Positions 1 to 64,000 of a DNA stretch of 64,000 nt are shown here, one piece after another. The position numbers and the translations under genes were made by a program. Source of the DNA: Amphiscolops sp. MND2022 (Eukaryota); the NCBI GenBank assembly GCA_964187785.1, contig OZ076409.1, positions 32,056,001-32,120,000 on the forward strand. Reading direction: 5' to 3'. How positions within the stretch are numbered: the first letter of the stretch is position 1; every line of letters starts with the position of its first letter. The notes below the pieces were generated by a model. That model had not been told where the DNA came from and made no database searches. It worked only from the letters and a program-made list of their open reading frames with translations.

Positions 1-3000
1 GAAGGTGCCCATCCGCATCAAAAATACCTCACCCACACCATTCACCATCAAGAAAAGTCAGTGGTGGTCGAATTCCACATCACAACACCAAATGTAGCTA
101 AAAACATCAAACCTTTATCCGCAGCAGCAATAAAAGTCCTAACCGAAGATGATTCGGAACAAGCACTTGAATACGTCAACGAGCACCTGAAAACTACGAA
201 AAATCCGAAATGTCCCAACAGTTCTGGTTCCCAACCCCAGACAACCCAGGTGACCTCCACTCACACTCCTGTCCAAAGATGGATCCTCAGGGAGATAGAA
301 GAGTTGGAAGAAATCCAGAAACTTAACCCCATATGCAGCCAACAAGACAGACAAAAACTCCTGGAGAATTTTAAGTGGGATGATTCTCAATTAGACGACC
401 AAAACCGAAAAACATCGAGAACATACTTGTCGAATACCACGACATATTTGCCCGCCACCGCTTGGACATTGGCGTCAACCATGACTTCAAAATAAAACTG
501 ACACCAAAAAACGACCAACCAGCTTACACGCAGAGCCTACCCTGTCCTGTAAATCTCAAAGAAGACCTCACAGTGGAAATAGCCTTGATGCACTACTACG
601 GCATCATAACCACACTACTTTTCATTAAATACGCTAGCCCCATTTTTGCTCAACGAAAGCCAAATGGGCGAATTCGACTGTTAGTTGACCTTAGAAAGAT
701 CAACAATCAAATAGTTGACGATTACACGAACAGCAACCACCCAGTCAGCACCTTCTCCGACGCCGCACAACACCTCGCCGGAAAGAAGTTATTTTTGCAA
801 GCTAGACTGCTCCCAGGCTTATCACGTCCTGCGAATGGCAGACAAAAAGTTGGTAGAACTACTAGCTTTCAATTTCGCCAGTCGAACATTCGCGTACCTG
901 CGACTCGCTCAAGGGCTCAGCAGGTCCCGCTCCTCCTTCTCGAGCTCCATGAGAGAATATCTCGATCGAGTCATCAAAGCTGACAAATGCGCTCAGTACG
1001 TCGACGACATCGGGATTGCCACCCACAACTCCGAGGAGCTGAAGACCAACCTGCGTGAGGTTTTTTCAGTGCGTCCGAGAAGCAGGTTTGCGTTTGACAA
1101 TGGCCAAATGCCAGTTCGGCGCCAAGGAAGTCCAATTCCTCGGACGAACTGTGTCACCCGAAGGAATTGCTCCACAAGACCAGAAGATTCAGAATTACTT
1201 GCAAAAATTGACTTTCCCAATGCCGGTGCCAACTTACTCATGACCGATGCCAACTTCAAAAACGCGGGTTACGCCCTCATGATCGAAGAGAACGCAGAAG
1301 AAAAGATCACATCAGTAAGGAAAACTTGCGCACCAGTGGCATTCGGTTCCAAAATGTTCTCTACGTCACAAATTAAAATGTCTATATACGCGAAAGAATT
1401 CCTAGCCATGTACTTCGCCTTTATGGAATACAGCCACATCCTATGGGAATCAACCAAACCGGTTGTCGTCCTCACGGACAACAAATCTGTGACACGCTTT
1501 TCCAGACAAAAATCATCTCTCCAGCCTTTTGGAACGCGTGCGATTTTGTCCTCCAATTCCACTTCACCATTGTTCACGTGCCGGGAAAAATGAACACAGC
1601 CGCTGACTTTCTGTCCCGCCTCGACATACAGCCGAAAGACAAGGTCCACATCACGATACGAGACGACATACGTACCACACCTATCCAGGTGAACATCCAT
1701 TTGTCCGACGTCACAGAAGAGGAGCAGTTCCTCTTCATTCCCGGAGACGATACGGAAACTGAGGAACAAATCTGGGAACGCAAACTTCGGGCACGCAAGA
1801 AAATCGAAGAAGGCGGCAATACCAAACCCCACACAGATGAAACAACCACCGAAACAACGGGCAGTGACCAAGAAGTCACTACAATTCAAGCGGAAGTACT
1901 AGTAACCCAAACAATCTCCGAAACTACCAGTGAAGACAATGGCCATCGAAAACTATGCGACATCAACAAGACCAAGACAACATCCTGAGAAATTATAAAC
2001 TCCCCTTGCTCAAAGAACCTTACAACGAGCAGCTCGATACATTGCCCAGGACAGCAGAATAATCTTAAAAGATGGACTGTTATACCGGCTGTACTATGAT
2101 CACGCAGGAAAAGTCAAATTCCTACAGATTCTGCTACCTGAGCACTTAACCGACTCATTCATCCTAGCGCACAATGGACAAGCAGGCAAACACCCAGGAA
2201 TAACCAAAGTGATACAACAATGTCGGGAGAAGTACTACTCTCCAGGCATGGCAGCCAAGATAGCTCACCACATCTCCAGATGCACCGAATGCATGCAGAC
2301 AAAACGCACAGACAAGCGGTCCATAACGCCACCGATGATCGACACGTCCAAAATGGCCCTAGGCCCAGAGGACGCCCACCAAATGGACATTGTCCCCTTT
2401 GATGAGCCCTCAGGTGGGTATAATGCAATCGTCACCGCAATGGACGTCTTCTCTCGCTACCTTTTCACGTACAACGTAGTAAACAGATTCCCCCACAGTT
2501 GCCCGAGTTCTTGTAGACAGCATGACCCGCCACGCCTACCTCCCACCCACTGTTATTACTGACAAAGGCAGTCAATTCATGTCTGAAGATATGGCCGACG
2601 CGACCAGGATCATGGGCATGCAATTTATACATGCCACAACCAAACACGCCCAAATTATCGGAATCTTAGAAAGATGTCATGCTTCACTGAAACAGTCATT
2701 GATGATATCAAAGGGAGAACGACGAACGATGTGCACCAGTATGTAGCCATAGCAACACTTAGCTACAACACATCGTACCACTCCGCCCTGGGCTGGGAAC
2801 CCAGCAGAGGCTTCCATGGAAGAATCCCCTACAATGTGCTGGATCTCAAATTTGGCATACGAAGCGGACGCCACTCGACACCGACAACAAACCCAGGAGA
2901 AGACATTCTACACAAAACACACCAGATCAAAGAAACAGTGAAAAAAATTGATGCGATCCTACATGCGATACAAACAGTATTACGACAAAAAAAAGCAAAT

Positions 3001-3633
3001 GCTCACCCCCTCCACGTCAACGAATACTGCTACGCACTCCACCCCAGAGCGAATACCCAGAGTACTAAAATCCCATTCAGAGAATATCTCTGGACAGGAC
3101 CCTACATTATCGTCAATGTGCTCCCAAACAACAATTACCTTATCCGAAAACTACAGACAAACAGTACACAAATCTTTCACAGGATCCGCCTAAAACCCTG
3201 CCCGACCGACAAATCACTACCGGACAAACCCGTCTTACCTAAAGATTACATCCCAGACACGTAAGTAGACGTCTTTCACGATGACCTATATCCTCAAGCA
3301 TGGCAGTCAAATTCTGAGGATTTTACCACAATACCCAACATCCCAGCTCAAGCAGAACCCACAATAACCATCCCTGAGAGACCCGAAGAACAACGCACTC
3401 AAAAAGAAGCCCTAACACCCGACCCAAGAGAGCTTCTCTCGGCACCTAACCCAGATGAATACCCAAATGACACAACACCTAGCCTCGGTTCAGACAACCC
3501 CGAAAACGAAATCCCACGCCCCAATTCGCCACGAAAAAACAAATACAATCTACGAGCAAACCCCCCATCGAACTGGAAAAAGGATTATGCTTATTATAAC
3601 CCGATAAACGTTGACCCTATCTCACAAAACTGA
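1..3633 (+). pseudogene. pol: Gypsy pol (RT, RNase H, integrase), frameshifted
   Basis: RT motifs YASPIFAQRKPNGRIRLLVDLRKIN, KLDCSQAYH, LAQGL, QYVDD; RNase H MTDA, YAKEFLA, LTDNK, ADFLSR; integrase H..H..C..C (HPG...CTEC), MDIV, ITDKGSQF, ILER, and WTGPY. Spread over several frames, with an apparent deletion near 1220. Confidence 0.95.
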
Positions 3634-3971
3634 ACATTTAATTACTCGGAAGGATAATCGTCTCATCTACTGACCTAAATTACTACCTATGATTAACTCA
3701 ATTACCTTTAAACTCAACTACGAACTCGAGACAAAAACAACACAAGGAGCAAAATATACTAAAAGACGCCCCACGCCCACTTTGGACGAAGATTCATTTT
3801 TTGTTTTTTTTTCGCTTCAATACTAACTATCTTCTACAAGCGATTAACACATTTTTGGCTCAATCAACAACATACACACTACGTAACAAAGAAGTTCAAG
3901 AAATTCAACAGTAATAAAATATCAGACTACAAAGAATATACAGTTGAATGTTTCAACAAATCCAGGAGCCA

Positions 3972-6900
3972 TCACCGCTTGCTACCATTTTTCTTGTCCT
4001 TGGAGACGTTTGACGAAAACTGACCTGAGGACAACATTTCTTTTCGTTCCTGACGTCTCTGCTGCAACACTCGGGTGTCACTTGACCGCACAGGACTACA
4101 TATCAGTAGGGACTTATCAACAGTAACAGCACTTGAGGGAGGCGGCGTACTCGGAGAAACACGTTTCACTTTGGCAGCATCAAAGTACACACAAGAACCA
4201 GCCTGCGGATTAGCAACATCAGCGTCAGCAGATGGAGAAACGCTCGAACCACCCGTGCCTGCAACTGACAGTTTCGACAAGATGCCCAAACGGTGACGCC
4301 AGTCGTCCATCTGCTCCAGAAAGTACGCGTCAAAGCGATCACGTAAACTACGGTACAAGTCCTGGTGGCAATGTTGATACACCGTAGTCCACGGAGAGAA
4401 AGGAGCATCCTCAATAAAGTTCTTCTCAGCAGGAAGATTGACCTTTAGATCATCCAGACAGTCTTTCGTTAACACTTCCCCAGAACTGAAGCCAGAGAAG
4501 GAAACGTAGGTCTGCACAGACAGAATAGCCGAAGTAAGAATCTTCGACGGAACAGCCACAACATTCAACGAGATGTCCACATCAGGATACGACACTTCGC
4601 GAGGCACCACCAGAACTGAGGAGAATTGAACAACTCGTGACAAATGGTCTCGACAACTGAAAGCCTCGGACTCCCGCATGAAACTAAAAGTGTCTTTGAT
4701 GGTAGACACTATCCGGCGATCCCGCCGACGCAACTCCACCAAGAACGACTTGAACTCGTTGCAACATCGTTCAGCCTCTACAGCAGTCAATCGTCCACAC
4801 ACTTGGTAAAAAGCAACGAGACCGCGAAATAGCTCAACATTATATGACTGTTCGCCTAGAAGCAGCATATCTGGCGAAAAACAACTCAAGTTGGAAAAAA
4901 GGCAAGAATTCATAAAGGCGGACTCATTTAATACTCTCAGTAACCCCATAAGTAAAGAATAGCACTCGCAACGAAAAGAACGACGTACTGCAGCGGTACA
5001 TCCAGCCAATGCCTTCACCACAACGGGTTCTCCTACTAGGCACTCCGCATACGATATGTTCGGCCAGGTTGTCAAAGGTGTGCCGACATACTCGCTCCAG
5101 GCATCAATTTCAGGCAATTCAGATACCTTTTCAACTTCGCTGAGCAGACTCCAATAAAAAAAGCAGAATTCAGCATAATTCCTGCAACTGTAGTCGGTAA
5201 CCTCAGCAACGAATTGTTTCTCGAAATTGGACAAGAAACACAGAACCAGCACTTGCAGCACACACAGTCGGGGCAAAATATGGTCATCAGCCAGCACCAT
5301 CTGACTCAAGTCTTGCGGAACCTTGCTCCGGGATGTTGAAACTACACCACCCTTGCCCAAGAACAGCTCAATATCTCCCCAATGATTGTCTATCTCATCA
5401 AGAACAACGCTGAGAGAAGCGAAAGGAATATCCCGCTGTTGAATACATCGCTGCAATGTTGCAAGTCCAAGCATCCAGGACTGTTTCAAAGCACGGTGAA
5501 AGCGCAATAGCAGATACACAAAAAGAGCGAAGCAGTCCAAAGCACTGGAACCATTTTTGCCCGCTTCCTGAACATGCTCTTTGAACACCTTTGGAGTGTA
5601 CTCAGAAATGAACACAGGTTTGAGCTGACACTGCGAAACACACCACTCGGTCACCACAATGGAGAGAGTCGATGAAATCCCCCGCCGGCAAACAGGCGAC
5701 TGTCCGGCACGTAGGATGGCAAACATCCGGGACAGACCAACAATCTCGGAATCACAAAGACCCGGCAACTCGAATTCCCACAAGACGCAAACCTCACGCA
5801 AGGTGCCATTAGCAAAACATTGCACATAAAAGCGCAAACCATCCTGGTCTTCCCGCAGGCCTGCACTGAAGAAAGAATCCTTCACTCATCCTTGAACTCG
5901 GCGAAGAATCCGGGGGTATAGAGTATGTCCAATTTTTTACTTACGTCTCCGTCTCCGTCTACAACTAGAATCCACAGGGAGTGCCGCCTGGAATTGACTC
6001 CACAACCGTCTCAGAAAGCGATGATACCCCCACTACGAATCAATTCAAATAAACCTCCGACTAGGGTTGAAGACGGCACGTTTGACACCACCCCCACTAA
6101 CGCATCGACCTCATCTTCTAGGAAGAGATTTTTCTTGCCCAGGACTACCGCAGAAGTCTTCTCGATCTCGGCCCGCAACTCTGCAGAAATTGACGAAACA
6201 GGCACCCCATCGAACCGAGTAGTATAGAGGACATCCTCTTGGTCCAAACGAAAGCGACGATCTTTTACGAAGTTGCTTTTGCTGATAAAGTAACGCCAAA
6301 TTTCCGGCTCACCCCGACTGAGGAAAGACACGTCCCTACGGCACACAGCACAATTGAACCCATTGGAATTCCGGTCGGATCGGCGACTCAGGAACAGCTG
6401 TGGCAGAGCATGACTAGCCATTTTTTTGCGCAACACATTATGTTCCACTTGTCGCCGCTTTCTTCTCTCATACTTGGCATAAAGCCGGCGTTTCGTCTCT
6501 TCCTCCGCGTTCATCTGGGACTGTCTAGACTACATGTTCTTCCCTTTTGACTTCAAGAGGCGGACGATTTCAGTGAGACCTAAATAGACAAACAAACCAA
6601 TACCCCGGAGCATACACTTTCAGAAGACAACCAATTATGTGAGAACAGAAGAAGCGATAGAATAACCCAAAGGCACACACACAAAATCAAGCACAAAAGG
6701 AAACTGACGTTTTGAGAAACTACGTTCATCTTCTCGTTTTTGACTTTGTTCCAGTCTAACAGCCGCCTGCCCAAATGCCAGCACTTGTGACGAAGAAAGA
6801 CACATAGCCCCGGATGGAATATCTGAGAGACCAGCTGAAAACATAAACCAGGATGAGTCACAAGCCCCAATGCTATACAAAGAAAGACACGGGAAATAGG

Positions 6901-7882
6901 ACAATGAAGTTTCCAATATCAATGGTAATCACCTTCCTCCCATTCATTGTGGAGGACAGACCGCTCCAGACCGACACTAGGCCGAGCATGTTGGGTACGC
7001 TAACAAGTTTTACCAGAAGATGGCCCAGATTCAAAGGCTACAGTGCCACTCACGATGGCAGTCGTCCCGACAGTCACTGGCGCCAGACGTCGGACCAGAC
7101 TCTTTGTGTGCACCCGCACCAGGCAACAGTGGAGTACTACCTGGAAACACACCCTTACTCAATGCCATCAATACTACCTTAGTACGACCATGACAGAACG
7201 AACACCTACTGAATTCGGGCAACTGCAGAAACAACGAGTCATCACTACCCTCGTCATCTGATGAATCCAAAGCAGCAACTCGTGAGCGCTTAGTAGTCGC
7301 TTCCGGAAGAGCAGAATGCAATCGCTTGCTACGGCGACTACCAGATTCACCAACAGAACTCCCAGGCACAAAATCTGCGTCGAGAGGATCATCACTATCT
7401 CCTGCACAAACCCATATTCCATTAGAAGAATGACGCGTCTGTTTACTAGCATAAAACTGGTAGCTGGCCACTAAATAGCTAAGAGACTTACCCTGTCGTT
7501 CGCAAAGATAGTCCAAAGAATGTCTATTGTCACTCTCAGTAGAATGGTCTAAATCGTCACAGTTTCCCTCTCCTTCAACACCACCTTGCTCGCTATCACA
7601 CTCGTCAATCTGGCCGAAACCAGCTACGGGTCGACCAACCGACCCAGAAACCACAGGGGACTGAGCTACCGTCTCACGTCCAGCATCGTCTGACTCCTCT
7701 GCGATCCTCAATTGACCCTCAGCAGCAAAATTGTCTTCACCCACTTCCTGTTCTTTTCCAGAAGTTAACTCATTTTCAGTGTTTTCTCCATCATTGCCCC
7801 GTGACTCGAACTCACTTTCTAACACTCCAATTTCTTGCGAACGCATAAAACGCGCAGCATCCTCATCAATTGACTCAGCCAT
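3972..7882 (-). pseudogene. Antisense multi-exon cargo gene of element 1; degenerate hAT-transposase-like protein
   Basis: ORFs 7031-7882, 6011-6514 and 3972-5885 on the minus strand. Candidate GT-AG introns 6932-6835 and 6723-6580 keep the frame. A CAVC zinc-finger-like segment and hAT-like spacing of motifs are present. Confidence 0.6.
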
Positions 7883-8158
7883 CCTCTCTTTTTCACAAAC
7901 AATCTGAAAATACCACTCACTCGAAGACGTGGTGTAAAATCAGCGAAGAATAATAATATTAGCTACTACTACTATGACGTAATGGAAGTCAATCAGTCTG
8001 CCAGCTGGAAACTCTCCCAATCACGCAAGCGACGTGAACAAGTATGAAAGGAATAGAATTATCATTCAACTACTCAGCCATTCCTGAAACAGTCACTTAA
8101 CATCACACACAATTATCAGCCTCATTATCACACCTAGCTTACTTTCATCGCTAATACA

Positions 8159-8739
8159 ATGACTTCATTAGATTTGAACTTGTCAAGCGATTGCGTTAAT
8201 CTGGAACGCGACCAGGACGCATTTCTACAAACCACCGCTGCACAATCAACACCCAAGACGCCGGTGATTCATGAAGAAAACAAGCACGTATCTATTATTC
8301 AAGACGTATATGAGCTCATCAATACAGGGGACGAACACATCGTTCTTTACCATGAATCAACCCCGACATCTATATTAATGACGGAACAGGACATATTACC
8401 AATCAGAAGATTCACTACTTTTAACCCAATTATACCAGACGACGTCTTTATGAGCCCACCACACGAGTCTATGAAAATATGAACAGCTGGTTGCACAGTC
8501 CGAACGAGGCAGAAATGAGCCCTGTATCAAACAAAACAAGCTCGATTGGATACTTCTCGGGCAGCGATTGGTCTTCATTATCAGAGTCTACGTGGTTTAC
8601 TTATGACTCACAAATTCAATCTATCTTCCTTCCACCAATATCGTCTCCATTCAGGCCAATTTCCCTACTTCCCCCTTATTGGACGCTCCTCAAGAAAGCA
8701 GGGGACTGTCACAGCCCCAGCGGTGCTGCGAGGAAATAG
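8159..8739 (+). CDS. Small hypothetical ORF pair in the 3' region of element 1
   Basis: Overlapping ORFs 8159-8482 and 8479-8739, divergent from the antisense gene; no recognisable motif. Confidence 0.25.
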
Positions 8740-9848
8740 ATCAGTTGAGGACGCCTGAGGAGGAAAGTGAAGAAGATGACTAAAATAACAACATGAGAAC
8801 CTGAAAGAACTAAACCAACAAACATCCACTGACACATAGAACAACTATATAGTTATTTAAAGAATATTAATAAATTGATCCCAGTGCAGTACCTAAATTA
8901 CATGAAAATGTAAATACTTAAATAATATTAAGTGCTGTAAAGGTGATTTGTTTACAGTAAATTGGCCGGTGCGACGAGTGGAATTAATCCAACAAGCATA
9001 TCGACTAGTTTACTGTCTCAATAACAGAGGAGCTGAACGACTCAATTTTCATTCTCTCATAAATCAACCAATCAGCGATTAGCGCAAATGAACAGCACAG
9101 CGCTAGCGGAGTAGTCATCCTAGTGAACTCTTCAGTCGACCGAAATCTAGGACGACCGCCCAGTCGCTCGACTGAATAATTAATAAAGATGCATTAAATA
9201 ATCAGCACTCTGTGCTAACCGTAATACAATCCCAGCTCAAAAGAAGCTGAAATACGATAGAATATGCATGTAAACGAAGGAATAGTTACCTAATAATTTG
9301 GAATTGATGCTAACGAACAGACTTAATAATACTAATTTTGAGTCAACCACCCAGGCAACCTTCCAATTGTACTTAATTTTGAAATTAACTCCCATTACCT
9401 ATATTACTGTCCTAAAGATTTATTACGATCAATGTACAATGTATAATACATATACGGTCCTAATCGAATTTGTAAAACGTTAAAAGGATGAATAGTAGTG
9501 AAATGTGCCGTAGTGCTATTGATGAGATAGCAAGTGTGAAAAATATTTGTCTGAATCCAAAATGACACCCCAGTCTCCTCCCCAACAATCTAAACTTTAT
9601 TTTTTCGCAGAACGATGGAACTATTCGATTTAAGGGTGTACACTATTTACACCCATCGATGCGGTATTACCATTCCCTTGTTACGTATTAACCAGTCTAA
9701 TATGCTGTTTTGTTAAATGTTCTACTAATAGTGAAATTTGTTCAAGCAATTCGAAGTCAACACTCTAGTCAACCGTTCAGTCGACCTGGACTAGAACGAG
9801 CTACCAGAAGTGCGACCAAGATAATTAATTGTCCATTCAATGTGAAAA

Positions 9849-10885
9849 TGTTGGTGCTGAGGAGTACTTAATTATTATTTAAATTGGAAAATGTACTTAT
9901 TTCATATATTGTGATATCGGTGATTAATTCCCATTTTGTTTCGATGTAAACTTATTACTTTTCCCGCGTAAGTTGCTAGGTCCATGAACTTCCATTGCAA
10001 ACTGTGAACTCGGCGTCACAAATTGGCAGGAAATGAAGGAGAAGGAACGCGGAATCAGGACTTCGGAAGGAAATGAATTCCCACTTTTCTTGAAGTGAGA
10101 TGAAGCCGAATGCCGAGGCCTGAGGAACCTTTCCTAATTCGGATTTTCCCGCCATGGAAGGAAGCCGAGTGGAACGAGGTGTGAGTTCACGTGCGAGATT
10201 TATCCCGCGTGTCTAGCGAAAAGTATAAATATACCTGACGCTGGTTAAGAGTGTTAAGTGTTGAATTTCCTTAGGATGAAACCAACTTGAAGCAGTTTTA
10301 CCCTTGGAAAGATCACACTTTTGAAACTATCAGTGATCTAATTTCAGCATTTTGTATCGATCTTGTTTGTTATTTTGCCAACTTCCAGTTGTTCATATTT
10401 TGTTGTTTATCTTGATCAAGTGAACTTGTCTTTTCTGAAACAAGCACTAGAAGGCTGTCAGTTTTTCTCGACTATTTGGAACTTGTTAATTAATTCAAAT
10501 CTTGATAGCCAGATAGTTTCCGTCGATATGCCCGAAAGGTCTCAGAAAAGAAAACTGAGAAGAGACCAACCTGAGCACCATGAGTTGGCTGAAGAGTCTA
10601 GTTTGCAGACTGACCAAAACAATTGTATCTCAGAGCAGGACTTCGAAAATATATCTAGTAAAGTTGAGAATAAAGTGTCTGAGCGTTTGAGAGATACCGA
10701 ACACAATCAGAGAGAAATCCTTAAATTGATAGAGAACTTGACAGCAAAGGTAGATAGTTTGTCTAATTCGACATCATCGGAACCTAACTATCTTAACTCT
10801 AGAACCGAAATCGACGGTAATTTGCAAGGTATTTCGGTATTCGAACACATCGATATCCCCGGACAAAGTAATGAGTACTCCAACA
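9849..10885 (+). repeat. Probable 3' LTR of element 1
   Basis: Starts TGTTGG and ends CCAACA (6-bp terminal inverted repeat). TATA-like GTATAAATA near 10222. ORF MPERSQKRK... from 10528 runs to the LTR end. Confidence 0.55.
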
Positions 10886-11600
10886 GGTACAGATACTACT
10901 TCCGAAAAAACGGTGTTTTCTCTCCCTTTTTTCAGGAAATGGCCAAGAGAGTCACCCTAAGGAACGTTACGACCAGTAAAAAAGGGCGAAATCGTTGCCC
11001 CACTAGCCGTAGCACTGCGAGTATCCCACTAATAGCTGTGGCCATTAGGTATGAGGCACTGTCGATCCAGGAGCTATATAAAATTCGGCAAATTCCACCC
11101 TTTCTGAGGTCAAAACATCAAGGAGTTTTTCTCAACTTTGGCTGGCGCTAGGCTCACCAAAATTTTTGGTAGACGTTATTTTTGGTGGCGGTCGCAAAAA
11201 TGTAATCAGTTTTCAGGTAGGGTCACAATATCTATGACCTGGCCCTACCTTTGAGACAGTCCGGATGGATGATAAAATTGGGCATTTTAGTGCATTTTTG
11301 AACTTTTCTCGCCACTGGAAACGAAATTTTTGACGCGGTTTTCACCTTCAAACGTCGTTTTTACTATATAAACAAAAACTGCGAGCTCTTGAGCTCCCAG
11401 ACAACAAAACGATTGAGTGCCATAGCAAGTTTAACAATGTACTCGGAGACTTCGGGAACTAGTCAAAATTTAAGGTTTTTGGGGCCGAAGTCACAGTTAG
11501 CTTTTTCAAAAGTACCCAAAAACTCGCTCCACAGTGCCTACACAGTGAAGTGTACCCTAAACTAGTTTTAGTATACTTGGGATTCTAGGATGCTCTGTCA
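10886..11600 (-). repeat. Diverged inverted relic related to the 5' leader of element 2
   Basis: Reverse-complement matches in collinear order to ~16050-16730: CCGGACTGTC, GAGAAAAACTC, TGGGGCAACG, AATCGTTTTGTTG. Ends are approximate. Confidence 0.55.
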
Positions 11601-12573
11601 CAGTTCTCCAGTGGCGTTCATCAGCGTGCTCAATCCCTATTTTTACAAAAAAAAACCGTGTTTATCCTCACAAAACTGTCAGAATGGTGCTCACAGCGGC
11701 ATTTTTGAGTGCTCGAGCGTGTGTTGACCAGTCAGTTGGGGTTTTTAACTACTTTTCGTTAGATCTGAACGGTTTTCTCGGCTAGCATCAAGAGCCCTTT
11801 CGCTCATATAGGTGTTTCACCTCAAAAATTGTAGCCTCCATGTAACGGCAAGCCATAGCCGTTCAATATGAAGTAGAAGGAACTCCTGAATGGGACAGGC
11901 GCCCATGCCATGCGCCCAATTTGCTTCCTGGGGTAAGAATCGTCCCGATTCTGCCTCTAAAGAGTGCTCACTGGCCTGTTATACTCTGTTATTGCCAACA
12001 GCAACGGGCATTTCAATTTTTTCTCGGAACCACCGATTAGCTGGCCTTCAAAAACTGGAAGTAACAAAGTATCAATTAATTAGGTTAATTTCTTCTATCG
12101 ACAGGGAGTGAAAACAGGTAGCTCTTGAGCTATGGCAATCAAGAAAAGGCAATTTACCACAGCATAAACAATAGACAATAATGCACTGTTAAGTAATAGA
12201 ATGGGGACACGTAGTCACCGTAGGCTTATTCAAGCAAAGAAAAGCATTCTAGCAAGTAATCACAACAATTAGCAGCATAATGCTCAAGACTCAAATCCGT
12301 CGAAGTCCTTTTAATGACACAGTCGTGGTGAGCGGAATTTGACTGAAATTCGGTAGTCTCAAATTTTGAACGAAATTCTCAAAATTTTTCCGCCGACCGT
12401 TAAATAAAAAGAACTGCCATGAGCGTACAAGAATCGTAGAAAAGTTCATAATACGTTTGAAACCATAAAAATAGGTGAAAGACACTAAATGTTGATTTTG
12501 ATGTCGATAAACACCAATCGTTATTCCGGGAAGTTTGGGAGCGAAATTTATCTGACGTAAATCGTTTGTACAG

Positions 12574-12788
12574 GTACTATGTTCTTTTTCCCGTACATTC
12601 TGTGGAAGCAAGCGTGTTCTTCCGTGGGTCTGGATGTTGATTCCTTGGTGAACAGCCTGACCACTTTCGACTCAACCATCAACTCCGAGATCTGGCAAAA
12701 GACCTTGACCCATGCCGCGCACCAGATCGAGAGGTACATTGAGAGTCAGAGGGAAATCAGGTCTGGATACCTAGTCAGCGCAAAAAAA
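12574..12788 (+). CDS. inx: Innexin exon (end of TM2 and cytoplasmic loop)
   Basis: MFFFPYILWK matches the innexin TM2 proline motif. Acceptor tacag at 12573; donor GTGAGT at 12789, phase 0. Confidence 0.85.
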
Positions 12789-13444
12789 GTGAGTAGAGAT
12801 TTTACACGAGGAAACAACTATCCCAATTTCAATCATGACCAAATTTTCATTCGAGTGAAACCTTTGTTGAAACTTGCACAGAGGAATGCTCGAATATAAA
12901 TCTGAGATTGCATATAGTCAGGCTAGGCTCTCTTTTTGTTGTAGAGATCAGCACTTACCAAGAATTGTCTCAAAGTTTATTGCCATATACCTTTTAAAAA
13001 GAAATCCACCAAAGTTTCAGATGGAAACCACCATAATTCAAAATACTTACAATACACTTTACTATAAACCTATTGTTCTACTGCGTACGGGATTACATAT
13101 CATAGATGTTAATAAAAAAAAATTTCAAATTTATAATTATTGTTATTTTTTTTAAAATGGAAAGAGATAAACCATAAGCGTCACAGTTATTTTCCTCATG
13201 CCATTTTAAATGCTATACCTGGGCATATAGAAGCAAATTTAATTGAAATAAATTTTTGTAAGATAGTCTTTGATGATCTTTCAACCAATCAGACACTTTC
13301 AATTTATCACTTTCAATCTCAAAGTTGTTGAACATGATTCGTGAGCTAATCAGAAATTGGAAGTTATCGTGCTTTGCTGTAATAATAGCAACACTCAAAG
13401 TAAAGTATTTCCCGCAATAAATATTGCAGTGATTTTTGTTACAG

Positions 13445-13721
13445 GCTCTCATTTTCGGCAATAAAAGGCGAAGTGATTATCTGACTTCTTTCTATCTGTG
13501 TTTGAAAACTGTCTACGTCATCAACATTTTCGCTCAAATTGCCTTTCTTAACTGGCTGTTGGGCTACTCATTCAAGTACTACGGGCTCAAAGTCATTGAC
13601 TCCAGAGTAACCCCCACAGGCCTGGATGACGGCTACAGGAGGTTTCCAGCTGGACCAGACTTCGAACAGACATTCGGATTCCCCCACGTATCTCTCTGCG
13701 ACTTTCGCGTTAGGATACTTG
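13445..13721 (+). CDS. inx: Innexin exon (TM3 and start of extracellular loop 2)
   Basis: YLTSFYLCLKTVYVINIFAQIAFLNWLLG and FPHVSLCDF (innexin FPRVTxCDF). Acceptor tacag at 13444; donor GTGGGT at 13722, phase 1. Confidence 0.92.
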
Positions 13722-14317
13722 GTGGGTAAACAATCAGATGTTTCCCTAAAAATGCCTATTGGAAAAGTCCGTAAAAAATTATCTAGACAGTTGCCCTGTA
13801 TAAGAGTGTGTATGTTTGGGTTTGCGTTGCAAATTAAGCCCATGAAGACCGTTTATCTAAGAACTCTCTTTAAAACGAAACTAGTTTTTTCCGCCGTGAA
13901 AATAAGATAATAAAAGTTAGAGACTGTAGACTTTTTCCTTCAGAATTTCATTTCATTCTGGTCAGTTCATGATTGTTGTTGCTAATATGCATGCTTTCAA
14001 GTGTGTTAATCACCCAGGAATCAAAAGCCACCCTTCAACTGAATATTTCATCCGGCTACTTAGGTGTACGCAAGTCTCCCACGACACCAAATTCAATCGA
14101 TTTCTGTTCATTGAGTTTCCGTAATTCAATTTTATAGCTAGACTTGCAGTAAACCAAGGGCTATTTCTAGTGATGGAGAATTGAATTCAAAAAACAAACT
14201 TATCCCGATAAACTAGGAACGTGCGTATAACGCAACATGTTAACTTTTTTGCAGTGTACCTGTTGCACAAGTACCCTTAACAGTAAGATTTTCAAGCCGT
14301 TTTTGTTGTTTGAGTTT

Positions 14318-15042
14318 TGTAACGGCACCCTGTGATCAACAAATTTTTCGAAGTTTGACGATTTTCTGAAAAATTCGTTCAAAAGTGACGTGGCCCTCAA
14401 ACATGAGTTCACGAGGTACCAGTCCTGCAAAATCATAAAGAGCGTGCACAAGCAAAGCCCGCGAGGCGGAAAAAAGAAGCGGAATGTCGAAAAAGTGCGT
14501 GAAACGTCATAAAACAGAAGAACCGTAGCCTATGCGCTAATTCCCACGGTGCCCATCACAGTTTGCACAGAATCAGCATGTTCGAGTAATTATACTATCC
14601 GGACCCAGGGTTGTGCCGAACCCGAGAACCAGTGCCATGCCACCTAGACCCAATTCGCCAAACTGGATTTTAACTCTTCTTTGACGTGTTATCGATTTGT
14701 TTGATGAATTTTTAATTCGAGAGCTACTCTTGTTAATGTTGATGTCATTTACAATAGATTCCCCTCTGGATCATTCAATTTAGTTCTATGCAACTCGACC
14801 CCCTTTTTACAGGCTATTTACACAGTGGATACGAGGAAAAATCGTATTTCATGTGACTAGTAGCAGTTACAGACCGGAGCAGGTCAGAGAGCATCCCTAG
14901 AGACGGTTCTCCCTTCTCGGGACCGGCATTCCCTAGGAGGACAAAATGGACTGGAGTTATGGTGATTAGTCCCGGATCTTGACCCATAGCTTCGGTTCCT
15001 CCATCCCTTGTAGCGAATAAACGCTCAGCGCTTTTCATTACA
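14318..15042 (+). repeat. 5' LTR of element 2
   Basis: Near-identical to 27624-28348; TG...CA termini; AATAAA near the 3' end. Confidence 0.95.
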
Positions 15043-17662
15043 TGGAACTTCATTTTTTGGCGACCACAGAGTGATCGTCTTTGGGAAGCTTTCCTTCATG
15101 GTTTTAAAATTTCTGACTCTCCGGTGTTTAGCGCCAAGACCGTTTCGACTCTGTGGGAGAAGCCAGAGTTTTGCTCCTATTTTAACGACTGTATGTATTC
15201 TTGGCTGTTGGAACAAAGGAAACCCAGAAAAACCCGAAGAAAATGCGTTTTCAGGTGGGAAAATGGCATTTTGAGGTTGAAAAAACCGTAAATGCATGTG
15301 GTAAAATGTCATGTTGTGTCAGCCCATCAGCGGGTATTTGTTTGACAGGGAATGGCCTTCGTAGCACGTGGCTACGTGTGTTAACCGGTATTTTCAGCTA
15401 TTTTCAGCTTTTTGAGTCATGCATGCCAGGTTTCCGCTGGAGAATAATCCATACTCCACCAGAGCGAAGAGGATGCAAAATGGGGTGTTTGGGTTCGTCA
15501 TTTCCCATTTCTCGTGGAGATGCCTGCCAGGGGTGAAATTTGGTGGACAGAGAGAACATTTCTGACGAAGATACCGTTCCAAACCGCAAGTCTCTAGCTG
15601 GTCTGGATGTGGAGAAATTGCGTGACGAAGATGCACCCCCTTGGACCAGAAATGTCGCTCAGATGGGACATGGTTCGCGAAAATTTTGAGATTGCACCTT
15701 TTTCATGGGGAATCGTTAGTGCAGGTCAGTGATACTTTATAATGTAGCGTCGCCCAGTGAAACGCCTTTGAGCGAAGAAACCAGAGATTTTCATTAAAAA
15801 GACAAATTTTCGCGTTTTTTGAGTGTTTTCTTTGGTTGGAGCACGAGTACTCCGTAAACCCCAACTAGCTTTGCCAGAAAGGTGGCAAAAGTAGCCTCTA
15901 ACCTTGAAGGAGCTGGGAAAAATAACGGGCAATGGTTCCCGTGGCTCTTTTAGGTGAAACAGTTGGAGTTTCCAGTAAAAAGTGCGAAAATTGGGAAAAA
16001 AGGTGAAAAACGCCCAAAAATTACTACTGTACCTAGGTGTAGAGGCCTGGGGCACTGCTGTAAAGCGGTTTCTCGAGTGACTCACAACCCTGGGTACTGG
16101 AAATAGCTTTTGCTAATCGTTTTGTTGGTATAGAGACCAAAAAAGGTTTAAAAAATCCTGTAATTTTGGCTGTTTTTGGGCCTTGCAGAGCATATCATTA
16201 AAAGCTCGAATAACAAGACCTTTAATCAATTCTAGGACCCCAAGCGCTCTCGTATTTTGTTTTTGTGATAAAAATAACGCATTCTGGTGAAAACCGCGTG
16301 CGAAACTTCCCATTCAGTGTCAAGAAAAGTGGAAAAACGCACTAAAATCAGCTCCTTTTCCCCTAAACCGGACTGTCCAACTGTTAGGGTCGGGTCATAA
16401 ATTCCCGAGCCCTAGCAGAAAAGTGGTTACATTTTCGCAACCACCAGTTAAATAGACGTCTATACTGTGGTTTTGGCGGGTCTAGTGTCAACCATGACCG
16501 AGAAAAACTCTGACGTTGTGACGACAGAGCAAGCTCAAATTGCCAAAATTTACCAAAATTGTAGGACTAGTAGTGCCCTACACCGGACGAGCGCGGCTAA
16601 TTGAAAGCCTATGGTAGTGCTAGCATCACTGGGGCAACGCGTTGACCCTCTGACCCTGCCGTAACATTTGTAGTGTCGACCCTCTTAGTCGATTTGTGAA
16701 AAAAGCGTCAAAAAGACCGTTTTTGCTAAAACCCTCTCCACGCCTAGCCCAGATTCCCGGAGAGCCAAAGAGCTTCCACCAAGCTGTCATACCAGCGTTG
16801 TGGGTACCCACTGGGAGCGTGTATCAAGTTTCGTGCCAATCGGTGCAGTATTCGTTGAGAAATTGACGAAAACATACTGCACAAAAACGGGAGCAAAAAA
16901 GCGATATTTTTCAAAATTTTTTGAAGTACCCAAGCACCTTGGCCGAAAAGTGAGGACAAATTGTCGCTCACCATCGTAACCAATACTAGTTGGCACACCG
17001 CTAGTCAAAAAATCGAGCCGCTGCTAGTAACCAGTGCCCAGATAGCGAGCAAATAGACTACATTTTGGTCCCTATTATAAGGTAGGAGTACCGCACGTCT
17101 GTACCGCGGCAGTTTACAAGTATCGGGAACAAGTATCTCAAACCAGTGGTCAGTTCCGTGTACCTACGTGTGTGAAGGATCCCCCAGCAAAATTTGAGCA
17201 AATTTCGACCGCTAGGTGACGGACACGAGCCACCTGTGTTTTTTTGGCATCGTTCGAGAAAAGTCAAAAATTGCTGTGAATCCTTCCCGATCGTCTCATA
17301 GATAACCGCGATCTGAGTTCATTTTCCGCACTTGTGACTGAAAACCTACTACGTGTGCGATTTTGAGCCTGCTACGGCCCTTTGAAGCGATTTCGACCTT
17401 CTCGAGGCATTCGGTAGTTGAAAATTAATTGTTTAAGTCCACACCGAGACGACTGGAGGTCTATCACAGTCTAACACACTTCGGTGACCTCTGGGAACGG
17501 ATTGGGCAAGCTGAGGACGCCTCATAGTCAGGTTGAGTACCTTTCACACAGGTAACGCTTCCAGATTGGTACGGACGAACGGCAGTACAGCCCAATAGCC
17601 TAAAAACTAGAGATATTGGTGTATCTTCTTGCGCCTTATCGCAGCTCAACGGTTGAAGCACC

Positions 17663-20274
17663 ATGTTTTGGGCGAGTGTGGCAACCATAGTCCGGCTGTT
17701 CACGCGAAGCGCGGAGGAAGCTAGCGAGTCTAGTGCACCTGAGGCTATCTTTCCGAGCGAAACGCAAGAGAAAAGCTCGACCCAACGAGAAAGTTCAGAT
17801 ACTATTAGTCAGGCGAGTTTGCGAGAGTGGCCATCTGCGGAATCATTGTTAACCGGTTCCTCCTTTTCAGAAGCAATGAGCGACAGCGTTACTGTTGATC
17901 AACAACGACGAGAAGAGCAAAACGCTACGGCCTTAAATTCACCTGTATCGGAAGAACGTATCCGTACTGGACAATGGATTAAAGACAACCGAGGCGAACT
18001 GGCTGGGTTGTGGCCCAATTCCAATCAAACGGCGGTGGACGTGACCCCAGTGCGTGCCGGGTGCACAGAAACACCCAAGAACAACGACAGCCCCGCTAGT
18101 AAAGATACCAATGCTATCTTGGAAGGCATGACTTACGTTGGTGGGATGAACTATGCCAAGTGTCGTTTGGAAGCTTGTCGGGCAAAGACCTCTGGCAAGC
18201 AACGAGCCTTAGCACGCCTGGCCGACACTCATGCCGAATGTAATGAGCAACACAAAGTCATGACTGCAGAATTGGAAGCCATGCAGGACTCCGTGAAATG
18301 TAGCCTGAGGAGCGCAACTCAACAGACGACGGTGCAAGCCGCAAAGGTGGACGCCATGGGTCATCGCCTGAATGACATGAAGGACTTACTCCTCCAACGC
18401 GAACTGCGTATAGAAGTACGGCTGGCTAAACTCAGTGACCAGATGCGTACTCTAGGTGCTGTATCCCAAGCAACGACTCCGGAAGTTGAGCAAACTGAGG
18501 TTGCTAAACCTGTTGCATCCACGAGTAAGATGGTGCCTATGCGCAGCCCCAACCCACCGATAACATTGAAAGCATGCCCCAAAACGGAACCCAAGGTGTT
18601 CATACCGCCAGTAATGGGCACGAAGACCACAAAGGTCCACGTGTGCACACCCAACTCACTCAGCGCAGTACCAATGCCATCGATGACGTCACCCGGGAGT
18701 AGACCCTATGCCGACCACGTCATCGACCATTGACCTGACCGACACCAGAGCAACTGCTGGCTCACACGCTAGCAGTACGGAGGATGAAGCCTATACCACC
18801 GCCAGGGTAAGAACCGTTGGAACCAACTCAATGTTCTTAACCGCGAGCGAAGGAATTCTTACAGGCAATCCTTGTGCAAGCCCGCAAGAAGGACACTGCG
18901 AACGGCGAGTTGTCTATGCAGGCCACCAGAGGCAGTCGAGACGACTCTCCAGCCCCTAGTGAGGGAGAGGAGGTAATCTCTCCAGAACAGCTGCGATTCA
19001 CAGCCGCCATTTCCAAGGCCATGTCCAAAGAACTGGCCCCTCTACTGGCTGGACGTGACCCAACTCAAGCTAGGCCCAGCGTCTACAGGGGATCCAAGGA
19101 AGGCCCAAAAGTATTCGAACTGCTAGCCAGTCGATTTGGGACTGGAGGCAACCGCTTGCAAGTGCGCCAAGCCTTGACCACTCGGCAGCAATCTGAGAGG
19201 GAAGACTGGATGCAATACTTGGACGCGCTAGAAGGGCTACGAAGCCAAGGCTTACCTGACGAGTCAGTCACTACCAAGCGTTATGAAATCCGCATCGATG
19301 GCGTTCGCGATCCCATCTTGCGAAGAGAATAATCTATTATTTATGCATCCGAAACCACTGTTAGCCAACCTCCCACGGTAGAATCTTTACGATTCACAAC
19401 CCGACAATTGCAGCGTACTAGATCCAAGTCTGCACTGTATGACCCAAGGTACGCAATGAGGTCAAGGCCTCATCCTTTAACACCATTACCAACCAACAAG
19501 ATGGTGCTTCCTCAGGGGGTTCTACCTCCCCCACCCGCTAACAATGCCCCAACAAATGCGGCAGCTGCACAACCCACTGCACGCCTTCCCCTAGGCGCTT
19601 GTTTTAACTGTGGTCAGACCGGACACTTCGCTCGAGACTGCCCCAACCGCGACCAGGCTCGCAAACTTACAAGTGCACCAGAACCTGAGGGGGTGAAAGT
19701 AACAGCCGAGGACATAACTGATGGCGTTCTGGAGAATTATCCGGGATTCCGCCAATGTGCTCATTGTGGGATATTTGACCATGTGGATTCACCGTGCACC
19801 AGAAACCTTGTAATCCCAAACGAGGAGCTTGCTTACAATCGCTGGACCGAGGTAGAATTGGCTGTAGTCACTGCCCAAACCGTACCTTTAGAAGATGATC
19901 GTGTGCTAATGTTACATCCAGCAGAATCACCCGCGTTCTACACCCCCCTGACTATTACCTGCGGTGCCAAGCAAGTTCAAACCTGCTTAGAACCAACCAC
20001 TTTCGACCCTCAAGGACGAACGCTGATTTCTATACACTTGATGTTGGCAGCAGAACAATTGCGTCGACCAATACTAACATTGGTCAAACTCTGGGTCGAA
20101 CTATCACTCTTGTACAAGCGCGTGGAATTACCCCGCCCCAAGGATTGGTACGCCCCAGGGGATTCTGACACCCTCACAACTGATTCCCCCGTGCCTATCT
20201 GTGCCACCATGGATGGCGTAGATCTAATGTTTGAAGCCTGTGTAGTAGTGGATGTTTTTCTCCCTGACATCTGA
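17663..20274 (+). pseudogene. gag: gag-like region of element 2
   Basis: Coiled-coil N-terminus, capsid-like segment (RQQSEREDWMQYLDALEGL) and CCHC knuckle CFNCGQTGHFARDC; broken by frameshifts and stops. Confidence 0.85.
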
Positions 20275-23200
20275 TTGGGCCCCCAAGAACTCAAATGTTA
20301 CGACATAAATCATCAAGAACCCACTGGTGAGGCGCGAATAGACGAGCGTGCTTCACTCGTTGTCTCCTTTGTTGTGCCCCAGGTGGCACCAATTCCATTG
20401 CGAGGACTTGTTGATACAAGTTCAGGTGTGTCAATGACCTTTTCAGGCTTAAACCGTATAGCCGCCCAAACAGGCACTGTATTGAAGCCGTACCAGATTG
20501 ACTTATATGCTGCCAACGGTAAAACCATTAAAACTTTTGGTTTGGCCGAGCAGATCCGTTTTCAGCTGGGAGGTTACGAGCTCGAAAACAAATTCGTCGT
20601 GGTGGATGATGCCATGGGCGTGGAAGACTTCCTATTGGGCCGTAACTTTCTCCGAGCCTATCAAGTGCTCGTGGATCTAACCTCCATGAAGATAATGCTC
20701 CGTGCACCCGTGAAACCTGTTTGCCATCAAGCACATACACAGGTAGGTGATGCTTCTGTAGCTACTCCCGTCGCTTTAGACAGCGACTTGGTTCTACAGC
20801 CATTCGAACGAACGGTTGTCAAAGCAAAACTTATCACCAATGAACTAGAACCACTGATATTCCAAAATGTCATACTGAATGCGGCAATTGCTGACGTATC
20901 GCTGCAAAACATTGTGTTTTTAGAGGACAGCGTTGCCACTGTCAGTGAAGCAGGCCATGTTTTTATCAGCGTGTCCAGCAACCCACAGCGAGTACGAAAA
21001 GGATTCCGGTTGGGCAATGTGGTCCCTGTATCACTGGTCTATCAGGCCATTCCACAGCAGTCTACACCTCAACCTACCCAACGAATTGAAGTGAATAACG
21101 ACCAGTTTGCGTTTGTAAACAAAATTTATGAAGAGATGAATTACGATACTGATTCGCAATTAACTTCTCCTTCTGAGTTTGAGTTTTTGTCTTCAACAGA
21201 CCCTGCTGAGGAAGGTCTTTCAGATCGCGAAATACGTAAGCGTACGGATCCCGAACTCATGGCTCCAGTACAGTACCTGAGTCACAACTCAAGGAGGTCC
21301 AGGACCTATGGGGTCCCAAAGCCAGCGCTTCGCTCGAAAGCATCCTAACTGAATTTGATGATTTGTTGAAACACAAGGCTGATATTGGTCGATGCACTAT
21401 AGCCAAACATCCTGTCGAAATCGAACCTGGTGCAGGGCCCCACCGCGAAGGTGCGAGACGCATGTCCCCCGAGAAGGCAGAACGTGCCAATCAAGAGGTA
21501 CGCAATTAGCTCGCGCTGGGCATGAATCAGCCCTCCTTGTCACCTTGGGCAAGCGGGATAGTCATGGTCAAGAAAACAAATGGCGAGTTACGTTTTTGTT
21601 GTGACTTCCGCCCTTTAAACTAAGTCGCCATTAAGGATGCGTATCCATTGCCTCGCATCGATGAGAGCCTCGCCAGGTTGGGCAAAGCTAAAATCTACAC
21701 CAGCATCGATTTAGTTTGGGCTTTCTGGCAAATTCCCGTCCGAAAAGCTGACCGCCAGAAAACCGCCTTTGCCTGCGAATTGGGGTTGTTTGAGTGGCGA
21801 CGCATGCCCTTTGGTATGTGTAATGCCTCTGCCACCTTCCAAAGAGCGATAGCCCGAGCGCTACGCAAAATCGAGAATCGTGAAGGTAGCATGGTAATGG
21901 CCTACCTTGATGACATTGTCATCGCCACAGAAACGGTGGAGGATCATATGGTACGTCTTCGTGAAGTTTTTGAATGCTTGCGTGAAGCTGGCTTCAAAAT
22001 GAGGGTTGCTAAATGCAACTTCATGAAGTCCGAGACCAAGTACCTAGGTCGTGTCGTGTCAGCAGAAGGAATAAAACCCAACTCCAAAGCTGTCGCAAAG
22101 CTACGCGACTGGGAAATTCCACGTAACAAGACGGAAATGCAGAGCATTCTAGACTTCGCCAATTTTTACCGCGAGTTTGTTCCTTGGCATGCCAAATTGG
22201 TAGCTCCCTTGCATGCCATCACCGGCATTAAAGCCACTTTTGCCTGGCGATCTGAACTAGCCTTCAATGAGATCAAAAAAGCACTCATTGACGCCACTGC
22301 TCTTGCGCAACCAGATTCCGAAGCTGAATTTGTGCTGGACACCGACGCCAGTGCTGTTGCCATTTCAGGCATACTTCATCAGTGGCAAGGCCCACCTGGA
22401 GAAAGGCGCTTGCGCCCCATTGTGTATGGCAGCAAAAAACTCAGCGCCACCCAGGCCAAAAATGGAGCGCCCAAGCTGGAATTATACGCGACATATCATT
22501 TCATCGTGAAGAACCACATGTACTTGTGTCCACGAAAGTTCACGTTGAGAGTGGATAATCAGGCGCTAGCATGGTTAAAAACGTACTCCACGGACCAAGC
22601 CCTCATTGGTAGATGGATAATGGCACTGGAAAATACCATTTCCGTGTCGAACACCGACCACGGACACAACATCGCAATGCCTATGGCTTGTCCAAATACC
22701 AATGATTGTCGATTGAGAAAACAACAGCTCGAAAAACTACCATCAGTTGCAGAACGCTGGAATTTTCCCTCCCAAGACGAGTACGAACGGCTGCCCACTG
22801 CACCTTGGTTTGATGTACAGGGACGAGTGATTCCCAATCATCCCGAGCTACCTTCACACTTGAAAAACCTGCAACCAGACCCCCCCTGATCTGGTCCAAC
22901 GCGTGATTCGCCGCACACAACCAGTCAAACGACGAGTCAGGCAGAAGGAGGCACTGCAAGTTCCCCTGCCCCCACTGTCGCCTCCTATCCTACACGCCCA
23001 TGAAGATTTCTATTGCGATTATCCGGAAGACTGGAGAGATGAGACTGAAGAAGCTCGAAGGTTTAGTGGAGCGCCAAAACCGTACCTTGCTTACTTTGTT
23101 ACGTGTTTTTTGTTCGCAACGAATGCGCGATTGGGATCAGCATCTAGATGAGGTCCTTGGTGCTTACAACTCTACGCGCCATGCAACCACAGGGTTCTCG

Positions 23201-23599
23201 CCCTACATGTTAACCAGAGGCACAGAAAAGGCAATACCTCTCAGATACTTGTACCCTGAGTTTGCCACCCAGTCTTTTCCTACGCACGACGCGTACGTGG
23301 ACCATGTGTTGGCACGCCAACAAGAAATTCATGATTTGGTGCGTAGAAACACACACCAAGCTCAGCTGCGGCAGCAGCTTGAATTTGACCGCGCAATACG
23401 GGCCAAAGCCTACGCAAAAGGCGATTTGGTTTGGTTTTTCTGTCGGTATGTTCCTCAGAAGGGTTCCCCCAAACTAATGCGCGCCTGGCGTGGCCCACAC
23501 CGTGTGGTGCACACCCTGCAAGATGGACGTGTTTACATCCTTGATACAAGGCAAAAGGTCCACTTCGAGCGTCTCAAACCCAATAATAGTGGCATCTAG
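20275..23599 (+). pseudogene. pol: pol of element 2 (protease, RT, RNase H, partial integrase)
   Basis: Protease GLVDTSSG and LLGRNFL; RT MPFGMCNASATFQ and AYLDD; RNase H LDTDAS and VDNQAL; integrase C-terminal half GLVERQNRTL and WRGPH. The integrase zinc finger and first catalytic Asp residues appear deleted near 23050. Confidence 0.93.
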
Positions 23600-23866
23600 A
23601 ATTTGTCGCTACCCCTCTTGACACCGGCGACATAGCCGTAGTCATGGATCCGGAGCCTGAACACTCTATAGAGCCCATAAATGATGACTGTTCAAAACTT
23701 TCCTATAATACTGAACAACTGCTTTCAGAAGCCTCGAATGACCTTCTCGTCAGTGTCACTGGATGGATACTAGACTACGCACAAAGCTGCGTGCGGGAGG
23801 GAACCGCCAACATTACCAACAATTCGACTACTCCCGTCCGACAAAGACGAAGAGACGTCGAGGGCG

Positions 23867-25740
23867 ATGCTTCCCATCCCCACCTATTCACCACAACAAA
23901 TTCAAGCCCAACCCCCTCCCGAGGCGATCAACGGGCTCCCGGCACCCGATTCTTTATCGGATGTCTCAATGCTCAGTTGCCTCCCACAATTGTTTTCCGA
24001 TCACGGGCCAATGCGCTCCCCTTCACCACAAATTTCACAGTCAGGTAATACTCCGGAGCTATCCCTAGCGGGTACCTCTGCTCCGTTGCTGACTCAACCC
24101 TCCTTTACCGACTACCTCAGCAATTATCCTCATTGGCCAGATCAAGCCAAAGGTTCCACTGCGCCTTCTTCCTGTCCATCTTCACCCTCAGTGGCTATAC
24201 CCTCGGCAACGTCACCACAATCGCTACCCACCGCTCCTTCTATCAAAAGGGGGAGGGGAGAACTCGGAAGAAAACCCTCCAGCGAAAGGCTCAGGGCAAA
24301 ACAGCGTCCAAAGCGCAAAAAACCAAAACCGGATACTCGGTTGGGATCTCAGAATCGATACCAGCTGAGACGCAAACAACAGCCCAGATACAAAAGCGGC
24401 GCATGTGGCCTAGGCGATTGTGTATGCGTGCTGGCAATGAATGAAGAACGGGATGTTCCTACTGGAGACCGGGGCGCCCCCCAAGAGGGACGACAACACG
24501 CCGAATTAGTTCATCGCAACATTGTGCGAGCAGAAAAAACCTTCTCCGGGGTGGAACGAACTAAAAAGTACCCAGCCGAGACGATTTTGCAACAGATCGC
24601 CGTACCGGGCGTTGCAAAAGCACCATGCCCCCGGTTCAAGGAATGGACCAGCGATGGCAAGGGCTTGGAGTTTACGTTAGCGACTGTGGTACCTCCGGTA
24701 CCTCCCAGCATCGTGTTTGGACCATTTAATTTTGAACGAGAACCGGTGCAATTGGCCAGGTGCATCACTGCCGACTTATTGCTTGATCGGTATGGAGTAG
24801 AAGTAGAACCAGGCGGTGTCTACAGTCCAGCCTCGTTTTGGTGGCTCATGGTAACTGCCTCACTCGTTGATGCATTGGTGAATCCACAACATTTGCTACT
24901 GTGCTTAGAAAGTCTCAGGACTTCCACAACGGAAAATTTGATTCTTTGCTTCCACTTGATAGACTGGTATCGAGGCAAGGTGAAGTTCCGTTGGTGGTTG
25001 GAGCTAATCATTACATGTTTTACTCGTTACCCGCGAATCCGTTTGCTAGATAAATGGACCCATACTTTTGAGGAACCCTTGCAAGTTAAGGCAGCCGTAA
25101 GCACGCTGAATCAATCACTACCACGCTCTGTATGGCAGGACCTAGCTGCGATACAAGGTCGCACCCCACGTGTGTGCGTGTACCACAGGACAACGGACCT
25201 GGTCGGGAAATAGTGTTTGCAGGTAGTTTACTTCCCGACATGGTGGAATGTAACTCATACGATTCCACTGATTTTTTGCAAGCCGAAGGGCACATCGCCC
25301 TGACGTGTCCAGCGGACTTGGAAACGAGCTCCACAGCGTTGCGCTACGTGCTACGGGAATGTGGCAAAGAACAAGTGTTCTCATTGCGCCCACAAGTCGG
25401 AGAAATACTTACCCTGACCCCCACGATCACCAACAAACCCGCCCAAACGATACACCTGCTGATCACACGCGCAAATCAGCGTGCACCGTTAATAGCCGAT
25501 GACTTCCTACTATGCTTGAGGAAGTTGGTGGCATGGTTGGAGGACAGATGAGTCTCTCAGGTCCACTTTCCCATACTGGACCCTGAAAGACCAGTGTACT
25601 CATTAGCTAATCTGTATCGAGTGATGATGGACTTATTCCTAGACACGAATATTCACGTAGTGTTGCACAACCGCGTGTATGTGTCTATTCTAGGCATTGA
25701 AGTAGGTGATAGACCACCTTGTTGCCATCTCCCAAAATAA
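23867..25740 (+). pseudogene. Extra ORF downstream of integrase with one or two OARD1/TARG1(Poa1p)-like macrodomains
   Basis: HIALTCPADL...IHLLITR...LLCLRKL...VSQVHFPILD...MDLFLDTNIHVVL follows the Poa1p-like macro pattern; a weaker copy lies at ~24720-25060. Confidence 0.55.
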
Positions 25741-25950
25741 AACCAACCGTAAACCCTGGTTGTTCCAGAAGGTTTTACTGTGCTGTTTACTTAGCTTAGT
25801 CATTAATCACTTTATCTAAACCCGGTCGAGGATGCCTTCAGCATCCTGTTTTCATCTAACGAATTCCCTTATGGAATCGGTTTTAACAAAGCACTAATCA
25901 GCATCCGTATGGTAGGAATAACGAACACTTATTTTTAGACCCATGATAAG

Positions 25951-26825
25951 ATGGCATACCATCACACGGCCCCTGCCCATGCCCAGCCTAGTCAAAACGC
26001 TGCTCGAACACAGCGAATCAATCAAGTGCAGTTCATTGAAGAGACGCTGCGCAATGGCATTTCGCCGGCGGCTGTGGCCGGAATCACTGCTCCCTTAGCG
26101 CAGTTAGAAACCCAGCCCACTTTACCCAGTTTAGCCGTATCCATAGTAGCCGATGTGGCAGGATACAAGCGCAATATGACCTGCCGAAATGGATCAGTGT
26201 GGCGGCACAAATACGCGATCGCAACCTGTCGCGTCGAATGGCCCCCCTGCAATATGAGCCTGCCTGGCGCCCACAAGGACGCATGGCTATGTCTGGAGAC
26301 ATGCCATTTCCACTGTTAGACATAGTGAATCAGGTATTAGGCGCGGAAATGCGCGCTGAATGGGATGAGGAGTGTCTCAACTTCGAAGTCAGCAAGTTCA
26401 AAATGTCGAAACAAGCTTGTACGCTTTGGAAGCAAACCGGCTGGGTATCAAAGCGTGCCACATTAGCAGCCAACCACCGTGCTGAGGAGGAGTGCGCCGC
26501 ACGGTATGCTCCGCAAATGTCACAAACTGCCGCTCCTCCTACTATGGCGATGTCACTAGAGCAACCACTAACAGTAAATGCTGATCCAATGGAAGCGGAG
26601 GTTGCAGAAGACGAAACAGCTATGCCTGTAACCCCTAGCCCTTCCGGAGAACATGAAGCAGAGCTGACTCCCAACGTAGAGCTGGCTGAACCCATCGGTG
26701 AACTCACCATTGATACCGATGCCGAAACTGTTGTGCCTTCACCAGTTAGACGAGCGTCTGTGAGCGATGCCTCACCTCCACGAGAAATCTCTCCTCGAAG
26801 CAGGAATAAGTCTGCTATTCAATGA
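25951..26825 (+). CDS. Hypothetical 3' ORF of element 2 (frameshifted, acidic/Pro-rich tail)
   Basis: Overlapping ORFs 25951-26319 and 26199-26825, preceded by an acceptor-like TTTTTAG at ~25932-25938. Confidence 0.35.
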
Positions 26826-27623
26826 TCCTCACATTCCAATGAACTGCCGATGCTTTAGTGAATCTGAGAATTCACCAACAAGTCAAAAGAAGCTAGGCCT
26901 TCTCCAACGAAACTCAAAAAAACTCTACAGCCTTATTACGGTGCTGCATTCAATTGGTGCAATTTTAGATAACTGTTATTAGTTAGACATTTTGATTTGA
27001 TTTTATGCCTTGGGTGTATGGTCATTGACTGCACCTGCCCCTTTTGCCAGTATTGCATTAACAAAGCTCTTCAAAAAGAAACGATCAATCAAACACTGTT
27101 TTCTTTCAATAAACGCTTTTGGCGTTGCCCAAAGAAGAAGTCCAGGTGCGAAAGCACAGCGAAGTTGGAAAAAAATTTTAAATTGAATTGTAGTTCTCTA
27201 GTCGAGTCTTGTACATTCTATCGACTGTCTATTCACTGAACAGAGCTTATACGCTCCTGAGAAAAAGATGTTTTTAGCAAAAACTGTGAGAAACAAGTCG
27301 TTGCAAAAACTTAAGAAAAAGAAATTTTAGCTGGCACTGGCCGCAAAAGACGCTTTAGCCATCATCAGAGCTCAAAATGGCTCAAGCCTCCTAGAAATTT
27401 GTAGCTCTTGAGCTGGTGCTACAAACGTCTTGAGTTTTTTGTAAAAATACTACGTCTTGTAGTAAAATTGCGATAAATCCAAAAAGGCGATGTCTTCAAG
27501 TGGCTGTTCTATGCAACGGCACGTCAACTCCAAGATGTATCCACACCATGGATAGTACCCTGTCTTCAGATGAGAAACCCCGATGCTTGCCAGGGACGAC
27601 AAGCCAGGAGCCCAGGGAGTGGA

Positions 27624-28348
27624 TGTAACGGCACCCTGTGATCAACAAAATTTTCGAAGGTTGACAATTTTCTGAAAAATTCGTTCAAAAGTGACGTGGC
27701 CCTCAAACATGAGTTCACGAGATACCAGTCCAGCCAACTCATAAAGAGCGTGCACAAGCAAAGCCCGCGAGGCGGAAAAAAGAAGCGGAATGTCGAAAAA
27801 GTGCGTGAAACGTCATAAAACAGAAGAACCGTAGCCTATGCGCTAATTCCCACGGTGCCCATCGCAGTTTGCACAGAATCAGCATGTTCGAGTAATTATA
27901 CTATCCGGACCCAGGGTTGTGCCGAACCCGAGAACCAGTGCCATGCCACCTAGACCCAATTCGCCAAACTGGATTTTAACTCTTCTTTGACGTGTTATCG
28001 ATTTGTTTGATGAATTTTTAATTCGAGAGCTACTCTTGTTAATGTTGATGTCATTTACAATAGATTCCCCTCTGGATCATTCAATTTAGTTCTATGCAAC
28101 TCGACCCCCTTTTTACAGGCTATTTACACAGTGGATACGAGGAAAAATCGTATTTCATGTGACTAGTAGCAGTAACAGACCGGAGCAGGTCAGAGAGCAT
28201 CCCTAGAGACGGTTCTCCCTTCTCGGGACCGGCATTCCCTAGGAGGACAAAATGGACTGGAGTTATGGTGATTAGTCCCGGATCTTGACCCATAGCTTCG
28301 GTTCCTCCATCCCTTGTAGCGAATAAACGCTCAGCGCTTTTCATTACA
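27624..28348 (+). repeat. 3' LTR of element 2
   Basis: Direct repeat of 14318-15042, preceded by a purine tract at 27614-27623. Confidence 0.95.
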
Positions 28349-28367
28349 TTTTTTCACTGTTTTCCAG

Positions 28368-28709
28368 GCAACTTGCATCAATACACTGTGCAGTGCGTAC
28401 TCAACATTAACCTTTTCAACGAGAAGATATTCGCAGTCCTGTGGTTCTGGCTGGCCTTTGTCGCCATTCTCACTTCCCTCAACTTCTTCATGTGGATCTT
28501 CCGTATCGTGTGGCGCAATGACAGGATGTCTTACGTGCGCAAACATCTCAGATTCCTTGATCGCATCCCCTCTCACGGCTCCTTAACCAACAATGACACC
28601 GAGAGAAGAGCTGTTCGCAAGTTCGTCAACGCATATCTCAGATCCGATGGGGTCTTCCTTATAAGGCTCATTTCCAGAAACACCAGCTCCATTGTTACTT
28701 CAGAACTGG
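28368..28709 (+). CDS. inx: Innexin exon (extracellular loop 2, TM4, start of C-tail)
   Basis: HQYTVQCVLNINLFNEKIFAVLWFW and FVNAYLRSDGVFLIRLI are innexin signatures. Acceptor ttccag at 28367 is in phase with the previous exon (ILG|NLHQ); donor GTTAGT at 28710. Confidence 0.96.
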
Positions 28710-29139
28710 GTTAGTTTTAACATGTTTGAATGCATTAGAAGCAATGAACTTCTCAATTCCACTTGAATCACATTGAAATGATATATGTATTATGGCTTTT
28801 GCAACAAATTCGAAGCATTTCCATGATCAATACCTCACAGTCGATATAAAAAACCCTGATGGTCTGATCTCACAAAAACCACATCAAATATGGGCGCCCG
28901 CTTAAGACTTGAAAACATGAAAGTAGCAAAATCTGTGAATATGCTCGAGGACTATCATCGGGAAAACCGCTATCAATCGCACAGCGCACTCCAAGGTAGA
29001 CCCTGAAACTCGAAATTCCCTTAATTTAAAAAAAGTCGCAAAGTTTCGAAAATTCCCAAGTGGAAAAAAACTCCAAATTCGAAAAGAAAAATCTTTGGAG
29101 CTAGCTTTCCAAACGAAAAAAAATGAAAAAAAAACTTTT

Positions 29140-29200
29140 TCAAATCCAGCGCGAGATTCGAACCCACGACCAGACATCTGGTATTCTATGCCACTAGTTC
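29140..29200 (-). repeat. tRNA-derived (SINE-like) fragment
   Basis: Minus strand reads GGTCGTGGGTTCGAATCTCGCG, a B-box/T-arm-like sequence; no complete cloverleaf. Confidence 0.35.
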
Positions 29201-29920
29201 ACAGTACCAAAAACCCTAACACAGTTTTTAAATAAAGATAATTTTATACAAACTTGTCAGTTGCCGTTAGTTTTTGAAAATAGTCACAACAATATTAGGG
29301 TCATTTTTCAGAAAGCGTCAACTAAAAATCAAAGTCTCAAGTTCTGGAAACAAAAGCAAATCCGTCTCTTTCAAACATTCCTACGAAATTTATTAAACAG
29401 TTTTGGATGAAATTCGTTTGCCTTATTTTTAGAAATTTTTGAGAGAATGGTTCGTTATTTTCGCGCATATAGGAAAAGAGAATTCCTCTACCAGCCACGT
29501 TTGTTTTTTGTTCAAACTTTGTCCTATCACAATATTTTATTCAAAAGATAAACATTTCCAGAAAACACAACGACGAATTAACTATGTTCGTAGCATGTGT
29601 ATATTTATGGATGTATGTGAATATTTTTGAAAAAAGTGCCTTAAATGATTCAAATAATTGACGAGCAAAGTTTTAGACCTTTTTGTTCGAGTTTTGAACG
29701 TTTTTCTCGTACAGGTTGTTTTATTTGACTGATTTATGAGAAGATTTATTGACTTTACTCGAGCCCTAAACCTGAAAAACATATTGTCGCTAAAGTAAAT
29801 TAGAAGCGGGATAAAAACTCATTCTATAAAGTACCGACCCAATTCGATAATAGATTAAATGCTCAGTATCTATTTGTAATTTTAAAGTCATTTGATTTTT
29901 TGTCAACTTTTACGCTTCAG

Positions 29921-30234
29921 TTGCTCAACTTTACGACGACTTTTTATCGCAACCACGTTTCAATTGCACCACTCAGATACACCCACAAAAGGAGCCAGCG
30001 CAAGAACCGGCCGAGTGTAAGGAACGCCCGATGTTCCACACACCAGCACCAAACATTCCTCCACCCACATTTGAATCAGCTTTAACTGCCTCTGCTCCAA
30101 TGAGAGCGGGTATCGAATTGGTGGGTGACTACCCCCCTCTACCAAACACTCCTCCCCCGATCAGCTACAGGCAGAAGGACCCTTTGATGGGATACCCCCC
30201 TATCACTGGCAATCGATCACCACAGAATGGTTGA
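29921..30234 (+). CDS. inx: Innexin last coding exon (Pro-rich C-terminus)
   Basis: Acceptor cttcag at 29920, phase 1, gives ELVAQLYDDF... in frame with ORF 30031-30234 and its stop. Confidence 0.75.
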
Positions 30235-31488
30235 TGACAATTCGCTCCTGTATTTAACCACATTGAACATCGCCTGCTGAAAAATGATAGATGTGCTTTT
30301 GTAATTGCAAACGATATCGCCTGAAACATTCAAAACATTTCGGAGAATGGGTTACCGTAACTTCTTGAAAACATTATTTCAGCTTGCAAAATACTCAATC
30401 CACAATGCTATTATTGAGTAAAAAATCTGTAAAACAAAAATTATTATTACATGGACTATTCGATAAACAGAGTCAATGAAGATTCGGATTCGGACAACAT
30501 GTCCCGATATTGTTAGTCCCACTATGATTCTCAGGTTTTTGATAATCGGGACTTTTCGCCAGGTTGACCATAGTCTAGACCATAATTGGAGCCAAGCAAA
30601 TCTAAATTTCGTTCAGTGTGTTACGACTACCTAAAGGAGTGTTTGCGTAGTCGATTTAGTTTTCTTATAAGGGTTGATGTAGGTGCAATGATTGTATTTT
30701 CAGGCTTTTCTGACCTTGAGTTGTCATTATTGATAAAAAACAATATGTTTCCAAGAGTTTTGAATTTTTCAAGAAGAATCGTTTTAGCAACGTAACAAAC
30801 AGTGTAACAAAGATCACTAATAACTATCTGATTTAACTTATAAAATTAAAATATTTATACTTTCCTAGCATCATTTGTTCCTCACCTAAAAATCCCAAGA
30901 TATCATAAAAACCTGGTTTGTTCACACAAAAACTCAGTTGATTCATATTATTTCAGTCCCGCGTCACAAAATCAGGTATCGAAATTCTGAGTCGCGTCAC
31001 CGTTCCGTAACATTTGTTGAAATCATTTCTGTTCAGGCAATTTCATTTTCTGTTTGAACTTTAAAATGGCGGTAGAATAAAAGTTTACTTGTTATTTTCA
31101 TCGACGAAAGCACGCCGGCATGAACAATTAGTCAATTTCCAAGTTGGGAATTCAAATGCTCAGGCAAAATTATGACTAGCAAAAATGACGACGTAACTAA
31201 AACGAAATGAAATTGTTCAAGATTGAAGGAATTACTGAGATGAGTGAAAGGTAACAAATGATGATGAATATTACATGTTCCAATGTCTAATGGAATTACA
31301 TATTCACTCAGTTTGACAAAATTGGCAAAATTCATGTATCACAACTTTATACCTCAGCAATATAACAAAACGCAAAATCAAACGGAAGCCTTACGGCTGA
31401 CAAAAATTCACCTCGTAATAAATGAATATAAATTATCAATATAGTTACAAAAGCATATTGTCACACTCTGTGCGACAATCATCATTTT

Positions 31489-34400
31489 TATAGAAACCTC
31501 TATTTGTAGAAACAGTGTTAATAAAACATTTATTTCATACAATGATCCTCTGAAATAAAATGACACTTTAAAAATACATCTATACATTTTACGATCTGTT
31601 ATAATAGAGTTTACGACCCGTATTGTACATCTCCCTCCCCCCTCCAGTCCGAACTGGTCGTAGTAGATCGGGGAGGACTGTCACAGTCGAATGTAGTCCC
31701 CAAATCTCACAGGGGGTCGCTTTTCCCTCTGGGACCGTCTGGGGGGAGTCCGTGGGTTATCAGGGGGGTCTTTGCTAGAGGTGACTCGTTGGGTGACCCA
31801 GTTTCATTAGGTTTATCACAACATCTGGATTCCTTGTCGGGTGATCCAGCAGAAAGGATGTGGGGCATGATATCTTTTTCCAGCAAAGGCTTGTTCTCAT
31901 CTCCGAGGGACTCATTTGGTGGGCAATTGAACTTGAGTGGTGCTTTGAATGTAACTGCCGGTGTCTCTGGGGGGGATATGGGACAGTTCGCCTCTGGGGG
32001 GTGTTGTGTAAACTGTGCACCGGTCGGAACTTGACGCTTTGTTTCCGGTTGCGGTGTTTGCGGCTTTGCTTTAGGTGGATCTTGTGTCTGTTCTGGGTTG
32101 GTTCGTTGATTCACCGGAGACAGATTCTCGGCGTTGTTGAGAGTTTTCAAAGGTTGGATGGTGCGGGTAGTACCGGGTATGTCCACAACGATCTTGTCGA
32201 ATTTCCGTAGAAATTTCCGATTCCGGAGAGTAACTCTGCCCGACCCATCAACTTTGACGGCGTACTGGTCGAACTGTTTCACCTCGATCACCAAGCCGGC
32301 TCGATCCCATCGCAGTGGATGGTTACCTGTCTGGTTCTGGATAAAGACCCGGTCGCCAACTTTAAGGGGTTGTAACCGTACCGTGTGTTCGGTGAAGCGT
32401 TCAGCATTTCTGACATTTCTAGCACGCATTGCTTTTTCCCTGGCCCGTGATGTTTCTATCCAGGTGTTGTGAGGTCTGTATGAACCAGGCAGAATGGGGA
32501 TGAAGTCCTTTATGGGTCGTCCAAAGATCATTTGTGCTGGGGATAAACCGGTATCGCGGTGAGGGGTGTTGCGGTATTGAAGCATGCCTCTTTGAAATTT
32601 GTCGAGGTTGATCTCGCCGTTCGGGCCAGTGTTGTCCATGAGCATGCGCTTGCAGGTCTTGGCCCCGAGCTCGGCGCGACCATTTGAGTGGGCAAGTGCA
32701 ACAGATGAGAGGCGGTGATGGACACCCCAGTTTGACAACAGTTGTTGTGTCTCCTCGGCCGTGACTTCAGGTCCGCCATCTGACGAAAGTTCGTCTGCAA
32801 TGCCGTATGTAACAAAAATTTCGCGTAGGCATTTTACAAGACCAGAAGAACCATCTCGTGATTGCTGCACAATCGGCCAACCAGAATAGTAATTACAACC
32901 ACCATGTAATTGCAGCCCTTGTATTTGAAGTAATCCGCACAGATGCACTGGAAGGGTTGAACTGGTTCCTGAGCCACGAGCGGAGGGCCATGTGGTTGAC
33001 TGGGCGCACGTTCGTTGCATGACCGGCACCGTGCTCTCAAGTTTGCAATAGCCGGCGTAATGCCCGGCCAAAAGACGCTAGATTCAGCCCTGGACGTCAT
33101 GCAGGAGACACCTTGATGAGCAGAATGCAGTGTGTCTAGGATTAGTGCTCTTAGTGGTGATGGGATAAGAGTCCTGTTGTTGTATAAAATCACTCCATCT
33201 ACTGTGCTGAGGCCGTCCTTGAATTGGAAGAATTCTCGTATACCCGGGGCAAGATCCAATCGTGAGGTAATGCCCTGGAAACCGTCTTCGATCTTTTTTG
33301 GAGATTTTGTAGATTTTCATCGCGTAGGGTGTGTTCTCGAACCTCCGCCCATGTAACAGCGCGAATGTCGCCGAGATTGGTGGCCGCAGCAACTGCAAGC
33401 TTTTCTTCCAAATCAGCTGATGTGTCGGGTTCCCACGTCAAGGTAGCCTCAGGAAGACGGAAACGCGGTTCAATACAAGCGATGGAGTCCGACTCCTCGA
33501 AATCACTATCCAAGATAAGTTTTTTTGCATCACCAGTGGGTTTCCTCGAGTTTGCATCAGGCGCCTTTTTGTTTCTGTCCGGGTATATGGATTATAGAGA
33601 AACGGTATGGCAGCGTCTTCTCCTCGAGTGACAGTAGTCTTTCATTCTTGATATCGCCGAGGTGTCGGTTGTTGAGGACCCCGAGTAGCGGCTTGTGGTC
33701 GGTAGCTACTACTAAGTTGTCGCAACCGAGTACGAAGTGACGGGCGGACTCCAGTCCATAAACCACAGCTAATGCTTCCCCTTCAATAGGAGCATATCTT
33801 GATTCTGCTGGGTGTGTGAACCTGCTACCAGCGAATACTATTTTCCATCCCGTTGAGCAACAGACAGGAGTGATGACCTCACAGGTGCAGTACTTCTGCA
33901 AGAGCCAAAAACCGATGCCTTTCTTGGACCAATCTGTGGCGAGACATGTGACACGTTTGGAGTCGAATATCCGGACACCCACGGTGATTTTGTCCAGTAT
34001 AGCAGCCTTTGATTGCTCAAAAACTTGTTGCAGCTGATCATCCCAATAGAACGTTGACGACGGCTTGAGATGCTCGCGGAAAGGCGCCATGTCGTTGCGG
34101 AGGGAATCGCAGTACGATACTTGGTTGATGAGGCCAAACCAAGATCGGATATCAGTGATGTTTGTGGCGTGGGAAAGTCACGGATTGCGCGGATATGTTT
34201 GTCACTGGGCTGGATATCGGTCGGAGTGATGACGAAACCAGCAAATTCCACCGTGTCGGAGCCAAATACAAACTTTTCCGGATTCTGAACAATTCCGTGT
34301 CGACCGCAGATGTCTAGCCAACGACATGTTTGAAAGAAGCTTTCTTCGAGGGTGTCTGCCCATAAGCATGTGTCATCGATGCATTTGGTTTTGTTGGGGA

Positions 34401-36299
34401 AGTCATTGACAATCTCGTCAAATCTTCTGGTGTATCCGTCCTGTGAAGCAGCGTAGCCCTGTGGACAAGTTTTGTATCGGTACCGACCCCATGGCGTGAT
34501 GAACGTGGTGAGGTGGCGATCTTCTTCTCGGACTGGTACACTGTGATACCCGTTCCAAGCATCAGTAATTGTCTTCTTGGTCCCTGCAGGTACCAGCGTT
34601 GCTTGGTGAAACGGGGATTGGGTGTGATGTGTTTCACGAACAGCATGTTTGTTGAGCACCTGCATGTCCACTGTGCGTCGTGGTTTGCCGTTTTTCTTCC
34701 GAGTCGTGACCATTCGATGGCACCAGGTTACCGGTTCTCCAACTGGGACAGCCTCCAGAACCCCGAGTTTGACATCTCTGTCGATAGACTCCTTCACTTC
34801 CTGTTGCCAGTGTAGAGGGACTGGAATGGGTTTGTGGACTGCAATCGGCTTGGCTTCGGGGTCGACGTGGAGTTCCAACGGCGGGCCCTCCATCAGAGGG
34901 AGTGTTTGGCATTCGCAAGTGTTGAAAGTGCTGGATCCGTATCTGTCTAGTACCCAATTCTGGAGAGCGGTCCGGTTGGCGTCCGTTGCTGGGAACGGTA
35001 GAGCAGTTGGTAATGGTGGCGGCTTGGTGCGTATGGGGCAGGAGCAGTCGCACTCCTCGTCGCGTGGGCTTGCTGCAGCTGAACTGACTGACATGGGTTG
35101 CTGAGTGGCTGATCCGATTCGCGGGAAGTCGCTCGGGATAATTCCCAGTGTTGTACAGGCTTCCCGACTCAAGTATGCACCTTCTATCACGTCTATAAAC
35201 TTGATCGTGTCCTCCAGGGTCATGTCCTGGTCGTTATGTCCCAGTACATCTTGCTGGATGTCGCTGTCGCGAAGTCCTCTAATGAGAGCGTCACGGACCA
35301 TGTCGTCAGTGTAATTAACTGCTTCAAATGGGTTGTGAGAGCAGTTTTTCGAGAACTTGCAGATCTTAGCTTGACCTCGCAAGCGAGCGGCAAAGCTCCT
35401 AACACCCTTCTCTCTGTCCTGTGTCATTGTCAGGAGAGTCATCCTGCTCACCATGGCGTTCTCAGCCTTCACGGCTAGAGTCTTGATTGCTGTCAGAGCG
35501 TCTATCTCGGTTGCCATGGCGATGTTTGAGTGAGAGTGGTGGAGGTCCTTGCGTAGACTGTCTTCACAACATTCGAGGAGCTGTAAGGTGGCATCATGGT
35601 CGGCTATGCGTGTGGCTGTCTTGTAGGCGTCCCACCTGGTGATGAAGTACTCCCAGTCTTCACTCGTACTCTCTTTAGACACTTTTGGGCGAGACAATTT
35701 GTCGGGTTTGGCCTGTTGACAGGCGCCGGGGGCATGTGAATACCCGTGCACCGTGAAAAGTGCGATGGCTTGAGCCGCTTCAATATCTCCCGTGGCGTAG
35801 GTACATCCTTCAATGGGGCAATTGAGCACCACCATGGCTGGCGACCACGTTCACTGGTTTATTTTCTGCTTGGACCACACGATACGTGATGCTACCAAGG
35901 TAGATACAGAACGGGTTTAAAGTACACGATACGTGATACCTTAAGGACAAATAAAAAGAATACGCTTGAAGCACACGACACGTGATACTACAAGGTGATA
36001 TTCATGAGCGATACAATTGTAGCTCCGATCCAGTTCAGGCATTGTTAGGAATAAGATGCAAAGGAACGAACTAACGGGAAAAGGGTAGATGTTCCTTGTT
36101 TGCAGGATCTTTGTAGATTGCAGGAGTTGCTCGTCCACTTACTGAGAGTAGAGGATCATATAGAAACCTCTATTTGTAGAAACAGTGTTAATGAAACATT
36201 TATTTCAGACAATGATCCTCTGAAATAAAATTAAACTTTAAAAATACATCTATACATTTTACGATCTGTTATAATAGAGTTTACGACCCGTATTGTACA
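31489..36299 (-). mobile_element. Ty3/Gypsy LTR retrotransposon (element 3, Mag-like) with short LTRs
   Basis: 141-bp LTRs at 31489-31629 and 36159-36299; 5-bp TSD ATTTT (31484-31488, 36300-36304); polypurine tract on the minus strand at 31630-31645. Confidence 0.96.
31707..35835 (-). pseudogene. pol: gag-pol of element 3, internally deleted and frameshifted
   Basis: gag N-terminus fused directly to the pre-RT region (no knuckle or protease seen); RT DAWNGYHSVP, PQG, KCIDD; RNase H TDWS, EGEALA, TDHKPL; integrase HSAHQG..CRSC, CADYF, SDGGP, SNGRAE. Confidence 0.93.
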
Positions 36300-37702
36300 A
36301 TTTTATTATGAAATTTGGCAACAGCACTGGATATGGAATTACTTCTGTCTGGGAGATAAACAAGTACTTCAATTACGTCGCCCTTACGTCAAGTTTGGGA
36401 TCGTCCGTTAATTTGTGACCCAAAAGTATGGTGAAACGTTCAAACTTGATTCATTAGAAAATTTGTATGTTACGTAAGGTGAACGTGATTCCATACTTAG
36501 TATTCCAGGATAAATCCAAAACATTAAAATTATAAACACAGTTTCGCAATTTTCCCTTACAGTACAGCTTTTGTCATATAAAATTTTACTCCTGAAGATT
36601 TCTTAATGCATCGTTTCCTGAAGAAATTCCTTTCAAAACTAGCTTAAAACATCATCAGGCTGCTACACTCTTGCAATTTGCTCCGTAACGTCTCCGTACG
36701 TATTAAGATTAGGTCTTGCTGAACAGCGGTTGACGGAGACGTTACGTTGAGCTTTAGAAAATTATTCCAATTCTCTAAGTAGTGACGTCACAAAATCTTT
36801 CCAAATAATAACGTAATGCTAGCATAGCTGTCTTGATGACGTCACAAAAAGCCTTACAATTAGTTCCCAGCAGTGTACTTAACCGAAGCCATTGCGTTTA
36901 AAGTAGTAACAGTCGGGAGCCTGCTGTGACAGGACCACTCGGGAAGGAACAAAGGTTATATGCGGGTTTTTGTCAATTGACTTATTTCTTACATCAGCGG
37001 GAATTGTCAAGTTCCGACTGAAATTCGTAGTCTTTTGGCAACATTACTTTTACTAATTGATGCTTTGCAGGGCGTTCCCGCTGTTAGCAAAACCATTTTA
37101 GGTTTTTCTACCAAGTTACACGAACGTTCTCTTTTCGCTTTATTCTTCTGGTTGGTCTGCAGATTCTCCGTTCCATTAAACTTCGTGATTCTTAGCTTCA
37201 TGAAATGGCCAGTTTCACTACATAGGTCATATTTTTGGATTTTCTGGCGCGCAGAAAGCGAATCAATTGTAGTTCCAAGACCAGGTTTCCTGTCCCATTG
37301 CTCAACATCAGCTTTACGTCCATGAAGACGTTCTCTCCGTCGTTGTCCAGTGTTATACTGATCCGGGTAAAATTGCTACATTTCGTTCGAGCGACAAGTT
37401 CCCCCCTCTTACACGAGTCCTTTTCGACCACTATACCATGTGAAATGCTGGAACAGTTTTTGAAGGTGAACTTCGGTTACTGACTGCTCATTTTCGAGGT
37501 CAAAAGGTAACAGTGATTGTTACATTGTAATGTAATATCTTACGATTTCCGTTCGTAATCTCTTCTCTTTCCGAGTTCAGATTGAGCTTGACTGTCCTCC
37601 TTGCTTCTGTTCTGTTTCTGTTGCGCACCTATTGATGGTAATTTCATCGTTCGTGGAATCGTTTTAACTCCTCTCACCATTTTACGAAAACCTATTGCAT
37701 TG

Positions 37703-39192
37703 TTGTTTAGGGTAGTTGTTTTAGTTTTTTTATAGGGTTGATGTAGGTTCAATGATTGTATTTTCTGATTTTCCTCACCTTGAGTTGTCATTATTGATAG
37801 GAACCAATAAGTGTCCCAGCATTTTGAACTTTTCAACAGGAATTTTTGGCAACGTTTTAGCAACGTAAGAAACAGTGTAACAAAGATCACTAAAAACTCT
37901 CTGATTTAATTTATGAAACCAACATGTTTTTGAACTTTCCTAGCATCATTTGTTTGTCGCCTAAAAGTTCCTAGGTATCGGTAAATATGATTTTTCACTC
38001 AAAAACTCAGTTGATTCTTATTATTTCAGTCCCGCGTCATAAAACCAGGTATCGAAATTCCAAGTTGCGTCACCCTTCCTTAACATTTGTTGAAATCGAT
38101 TTTGTTCAAGCAAAATAATTTCCTGTTTGAACTTCAAAATGGCGGTAGAATAAAATTTACTTGCTATTTCTATTGCAAAAAGCACACCGGCATGACCAAT
38201 TAGTCAATTTCCAAGTTGGGAATTCAAGTGCTCAGGACAAAAGTATGACCATCAAAAATGACGACGTAACTAAAACGGAATGAAATTGTTCGAGGTTGAA
38301 CGAAATACTGCGATGAGTGAAAGGTAACGAATGATGCTAAATATTACCTGTTCCAGTGTCTACTGGAAGTTACAAATGCATTCAGTTTGTCAAAAGGGGC
38401 AAAATTCATGTATCACAACTATATACCTAGCAATATAACAAAACGCAAAATCAAACGGAAACCTTACGGCCGACAGTATTCACTTCGTACTAAATGAGTA
38501 TAAAACATCAAGCTACGAATAGTTACAAAGGTATATTGTCACACTGTGTGCGACAATCACGAGATTATTTTGAGATTCAGCAACAGCACTGGATAAGGAA
38601 TTACATTTGTTTGGGAGAAAAACAAGTATTTTATTCACGTCGCCCATACGTTAAGTTTGGGATCGTCCGGTAATTTGTGACCCACAGTTATGATGAAAAG
38701 TTCAAAGTTGATTGATTAGAAAAATCGTATGTTACGTAAGGTGAACGTGATTCCATGATTAGTGTTCCAGTATCAATCCTAAACATTAAAAGTATAAACA
38801 CAGTTCCACAATTCTCCCTTACAGTTCAGCTTTTGGCATACAAAATTATGTGCCTGAAGTTTTCTTAATGCATCGTTTCCTGAACAAATCTCTTTCAAAA
38901 CTAGCCCAAAAGATCATCTCGCTGATACACTGTTACAATTCACTCCGTAACGTCTCCGTACGTATTAAGATTAGGTCTAGCTGAGCAGCGGTTGACGGAG
39001 ACATCATTTTGAGCTTTGGAAAATCATTCCAATTCTCTAACTAAGGACGTCACAAAGTCATTCCAAAGAATAACGTAATGCTAGCTTAGCTGTCTTGATG
39101 ACGTCACAGAAAGCACGCCAATTAGTTCACAACAGCATATTTAACTGGAGCAATCGCGTTTAATGTAATAACAACCGGGAACTGGCTGTGAC
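37703..39192 (+). repeat. Copy B of the ~1.5 kb direct repeat (no insertion)
   Basis: Diverged collinear match to copy A, continuous across the element 3 insertion point (~38560-38575). Confidence 0.85.
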
Positions 39193-39594
39193 ACAGTGAT
39201 TTTACTATGATCAAAGTGGAAGAATTTTTTGTAACGTCAAGCTAGTGACGCACATACCGGAACTGGGACAAGGCACATGTTGCCTAGACTGGAGACCACT
39301 GGAGACCATAGTACTATAGTTAATATAAGCATTAGTTTTTAGTCCCTAAAGGTCTCCTAGGGGACTTTTTGATACGAATTAGGAGCGTCCTTAAATTAGA
39401 GCTCCGTGGCGACGTGCCGGCACACTCAAAGTCCGGACACGACCCACAAGGCTGTAAAAACGTATCTTAAAAATCCTGAGACCTCCTACATACTTCTGAG
39501 ATGTAAAAACAAGTGTTTAGCAAAGGTACTTTCTATTAGATGAACAGCATCTAAAATGAGGAAAACAAGGACATTATTTGTCAATGCATATTCC

Positions 39595-40207
39595 ATTTTA
39601 TCCCAGTATTTGGCACAACGTACAATATACCCAATCAAGCTTCAGTGTAGAAACCCACATTCAGCAGCAAGGGCTACTCAGCGGCCCTATACTACAGACG
39701 AACCAGGTAATGCCGGAAGTTGCATAGTACTGTCCTGGTTGTTCCAGGACAAACAATTAAATCGCTGTAGAGACCCTTCCACTCTACGTGGCATGGTCAA
39801 AATACCCCAAGGAAACCATCAGGAACATAAATGTGCGATCAAGAGCTTTCGCGAACAGATTCAGTGCGACGTTGATCTGTTTCAAAAAAGCTGGACTGTC
39901 CGACAGTCCAGCTTTTTTGAAACAGATCAACGTCGCACTGAATCTGTTCGCGAAAGCTCTTGATCGCACATTTATGTTCCTGATGGTTTCCTTGGGGTAT
40001 TTTGACCATGCCACGTAGAGTGGAAGGGTCTCTACAGCGATTTAATTGTTTGTCCTGGAACAACCAGGACAGTACTATGCAACTTCCGGCATTACCTGGT
40101 TCGTCTGTAGTATAGGGCCGCTGAGTAGCCCTTGCTGCTGAATGTGGGTTTCTACACTGAAGCTTGATTGGGTATATTGTACGTTGTGCCAAATACTGGG
40201 ATAAAAT
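39595..40207. repeat. Perfect palindrome, 306-bp arms, 1-nt centre (39901)
   Basis: 39595-39900 is the reverse complement of 39902-40207; the ORF track shows identical ORFs on both strands. Confidence 0.97.
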
Positions 40208-40380
40208 CTTCGAGTTTCCTGAGATCAGGTGAACGAAGTTTGTCTGTTCATCTATGCTGCACGCCGGACTTCTCGCAAGGGTAACCTGACGAGTCGTCAG
40301 GTTACCCTTGCGAGAAGTCCGGCGTGCAGCATAGATGAACAGACAAACTTCGTTCACCTGATCTCAGGAAACTCGAAGAT
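40206..40380. repeat. Perfect palindrome, 87-bp arms, 1-nt centre (40293)
   Basis: ATCTTCGAGTTTCC...CTGACGA G TCGTCAG...GGAAACTCGAAGAT. Confidence 0.97.
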
Positions 40381-40789
40381 ACATTAAAACTACCATTAAA
40401 ACATGATAAACAATCAATCTTCTTTACGAACGTGTATGATTGTTCCAAATAATTGTTTTGTTAGTCGCTCTTTTACTTTTGTCTTTATTTGGTTAAAGAT
40501 TTGGATCATGTCAGTTTGTAAAAGTTGATGTTTTGTTTCTTTTATTTTGATGACACTTTTGCTAACGTTGATCTTTAAAAAATACATAGAGCGCGTTGAA
40601 ATAATCAAATTGGGTAAAAGGTGACAAGGCCGTTACTTGACCCTGATCTTTTGATCTAATGCCTTGTTTTATCACCCAAAACCGCGAGTTGAGACTGTTT
40701 TTTATGCATTTACAGTTTCTCCACAGCATTAGGACGCCAGTATCAAAATTATGCAGAAACTGTCTAAAAACAGCCTAAATGTTTCAGTT

Positions 40790-41500
40790 AATAAGCAGCA
40801 CCATGAACCCATACGCTTTTCTGCTTGCAGACTATACTGTATTATGCAGTTTATATGAAACAACATATTCGGTAATAACAGCATTTGCGGTATCTTTGTC
40901 AAAACGGCATATGCGGTAATGTTAATAAAACAGTATATGCATATATGCGTATTGTATAATGAAACAGTATCGTGAATAAAACAGCATATGCGGAAATTTC
41001 ATTGAAACAGTATACTTCATAAACAGAAATTTCATAAAACAGTATATGCATATATGCATTTGCATAAAAAAATCATGAAGAAAACAGCATATCATTACAA
41101 CGCCAATCGGGGAAAATCAGTAACTGCAAAAAATCTGTTGTAGTCTTATAAGGATCCTTCAACTTCATTTTAACACATACGTTTCAAGAATTGATAAAAG
41201 TGGAGTGAAATATTTTTCTGGATTCTTGCACTAATACCGTGCGTACCCTGCAAAGAATCGCTGAAAAAAAATTTCACTCGTTTCAAAGATGTGGAAATTT
41301 CATTGACACATATATGTGTTTTGTATAATAAAACAGTATCATGAATAAAACAGCATATGCGGAAATTTAATTGAAACAGCATAATCTTTAAATTGAAAGC
41401 AGCTGACTGAACACCAGCGCGACAGTACTAGTAGTAGTGTATTATACTGAACAATGCGATTTTCATGAAACATTATATGCGGAAATTACAAGCAGCATAA
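40790..41500. repeat. Degenerate AT-rich repeat array
   Basis: Recurring AAACAGCATATGCGG and AAACAGTAT units with irregular spacing. Confidence 0.6.
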
Positions 41501-41562
41501 TTTGCATGTCATTTCGCGTTAACCCGCCGCTACCAAGGCGTAATCTTTTCTCTGTCTAGAGT

Positions 41563-42335
41563 TGTGATGTATTGACTTAATTGGAACTTTTGACACTAGG
41601 AACATTACGTTATGATGCTTTGAGGAAAGTTGATGATCATGCTACAAAAAGCAACACCCAATAAAATAATTTTAGAGGAGATCTTCAAAATCAATTTTCC
41701 CCACAATCATTCATTAAAAAACACTCCTCAAGAGTCACTCCTGCCTTGCCAAACAATTGCGCAGTTTCTATGTTTAACAATGTTCTTTTCTGTAAATCAT
41801 ATTCAATTTCATTTCATCCAAACTTTTTGAATTTCAATGATTTTCACGACTAACTTTGTTTCCACCATGGGAAACAAATGAAATAGACGCTCAAGGAGAG
41901 TAGAAACTCAGTCTTCAGACAGAGACAAAAATCTCTCAGAAATAAGCTTCACACAAGTTAATGCGACTTTAATCGATGTTTCTGAGAATGGTAATAGCAT
42001 TTTTGACAGGAACCTAGGCAGTGTACTGACAGAACCCTCACAAACTACATACACAGAAATACCTAAAGAAATCAGAGCAAAAAGAATCAATAACTTAACA
42101 ACTGATGAAGAGGATGCTGAGAACCGCAGACCCGGTCCTTGTAACTCAGAAATTAAACACCTCAGGAGAGAACAAGCATCGAATATCAAGATTGACAAAA
42201 GCAAAAGTCAGGATAATCAATTCTAGTCTACAGAAACGAATGAACTAAGACAACCATCAACACTTTTTGGAGTTGAGACATTAGACGATACCGTCAGATT
42301 AATTAAACAAAAATAGGCCGTAGCCGATTATCACA
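41563..42335 (+). repeat. Probable solo LTR
   Basis: TGTGAT...ATCACA termini; a decayed reading frame from ~41868 (MGNK..RRSRRVE) runs to the end, as in the 9849-10885 block. No TSD found. Confidence 0.4.
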
Positions 42336-42609
42336 CTTGCCATCAAATCACGCTCGAACTGTCAATTTATATTTGATTTTGACTCCAACGAACAAAATTG
42401 GTTCACGTATAGGGTTTATTCTAATTTGTGAAGTTTTTCAAACGCTCTGTGATTTCTCTCAAAAATTTTTGTTAGCTGACTTTCCGTCAAGTAAAAAATA
42501 TCGAACTCCACAGTTGTTTTTGTCATTGAACATTCATAAATAAACTGCAGCAAACAATATGGATCAAAGTCAAAACGGGAAGCAATACAGTACAAATTGC
42601 GTCCACAGA

Positions 42610-43218
42610 AATAGTTAGCGAAATGCCGATTCGGGCCAAGCAACCAGAAAAATTCAAGTTCATATAATCAATAAAAATAAACACATTTTCAATACATATC
42701 ATCAAAAATAACACGATGAAGCAAAAATTCACTAACCTCTATGATGCAATGTGTAATAATAACACGTTGCTGGACAGCCAGCGTTATTGTACAACCAACG
42801 TTAATATACAACCAACGTTAATGTACAGCCAGCGTTGCTGTACCGGACTGTGTGTAATGCAAATTGATGCAGCTTTGCAAAATAAATTTCTACCATGCAA
42901 ATCCTCTGTTCGGTCTTTATACAAGTAAAACTAACATTGATTCGTCTCCTATAGCTTAGTGGTTATAGCATTGACTAAAGTTAAGGCTTCGGCCGGAGTG
43001 TTTGGGGTTCACTTCTAACCAACGTCCCCAGTCTTTGTTATAACTTACATGCTATGGGAGAATAATCACCAATGGCACAGTTCTTAAAAAGGATAACCCC
43101 TGCTGTGGAAACTCTTAGTGGATTGGACTCCCGATGGGCTTTGAGTTTACCTTAGGTATGCCAATGCACGTGCCAATGCATATGCTAATGAGCATGCCTA
43201 TGGGTTTTGTATTTTTTA
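42610..43218 (+). repeat. Left terminal inverted repeat
   Basis: Reverse complement of ~56322-57005. Confidence 0.95.
42944..43035 (+). ncRNA. tRNA-like / Pol III-type unit in the left TIR
   Basis: A-box/D-arm TAGCTTAGTGGTTATAGCA, stem TTGAC-TAAA-GTTAA, hairpin GGC-TTCG-GCC, B-box-like GGTTCACTTC. Confidence 0.4.
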
Positions 43219-43369
43219 AAAATAATTATTTACAAATCTTAATACATGGGAAAAGATAATTTATCTCATCCCCGTAGGAGAACAAAGGCGTAGCTTCGCG
43301 TTGTTGGCGCAGCTTCACACAACATTAATACACAAGAATGAAATATAACTAAAAAGTGAATTATCTCTC

Positions 43370-43767
43370 ATTCAAAGAATATGTTGAAAAATATGGATTA
43401 AAAACGAAGTAACTTCCACTGTAAAAAGAAAAGAAGTTCTTGATAAACTAAAAATCCCAGCTGGAGTGTATATGTTGATAAGTTTACAACAGATTCTGGA
43501 ATTGTGAATTTACATCCAACTAAAGGAACACATTGGGTTATGTTTGTTAACGAGTTTTATTTTGATTCATATGGATGTCCACCTCCAACTAATATACTTA
43601 ATCACATTAAAAAAGGTATCTATTCAGAATATCAAATTCAGACCGACGACAGTTATTGTGCAGAGTATTGTTTATATGTTTTTTATCTCACACAAATTAT
43701 ACGCTTCAATAATGCAGTTTTAAATTTATACTATCAAACTTTCAAACTTGATAAAGAAAAAAATTAA
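43370..43767 (+). pseudogene. Adenain-like (Ulp1/C5-type) cysteine protease
   Basis: GTHWV...YFDSYGCPP...QIQ....YCAEYC (His, Asp, Gln, Cys in order). Start approximate. Confidence 0.85.
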
Positions 43768-43939
43768 TAATTATTCAGCTCAATATAAAATTATACAATC
43801 TCATGAAAATAATCCGAATCCATGTAGCTTCGCGAATAAGAATCCGAACAAGAATCGGAACAAGAAAAATTATCAGAAGATAGGCAAGAGTTCATAAATA
43901 TCATAGCTGCTAGTGGATTCAAACAATTTAATCTATATT

Positions 43940-44938
43940 AAAAGGATCTATCAATCTTCGTAACATATGATAAAAAAGAATCTCTTCGTTTAAATATTAC
44001 AAAATCTAATCAAGAAATTGTTGAAAATACACATTCTAAACCACAAGAAACTCTAGAATTTAAAATGACTAAACAAAAAGAATCTTTCTCATTCGATGTT
44101 CCATTGGAATTACCGGAAAAATGGACGATGGAAGTAACAAGTTCAGAAGTATACAACCCTGTATATAACAATACTGAAAAGAATAACAAACTTGAAATTC
44201 TTCTAACAAAACAACAACTCGAAGAGCATAGAGTTGACACTGAATTTGTGCCAAATATAAAAACTTTATACGAAACATCTGATGATAAATTTATAGGAAA
44301 AACTAATACACGTATAACTAATAGTTATTCTAAAAAGAAAAACAACTTACTAGAAAAGACTTTACCACACTCAAGGAATTATTTGAAGTTTTTAACTATC
44401 CTAATGAACAAATACATATTCCGGACTTTGGAATTGAACATGATTCCTTTGGAATACCGTTAATACCAGTAGCATATGAATTAGTTGATATCAATGCTTC
44501 CGTAAAACAAATAATTACTGATTCTGATTTTAGAATTAACATCCAAGCAGATGACCCTCAATGAAATCAGTTTTAACAACCTTATTCTTTTTAACTGCGA
44601 ACTTAACAAAGTCCTGGGCTTTACACTTACAGATTCACCATCTGGAACTCACACTTCAGAAAAACCAGTCATGATAACAACCTTCGATAAAGTTCATCTG
44701 AAGTGCGACTGTGTAGATGATTCAATTGTTAATGGTATACGAGAACAATTTTTTTTCATTCAATTTAAGCGCACCCTCTGGATATAAAATTATAAAAGAA
44801 CCAACCACTGTTTTGTATAAAAAAATAAACAAAACACGATTGGACACCATCCAATTTGTCCTTGAAGACTCCAACCACGACAGAGTTGATTTCAACGGGG
44901 AGACATTAACATTTACAGTTCAAATTTTCAAGATATAA
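43940..44938 (+). pseudogene. Minor capsid (penton-like) protein
   Basis: DKVHLKCDCVDDSIVNG...SAPSGYKIIKEP...LED...VDFNGETLT resembles the Polinton minor capsid C-terminus; frameshifted. Confidence 0.7.
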
Positions 44939-44947
44939 AGCTAATAA

Positions 44948-45409
44948 ATGAACATTAATAAACAAAGCGCATTCAATAAACTTAAAAATAATTCATACTG
45001 TGTTGGTGGAAAACATTATTCCGCTACCACAAATCTTTATGGAGATATTACAGTCAATAAAAAAAATTGGTTTACCAGTAAAACTATAAGAGGTACTTGT
45101 TCAACTTGTAAAAGAAATAAATCACTTATAGTTTCTGATCAAACAATAAATGGGAAAGGATTGGGTGACTTCTTCAAACACTTGGGCAAAGCAACTACCA
45201 AAGCAGCCAATAATGTTGGAAAAAAACTACTCAATAATCCAGCCCGCGCATTGGAAAAAGGAGCAAGTATTGGAACTGCAGCAGCAAGTAAAAATCCAAA
45301 ACCTATTGCTGCAACTGCTCCTGATATTATAAAAATTGTTCATCAAGGGAAGGGTTTATATTTGGGGAAAATTCACAAATTATACTTTAAAAATGTATCC
45401 AATTCATAA
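44948..45409 (+). CDS. Small basic virion-core-like protein
   Basis: Cys motifs (YCVGG, CSTC) followed by GKGLGDFFKHLGKA, resembling a protease site plus an amphipathic helix. Confidence 0.5.
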   Translation: MNINKQSAFNKLKNNSYCVGGKHYSATTNLYGDITVNKKNWFTSKTIRGTCSTCKRNKSLIVSDQTINGKGLGDFFKHLGKATTKAANNVGKKLLNNPARALEKGASIGTAAASKNPKPIAATAPDIIKIVHQGKGLYLGKIHKLYFKNVSNS

Positions 45410-46422
45410 TCGTGATGACTTGGAAAAATTAAAAAAAATACAAGAAACAAAATCTTTACTACACAACAAAAGGGTAAAAGAGAAACTAGGGAGCAAGACT
45501 TTCACTATGATATGGAAGAAGTTTTTGAACCTGTTATCGAAAACCAGAAACAAAACCAAACTGAACAACAAGAATTTTCTGAAAAGCAAATACAAGCGCT
45601 ACGTGATTCTACTCAAACTACAACACAAGCAATCGAAAATCAGAAAAGAGCATTAGAACACAGTAGTGATATTTTGAATAAAAATTTACGAAAATCTATT
45701 AAAGAAGGAATACAAGAATATGATGAAATCATAAATCGTAATAATCAACTCCTTACAAATCTTGTTAATTCCAACCAAGTTGCTTCTAGTATTATAAAGA
45801 CAGTTTCCAACTTTCTTAACGACAAAAACAAAAGTCAATTTAGTTTAGAACCAATTATGGATAATCCGCGCAGCTTCGCAATTTCATTCAAATTTAATCC
45901 CCATAACCCACAACAAGTACTAATCAAAGGTTCAACGATGACTTTCGAGAATGGGCCCCAGATCTTCAATCTTTTATAACTAATACACAATTTTCTAGAG
46001 AAATAAATAACCAGGACACAATTTATAGTTTCTTAATTGATATCAAATATAACATAAATTATGGGGATAAAAAATCAACGAGATATTAATTTATTAAAGA
46101 GTTGTACTCTCGCTATCATTGGGGTAATACTATCGACATTATTCAATTGCAGGGCTTCGCAGGAAGTGGAGAACAGGGGTGTGCACAGGGCTCCACGCGA
46201 GGCTACGCGCAGGGCTACACACAACAGTTTATTTTCCTCCCATCTAATCCAGAGGAATTAGTGGATCAATTAAAACTTCTTTGTTTTGAAAAATTAGGAG
46301 GAAATGACAGTTTTCTACTCAATGAACAAATCATAGCAATTGTAGATAAACTCCTGGAGTATGAATGCATAACACCTTCTCAACACCAAAATATGCGAAG
46401 TATGTTAAGCACCCAACCTTAA
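45394..46422 (+). pseudogene. Conserved Polinton hypothetical protein
   Basis: Coiled-coil region (EEVFEPVIE...) and C-terminal LPSNPEELVDQLKLL...GGND...IIAIVDKLLE, a pattern I recognise from Polinton ORFs. Start approximate. Confidence 0.5.
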
Positions 46423-47377
46423 AATGGATCCGTTTGTGGATTAAAGATCTTGTAGTTTGGATTAGATTCATTACACACCTGGTATTTATTCCCATTTTTA
46501 TCTTCTAACCTATTTATTCATAAGTAGTTGTATTTTTCTTTCCACGCCTCTCTGCACAACTCCTTGAGTTCATCATAAGACATATCAAAACCTGCAATAT
46601 CTTTGTATATGTGTTCTATATCTTTCAAGGTTTGTTGAAATAAAATTATTTTATTCGAATTGTTTCTAATTGTTCTTTTGGGTACCTCGAAGTAACTCTG
46701 ACTTCGATAATAAACATCACACAAGTTGTGTCTTCCTCTAGTAAAAAATGGATCTATTAACTTCTGATTGGAGTCTAACATAACATCAAACACAACACAA
46801 CACTTTTGAAAATCTTGAATAGTTTTATCACCTAAATCTTCTTTCACTACCAGTCGTAAGTCCCCGACATCCAGTTTCAACTTACTCCCCACATCTGCAT
46901 ATTGTTCAGGACTTCTCGTAACGATATGTATTGTTTTTCACTATCACACAATCGAATTAATTGTAATTTGTTTATTAATAAGTGAGTTTTACCACAAAAT
47001 GATGGGTCAACTATTAATGTACTATAATGCTGTAATACATCATCATCATCATCAATGGGAGCGCCGTTTGCGATAGCTTCCGCAATAGCTTGCGCGGCAT
47101 CTTTGGTAGCACATTTGAAAGAATGTTTGATTTTAATAGATTGTTCATAATGAAGCCCTAGGGCGTAGCTCTGCGCGTAGCTCTGCGGGTAGCTCTGCGC
47201 GGAGCCCTGCCCATGACCCTCTGTGTAGCCTTGCGCGTAGCGCTGTGAATGCGTGGAGCCCTGCCCCTGTGTGTAGCCTTGCGCGTAGCTCTGCGCGTAG
47301 CTCTGCAAGTGCTGTTTCTTAATATGAGACCTTAAATAACTTTTATTTAATTCCTTATTATAAAATTCACACCTCAC
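46420..47377 (-). pseudogene. A32/FtsK-like packaging ATPase 1
   Basis: Walker A-like LIVDPSFCGKT, Walker B VVFD, RGRH, QSYF..PK.TIRNN; N-terminal 12-bp repeat tract. Confidence 0.85.
47161..47306. repeat. 12-bp minisatellite (GCGTAGCTCTGC variants), in frame in ATPase 1
   Basis: Encodes QSYA/QGYT repeats. Confidence 0.85.
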
Positions 47378-47554
47378 TTTTTATTTAAAACATTCTATAC
47401 ATATACTGTACATTTTACCGTTTTTATACATATAAAAATTTGTATTGGAATCTGTCTTCATTTTGTTACAGTCTTACATCTTTTTTTATTACTACAATCA
47501 TCACATAGTGCTTTCATTAAAAATTAAACACTTCATTTATTTAGAGAAAAATCA

Positions 47555-47890
47555 CTAAATTCCTCTCAATTTCTCTCAGAATCTCTAAATTTCTCTAAGC
47601 AGAGATGCACTAACTTCCTCTAAACTTCTCTAAAAATCACTAAGTTAAATCTCTAAGAATCTCTAAGTGTCTCTAAGTGTCTTAAGAATCTCTAAATTTC
47701 TCTAAGAGCATGATTCAGAGAATTATAGAGGACTCTTAGAGAATCTTGGAGATTTTTAGAGATTTACTAATTTCTCTAAGAATCTCTAAATTCCTCTAAG
47801 AATCTCATCACTAAGAATCTCTAAATTCCTCTAAACTTCTCTAAATCATTATAATTTTTTCTAACTTTTTTGTAATTTTCTCTAAGCATT
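47555..47890. repeat. CTCTAA/TTAGAG low-complexity array
   Basis: Many CTCTAA(G/A) units, with a short oppositely oriented patch at ~47716-47765. Confidence 0.8.
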
Positions 47891-48815
47891 ATTCAGTTTA
47901 TGTTTGGTAAAATTTTTTGCCTGATCAAGGATAACTTTCTTAAAGTCCTCTTTAACTGAATCACTAATTAGTGGTTGTTGCATACGCTCAACGTAGTTGT
48001 CTATTTTGGATTCATTCACTTTTATTTTTTTTGTTTACAATAATATACATAATAAAAAGCTATGTTGTATGTTGTTATTTCAATTGTCTGGTCAGACATC
48101 TCCTCTAAAAACACCTTGAGCTTGTTGTATTCCTCACCACTAAAAAAATAACTTTCATAAGCAACGTAATTTTCTGGTCTCCACTTGTTGCGCTTACTAG
48201 AATCATAAATTACATTGTACTTGTTGTTTAGTATTTTGTACTTCTGACTCCTTGTGTCAAATTCAATAAAACTAAATTCTAATTGATCACGGTATTGTTT
48301 TCACTTTGATTGTGTAACTCCGTCTTTAATTGAATAAGTTTGTATTATAGTTTCAAAAAAGTTATCTGGAATATTAATTGTTATAAAGATCTTAAAACAA
48401 TTCTGTCTCACTATTGGGAGAACATCCTTTGCATAGTGAGCTAAATATATCACCTGGATGTTATGATGTCTACCAAACCGGAACAAGTCTTCTACTTTTG
48501 TTTTAAGACTTTTGTATGCACCTGCATCATCCAGTATAACCGTTTTATTAGCAAGTGATTCAATACCTATTTTTCCAACTGTAACAAGGGTACAAAGTTA
48601 GAGGCAGGAAACTATTCTTCATCTCGCCCAAATACTACGTAATTGGCTTTGCGTGGACTCTGTGTTAAATGATGCTTGAAGAAAGATGTATTCCCTGACG
48701 CACTACTTCCATAAATTAACATATGACAGTTCGTATGCGTAGCCGTTTTACTGACTGGTTGAGTTAGTTGCGAAGCTACGCCTTCTTGGTTTGTAAGATG
48801 ACAGTATTTGAACCC
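47890..48815 (-). pseudogene. A32/FtsK-like ATPase 2
   Basis: Minus strand reads MLIYGSSASGNTSF (Walker A, K>N), KTVILDDAG (Walker B), FGRHHNIQVIYLAH, IVRQNC. Ends approximate. Confidence 0.75.
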
Positions 48816-49065
48816 TTCAAATTGTAATAGTTTTTTTATATATATTTTTAAACCATTTAGGGCGAATATAACGCCAATATATTATGAATATATTTACTAT
48901 TATAATTATACAAATAATATTAAATATTGAGTAGCTTTGCGGATTAACTTTCCGTAACCAACTGGCACGTTCGGTAGTGGCTTTGGGTACCTTCGTGTCT
49001 TCTGCCGAATTCGTGTAATAATCATCATTCATTTATTTAGAAAAAAATGTATAAAACTATAATAA

Positions 49066-49934
49066 ATGAATCAAAATAAGAAAGAAATCGCTAAAGAAAG
49101 ATTCTCTCCTGTAATTAGGAATTTTCAAAGAATTCAAATATAAACACACTATAAGGATGATTGTTGAAGTATCGATTTAATTGATCGCTCAAGTTTAAGC
49201 AAATGCAACAAAAACTACAAGTTTATATTCACAATAATTGACAATCATACTAAATAGGCATGGGCTATTCCTCTCAAAGATAAATCAGGAAAAAGTACCA
49301 CAACTGCATTCAAGAAACTCATTGAAAAAGAGAAGAGAAAACCACAAAAAGTGTGGAGTGATAGAGGTAAAGAGTTTTACAACCAGACATTTTTAAACTT
49401 CCTAAAAGAGCAAAACATTCAAATTTATTCAACCAATTCAGATTTGAAGGCTGTTTTTGTTGAACGTTTCAAAAGAACACTTTCGGACTTGATCAAAGAA
49501 CCAATGTATATTGAAGGTAAAGGTAACTGGTTGAATCACATTAATAATGCTCTGAAAAATTATAATAATTGTGTCCATGGTACAACAAAAAAGACACCAT
49601 TTGAAATGAGTTTTAATAAACCAATACCGCGAAGCTACGCCAATCTGATACCCAATAATGATAATAATAATCATATTTCCAAGTGGAGGATTTTGTAAGA
49701 GTTCCTGACAAACGCAGTTTCTATAGTAAAGGTTATACAACAAATTGGAACAGAGAACTTTTCAAAATACACAAAATTAATTCAACGAACCCAGTAACAA
49801 ACACTTTGGAAGATGAAAACAAATAAATTATTCAAGGAAAATACTATGAACAAGAACTTTTAGGAAGTATATTCAACTTTGACTCTGACAACAAAACGTT
49901 AGAAAGTATGAATATTTTCCACAAAATGGAGTAA
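49066..49934 (+). pseudogene. Retroviral-type (rve) integrase of the Polinton
   Basis: SIDLID, IIDNHTK, WSDRGKEF, KAVFVERFKRTL, KGYTTNW; stops and frameshifts. Confidence 0.93.
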
Positions 49935-49960
49935 GTTCCCAATAATTTTTTTTATTATAA

Positions 49961-51214
49961 ATGAATTCTATATCGACAGGCGCAGCTTCGCATTCAATGT
50001 TTTCTTTAAAAAGTAAATACACACTCGAAAAACCTATTCATAAAATTGATTTTATAAAGTACTCACCGAGTAGTTTAGCGACAGTTAATAACGCCAACTC
50101 GAATATAAGTGTCACTTTACCAAGAGAAGATGCATACATATGTTTACAAAACTCATACATAAGTTTAGAATTTGAAGTTCTCAAAAATGATAATACAAGA
50201 TACAATAATGGTGATGAAATAAGCTTGGTTAACTTTGGGCCTGTTGCTTTATTTAGTGAAGCTAAACTGACAAGTTCGGGCAAGCATTTGGAAAAAATTA
50301 ACAATTTGCACCCAATTTCTTTAATGAATAAACTTTTAACTAGCATTTATCAAACCAGCCAGTTTTTGTATGAGTTTGAAGAAAGTACTGCTATCAGAAG
50401 ACAAGAACTAATAAACCACAAAACAGAAAAAGGAACCTTTTTTGTGAGAAAAAAACTAAAAGACTTGTTTGGATTTGCTGATCAGGAAAAAATATATTAT
50501 GGATTGGGCTACACTCTTACTTTCAAACGGAACACTAAAATGACGCGATTTTAAGGGGTATTGCAGTGGATGCTGCAAAAGTAGTTCTATAAGACATAAG
50601 TTGGTATATTCCACACTATGACCAAACTTAAAAAACCAACAACTTGTCCTTAATCAAATATTAAATAAAGACCCAACCGAATTGCATTACATTGAAAGAG
50701 TTGTTTTTAGAAAAGATGATAACCCCAATAAAAATGGGACATTTGAATTAGGCAATTCGGGTGAATCAACACCAACTTTTGTAATTGTTGGATTTCAAGC
50801 TAGAAATAAAATTGATTCACAAACACACGATAATGCAACATTTGATAGAATTCGGTTAGTAATGTAGTTTGTAAAATAGGATCAGAAAACAATCCCGATG
50901 GTGGAATAGAATGTGACTACGACCTCGACAAATAGGATCAAGCATACCGTGAAATTGAAAACTTTTATACCTTGCATTCTGAATGCAATCTACTCAACCC
51001 ATTTTTTGATTTGTACAAATTCAGAACAAAATTTAGTTTTTATGTATTCGATTTATCAAAACAAAAAGATCACATTGCGAGTCAACCAATCCGTTTAGAA
51101 TTTAAATTTAATGCTGCTTTTGGTGTAGCAGAATATATAGCTTATCCCTTAGTTCTAACCCTGAAACTAATAGGTATTAGTAGTGTTGGACGAAGGCATT
51201 TTGATTTATTATGA
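49961..51214 (+). pseudogene. Major capsid protein (double jelly-roll type)
   Basis: About 400 codons over several frames; YSPSSL..NN..ISVTLPREDAYICLQNSYISLEFEV, PTFVIVGFQ and YVFDLSKQ match Polinton MCP patterns. Confidence 0.75.
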
Positions 51215-51307
51215 TGAATACATTATATTAAAAAATATACAACATTAAAAAGAAATACTAATCAAATTTTGTGATAATGATAATAGTATAATTATAACAG
51301 GTAAGTG

Positions 51308-54300
51308 TCACAATAAATGGGCCCGATCACTTATCAGATTTGAAAGATCTTGATGATTCAATTTTTCTTTCAGAGTCCAAATGTTATAGTATATTTCTTC
51401 ATCCCAGAGGGGCTTGCCGTCCGTTTCACTTGTGCTCAATTCTTTATAAAACAAACCAATTAATTTCAAACAAAATATACAAGGACAATCGCCTTTCTGG
51501 GTGTGTTTATCCCATGATAAACTTTGTATTGAATTTAAGTACACAAGCTTGTCATCAAAAGGATTCAAAGCTAGTTTGTTTTGTTTCTCCACACTTAGTT
51601 TGTGTAAATTAGATCTAATTGATTAATTTGTTGCACTTGTTGTTTCGGACATAAACAAACATTGTGTGTAATCTTCACATTTAGGGGCTTTTTGTATTGC
51701 TTTTTGTTTTGCTTTTTGAAAACCATTATAACTAAAAGAATACGACTTCGATCGTAAAGCTGTGAAGCTGTCTAACACCAAAACTGGACTTGTTTCAATT
51801 TTCATTTTTCCTATAACTTTTTTGTTGGTTGGGTTGTACAGTTGATGAGCATTGTCTAGTTCACTGAAATCAAATTCATCTTTATTTTGCTTTAAAAACT
51901 CAATTAAATTTTCCCACCGACTGTCAAAACTAAGAACAAAAGAATCTGTATCCATGTAGTGAAGGTGTACTTTATTTTGCCAATGTGGTTCTAAAGTATT
52001 GTAATAAATTTCATACATTAGTAACTTACTTAGTTCTAAAACTCTAAAACCTAAATAAATTGGTTTATCAAAGACAGTTTTTTCTTATCAAACTTGTACA
52101 CACTAAACACACTGTACCAATCCACAATACCTTTGAAACTTAACTTGGATTGTCTTTTTATTTTTTGCTGTATTTGAGAATGATGAATTTCAGATTAACA
52201 CGGTCGCTTACATTTTCCATAGTCTTACCTAAGAAAGCATTATTCATTAATTTGTACAAGTCTTTTTCGAAGTTTGTTTTTGCTTTTGTGCGTTTTTGGG
52301 TGTTATGATCAATGTATTTTGCTAACCATGGACTTTGCTTGAAGCGGTAGATTGTATGAATGTGTGTTACTTTCATCTCCATTTCAGTGTAAAACTTGAA
52401 CATCCTGTAGTGTATAATATATTTTGGTTTGTTTTTCAGGTCACACACAAGTTTCTGAGTTGGTGTGTAATTGGGTTGTTTTACACTATTCATATAATCT
52501 GAGAAGTACTCTGGATCGACTTTTGTTTGATAAGGACAAAGTGGAAAGTTTTCCGTTTTTTTCTTTAATTTCAGCTGGATATTCTAGATCACATTCAATA
52601 AAGTAGCCAATTTCATTATCATCTGGAATAAATCTCAAATCTTCTACTACTTGTTCTAGTTCATACGGTTGTGGAAAGTATAGTTTTTCAAATGTGCCTG
52701 TAGGAGGGTTTTGACTCATTGCCCATCCATATAGATTATTAGCGTCGATGTACAAAATTTGTTTGTTTTCGTTTGATTCAACAAATCGATCACCCATAAC
52801 ACTTGAAATTTCTCCACGTATATTCTTTTCCAATAACAGTAACAAGTGTTTATCTTCTATAAAGTCTAACTGTATATTAGTCAACTTCAATCCAGCTTTC
52901 CATGCATACCCAGGAGCTGAGAAGGAGTACAATGGATTGATGCCATACTCTTCAGTGGATGTTTGCACAAAGTTCTCAAAGATATCAGTTAGTTGAAGGA
53001 CATCCATTTTTAAGTATAACATAGTAAGTTGTTCAGGTGTTGTAATGTTGTATTTGTCAATTAATTGTTGGGTTCTTTTTATATCATCATCACACGGGTA
53101 AGATTGTGTTAATGTTGACCAATAGTCTTCTTTTGTTAGATTTAATGGTTCTTGGAAATTATAAGATTTATTTTTCATATGGATACGCTAACTTCTTCCT
53201 AAACAAATCATCAATTAAACAATCACTATTCATATACTTAAGAGTATCCAGAGATGCTATAAGTTTTTGTAGACTAGAAGAAAGAAATCGGTATGAATCT
53301 AAAATTCTCAAACAACCTACTTGGACTGATACATAGTTTTCCATTGACTTTGAAATTATCGTTGGATGGTAGTTTTGATTGAAAGATTCGGTTAAGAGTT
53401 GTTCAAAAATTAAATGACAGTCATATCCCGAAAAGTTGTGGAAAAATATGGGAACAAATGAACTTGGCTTTTTTTTACAATTTAAATTACACCTGTTGTG
53501 AGCTGCTCCTCGGTACTTGCCTGTAAGATGATCGTGATCTCGAACTTTTTCACCGGGGGCGCTTTGCGTATCACCGAGTGGTTTTTCGCGTAGTGCTTGT
53601 TCGCAAAGCCAGCATATGATAGATTGTTGAAATGATTCTTCTTCTTCGATTTCAAGAGGAATGTTAGGTTCGAAATTTTCCGATGCAATTTTTTTAAAGT
53701 CAACATTTCGTTTACAAACCAAGCTACACAATCTCTTCCAAAGTATGAGTAGCACTCGTTCCCAAATGGTGAATTTAGATAAAAGCCTACTGCATTTGGA
53801 ATTTGTTTGAATAATACTTTGGGCGCAGCTTCGCGGTCTTCTGTTGGTTGATTAGAACATTCAAAATCTGCATATACACTTATTGGTACAGGAACTTCCA
53901 TATGATAATCTTCGAACTTTAAGTGATCCTTCCAACTGAATGTAATATCAGTTGGTTGTTGTTTTTGACAACGGTCAATGTGTTGATTGAGAATATCCTC
54001 AGAACTAAATGCAGTTAGACATCTTCTACACACCCATTTCATGTGTGAACTTTTATTTATTAGACAAAGCAACTTTGTAATTAGGCAATAACGATTTTCA
54101 AATAGCAGAAAGGCAGTTGGTGGTTGTAAGTAATTTTTGTTAACATGAATTGGTGTTAATACTGTTCCAGTGAGTTCAAAAACATTTACGTTTAAATTAT
54201 TCAAGTTATCAAACTTGGGAATGTCTTTAACTTTCATAGGGAATTCTAATCCTTTCAGGTTGAGTTTGATCATATGCATTGAATAACTTGATGTTCTATT

Positions 54301-55108
54301 TTTATGATCCTCAACGGGACAAAGTTGTGCTAGGATGCACCATAGAAAACAATATTGATCATCATTTTTTATAATTATAATTGATTTATTATTCTTATAT
54401 TTTTCTGGCAACTCAATGTATGACGAAGCTTGAAGATCATTGACGTTATATATTTCTAATAGAACATTGACAATACCGTTTAACACAAAACCTGATCCTT
54501 CTAATTGTTCATCATCTAATTTCTGCATTAATGTGTTATGAATTGTATGATTTGTGTCGAATGTGCTTTGTATGTGATTATAATTAAAATCTGATTTAAC
54601 CCATTTGTGAAATACATTTTTTTCTCCATTAACTATTTTTGAAAACTTAGCTGAATAACTCAATTGATATTTATATCGGGGAAAGTAATTTTTATCTAGT
54701 AGTTCATTTATGTAATGTTCAAGATTTTGCGAAGCTACGCCAGTTGTATTTACTCTCAGTTTATTGTTTGTTTTTTCATTCACAATTTCTTCCACACCCG
54801 ATAAAGTTTTCACATCAAAGCGTGGAAGGCTGTGTACGAGGCTGCGTGGGCTTTGTGAATTTCACTTTGGAAATGTGTTGTTTTATCATTTATGTATTTA
54901 CCACAATCTTCACACCAAACTTGCCCTGTTTAGTTTTGTTCTTGTATTGGTCTGAACCTAAATGATTTGACTTGTCTGATAGGGGCATAAATTTATTACA
55001 TTTTTTACAATAATATCGATTTAATTTTTCTAAATGTTTTACTGATTTTAGATGATCAGACTTGAAAGCTTTTTTATAATCAGAATTAAAAATACTACAG
55101 TTCTCCAA
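51308..55108 (-). pseudogene. polB: Protein-primed family B DNA polymerase
   Basis: Exonuclease YADFE, FHNFSGYD; EndoVII-like zinc insert CWLC...VRDHDHLTGKYRGAAHNRCN; polymerase YIDANNLYG, KLMNN..GKT, YMDTDS; N-terminal zinc fingers; many frameshifts. Confidence 0.96.
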
Positions 55109-55251
55109 TTATTTACAATAAATTTACGAATTTAATAGCAGTATATTTTTCAATAGTATATTTTTTAATTAGGAGCGTTAATTTTTGTTTTACTTTTTAT
55201 GTTAAAATTGAACAAATTAATTATAAACAATTGTATGGCTTACGCGATGGC

Positions 55252-55851
55252 TTATGCGATGGTATATGCGATGTCAGTGTTGTAGTCGGTGTTGTTGTAT
55301 CGCGAAGCTGTGCGCGTAGCTTTGCACGCTTGTTTGTTATAGTTTGTGATTGTGAAGCTATGCGATAAATTTCCATGTTCACAAATCGGCGATTTTTTTT
55401 CATCTATGTGATTATTTTTTAGGCTAGTGGCAAATATTTGTCTTAAGTCATCAAGTGTCTTCTGAATAATAGCGTACTTGAGTTTATAATTTTGCTCCTT
55501 TTTCTTCAAATAACTGGAACAAATTTTAACAAGAATACCAGTTGCACAACCAACTCCTGCAGTGATTGGAACAACTATAATTCCCACACCAGTAATACTT
55601 AGTGTAACGGATGCTGAAGTTGTTCCTATTTTTATAAGACCATCTGTCGAGTTAATTATGTTATTTATTAGCTTGCATTTGGTGAATTTTTTCTTGTATT
55701 TCTTTTCTTCCAATTCATAGTATTTCATCATTAGACTAATGTTTTGAATAGAATTATTGAAACTAGATACTTTTTGTAATTGTTTATTTATCATTGATTC
55801 TACATCATTCGGTGCAGAGGGGGTCATTGAGGGATAGATATTTTCTTCCAT
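55252..55851 (-). CDS. Polinton membrane-associated protein (hydrophobic hairpin between basic helices)
   Basis: TTSASVTLSITGVGIIVVPITAGVGCATGILV hydrophobic segment; N-terminal PSAP motif. Confidence 0.55.
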   Translation of the reverse strand: MEENIYPSMTPSAPNDVESMINKQLQKVSSFNNSIQNISLMMKYYELEEKKYKKKFTKCKLINNIINSTDGLIKIGTTSASVTLSITGVGIIVVPITAGVGCATGILVKICSSYLKKKEQNYKLKYAIIQKTLDDLRQIFATSLKNNHIDEKKSPICEHGNLSHSFTITNYNKQACKATRTASRYNNTDYNTDIAYTIA

Positions 55852-55976
55852 TTATTAATCATATAAAATGAAATTTATTTCCGTTGGCGTTAATTTCATT
55901 CTGTGTTTCATATCAACAAGGTCGTTATAGGAATCTTTTTTCAATGACTTCAAAATACTTTCTCTGGTAGAATATT

Positions 55977-56303
55977 CTAAATCAGACAGATAATATTCAT
56001 CATCTGAAGTAGGTATTGTTTTTCTGAAAACTGGGAATAAATATCATTGATTAACTTTGTGTTTAATAAAACATTTTGAACTTCCTGTGGGTCTAGTATT
56101 TGGTCTAGCATTTTTTTTGTTAATTTCCCTCGATTTTCTATGTCATTTTCAAAATCGCGTTGCAAATCTTCTTTTAATTTGGAATGGGTTATTTGGGCTA
56201 ATTTTTCTTGACTTTTTATCATATCTTTTAGGTCCTGATATTCCCTCAGTTTTAGCTGTTCACTAGAATAACCAAACTTATGAAGAGACGGAGTTTCATA
56301 CAT
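55977..56303 (-). CDS. Hypothetical Polinton protein
   Basis: 108-aa ORF starting at TAAATG just inside the right TIR. Confidence 0.45.
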   Translation of the reverse strand: MYETPSLHKFGYSSEQLKLREYQDLKDMIKSQEKLAQITHSKLKEDLQRDFENDIENRGKLTKKMLDQILDPQEVQNVLLNTKLINDIYSQFSEKQYLLQMMNIICLI

Positions 56304-56321
56304 TTATTAGGATGAAAAAGT

Positions 56322-57005
56322 TGAAAAATGCAAAACCCATAGGCATGCTCATTAGCTTATGCATTGGCACGTGCATTGGCATACCTATGGTAAACTCAAA
56401 GCCCATCGGGACTCCGTTTCACTAAGAGTTTCCACAGCAGGGATTATCCTTTTTAAGAACTGTGCCATTGGTGATTATTCTCCCATAGCATGTAAGTTAT
56501 AACAAAGACTGAGGGACGTTGGTTAGAAGTGAACCCCAAACACTTCGGCCGAAGCCTTAACTTTAGTCAATGCTATAACCACTAAGCTATAGGAGACGAA
56601 TCAATGTTAGTTTTATTTGTATAAATACCGAACGGAGGATTTGTATGGTAGAAATTCATTTTGCAAAGCTGCATCAATTTGCATTACACACAGTCCGGTA
56701 CAGCAACGCTGGCTGTACATTAACGTTGACTGTACATTAACGTTGACTCTATATTAACGCTGACTGTACATTAACGCTGGCTGTACATTAACGTTGGTTG
56801 TACATTAACGTTGGTTGTACAATAATGCTGGCTGTACAGCAACGTGTTATTATTACACATTGCATCATAGAGGTTAGTGAATTTTTGCTTCAACGTGTTA
56901 TTTTTGATGATATGGATATGTATTGAAAATATGTTTATTTTTAATGATTATATGAACTTGAATTTTTTTGGTTGCTTGGCCCGAATCGGCATTTCGCTAA
57001 CTACT
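56322..57005 (-). repeat. Right terminal inverted repeat
   Basis: Matches the left TIR but has more copies of an 18-bp unit (CTGTACATTAACGTTG..) at ~56695-56845. Confidence 0.95.
56505..56597 (-). ncRNA. tRNA-like / Pol III-type unit in the right TIR
   Basis: Second copy of 42944-43035. Confidence 0.4.
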
Positions 57006-59289
57006 CACAGAACTTTTTCCAAGTCATCAAAAAGGTAAGAAATTCGATTTGACAATAAAGAGGGAGATATTTGTGCTTTTTAATTGTTGTTCATAGCCTT
57101 CGGTTTAAGTAACCAACAAAAATAGGATTCCTGAAAAAAAACTTTTCCGCGAAATAGTCGAAGACGTAACATTAGGAACTCCATTTCAGAGTATATGGAA
57201 CCATAAAAAAGTTCAATATCGATTTTCTTTGAGGAAGTGTTTTGTATGGAATACAATATACAAACGTGGATGAAAAGAATGCTTTCTATGCTCTAGCGAG
57301 TTGTTTCCGAACATGATTGGGCGATTTCATGTTCTTAGCTATGAAACCACCTCTGTCTTTTTGAACTAGCACTTTTTCCAACAGCTCAGTGGAGTTTAGG
57401 TAAAGCACAGGTTTGCAAGCTAGATGTGAAGAAACAATCTGGGAAGAAAAAAAAACGTGAGAGCGTCACGAAGAAGATAATCAAAATGGTTACAATTACT
57501 ATAATTTCAAAATTGGCGGTGACATACCATACTCAATAAAAAAGTGATTCGATACAGAAATTCATGTTCTGACGAGCGAATTTGATATTATATCGATATT
57601 TTGTCAAAACATCAGTAAATCAATAATCGATATCGATATTGACATTTTGTAAAGGGTAACTACAACGGGTCAACAACGAATCCCTTGAGAACCGCTCCAA
57701 CAATGTCAACGGAATTGTATGAATGATTATCAGTTTTGTCAAATTGAAATCGGCCATCCAGATAAGTCGACAAAAGACTTATGAAGCTCAAATCAAAACC
57801 ACGTTTTTGTACTTTAATGAAATGGACAAGTTGGGGAACAATGACAAACGGTTTTCGTAGACCAAGTATACAGTATGGAAATATTATCGACGTCTTCTTT
57901 GCTTGTGCATTTTCTTTGCAATCAGTAAACGGTATTACCGAAATTTTTCTGATTGAAAACCAGAATACTTTGGGTGTATTTGCAAATGAACTATGGTATA
58001 CATGTACCTGAAGTGTAACCTTTCGAATAGTACAGAGCATTTTGGAAGAAGATTAATGAGGCGCAAACTGGAAAGACGACTTCGCGCTCAAGTTTTGAAT
58101 TAAGTTCTGATGAGAACACTCTTCTATAAGACATGATGATAGCATCTAGTGACAATCATTGAGCTAAAAAGAGAATAGATTGCGAAAAAAACAGTTGCAA
58201 AAACATCAAGACGACCTTTTAATCTTTCAGGAGGGAAACAACTAATGTCATAATTGCTGATTCTTTTCTTTCCACTATCAGTTGCGTGATCGTAGAATCA
58301 TAGAAGGATTGCAAGCTGAAAAATGTCACCCGGCTTGATTAAGTTATCATATTCATGAATCGCAGCATGGGAATGTTGAGTATTGAAATTTTTCGAGAAA
58401 TGAATAACAAACGCACTTGCTATCTGCGAAAGATAGGATATAAGTTCGGTTTCAAGATATTCAGCAGAGTAAAACACATTTTTGAGAAAATTTTTGAGTT
58501 TCTGCATCGTTTGGGAAGTTTAGTAGAACGGTTTATCTAGACGCTTTTTACTTTCTCTTCCGGAAGCAAATCGTTACTGTGCGCAAATGGTTATAAAAAT
58601 CCGCCACATTCGAATCAGTCGGATTGTGCACGAAAGCGAAATTATTCACGATTTCACAAAGGACACCAGATTTGAATGATTCGAGAATGAATTTTCCAAA
58701 AAGTCAACTGAGATTCTTTTCAAAGCTCAAAAAATTGGATGATGGTTACTGAAGCGATCAGTCCTGACTGGAAATTTCGATTTTGAACCGAGATCTTCCG
58801 ATATAATGATATATCGATAATCGAATTTGATATTAACATATTGAACTGGGAGATTTTTGATTTTGAAATCGATATCAAAGCTTTTTGGGCCGATTGGTTC
58901 AATTTTATCAAATTTTACTAACAATTCCGATATTTTCGAAAACGTTCAGGTACGTAACGTTCAAACCAAAAAGAGTTGTTTGTGAAAACTATCTGGATTG
59001 CTGTCAAACAAACACCTGTTGAATGCACGTGTCTGTTGACCTTGTGTTCAGTTGTTTTGAAGATTGGAAGTGACAAATAATCGGAATTGTTCCACGAACA
59101 TACCGAGTGACGTTGAAGAAGCAACTATCAGTGCATCTATTCCATCCGCTACTCAGCCTGCCGTTACGGAGGTAACATTTGATGACTGGTGGGTTTCGGG
59201 AAAGAAATTAGAAGCCAAAAATCGTTTCTGGTCGAGTACGTCACTGGGAGACCAACGAGGCGAATAAAATGCGACCAACACACTAATCA

Positions 59290-60190
59290 TGCCGGCCGCT
59301 ACCCCAGTAAACTGGTTGACCAAGGTGAAAGAAAATTGCGATGATGAACTGGTTTTAAAAAAATGTGAAGAAAAATTCAATGCTCTCGCCAAAAGAAGCC
59401 TGTACTTCCATGGCCACCGGTTGGAAAAGGTGTCCATTGTCTATCAATTTGCAATTCCGCACTATTTTACGTGCTTCAGCCGCGGTGGGTTGGATCCAGA
59501 GTTGCCTAAGGAGCCTTGAGTCAGGCAACTGAGTGCAAGAGCATCCACAACCGTGACATCCCTCACCAGATGTTTACCGACTTCATGGTAACAACGTCTG
59601 GGAGTTTGCCGTCAGTTCGGTTCAGTCCACGCGGCCCGAGCTTTGAAAGAAAGTCCAGAGATCATAACTTCTGCTGCATGAGAGAATTGAAGGTAGCATG
59701 GCATGAGAAGCGACCAGCAGTGTTGGAGCAAGAAAAAGCGTGTGAACCGACCTGTTCAGCTTTTTTACCACAGTTGTACGTTGCGCAACACATATGTTAT
59801 CACCGAGACATAAACCACTCGAACTCCAAAGATTCTGATCATCACCTTTCAGGCATTGGTTCTTGTAAGGAACAGCGTTCAGCCACTGAGACCGGCATTA
59901 TCCTTGTTGAGCGTTGAAAACTTGCGAACGTTTGTCATCATTTGTACACCGTTTAATGTAGAGAGGTTGGGTCCCAATCTTCTGGGTTGCATTGTGAGGT
60001 TTTTCCTGTTCATTTCTCACTCAGCCATTTCTAAAGCACGTTTGTCACCTTTTCGTCAATCGTTGTCAATCGAACTAAAAGCTCAGGCTAAAAAGGCGAA
60101 TTGGACGAAACCCCAAGACCACCCATATCAGCAAGCAAAGAGCCGGCTGAGTGCTCAAGCTATCGTCAAAGGTCACGTTACGCACTTTTG
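59290..60190 (-). mobile_element. Relic of a restriction-like-endonuclease (CRE-like) non-LTR retrotransposon, C-terminal part
   Basis: Minus strand gives HAFSC...AGRF..H, RTDGKLPD, DVTVVDALA and FQPVAMEVQASFG; heavily decayed. Confidence 0.7.
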
Positions 60191-61289
60191 AAAGCCCCTG
60201 TGTACTGTTTTGTCGAATTTTTCCGAGAGAGCTGGATGATTAAAACGTGTACTGGTTCTCAAGAAGTACAAAAACTTTGGAGGACTGAAGCAAATGTTCA
60301 ATATAAAAAACCATAATGCGCAACCAGATTTCAAGCTTTTCATTAATTTTGTTCAGTACTATAACTTGATTTTCTAATAGGTCTGTCTGTAATTGGGACC
60401 GAGCAGTGCACCAAGATAAGATTGATACGCTCATCTTTCGTTAGTGTTTTGATCTAGAGCAGATTTGTTGCGAAGATGCTAAACGTGTCGACAGTCATTT
60501 CGCACTGATATCACTAAGGAAAAAATCAATTTTTATGGATTTACATTGGTTTACAGCGTTTATTCAGCTTCAACTCTTCGTTAAACGGTTCATTTAAGAT
60601 CACATAGATTTGCATCATCGAGGTACCAGAAGTTTCATTCCGCCTCCAAATTGTTAATCAGATCCTGAATGAATTCTGAAAACAAAACTGGAAAGTGAGG
60701 TTGTCTCTTTCTTGAGTCTTTTCACAGTTTTTGATTACTGAATCGCTGTAAAGAAGACAAATTGGCTGACTGTACGCCCGGTGTGAGTATTTAACACTTC
60801 AGGTAAAAACAAAAAGAAGTTATGGTATTTAATAGGTTGTTTTTAGCCATTTTTTGAGCTAGGATGCTAAGTCAAGTAATGGCTAAATACAACTTTTCGA
60901 GGACCATAGCTGCCTTATATTGTTACCAATTATTACAAAAATTAGGCAAATTTGTTGTATGACTTGGTAGCTTCGCTCCCTCCGTCAAGTAGCAACGTTG
61001 AGGCACGGCAAAATGAGCGTCGTTACGTTTCCCTTTGCTCCTGTATTAAGGGCACTAGGGGTATGTGAGCACATCTGACTACGTTAAAAAAATAATTTCG
61101 ACAAAACATGTCACGTTTTTTCAACTTAGGGACTTTACGCCAAATGGTATCAAGCCAAGTGACCAATTACTAGATCATTTGGCTCCAAAAATGAAGCCAA
61201 GAGACCAAGTGCATTCAACCAATTGACTTTGGGCCTAATGACTTTAAAGCATTTCTTTCCTCCACTTTTTAGATCCCTTCAAAATCAAA

Positions 61290-63090
61290 TCAACGCCATT
61301 CAATCTGTCCAGAGGCAGCAATACCTTCTTTTCGAAGGAAGGTACTGCTACACAGGGGTAAACTGGCTTTAGCTATGACTATGTATGGAATCGCAATCAT
61401 CTTACAACTGATGAAAAATGTAGTCCCTCCCAATAAATGGCAGAAGTAGTACGCTGAAGATGGAAATGTCGTTGGAGATCTTCCAACGGTGAGAAGACTA
61501 TACGACGATCTCAAAGTTTAGGACCTGATTCCGGATACCACTGAATCAAATGCCCTCTGATTATTCGATATGACAAAGTTGAAACTGCATTTGAATTTTT
61601 TTTGCGAATCAAGACTTTGCTCTGATGGATGTGCATAGAGTGCTCCGCTCGACCATATGATGTGACACGGCGTGTGTTTCCTTCATTGTCGACAGAAACA
61701 AAAAACGAAATTGTTAAACTGATCAAAAAGCTAGCTGATCAGTCCAAAGTACCTCCACGATCCGTTTACAAAACATATTCACACGGAGTTCAGCATAAGA
61801 AAACCTTCACTAGAACCACGCAGGTTAGCGAGTGTTTGATGCGGAACACTGAGAAAACAACCATTGATGAATTGTTCCCGAAAATGCTTGGCGAAAATGT
61901 AGATCAGAATCTTTCGAAAAGCCTTTTCATTAGCGATGAAAGACGGTGGTCTAAAAAGTTGGATACCTGATGACCGAACACTTGAGTATGCCCGCTCAAA
62001 AAGAAGGACAGACACATTTCTTGAAAACGATGCCGTACCAAAATCAACATGTCAAACTGCAATAGTTTAGTCAATTCAATTAGAAAGCCAAAACTTGCTG
62101 AAAATGAAACGAAGCCACTTGATTGATGAATTGTGTGACAAACAAAAACTATCACTCAAACAAACATCAGAACAAGATCGTCAATTCGGATTCACGTCCT
62201 ACCGTTGTTACGTTTCAACTAATCTAAATCTCAAATAAGAGATGGAAACGCTTTCAGGTACGGGTGGGACCCCTACTTCCTTCCGACTGTATGTGCGGCG
62301 AAAAATGAATGGTTTCGCTCGCGATGCTTTGTCCCAAAGCTGGGTACACTCATGTAAGGCACAATGGAGTCAGAGATGAAACAGCCAGTTTGATGGACAA
62401 GGTGTGCTACGACGTATCAATCGAACCAAAACTCCCACTGTTACAAATTGAACGCTTTCATAACAAAACCACAACCAGAGAAAAAGCGGCTCGAGTCGAA
62501 ATCAAAGCGATCGGACTTTGGGAGTCAATTTTTATCAGAATATTTTTTTCGACGTCAAGGTCTTCAACCCGCATGCTAAATCACACCCCAAAAGAATCGC
62601 AATCGCGAACAAAGTCTCCACGAAGTGATAAAAAAGTAATTATGAATAGCCCCTGGTCAAAAACAGGAAGAGCACGTTCTGTTCGCTGATTTTTCCATGT
62701 ACTGGAAAGGCACTGGACCGACGTGTAGTTTAGCCATGCGCCATGCCTCTATTTTGCTACTTGGCGAAACGTGCGAAGCGACTTGCGCCATACACAAAGT
62801 TGCTACAGGTTTCGTGAAATTTAACGTTTCCGAAACGTCTCGGTAAAAATGCAATGAGTTAGAATGAACTTGGCTCAACTTTGTGGTCTATTGGTTTTAA
62901 AATCTTAGGCCAAATGAGTTGACAAAAAATGATCCAAGTAAATTGTGACCGGTCCATAAGCGACCAGTGCGACAAAAAGACTCACCAGCTTGATCAGCGA
63001 CAAGAGAAACGAGCCATACGCAGATGTTGTTTCATACATCAGAAGGAAACTGAGCTACGCCCTGAGAACCAATGTTCTGTGAATAAGGGG
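61290..63090 (+). mobile_element. Relic of a second CRE-like non-LTR retrotransposon
   Basis: LAMTMYGIAII, QK*YAEDG (decayed YADD), CPKAGYTHVRHNGVRD, VSIEPKL, FDVKVFNPHAKS. Confidence 0.75.
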
Positions 63091-63595
63091 CTGAAGATCA
63101 CTGAATTTAACGACTTTACAAGAAATTGAACAAATACTCTCTGTGAGTTTACAAGACGGAAAAGTAACAGCGAGTAATTGATGTATGTAGTGCTTTGCAA
63201 CTCAAGAACACCGAAGTAAAAATTGAAAAATTCTGTTTTTACTATTTTGTTGCCAAGCACGCCAATGCCAAATGTTAATTATAATCTTCAATTTTTTGTA
63301 TGCATAAATGTATATGGAACGAACTTTTTTAATATAGACAAAGTATAGACTATTCTTCTTTTATTGAAATCAAGTTATGTGTAAAATGACTGAACCAAGT
63401 GACCGTTTACCCTTCGAAGTGTTGAAAATTGAAATGTGTGAGGGCAATGTTTCTCCTGAACAAGGTTTTTCTATGACTGCTGCCAGTGGATGTTTTTCAA
63501 GCAAAGTTTGATTCACGTTTGCTGTCGAATTGTTTTAGGGAGAGAACATGACCTTTTTGTGCTTCATCGAGACTACTTAAAGTCTTTTTGGAAGT

Positions 63596-64000
63596 TATAC
63601 TATACTATACTATACTATACTATACTATACTATACTATACTATACTATACTATACTATACTATACTATACTATACTATACTATACTATACTATACTATAC
63701 TATACTATACTATACTATACTATACTATACTATACTATACTATACTATACTATACTATACTATACTATACTATACTATACTATACTATACTATACTATAC
63801 TATACTATACTATACTATACTATACTATACTATACTATACTATACTATACTATACTATACTATACTATACTATACTATACTATACTATACTATACTATAC
63901 TATACTATACTATACTATACTATACTATACTATACTATACTATACTATACTATACTTTACTATACTATACTACACTATACTATGCTATACTATACTATAC
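63596..64000. repeat. (TATAC)n microsatellite, running off the window
   Basis: About 81 tandem pentamers with a few variants near the end. Confidence 0.99.

Follow-up and report, generated by a model that had tools for sequence, protein, structure and literature searches.

An antisense gene, likely with four introns and of probable hAT-transposase descent, in Ty3/Gypsy retrotransposons of Amphiscolops sp.

Results

The carrier retrotransposon

The window analysed here was the whole 64,000-nt stretch of contig OZ076409.1 of Amphiscolops sp. MND2022, in which the antisense gene is carried by a Ty3/Gypsy LTR retrotransposon of ~15.6 kb. A broken pol with reverse transcriptase (RT), RNase H and integrase domains was recognized by Pfam on the plus strand (384..3633), and between pol and the 3′ LTR the element likely bears a gene on the opposite strand with four GT-AG introns. 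Head to head with this gene lies a sense ORF (8138..8782, plus strand), which enters the 3′ LTR and is split in the window copy; in a young copy it forms a frame of 265 codons, and a homologue occupied the equivalent place in 10/10 distant elements. Its single-sequence fold was unusable (pLDDT 36). A polypurine tract, seen as a purine run at 8692..8706 (plus strand), lies 5′ of the 3′ LTR (8707..10885, plus strand), which has TG...CA ends and is followed by the target-site duplication GGTAC. The 5′ LTR is located upstream of the window (L031:5293-7445) with 90.8% identity to the 3′ LTR, and the primer-binding site TGGTGACAG lies 3′ of it. A target-site duplication of 5 bp was found in 4/4 elements read, together with TG...CA LTR ends. 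The domain order in a young copy was gag followed by PR-RT-RH-IN (Pfam), and the LTR pairs of the young subfamily were 99.5-99.95% identical in all four copies checked.

Predicted exon-intron structure of the antisense gene

A DNA search of the element's own genome gave 40 scored matches, 30 of which were fetched and aligned; all counts out of 30 copies refer to this set, in which 18 copies form one 99%-identical subfamily and the others are ~80-91% alike, one of them being partly rearranged. The first-pass annotation had proposed spliceosomal introns on the antisense strand of an LTR retrotransposon, and all the motifs that it named were present in the sequence. The gene was read on the minus strand throughout. 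Exon 1 (7492..7882, 391 nt) has its ATG at 7882 and contains an acidic low-complexity region; the ATG was kept in 9/10 distant elements examined. Shortly upstream of it an acceptor-like TTTTYAG is present (7904..7910, minus strand), for which a search of the preceding 1,300 nt in 9 elements found no conserved donor. Exon 1 is followed by intron 1 (7402..7491; GTAAGT...TGCAG), with GT in 29/30 and AG in 28/30 copies, which had been missed in the first pass.

Exon 2 (7210..7401) measures 192 nt and kept this length in 26/30 copies. Intron 2 (7141..7209; GTAGGT...TTCCAG) showed GT in 29/30 and AG in 29/30 copies, and it is the least certain of the four introns. An intron of 37 nt (7177-7141) had been suggested at this place; its acceptor stood (AG in 29/30), but the donor at 7177 was GT in only 8/30 copies as compared with 29/30 for the donor at 7209 (GTAGGT), and the 37-nt intron was thus ruled out. 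The frame link drawn across it was found to depend on a 1-nt insertion near 7069, present in the window copy only among the 13 copies displayed. A donor at 7205 was also rejected, as it left 0/30 copies open. Exon 3 (6933..7140) is 207 nt long in 27/30 copies and is followed by intron 3 (6835..6932), whose length takes six values between 92 and 102 nt. Here the first-pass coordinates were reproduced exactly, the donor at 6932 being GT in 29/30 and the acceptor at 6835 being AG in 29/30 copies.

For the fourth intron, the proposed acceptor at 6580 was retained (AG in 30/30), but the proposed donor GTAGTT at 6723 turned out to be the weaker in-frame alternative, with GT in 27/30 copies and GC in the 3 copies of one lineage. 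The donor at 6708, lying 15 nt beyond 6723 and in the same phase, was GT in 30/30 copies (GTTAGT in 29), and therefore exon 4 (6709..6834) is probably 126 nt long, as in 27/30 copies, instead of the phase 1-1 exon of 111 nt that results from donor 6723. Intron 4 accordingly spans 6580..6708 (GT 30/30, AG 30/30), and two of the three donors of the first-pass annotation were misplaced. Exon 5 (3972..6579) holds a C2H2 finger and a hAT-transposase-like predicted fold; in young copies it comprises 873 codons and reaches the equivalent of 3972. The ORF at 6011-6514, with which the first-pass splice product was in frame apart from one stop, does belong to exon 5 but covers only its start.

All four introns are in phase 1. 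Their donors read GTAAGT, GTAGGT, GTAAYT and GTTAGT, and their acceptors are T-rich and end in YAG, a conserved context that agrees with U2-type spliceosomal introns. No AATAAA was seen downstream of the stop of the antisense gene in the regions read. The window copy itself is a broken, decayed member, with stops at 7002, 6532 and 5888 and frame breaks near 7069, 6026 and 5961-5938.

Reading frame and selection among genomic copies

Upon removal of the four introns, the 848 codons covered were open in 13/30 copies; the 30 copies are not independent, and all 13 open ones belong to the 99%-identical subfamily. The unspliced frame was open in 0/30 copies, and 0/30 was likewise obtained for the first-pass model and upon retention of intron 1, 3 or 4. 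Retention of intron 1 broke the frame or met a stop in 28/29 copies holding this intron, and retention of intron 4 introduced an in-frame stop in 30/30. When intron 2 was retained, the frame was equally open in the same 13/30 copies, because this intron of 69 nt contains no stop and preserves the frame in 18 copies; another 11 copies have it with a stop or a broken frame. Introns 1, 3 and 4 are needed for the open frame, and intron 2 is optional in the young subfamily.

The first-pass annotation had also expected the GT and AG positions to be conserved across copies, and this was borne out: the eight splice dinucleotides were kept by a mean of 7.88/8 diverged copies, as compared with 4.98/8 for other GT/AG inside introns 2-4 and 5.52/8 for those in exons. 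The further expectation that intron interiors diverge faster was weakly supported for introns 2-4 (16-21% mismatch versus 14-19% in exons) and failed for intron 1 (6.7%). Introns 3 and 4 occurred in five or six lengths, in contrast to the near-constant exon lengths of 192, 207 and 126 nt. In the spliced frame, pooled dN/dS for exons 1 to 5 was 0.23, 0.20, 0.49, 0.08 and 0.10 (exon 5 in its part to 4960), as calculated for eight diverged copies against one open copy, the pairs sharing this reference and thus not being independent. These values, all below 0.5, indicate purifying selection on all five exons.

Conservation in distant lineages

Protein searches returned 35 relatives of nearly full length, the most distant having 42% identity, and with a limit of E 0.001 the number of representatives was 412. 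Of the database fragments, P0145 had no match in the present genome at E 1e-30 and P0066 had none there above 46% identity, and these two therefore lack a genomic context here. Ten elements with 45-59% identity in exon 5 all had the order LTR-gag-pol-antisense gene-sense ORF-LTR (10/10). These ten were examined with a spliced aligner, the query being the predicted product of one copy, with the intron positions not supplied. GT-AG introns in phase 1 were placed at query codons 131, 264 and 306 in 10, 10 and 7 of the 10 elements (27/30), corresponding to introns 1, 3 and 4 (10/10, 10/10 and 7/10 with GT-AG only), and with motif scoring the same three junctions were found in 10, 10 and 10 of 10. 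Control dinucleotides gave 2/30 for CT-AC, 0/30 for TG-GA and 7/30 for TT-TG. Intron 2 was called in 10/10 of these elements at loose positions. A second clade, at 25-37% protein identity, also lies inside LTR elements and antisense to pol (7/7; 4/4), and it is abundant (98 and 150 scored matches). In total, 22/22 distant loci inspected had the gene opposite to gag-pol inside LTR elements (10/10, 7/7 and 5/5), and the antisense gene exists in hundreds of copies and in many lineages, some of them with near-identical LTRs.

From the sequence we infer that the gene is spliced, and on the above data we consider this very likely. Antisense introns of spliceosomal type in an LTR retrotransposon, as claimed in the first pass, are supported by the conservation of the splice sites, the restoration of the frame, the constant exon lengths, the third-position divergence shown by the exons and the recurrence of the junctions in lineages 45-59% identical in protein. 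It could be argued instead that no splicing takes place, that the interruptions are spacers or cis elements between short ORFs, and that translation begins at an internal ATG and is confined to exon 5. The conservation of intron 1 above the level of the exons and a Met near the start of exon 5 would fit such an arrangement, but the exon lengths keep the frame, all junctions are in phase 1, the GT-AG introns recurred in 27/30 cases as compared with at most 7/30 in the controls, and selection acts on exons 1-4 when these are read as one frame; we regard the unspliced arrangement as very unlikely.

The predicted protein

The spliced gene is predicted to encode a product of ~1,180 aa, with an acidic N-terminal extension of ~300 aa and a basic C-terminal tail. 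The finger encoded in exon 5 (C-x2-C-x16-H-x5-H; 6272..6352, minus strand) has both His replaced in the window copy, and its four C2H2 ligands were conserved in 25/25, 24/25, 23/25 and 25/25 rows of group A1. The finger gave no match to Pfam zf-BED. The 873-aa exon-5 frame had no Pfam match either, no hAT family was matched among 32 + 38 homologues, and a PDB sequence search with the protein returned nothing.

The AlphaFold model (pLDDT 74.6, pTM 0.65) showed a predicted RNase H core with a helical insertion domain. With this model, the first 11 ranks in Foldseek were Hermes chains (E 2e-5), and VIA-align against Hermes gave Z 13.0 with an rmsd of 5.1 over 400 aligned residues, the next match having Z 6.5; both comparisons share this one model. 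Identity to Hermes in the fold comparison was 10-13%, and the TM-score by target was 0.35-0.53. The C-terminal dimerization domain PF05699 was not matched in Pfam, and the fold match reached residue 703. Language-model features placed the protein nearest to hAT/FAM200/ZBED clusters (0.90-0.92). A profile comparison with six host hATs, made with shallow alignments, gave no match (probability 0.1), and so a hAT origin, which we consider likely, rests on fold and features.

As compared with the Hermes hAT transposase (PDB 8edg, 4d1q), the protein shares the predicted RNase H core, the large helical insertion and an N-terminal C2H2 finger, but it differs in the first two Asp, which are not conserved, in having no CxxH and in its 300-aa acidic N-terminal extension. 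In the six host hAT frames, D, D, C-x2-H and E are all present. With the catalytic positions set by motif and secondary structure against these host hATs instead of by residue-level structure alignment, Asp was found in 0/29 homologues at the β1 position (residue 246) and in 0/32 at the β4 position (residue 303; 2 Glu), and no conserved C or H was seen in columns 325-332, where the CxxH motif after β5 would be expected. The third catalytic place (residue 670) had D/E in 7/28, and an acid was conserved in 27/28 at residue 672, two places beyond. The first two catalytic aspartates are thus predicted to be lost.

A nested hAT DNA transposon, active or recently dead and merely riding in the element, would also present the predicted hAT fold, and the genome does hold many hAT elements (150 scored PF05699 matches). 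We consider it extremely unlikely, since the catalytic aspartates are missing in all aligned homologues, the place and orientation were constant in 22/22 distant elements, and the proteins have diverged to 25-37% identity with RT being 72-78% identical, which argues for long co-inheritance under selection. Another route would be the capture of a host gene, either from a different RNase H-fold family or as a domesticated ZBED/FAM200-like factor, with no direct capture of a transposon. FAM200, GTF2IRD2 and ZBED5 are among the named Atlas clusters closest to the protein, and many introns are typical of host genes; however, there was no single-copy host homologue among the inspected matches, all of which lie in elements, and we attach a very low probability to this route. 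FAM200/ZBED-type families are themselves hAT-derived, and therefore only the route would differ.

Intron 1 and the loss of 3′ introns

The interior of intron 1 was the most conserved part of the region, more so than the exons. It contains a hairpin (7458..7476) with the palindrome TGGCCA in its loop, the stem being damaged in the window copy, and in clades D and E the loop reads AGGCCT or GGCC. About 30 nt from the hairpin a second palindrome is present (GACGCGTC, 7432..7439), which reads GACGCGTC, AACGCGTT or GTCGCGAC depending on the lineage. A perfect palindrome of at least 8 bp was found in 80/87 loci, the 7 misses being 6 older family-A copies and one D copy. All six stem pairs (6/6) showed double-sided changes in 11 sequences, and 87.9% of the stem cells were paired as compared with 63.8% in shuffled and at most 65.5% in slid alignments; these 11 sequences are related and were loop-centred by hand, and the structure was read from them, by which the significance is overstated. 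When the D/E intron was folded by consensus, the outer stem was obtained without the inner hairpin and neither strand was favoured, and Rfam gave one sub-threshold match, attributed to chance.

It seems from these lineages that symmetry, not sequence, is selected in the palindrome, which fits RNA-RNA pairing as in Ty3/Ty1 dimerization. The palindrome of the hairpin is exposed in a conserved loop as at a putative retroelement RNA dimerization site, and Ty3 PAL6 and Ty1 PAL1/2 are described with a similar GC-rich hexamer palindrome at a hairpin apex (PMC11381356, PMC6844567). Those sites, as described there, lie near the RNA 5′ end, whereas the intron 1 palindrome lies ~1.3 kb before the 3′ LTR and inside an antisense intron. 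Alternatively, the structure may be a symmetric site in DNA or may serve to control splicing.

Further introns were found downstream in relatives. In seven clade-D elements the region of exon 5 is interrupted by an intron at residue 217 in phase 0 in 6 elements and at residue 219 in 1, and by an intron at residue 410 in phase 0 in 7/7; a third intron is probably present near residues 445-455 with unstable phase. Exon 5 in the clade of the window runs uninterrupted across residue 217. In a tree of the finger exon, 20 intron-less rows clustered in a single shallow group (99/96), nested among 18 intron-bearing rows of greater diversity, in 10/18 of which the intron was deduced only from where the database fragment ends. 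As this tree was midpoint-rooted, it points to loss of introns; the clade of the window lacks at least two 3′ introns present in its relatives, probably by precise loss. The RT tree, in which intron-poor and intron-rich elements are sister clades, gives no polarity for gain versus loss. Recombination with cDNA of spliced mRNA is an established model for intron loss, and the 3′ introns may have been lost via cDNA of the spliced antisense mRNA in this way.

Discussion

Taken as a whole, we estimate a probability of about 0.7 that a clade of Gypsy elements carries a conserved antisense gene, likely with its own promoter and with four GT-AG introns, for a zinc-finger protein of ~1,180 aa which is likely hAT-descended and probably acts as a non-cutting DNA-binding accessory factor. 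The gene may have entered as DNA, from a hAT element or a hAT-derived host gene, in antisense orientation within an ancestral element, and its introns would therefore face away from the genomic RNA. Since the genomic RNA is the plus strand, splice signals on the minus strand do not operate in it and each new copy of the element inherits the introns; they would remain unspliced and be recopied in each round of reverse transcription. The survival of antisense introns through reverse transcription, put forward in the first pass, follows from this strand polarity. Transcription of the gene probably starts in the conserved stretch that separates it from the sense ORF. After splicing, the transcript would be translated into a protein that binds DNA without cutting it and serves the element, as Grande gene23 and Spm TnpA suggest by analogy.

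As with the transposase-derived TnpA in Spm, the most likely job of the protein would be to bind the DNA of its own element and keep it transcribed or unsilenced, for which we see roughly even odds if the rest is correct; tethering of the integration complex comes next. In the latter case the gene and its introns would be equally real, and the protein would steer integration as a tether to chromatin or target DNA, or else be a structural factor. The insertion domain and core are kept in their entirety under strong selection (dN/dS 0.10), beyond the needs of DNA binding by the finger alone, and at some points the tree of the cargo conflicts with that of the RT (L076/L077; D versus E). The cargo has apparently been swapped among near-identical pol genes, however, a poor fit to a tight integrase partner, and we judge a tethering or structural role unlikely.

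A more far-reaching scheme joins the accessory gene to intron 1, and we put it forward as doubtful but worth stating. The retrotransposon would have domesticated the enzyme of a DNA transposon as a spliced antisense gene, the first intron of which, on the other strand, would be a kissing-hairpin and palindrome signal pairing the genomic RNA; splicing would strip the mirror-image signal from the antisense mRNA, which would then not be packaged, and in one clade the 3′ introns would have been removed with precision by rare reverse transcription of that mRNA.

Antisense ORFs between pol and the 3′ LTR (aORF-3R) are described for maize Grande (gene23), rice RIRE2, Retand (TRP28/PF04195) and Botrytis Boty, and Grande gene23 is given there as nuclear and with its own upstream promoter (PMC7264820; PMC11963269). 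The review gives the origins and function of aORFs as unknown and asks for a search for antisense spliced transcripts (PMC11963269), and the main text of the Retand paper has 0 occurrences of 'intron' (PMC7264820). Like the aORF-3R, the present gene has a Gypsy carrier, shares position and orientation, and is kept in most copies. It is unlike the plant and fungal cases in its animal host, its multi-intron structure and its predicted hAT fold instead of TRP28, and it differs from the Retand TRP28 aORF in being without the PF04195 domain, for which 32 members gave no match even with E up to 1.

As a transposase without catalytic residues, the protein would resemble Spm TnpA and other transposase-derived regulators, which a mobile element or host retains for sequence-specific regulation (bioRxiv 10.64898/2026.08.24.746577). 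It would be unlike them in that the enzyme is of class II and its holder of class I, whereas the cases in that paper concern an element's own transposase class or host domestication; searched for as whole words, retrotransposon, gypsy and LTR occur 0 times in it. HTLV-1 HBZ and HTLV-2 APH-2 are unlike the present gene in being bZIP-type, in being transcribed from the 3′ LTR and in having a leader splice, as opposed to the several coding-region introns predicted for the Gypsy antisense gene. They are like it in being antisense accessory genes of an LTR retroelement (PMC3736048).

Our literature search, which took in abstracts and main texts and few subscription journals, brought up no report of an LTR retrotransposon whose antisense gene has introns and stems from a transposase; descriptions of one in repeat libraries may exist. 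An antisense ORF at such a place is known in plant and fungal Gypsy elements, and its apparent multi-intron, transposase-derived form would be new. Such genes are overlooked by repeat annotators, as they match no Pfam model and have an interrupted frame. The present case would be an antisense extra gene with a traceable origin, a hAT transposase, that has kept several introns through an RNA life cycle. If this is true, one class of mobile element has tamed the enzyme of another, and these elements would offer a natural system for intron retention and loss inside a retroelement.

The sense ORF and the region between the head-to-head genes

Beside the antisense gene, the predicted hAT-like cargo on the minus strand of the Gypsy element, a sense ORF of ~210-270 codons was found, which lies at 8138-8782 on the plus strand of the window and has its equivalent at 5143-5940 in L035, another locus of the same genome. 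In all 10 distant elements checked, the two genes were arranged head to head and the sense ORF entered the 3′ LTR. A Pfam search with this ORF gave no match, and its predicted fold was too poor to use.

In the stretch between the two genes, short conserved blocks were located at 7925-8007; CAGCTGGCAGACTGA and TTTTACRCCAC were kept in 9/9 elements. The blocks are a candidate for a shared promoter. A conserved acceptor-like TTTTYAG (7904-7910, minus strand) was situated 10-30 nt upstream of the antisense-gene ATG, and no conserved donor partner was found nearby (within 1,300 nt, 9 elements). The motif could possibly reflect a distant leader exon or trans-splicing.

LTR-borne gag and other features of the window

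The LTR contains the N-terminal part of gag, which accounts for the gag fragment (10342-11151, plus strand) reading out of the 3′ LTR into flanking DNA. Internal tandem duplication had doubled LTR-gag segments in two copies (L091 and L092), and in another copy it affected 540 nt around exon 1 (L044:4117-5194).

Innexin gene fragments, which point to an invertebrate animal as host, were present at 12561-13729 (plus strand), followed by a second LTR element (14318-27923; direct repeats, 97%), the RT of which was 29% identical to that of the Gypsy family carrying the antisense gene. Two perfect inverted repeats at 39595-40380 (arms of 306 nt and 87 nt, 1-nt spacers) may represent a fold-back or an artefact of assembly, and a homogeneous tandem array of a 10-nt unit occupied 63500-64000.

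Comparison of the cargo and RT trees

The cargo tree disagreed with the tree of the carrying elements' RT at L076/L077, L122-L135 and L158-L165; L074 was the sister of L076 on the former but not on the latter, where the more distant cargo types D and E were also intermingled. Such conflict is consistent with cassette exchange.

Follow-up and report, generated by a model that had tools for sequence, protein, structure and literature searches.

The evidence makes it very probable, for origin and carriage together, that a family of Gypsy retrotransposons carries an antisense gene derived from a hAT transposase. A decayed copy lies at the beginning of the window, the whole 64,000-nucleotide stretch of Amphiscolops sp. 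MND2022 contig OZ076409.1 that was analysed, and intact relatives of the gene form a large protein family.

The Gypsy locus and its antisense gene

The window opened inside a Gypsy pol gene that ended at 3633. The Pfam domains at the window start were RVT_1, RT_RNaseH, Integrase_H2C2, and Integrase_p58_C, which gives the RT, RNase H, integrase order of Ty3/Gypsy pol. As the earlier note had described, this pol with its integrase was on the plus strand upstream of a series of antisense ORFs, all of which were found at the places given. The features of the locus were:

1..3633, plus: Gypsy pol remnant (protease-region end, RT, RNase H, integrase) with 14 frameshifts and 1 stop
3972-5885, minus: ORF of 637 aa (ORF list)
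6011-6529, minus: ORF of 172 aa (ORF list)
7031-7939, minus: ORF of 302 aa (ORF list)
3972..6579, minus: main exon of the antisense hAT-derived gene, 82% identical to intact P0001/P0504
7492..7882, minus: likely first exon, ATG at 7882, 130 acidic codons (27% D/E), read from the sequence, with predicted splicing
8159..8783, plus: short broken ORF, probably part of the Gypsy element, judged by position
8707..10020, plus: candidate 3' LTR, a purine tract followed by TGTCACA ... GTCACA, alternative start 8777

The intact relative P0001 (885 aa) aligned over 6613-6026 and 6029-3975 at 81-85% identity (tblastn), and because this alignment spans both the 637-aa and the 172-aa ORF, the two are pieces of one gene. 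The main exon was broken by one frameshift near 6024 and by stops at 6530, 5937, and 5886. The extent of 3972..6514 proposed earlier covers the main body of the gene, which reaches further: the exon start at 6579 lies at a pyrimidine-rich AG acceptor, with conservation in the close family beginning right after it, and the likely first exon (7882-7492) ends at a GTAAGT donor (7491) in phase with that acceptor. There may also be a middle exon, given another acceptor at 7401.

The earlier note had also called the antisense ORFs better preserved than pol. Frameshift-aware alignment found one frameshift and three stops in 2609 nt of the antisense gene, compared to 14 frameshifts and one stop in 3630 nt of pol. 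The claim held for frameshifts (P = 0.003), but P was 0.05 for all lesions, and identity to the nearest intact relatives was alike, at 82% for the antisense gene and 84% for pol (against intact relatives of 1774-1779 aa). Five of the 14 pol frameshifts were at runs of at least five bases, compared to a background of 8%. These homopolymer-run frameshifts, the similar identities, the breaks in the gene, and a zinc finger in which both His positions are substituted indicate that the window copy of the antisense gene is dead, a fossil, and that the case rests on the family. Selection acting on the window copy was rejected, since the gene is broken and its finger substituted. A shadow ORF was rejected because there was no long sense ORF opposite, and an env-like protein was rejected because the predicted fold is that of a soluble transposase.

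No second copy of the candidate LTR was present within the window, whose start falls inside pol, so that the 5' half of the element lies outside it. TGG follows the candidate LTR end at 10020. An ORF at 10342-11151, which is presumably like the coiled-coil start of gag, had no Pfam match. The candidate LTR may be shared with, or be part of, a second, truncated element (window 10024-11151). The sense ORF at 8159-8783 also had no Pfam match. It has an acidic end and starts about 280 nt from the antisense ATG, diverging from it, and a bidirectional promoter between the two is possible. Among related pol polyproteins, P0228, P0237, and P0392 (1700-1900 aa) had a long Pro/Thr-rich region ahead of the protease and no recognisable gag domain.

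A family of intact relatives

When the 637-aa piece was used as query, 35 of the 7999 candidate proteins scored were identified as relatives, 36-83% identical, many of which were 815-890 aa in one frame. An alignment query brought further full-length subfamilies. Clusters of the family had up to 104 members, and 78 of the 150 members listed from ten clusters were at least 90% full length. Full-length copies were mostly 95-99% identical to each other, while subfamilies were 43-82% identical to P0001. The family proteins were all unnamed and had no Pfam domain. The antisense gene and its relatives gave nothing significant in Pfam, and PDB sequence and profile searches were also without a match, as was a search of the Atlas at 0.8 with the 637-aa window piece. 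Collections of viral, metagenome, and prokaryote sequences yielded no related locus.

Profile searching across 1.84 billion representatives gave 834 proteins at E ≤ 0.001, and the analysis drew on 150 of these matches. The 28 distant relatives that were inspected ended at common break points, as exons would. P0131, P0141, P0151, P0159, P0184, and their kin (18-37% identity) fell into three or more exon-sized pieces, and some of the distant clusters were young and multi-copy (28 and 21 members). The P0131 cluster shared one contig with pol and the P0141 cluster one, both within chance.

Predicted fold and loss of the catalytic site

All of the motifs quoted in the earlier note as hAT-like were found in the ORFs, and the resemblance was borne out by the predicted structure. 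In structure comparison, the model of intact P0001 had a Hermes-like RNase H fold that includes a large helical insertion; its sequence was about 10% identical to that of Hermes. In BFVD, a viral hAT protein was the sole match at E ≤ 0.001. As regards the intertwined dimerisation domain of hAT transposases, helices 181-250 were 76% conserved, but the structural match began at Hermes 133-143. Hermes requires D180, D248, R318, W319, and E572 (accessible text of PMC6027215). These sites were placed in the antisense protein with the help of hAT motifs, the strands of the model, and the offsets at the ends of the structural match, which together give a putative register. In this register the relevant features of the window copy were:

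6272..6352, minus: zinc finger C-x2-C-x16-H-x5-H, both His positions substituted
5853..5855, minus: Arg at the putative equivalent of the first catalytic Asp (end of RNase H strand 1, model strand 253-259)
5682..5684, minus: Arg at the putative equivalent of the second catalytic Asp (end of strand 4, model strand 313-315)
5475..5477, minus: Trp at the putative equivalent of Hermes W319, placed by motif, with the preceding Arg lost
4581..4583, minus: Asp at the putative equivalent of the catalytic Glu

Sites were counted in 25 close sequences, which were 22 cluster representatives and three members of one more cluster. Position 258, corresponding to the first Asp, was R in 10, Q in 10, K in two, and H or L in one each, with an acid in none of the 24 close relatives. 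Position 315, corresponding to the second, was Glu in two of 25 and Asp in none. Although W was present at position 384 in all 25, position 383 was never R, so that the R318-W319 pair was not found, and the CxxH motif was absent from all 25. At position 682, the third site, D or E occurred in seven of 25 close relatives. Two residues further on, at position 684, D or E was present in 25 of 25, and in 10 of 20 distant pieces; the model had no helix at the third site. The alignment contained no conserved acid in columns 256-261 or 312-318, and therefore a slip in the register cannot restore the triad. Acids were invariant elsewhere, at 411, 418, and 533, and Glu was found at position 258 in three of the five genuine middle-exon pieces of distant relatives. 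Read in this register, the sequences indicate that loss of the triad is family-wide, the first two positions being without a conserved acid. The earlier claim that the catalytic acids look substituted stands for the first two positions, each Arg, but not for the third, which by motif register is Asp in the window copy; loss at that position consists of variability across the family rather than substitution in this copy.

The zinc finger was intact in nearly all relatives (C 25/25, C 24/25, H 24/25, H 25/25) and had a pLDDT above 90 in a second model. Its fold matches were weak, to BED at E 7.6-8.6 and to the U1/matrin type alike; the N-terminal finger of hAT proteins is a CCHH/CCHC BED finger (PMC10368747, accessible text). 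Mean identity reached 75% in the finger and 76% across 181-250, compared to 46-53% for the catalytic and insertion domains and 24% for the tail. The tail is K/R-rich (7-12 of the last 30 residues in five of six proteins). With its nucleic-acid-binding front end the best conserved part and its tail basic, the protein is likely a nuclear binding protein.

Association with one Gypsy pol clade

Direct adjacency of the antisense gene to pol was seen in the window copy only, a single pairing, and carriage in other copies was judged by the presence of the antisense gene and pol on a shared contig. P0008 and the pol cluster P0228, with 15 members listed each, shared at least seven contigs. Among the members listed, P0011 and P0227 shared at least four, P0028 and P0237 at least four, and P0010 and P0331 at least three, compared to 0.04-0.06 shared contigs per pair expected from the background rate. 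The antisense gene was found on at least 30 of 100 listed contigs from seven in-clade pol clusters, versus at least one of 45 from three sister clusters (Fisher P = 5e-5). Six of the top 12 pol matches shared a contig with the antisense gene, as did one of the other 108. One in-clade cluster, P0233, had no contig shared with the listed antisense clusters among its 15 listed members. Identities of pol and of the antisense gene were correlated across 25 contig pairs (rho 0.55, equalled in none of 2000 permutations).

Trees of pol (a quick tree) and of the antisense gene (FastTree) had their deepest clade in common for the 16 longer contig pairs, and in the same 16 pairs each of three antisense clades was paired with both of the two main pol clades. 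Furthermore, pols 98-99% alike accompanied cassettes only 55-61% alike. This suggests that the antisense cassette has been exchanged between subfamilies, although two elements may lie on one long contig.

No terminal inverted repeat (TIR) with an 8-bp target-site duplication (TSD) was found in the window copy between left ends at 3634-3975 and right ends at 6514-10400. The independent nested transposon, present in this copy alone, that the earlier note had set against its own reading was thus not seen: there were no such ends, and the gene is family-wide, with intact multi-copy relatives that co-occur with one Gypsy pol clade. These observations, together with the predicted fold, support the proposal that a retrotransposon co-opted a DNA transposase scaffold. 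Conservation across the aligned sequences is what the label of accessory protein would rest on.

Comparison with known systems

The antisense protein and hAT transposases (Hermes; PDB 8edg, 4d1q, 2bw3) share the order of finger, helical region, RNase H fold with helical insertion, and C-terminal helices, as well as the W of RW and the P-x6-x-x-x-hydrophobic-S spacing at the third site. Unlike hAT transposases, it has no conserved DDE, R of RW, or CxxH, its gene has no TIR or TSD, and it adds a basic N-helix, a likely acidic first exon, and a 150-aa tail; the carrier of the gene is an LTR element. Since the triad, the RW pair, and TIR with TSD were not found, the gene is hAT-derived but is neither a hAT transposase nor a hAT transposon. 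ZBED and FAM200 genes are hAT genes domesticated by hosts. DAYSLEEPER, also host-domesticated, is similarly a DDE-less hAT scaffold with a finger and without TIR or TSD (PMC8616336, accessible text). However, host-domesticated hAT genes are fixed in the host, while the antisense gene exists in many copies that travel with a mobile retroelement.

Extra genes in antisense orientation have been recognised in LTR retrotransposons for decades. Those of plant Gypsy elements (Grande gene23, RIRE2, Retand TRP28) are likewise antisense, behind pol, and family-wide, and have been proposed as nuclear regulators; in the accessible text they have no similarity to other transposons and their origin is called unknown (PMC11963269, PMC7264820). 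A 2020 review states, in its accessible text, that nested-transposon capture as a source of antisense extra genes lacks support (PMC7264820). TRP28 (PF04195) had no Pfam match in 10 intact proteins at E ≤ 5. In contrast to the plant ORFs, the origin of the present gene, which is in an animal, can be traced to hAT. The bdelloid DEDDy/GDSL ORF3 (PMC5408684) and CERV of Cer1 (PMC10309623) are also lineage-specific extra genes gained or exchanged by Gypsy families, but as far as their accessible text goes they are sense-strand and not transposase-derived; 'transposase' occurs 0 times in that of PMC5408684. No LTR element with a hAT-derived gene was found in the open literature, a scope outside which Repbase, subscription journals, and supplements fall, and none is described in the accessible parts of PMC6431247, PMC13547354, PMC5408684, and PMC10309623.

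Capture from another transposon is visible here, in that the scaffold of a class II transposase has been retained, apparently under selection, by a class I element; besides hosts, other transposons can thus be counted among those that domesticate transposases. Because Pfam does not detect the protein, similar cargo may be widely missed. Its alleles, being young, intact, and swappable, are suited to asking how an accessory gene affects the retrotransposon that carries it.

Possible origin and function

It is fairly probable that this Gypsy clade domesticated a whole DNA transposase as a regulator or counter-silencing factor, in the form of a spliced antisense cassette swapped between subfamilies as retroviruses swap env, the distant multi-exon relatives representing an older and wider radiation. 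If true, one transposon would have domesticated another of a different class, and the origin of an antisense accessory gene in an LTR element would have been traced for the first time. A hAT element would have inserted antisense behind pol long ago, lost its ends and its catalysis, and been kept. It would be transcribed from an internal antisense promoter near 7900-8150 and spliced; the antisense orientation would allow introns to be kept, as they would outlast reverse transcription of the sense genome, and would require the gene to have its own promoter. Cassettes may have been swapped by template switching. As to function, it is tentatively proposed that the product, a zinc-finger protein acting in the nucleus, attaches to the DNA of its own element and sustains the element's transcription against host silencing. 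Its target would be that DNA and its effect pro-expression, a reading favoured because a selfish element would be expected to keep a gene that helps it to spread. According to the accessible text, the short repeats in the ends of the Hermes element are bound by the fingers of its own transposase (PMC10368747), and DAYSLEEPER, a hAT protein lacking the DDE residues, is DNA-binding (PMC8616336).

The protein might instead bind element RNA, in nuclear export like that of Rev or CERV, as a chaperone, or as a decoy against small-RNA silencing. This is possible though unlikely: the matches behind it are weak, fingers of a similar kind occur in DNA-binding hAT proteins, and the transposase body has been kept whole, at 500 residues, which is more than an export adaptor should require. 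A place in the pre-integration complex, for nuclear import or for tethering integrase to chosen chromatin, would suit the K/R-rich tail and a scaffold type that holds DNA ends, and such a role has been proposed for the plant antisense ORFs (PMC7264820, accessible text). A tight fit to one integrase is opposed by the pairing of all three antisense clades with both pol clades, and this role appears quite unlikely. It is improbable that the protein is a repressor, limiting its own element or poisoning active hAT transposases as a dominant negative, with carriers persisting through better host tolerance. An apparently catalytically dead protein with an intact scaffold would fit, hAT enzymes act as oligomers (PMC10368747), and antisense RNA alone could silence (PMC7264820), as far as the accessible text of these papers goes; yet the carriers are young and numerous, and mixed oligomers with living hATs are unlikely, given how little of the Hermes sequence is shared and how long the two have diverged.

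The regulatory reading also has to be set against two very improbable ones. Nested insertions are common, adjacency was seen directly in one copy only, and the pol link of the distant multi-exon relatives (one shared contig) is within chance, all of which would suit an independent or passive nested DNA transposon without a role for the retrotransposon. Such a transposon, however, should not lack TIR with TSD or, without the triad, be incapable of moving itself, nor would it be expected to have ORFs intact across such divergent subfamilies and a subfamily-specific pairing with pol. A rebuilt nuclease site that nicks DNA or RNA could draw on the uniformly acidic position 684, the invariant W384 and acids 411, 418, and 533, and the Glu at the first position in some distant relatives. 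It is opposed by the first two catalytic positions, which are mostly R, Q, or K, by the loss of CxxH and the R of RW, by the alternation of D and E at 684, and by the absence of the catalytic helix from the model.

Other elements in the window

A second, complete Gypsy element was found at 14318-28349, with 726-bp LTRs 98.8% alike, among innexin fragments (Pfam, 12561-13726). About 4 kb behind its integrase is another extra-gene region, with long sense ORFs at 23774-25213, 25090-25551, and 26040-26825 that had no Pfam match. A minus-strand LTR element at 30661-38864 had repeats about 7073 nt apart and encoded RT and integrase. Perfect palindromes at 39595-40380, with 306-nt and 87-nt arms and one base apart, are either fold-back DNA or an assembly artefact. 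Long inverted repeats enclose a region of about 14 kb at 42612-57003 that is likely a decayed Polinton/Maverick; its ORFs, which we take to be like protein-primed polymerase and capsid genes, had no Pfam match at 0.01. A perfect 10-bp tandem repeat runs from 63500 to the end of the window at 64000.

Follow-up and report, generated by a model that had tools for sequence, protein, structure and literature searches.

The question raised by this locus is what a second packaging-type ATPase with a predicted membrane anchor is doing in a Polinton-like element that is otherwise of a known kind. The locus lies in a window of 64,000 nucleotides (the whole stretch of DNA analysed) from Amphiscolops sp. 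MND2022. Polintons copy their linear genome by a protein-primed polymerase from the TIR ends and integrate via an rve integrase, giving a 6-bp TSD. They could build a jelly-roll capsid with MCP, penton and protease, to be filled by a packaging ATPase. The core of the element described here is that of an ordinary Beta-adintovirus/group-1 element, and the fossil copy taken alone is equally ordinary. Its distinctive trait, which was absent from the claim of the initial annotation, is the second, membrane-anchored ATPase (ATP2), encoded beside the ordinary packaging ATPase (ATP1). The statement as a whole, that this is a decayed integrated Polinton whose native ATP2 was a membrane-tethered morphogenesis or egress motor while ATP1 filled the capsid, is favoured with slightly better than even confidence.

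A Polinton/Maverick of 14,396 bp occupies positions 42610-57005, and the span of 42604-57011 annotated initially as a complete provirus is this element plus both TSDs (Table 1). The two ends and the exact 6-bp TSD are borne out by the aligned TIRs and by CACAGA on both sides; a particular 6-mer would occur at a set position by chance with a probability of 2.6e-4. The TIRs agree at 586 of 608 aligned bases, with 22 mismatches (3.6%), and their alignment has three indels, of 6, 68 and 1 bp; the 68-bp indel amounts to four units of the 17-bp array (3.7 versus 7.9 copies). Maverick termini are described in PMC8097293 as (AGT)2//(ACT)2 or (AG)3//(CT)3; the right terminus of the element is an exact match and the left terminus fits with one mismatch.

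Table 1 Features of the element, with positions counted in the 64,000-nucleotide window
Feature	Position	Strand	Remarks
Left TSD, CACAGA	42604-42609	.	Exact match to right copy
Left TIR, 610 bp	42610-43219	+	17-bp tandem array at 42774-42836
Adenain-type cysteine protease remnant	43225-43767	+	Catalytic part open 43447-43767; 5' limit uncertain
Penton (minor capsid)-like gene	43800-44938	+	At least 4 ORF pieces; 5' limit uncertain
Open 153-aa ORF	44948-45409	+	Cys-rich N-terminal part, amphipathic basic helix
Conserved Polinton accessory gene, broken	45333-46422	+	C-terminal piece 33% identical to L001/L004 ORFs, E ~1e-6
ATP1, ordinary Polinton packaging ATPase, broken	46422-47536	-	Zinc-finger-like stretch and repeats in N-terminal part
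Spacer of degenerate 10-bp repeats between ATP1 and ATP2	47540-47880	.	
ATP2, second A32/FtsK-HerA ATPase	47885-49032	-	Four frame pieces, 2 stops
rve integrase, broken	49066-49900	+	3' limit approximate
Double jelly-roll MCP	49961-51214	+	Broken into 4 pieces
Protein-primed DNA polymerase B (pPolB)	51308-55108	-	Putative OTU-like and EndoVII-like inserts; 8 frame pieces
Open 199-aa ORF	55252-55851	-	Hydrophobic segment, KD19 2.1
Gene without assigned family	55855-56303	-	Two pieces; no matches in profile or IMG/VR comparisons
Right TIR, 685 bp	56321-57005	-	17-bp array at 56705-56838; (ACT)2 terminus
Right TSD, CACAGA	57006-57011	.	Exact match to left copy

The gene set that had been claimed (pPolB, integrase, MCP, penton-like gene, protease and packaging ATPase) was located in full. 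The description of nearly every gene as broken is fair wording, since pPolB, MCP, ATP1, ATP2 and integrase are split into frame pieces and two small ORFs, of 153 and 199 aa, are open from ATG to stop. Private amino acid changes at conserved sites amount to 7-9% in this copy and do not exceed about 1% in relatives of full length (medians 0.2-1.0%), in agreement with the fossil state proposed initially. Long-read assembly errors could produce frameshifts in a copy that is not a fossil, and the frame junctions are rich in homopolymers, with a run of at least 6 in 5 of 14 hand-placed windows versus 7% of random windows. Some individual frameshifts may be of this origin; however, the in-frame stops, the TIR mismatches and the private changes are substitutions rather than homopolymer slips, and it is highly improbable that the copy as a whole is explained in this way. 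The element is almost certainly a fossil Polinton.

In its divergence from PF03175 the pPolB is of the type seen in Beta adintoviruses/group 1. Its aligned pieces contain 2 stops, and the main ones are 67-82% identical to natural relatives of 1263-1293 aa; exonuclease and polymerase motifs are present in full-length relatives alignable along the entire gene. PF03175 has no match in five of the six full-length relatives scanned and a partial match in the sixth, and one fragment of the element reaches E 0.003, below the cut-off. A Cys and a His in the N-terminal part are invariant in 26 aligned relatives, and comparison with PMC11161782 suggests that this part is OTU-like. The MCP is 78-87% identical to natural relatives of 346-423 aa that bear PF21738, one of which (P0253) scores 74.6 bits against a cut-off of 27; the AlphaFold model of the MCP (pLDDT 35.6) is too poor to contribute to its identity. 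The integrase, in 2 pieces with 3-4 stops, is 34-47% identical to IMG/VR integrases (E 1e-32 to 1e-41), and a fragment of it matches rve PF00665 at E 2.3e-6, below the cut-off. Homologues of the protease remnant were found in 14 IMG/VR ORFs, the best at E 7e-11, and the remnant is 32-39% identical to protease ORFs of IMG/VR Polinton-like loci; the homologue in locus L001 scores 21.1 bits against Peptidase_C5, just under the cut-off of 21.3. The penton-like gene has no family match in profile scans, and its putative identity derives from its position and from its last piece, which is 24-41% identical to the ATPase-adjoining gene in L001, L002, L004, L028 and L029.

Cupiennin and GasderminX accessory genes belong to the repertoire of Beta adintoviruses/group 1. 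The 153-aa ORF, whose helix may be cupiennin/core-protein-like, has no family match and gave no BLAST hit to a candidate in L004. The 199-aa ORF probably encodes a common Polinton accessory membrane protein; it has weak homologues in L001 and L004 (E 0.003-0.03), and its best Atlas score of 0.82 serves as a lead only. A SLATT identity was considered for this protein and rejected, as no SLATT match was found in Pfam or PADLOC scans.

The element belongs to a high-copy family whose relatives in public assemblies include full-length ORFs. For pPolB, 57 of the 106 matches listed show 64-79% identity or alignments of that quality, the clusters have 81, 307 and 264 members, and 24 of 108 close sequences are at least 1240 aa long. 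Single-fragment scans of IMG/VR and JGI found no relative of the element, IMG/VR contains no locus close to it, and its terminal 19-mer is absent from IMG/VR. No named adintovirus or Polinton exemplar appears among the pPolB matches listed. The initial suggestion of an uncharacterised lineage thus stands in part: close relatives are listed without a family name, and the closest IMG/VR loci have pPolB identities of about 27-42% and another gene order. On the other hand, the Beta/group-1 core is unexceptional, Repbase-type libraries and eukaryote genome collections lay outside the comparison, and the element may match an already catalogued family.

ATP1 is found in 2-3 pieces with a stop and is 75-86% identical to its natural relatives. 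It is 27-50% identical to the single ATPase of IMG/VR loci, among which it nests in the tree, and its profile finds that ATPase in 25 of 30 such loci. The spacer that separates ATP1 from ATP2 folds no better than shuffled sequences (z -1.7).

ATP2 is 64-88% identical per piece, over the whole length, to a natural protein of 387 aa (P0459) and matches Pox_A32 above the cut-off. Its natural relatives are single polypeptides of approximately 350-400 aa, composed of a short N-terminal tail, one TM helix, an FtsK-HerA/A32 domain that bears the Walker A, Walker B and arginine-finger motifs, and a helical C-terminal domain. Many close relatives are truncated before Walker A, as expected from decay, and ATP2 may also occur in a split form. 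The TM segment ahead of Walker A is present in 19 of the 21 proteins of the ATP2 family but in none of the 96 ATP1 proteins. A positive-inside bias is evident among close family members and extends to 13 of 18 proteins overall, in windows of unequal size. An AlphaFold model predicts with confidence both a long helix at residues 45-79 and the ATPase core. Relatives number 216 representatives at E<=0.001 among 1.84 billion, identities of 80-94% occur in 12 of the best 120 rows, and 149 of the 150 matches listed for the ATP2 profile map only to the ATP2 span. Searching PDB sequences with this profile returned P-loop matches only. The closest fold is that of the STIV2 packaging NTPase B204 (Z 15.6, rmsd 2.8, 169 aligned), followed by VirB4, HerA and TcpA, and the most similar viral models in BFVD are A32-like ATPases of giant viruses.

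ATP1 and ATP2 are adjacent on the same strand and belong to the same superfamily, an arrangement that would also result from a recent tandem duplication of ATP1. The two proteins are, however, only 26% identical over 125 aa. In a tree of 42 rows drawn from IMG/VR loci and the element's family, which includes long branches and omits 4 IMG/VR rows in which no Walker A was matched by regex, ATP2 forms a separate, small and old clade (support 98/90), and a single clade of ATP1 and ATP2 is rejected (p-AU 0.0008). ATP2 moreover has distant relatives outside the element's family, and the probability that it is a recent duplicate is minimal. By its sequence, ATP2 lies outside the Polinton packaging ATPase clade sampled, that is, the IMG/VR loci and the element's family.

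ATP1 and ATP2 have been seen side by side in this window only, where one complete copy was read. None of the 30 IMG/VR Polinton-like loci carries ATP2. Two candidates were discarded, as the second ATPase-profile match in L030 reads as a nuclease-like ORF and the hydrophobic signal in the ATPase frame of L023 is located before its ATG. With ATP2 sub-alignments IMG/VR yielded nothing except one poxvirus-like ATPase at 25% and JGI yielded two short contigs; GTDB genomes contained no ATP2 relative. The distant ATP2 loci L032 (3.3 kb) and L033 (1.3 kb) have a zinc-finger/EndoVII-like neighbour in common, and no recognisable Polinton core gene was seen in either. When contigs are matched by length among the matches listed, 3 of 37 ATP2 relatives fall together with relatives of pPolB/MCP, the corresponding figure for ATP1 being 22 of 106 (Fisher p 0.13), and 0 of 37 fall together with ATP1; the test is weak, as the contigs are long and the lists capped. 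It may be that ATP2 occurs in some subfamilies only. The literature consulted, chiefly open-access and including the partly legible supplement maps of PMC8502044, yielded no Polinton with two ATPases or with a membrane-anchored ATPase.

The absence of ATP2 from the IMG/VR loci, the coreless short contigs of its distant members and the giant-virus A32 paralogs among its structural neighbours would all suit a cargo gene captured from another group of DNA viruses and serving in host interaction or as an accessory, apart from virion assembly. This reading is nevertheless unlikely. Walker A, Walker B and GRH are found in 18 of 18 distant ATP2 members (median pairwise identity 34%), the catalytic motifs are all kept across 25-35% identity, and ATP2 bears the start motif of the family, ATAAATG. 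Since the identity of ATP2 to its close relatives is within the range of MCP and ATP1, a capture, if any, would be old, and capture and a morphogenesis role are compatible with each other. ATAAATG is common to ATP2 and six other genes, with 7 of its 12 sites in the element on gene starts as compared to 12 of 493 ATGs overall, and ATP2 is therefore probably native. No flanking repeats were seen at ATP2, and its start lies head-to-head with that of the integrase, 33 bp apart. Altogether ATP2 is likely to be a native late gene of the element's family. A connection between ATAAATG and poxvirus late promoters found no support in the literature consulted, including the accessible part of PMC11296320.

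It is proposed that the genome of the ancestor would have been copied from the TIR ends by pPolB and integrated by the rve integrase, and that the ancestor could have built an MCP/penton/protease capsid loaded by ATP1. ATP2 would be a membrane-tethered ring ATPase, with the motor facing the cytosol or nucleoplasm, that docks capsids or genomes at an internal membrane in assembly or egress, and soluble ATP1 would stay the capsid-filling motor. This division of roles is advanced tentatively, with a little less than even confidence. A two-motor Polinton lineage, in which ATP2 as an undescribed deep clade drives viral DNA or capsids into or through a host membrane, is possible but rather doubtful; if true, it would imply that these Polintons assemble or exit by a membrane-dependent route as yet undescribed in the group. 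The element yielded neither a fusogen nor any other envelope gene.

Alternatively, ATP2 could belong to the packaging motor as a subunit or adaptor, acting in a mixed ATP1/ATP2 ring or pumping DNA through an internal capsid membrane in a tectivirus-like manner. The two ATPase genes are adjacent and co-oriented with the same start motif, and the closest solved fold is a packaging NTPase from STIV2, a virus with an internal membrane. Against this, ATP1 and ATP2 share the low identity given above, ATP2 is anchored by an ordinary N-terminal helix and the element showed no further set of internal-membrane proteins, making such a role distinctly unlikely. By analogy with conjugative coupling proteins or SpoIIIE, membrane-bound hexamers that carry DNA from one side of a membrane to the other, ATP2 might instead pump naked Polinton DNA across the nuclear envelope or a cell junction without a virion, as its layout of a TM helix plus FtsK-HerA motor and its structural neighbours VirB4, TcpA, TrwB and FtsK (Z 10.8-15.0) would allow. 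These Z values, however, reflect the common superfamily fold, the element retains a full capsid module, no channel partners were seen and there is one helix only; the analogy is very unlikely to hold. The preferred reading of ATP2 accordingly remains that of a membrane-tethered motor in morphogenesis or egress. Virions of an animal Polinton have not been observed to date, according to 10.64898/2026.06.19.733378 and PMC8097293. A conserved membrane-anchored ATPase beside an ordinary motor hints at a membrane step in the life cycle, and in ATP2 one protein is available for assays of location, ATPase activity and partners. Polinton classification leans on one A32 gene per genome, and a pipeline could pick the wrong paralog here.

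According to the sources, Beta adintoviruses/group-1 Maverick-Polintons (Polintoviricetes) resemble the element in a pPolB divergent from PF03175 with an OTU-like N-terminal part, in the rve integrase, adenain protease, DJR MCP, penton-like gene and FtsK/A32 ATPase, and in TIRs, a 6-bp TSD and AGT/ACT-type ends (PMC8502044; PMC8097293; 10.64898/2026.06.19.733378). The element differs from them in having two ATPases rather than one, the second membrane-anchored. It is slightly shorter than the 15-20 kb Polinton range (PMC4028283), and its gene order is unlike both the vertebrate two-module order, as given in PMC8097293, and that of L001 and L004. L001, L002 and L004 share with the element pPolB (32-34%), MCP (23-28%), ATP1 (36-43%), the penton-like gene, the protease, one accessory gene and, weakly, the hydrophobic ORF, whereas each encodes one soluble ATPase, their genes are mostly co-oriented in another order and their start contexts are A-rich rather than ATAAATG. 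Nematode Polintons encode a proposed fusogen, PC1, which suggests a membrane-bound stage, and their extra membrane protein is thus a precedent for such a stage; yet the extra gene there is a fusogen of at least 730 aa, not an ATPase, and the pPolBs are of group 2 (PMC10748475). The A32-like ATPases of giant viruses and STIV2 B204 have the FtsK-HerA/A32 fold of the ATP2 core, and since several giant viruses give more than one match to ATP2, A32-like paralogs exist there. Their identity to ATP2 is, however, 11-20% and covers the core (approximately residues 100-296) but not the anchor or the C-terminal domain, and the context of ATP2 is a 14-kb integrating element, unlike that of giant viruses or STIV2. 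In its architecture, by analogy, ATP2 resembles the coupling proteins and SpoIIIE-type translocases.

The element belongs to a known kind of Polinton and its distinctive point rests on ATP2, a second ATPase gene of the A32/FtsK-HerA type with an N-terminal transmembrane helix, found alongside the ordinary packaging ATPase gene ATP1. Neither a pair of ATPases nor a membrane-anchored ATPase is reported for a Polinton in the literature searched, which lies mostly outside subscription papers and Repbase; the keyword-matched passages of PMC11131425, PMC10748475, PMC8097293, PMC11296320, PMC5499653 and 10.64898/2026.06.19.733378 mention neither. The uncharacterised lineage proposed in the initial annotation is partly supported, in that no named sequence occurs among the close relatives of the element's genes and the two-ATPase arrangement is unreported in that literature, whereas the protein-primed DNA polymerase B (pPolB) fits the Beta class of a known kind.

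The element is 14,396 bp long and is bounded on both sides by exact CACAGA copies, a repeat with a chance of 2.6e-4 at a fixed site. The terminal inverted repeats (TIRs) of 610 and 685 bp align at 586 matching and 22 mismatching positions; of the three indels between them, the biggest comprises four units of a 17-bp array. Both ends, the TIRs and the exact 6-bp target-site duplication are thus as originally described. The (ACT)2 terminal motif known for Mavericks (accessible text of PMC8097293) is exact at the right end and has one mismatch at the left. G+C content drops to ~0.30-0.35 in the interior, and the flanking DNA is transposon debris (Gypsy-type elements and repeats) in which no host gene was recognised within the window.

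Features of the element and the window, in window positions (genes numbered from the left)
Feature	Strand	Positions	Remark
Polinton element		42610..57005	
1, protease	+		
2, penton-like gene	+		
3, basic ORF	+		153 aa
4, accessory gene	+		
5, ATP1	-		
6, ATP2	-	49032-47885	four pieces aligned to P0459
Small hydrophobic ORF		48817-49032	5' part of ATP2
7, integrase	+		
8, major capsid protein (MCP)	+		
9, pPolB	-		eight frame pieces
10, hydrophobic ORF	-	55252-55851	YPxxxPSAP stretch at N-terminus
11, unknown gene	-		
ATAAATG gene starts		44948, 47536, 49032, 49066, 49961, 55851, 56303	
GCG-AGCTTCGC motif		43288-55356	~20 scattered sites
LTR pair		14318-15043 / 27624-28349	98.8% identity, enclosing Gypsy-type gag-pol element
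More decayed LTR elements		384-3264, 30640-39193	
Long ORFs	-	3972-7939	637, 172 and 302 aa
Palindromes		39595-40380	two, abutting, near-perfect, 613 + 175 bp
5-bp tandem array		63596-64000	perfect, continues past window end

The full set for replication, integration and morphogenesis claimed at the outset is present (pPolB, integrase, MCP, penton-like gene, protease and ATPase). The YPxxxPSAP stretch of the hydrophobic ORF presumably resembles viral late-domain motifs. MCP relatives contain PF21738 and are 78-87% identical. Natural full-length relatives of the pPolB (1263-1293 aa) cover the entire window gene, with main pieces 67-82% identical, and contain exonuclease and polymerase motifs and an Endonuclease_7 insert. 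Five of the six scanned had no PF03175 match, which fits the Beta class as described in the accessible part of PMC8502044; nuclease inserts and a TP-vOTU layout are on record for Polinton pPolBs (PMC11161782), and the gene content of group 1 is taken as given in 10.64898/2026.06.19.733378. The contigs that carry the close relatives are mostly hundreds of kb long, and clusters of up to 307 members, together with 24 of 108 close pPolBs of at least 1240 aa, indicate a family that is high-copy and partly intact elsewhere. Mavericks can make up 4.5% of an invertebrate assembly (PMC6451197).

All core genes are frame-disrupted and most also contain stops. At conserved sites, where 90% or more of the full-length relatives share a residue, private changes in the window copy number 53/767 in pPolB, 23/258 in MCP and 11/156 in ATP1, against medians of 0.2%, 1.0% and 0.6% among the full-length relatives. 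The frame changes, stops and private substitutions agree with the earlier view of a fossil with nearly all genes broken. Homopolymer runs are enriched at the frame junctions (5 of 14 windows placed by hand, against 7% of random windows), so a share of the indels could be assembly errors, which does not hold for the substitutions. Private changes at 7-9% of conserved residues put internal decay above the 4.4% predicted from half the TIR divergence, an excess that may reflect either incomplete subfamily sampling, TIR homogenisation or damage before the last mobilisation in trans.

When the two ATPase fragments were used as queries, 1012 proteins were retrieved, and the best 120 of these comprise 108 ATP1 and 12 ATP2 proteins; the two ATPases share 26% identity across 125 aa. 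The ATP1 profile matches 25 of 30 Polinton-like IMG/VR loci (4-18 kb, many partial) with a single ATPase in each, and the ATP2 profile gives weak matches in three of the 30, at an ORF already matched by the ATP1 profile. It is the alignment of P0459, a natural ATP2-family protein of 387 aa, that assigns the small hydrophobic ORF to ATP2. An exhaustive ATP2 profile search recovered 216 representatives among 1.84 billion; among the 150 listed, 15 have at least 280 aa and 128 fall below 200 aa, the latter being fragments, as from decayed copies. Distant full-length members are mostly on 1-8 kb contigs and are laid out as a hydrophobic helix, an FxGF-like motif, Walker A, Walker B, GRH and C-terminal helices, with Walker A, Walker B and GRH in 18/18 at a median identity of 34%. 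Ahead of Walker A, 19 of the 21 ATP2-family members picked for having the N-terminal part carry a hydrophobic segment (19 residues, mean hydropathy at least 1.8); among the 96 ATP1 proteins whose Walker A was matched, none does.

The model of P0463, another natural ATP2-family protein, has a pLDDT of 72 (core >90, C-domain 45-63) and is closest to STIV2 B204 (Z 15.6, rmsd 2.8, 169 residues), followed by VirB4, HerA and TcpA. Against BFVD the model matched giant-virus A32-like ATPases best and a Drosophila adintovirus FtsK only in 33rd place, and the ESM Atlas likewise returned A32-type clusters. In a 42-row core tree, which leaves out four IMG/VR rows without a matched Walker A and contains three long branches, ATP2 is one side of a 98/90 branch and ATP1 falls among the IMG/VR ATPases. 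Holding ATP1 and ATP2 together was rejected (p-AU 0.0008).

Enclosed by the TIRs, ATP2 is separated from the start of the integrase by 33 bp. ATAAATG occurs at 12 sites in the element (493 ATGs in total), seven of them on gene starts including that of ATP2; because it is also present at the head-to-head ATP2 and integrase starts it is not merely a stop-start or poly(A) overlap, and it is probably a family promoter or initiator. ATP2 relatives are as close to the window gene as MCP and ATP1 relatives are. Position, start motif and closeness count for ATP2 as native, in one whole copy only. Other results are less favourable: contig-length matching to pPolB/MCP relatives, a weak test, linked 3/37 ATP2 versus 22/106 ATP1 relatives, an equally weak matching to ATP1 contigs linked 0/37, and no Polinton core gene was seen at the two distant ATP2 loci recovered, L032 and L033 (3.3 and 1.3 kb). 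At these loci a homologous zinc-finger protein (323-1261 and 578-1219, respectively; E 2.5e-12) with a weak endonuclease VII match adjoins the ATPase, on opposite sides in the two.

The nearly palindromic, G+C-rich motif of 12-13 bases with the core GCG-AGCTTCGC gives 33 strand matches in the A+T-rich element against 1.5 expected, for a post-hoc pattern; its density is 2.3 per kb within the element and 0.3 per kb beyond it. It makes up tandem stretches in ATP1, occurs in natural relatives as short in-frame insertions (a few residues each) that are polymorphic, and may be either a candidate binding site or a tiny mobile insertion. Elsewhere in the window, the abutting palindromes may be either a foldback element or an assembly artefact. 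Two of the long minus-strand ORFs were scanned against Pfam at E 0.001 with no match; a zinc-finger-like stretch in these ORFs suggests a DNA transposon remnant.

The ancestral element would have replicated, integrated and built capsids as in established Polinton biology (PMC4028283), with ATP1 as the putative capsid-filling motor. ATP2 is predicted to be a single-pass membrane protein with its motor facing the cytosol or nucleoplasm, because basic residues come after the helix, clearly in the close family and in 13/18 overall. It may act late, tethering capsids or genomes at an internal membrane to allow assembly or release; alternatively, it could be a captured accessory gene, part of a mixed or through-membrane packaging motor, or a DNA pump of the coupling-protein type. 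The window element, in which no fusogen was found, differs from nematode Polintons, which encode a proposed fusogen that by analogy makes a membrane stage conceivable (accessible text of PMC10748475).
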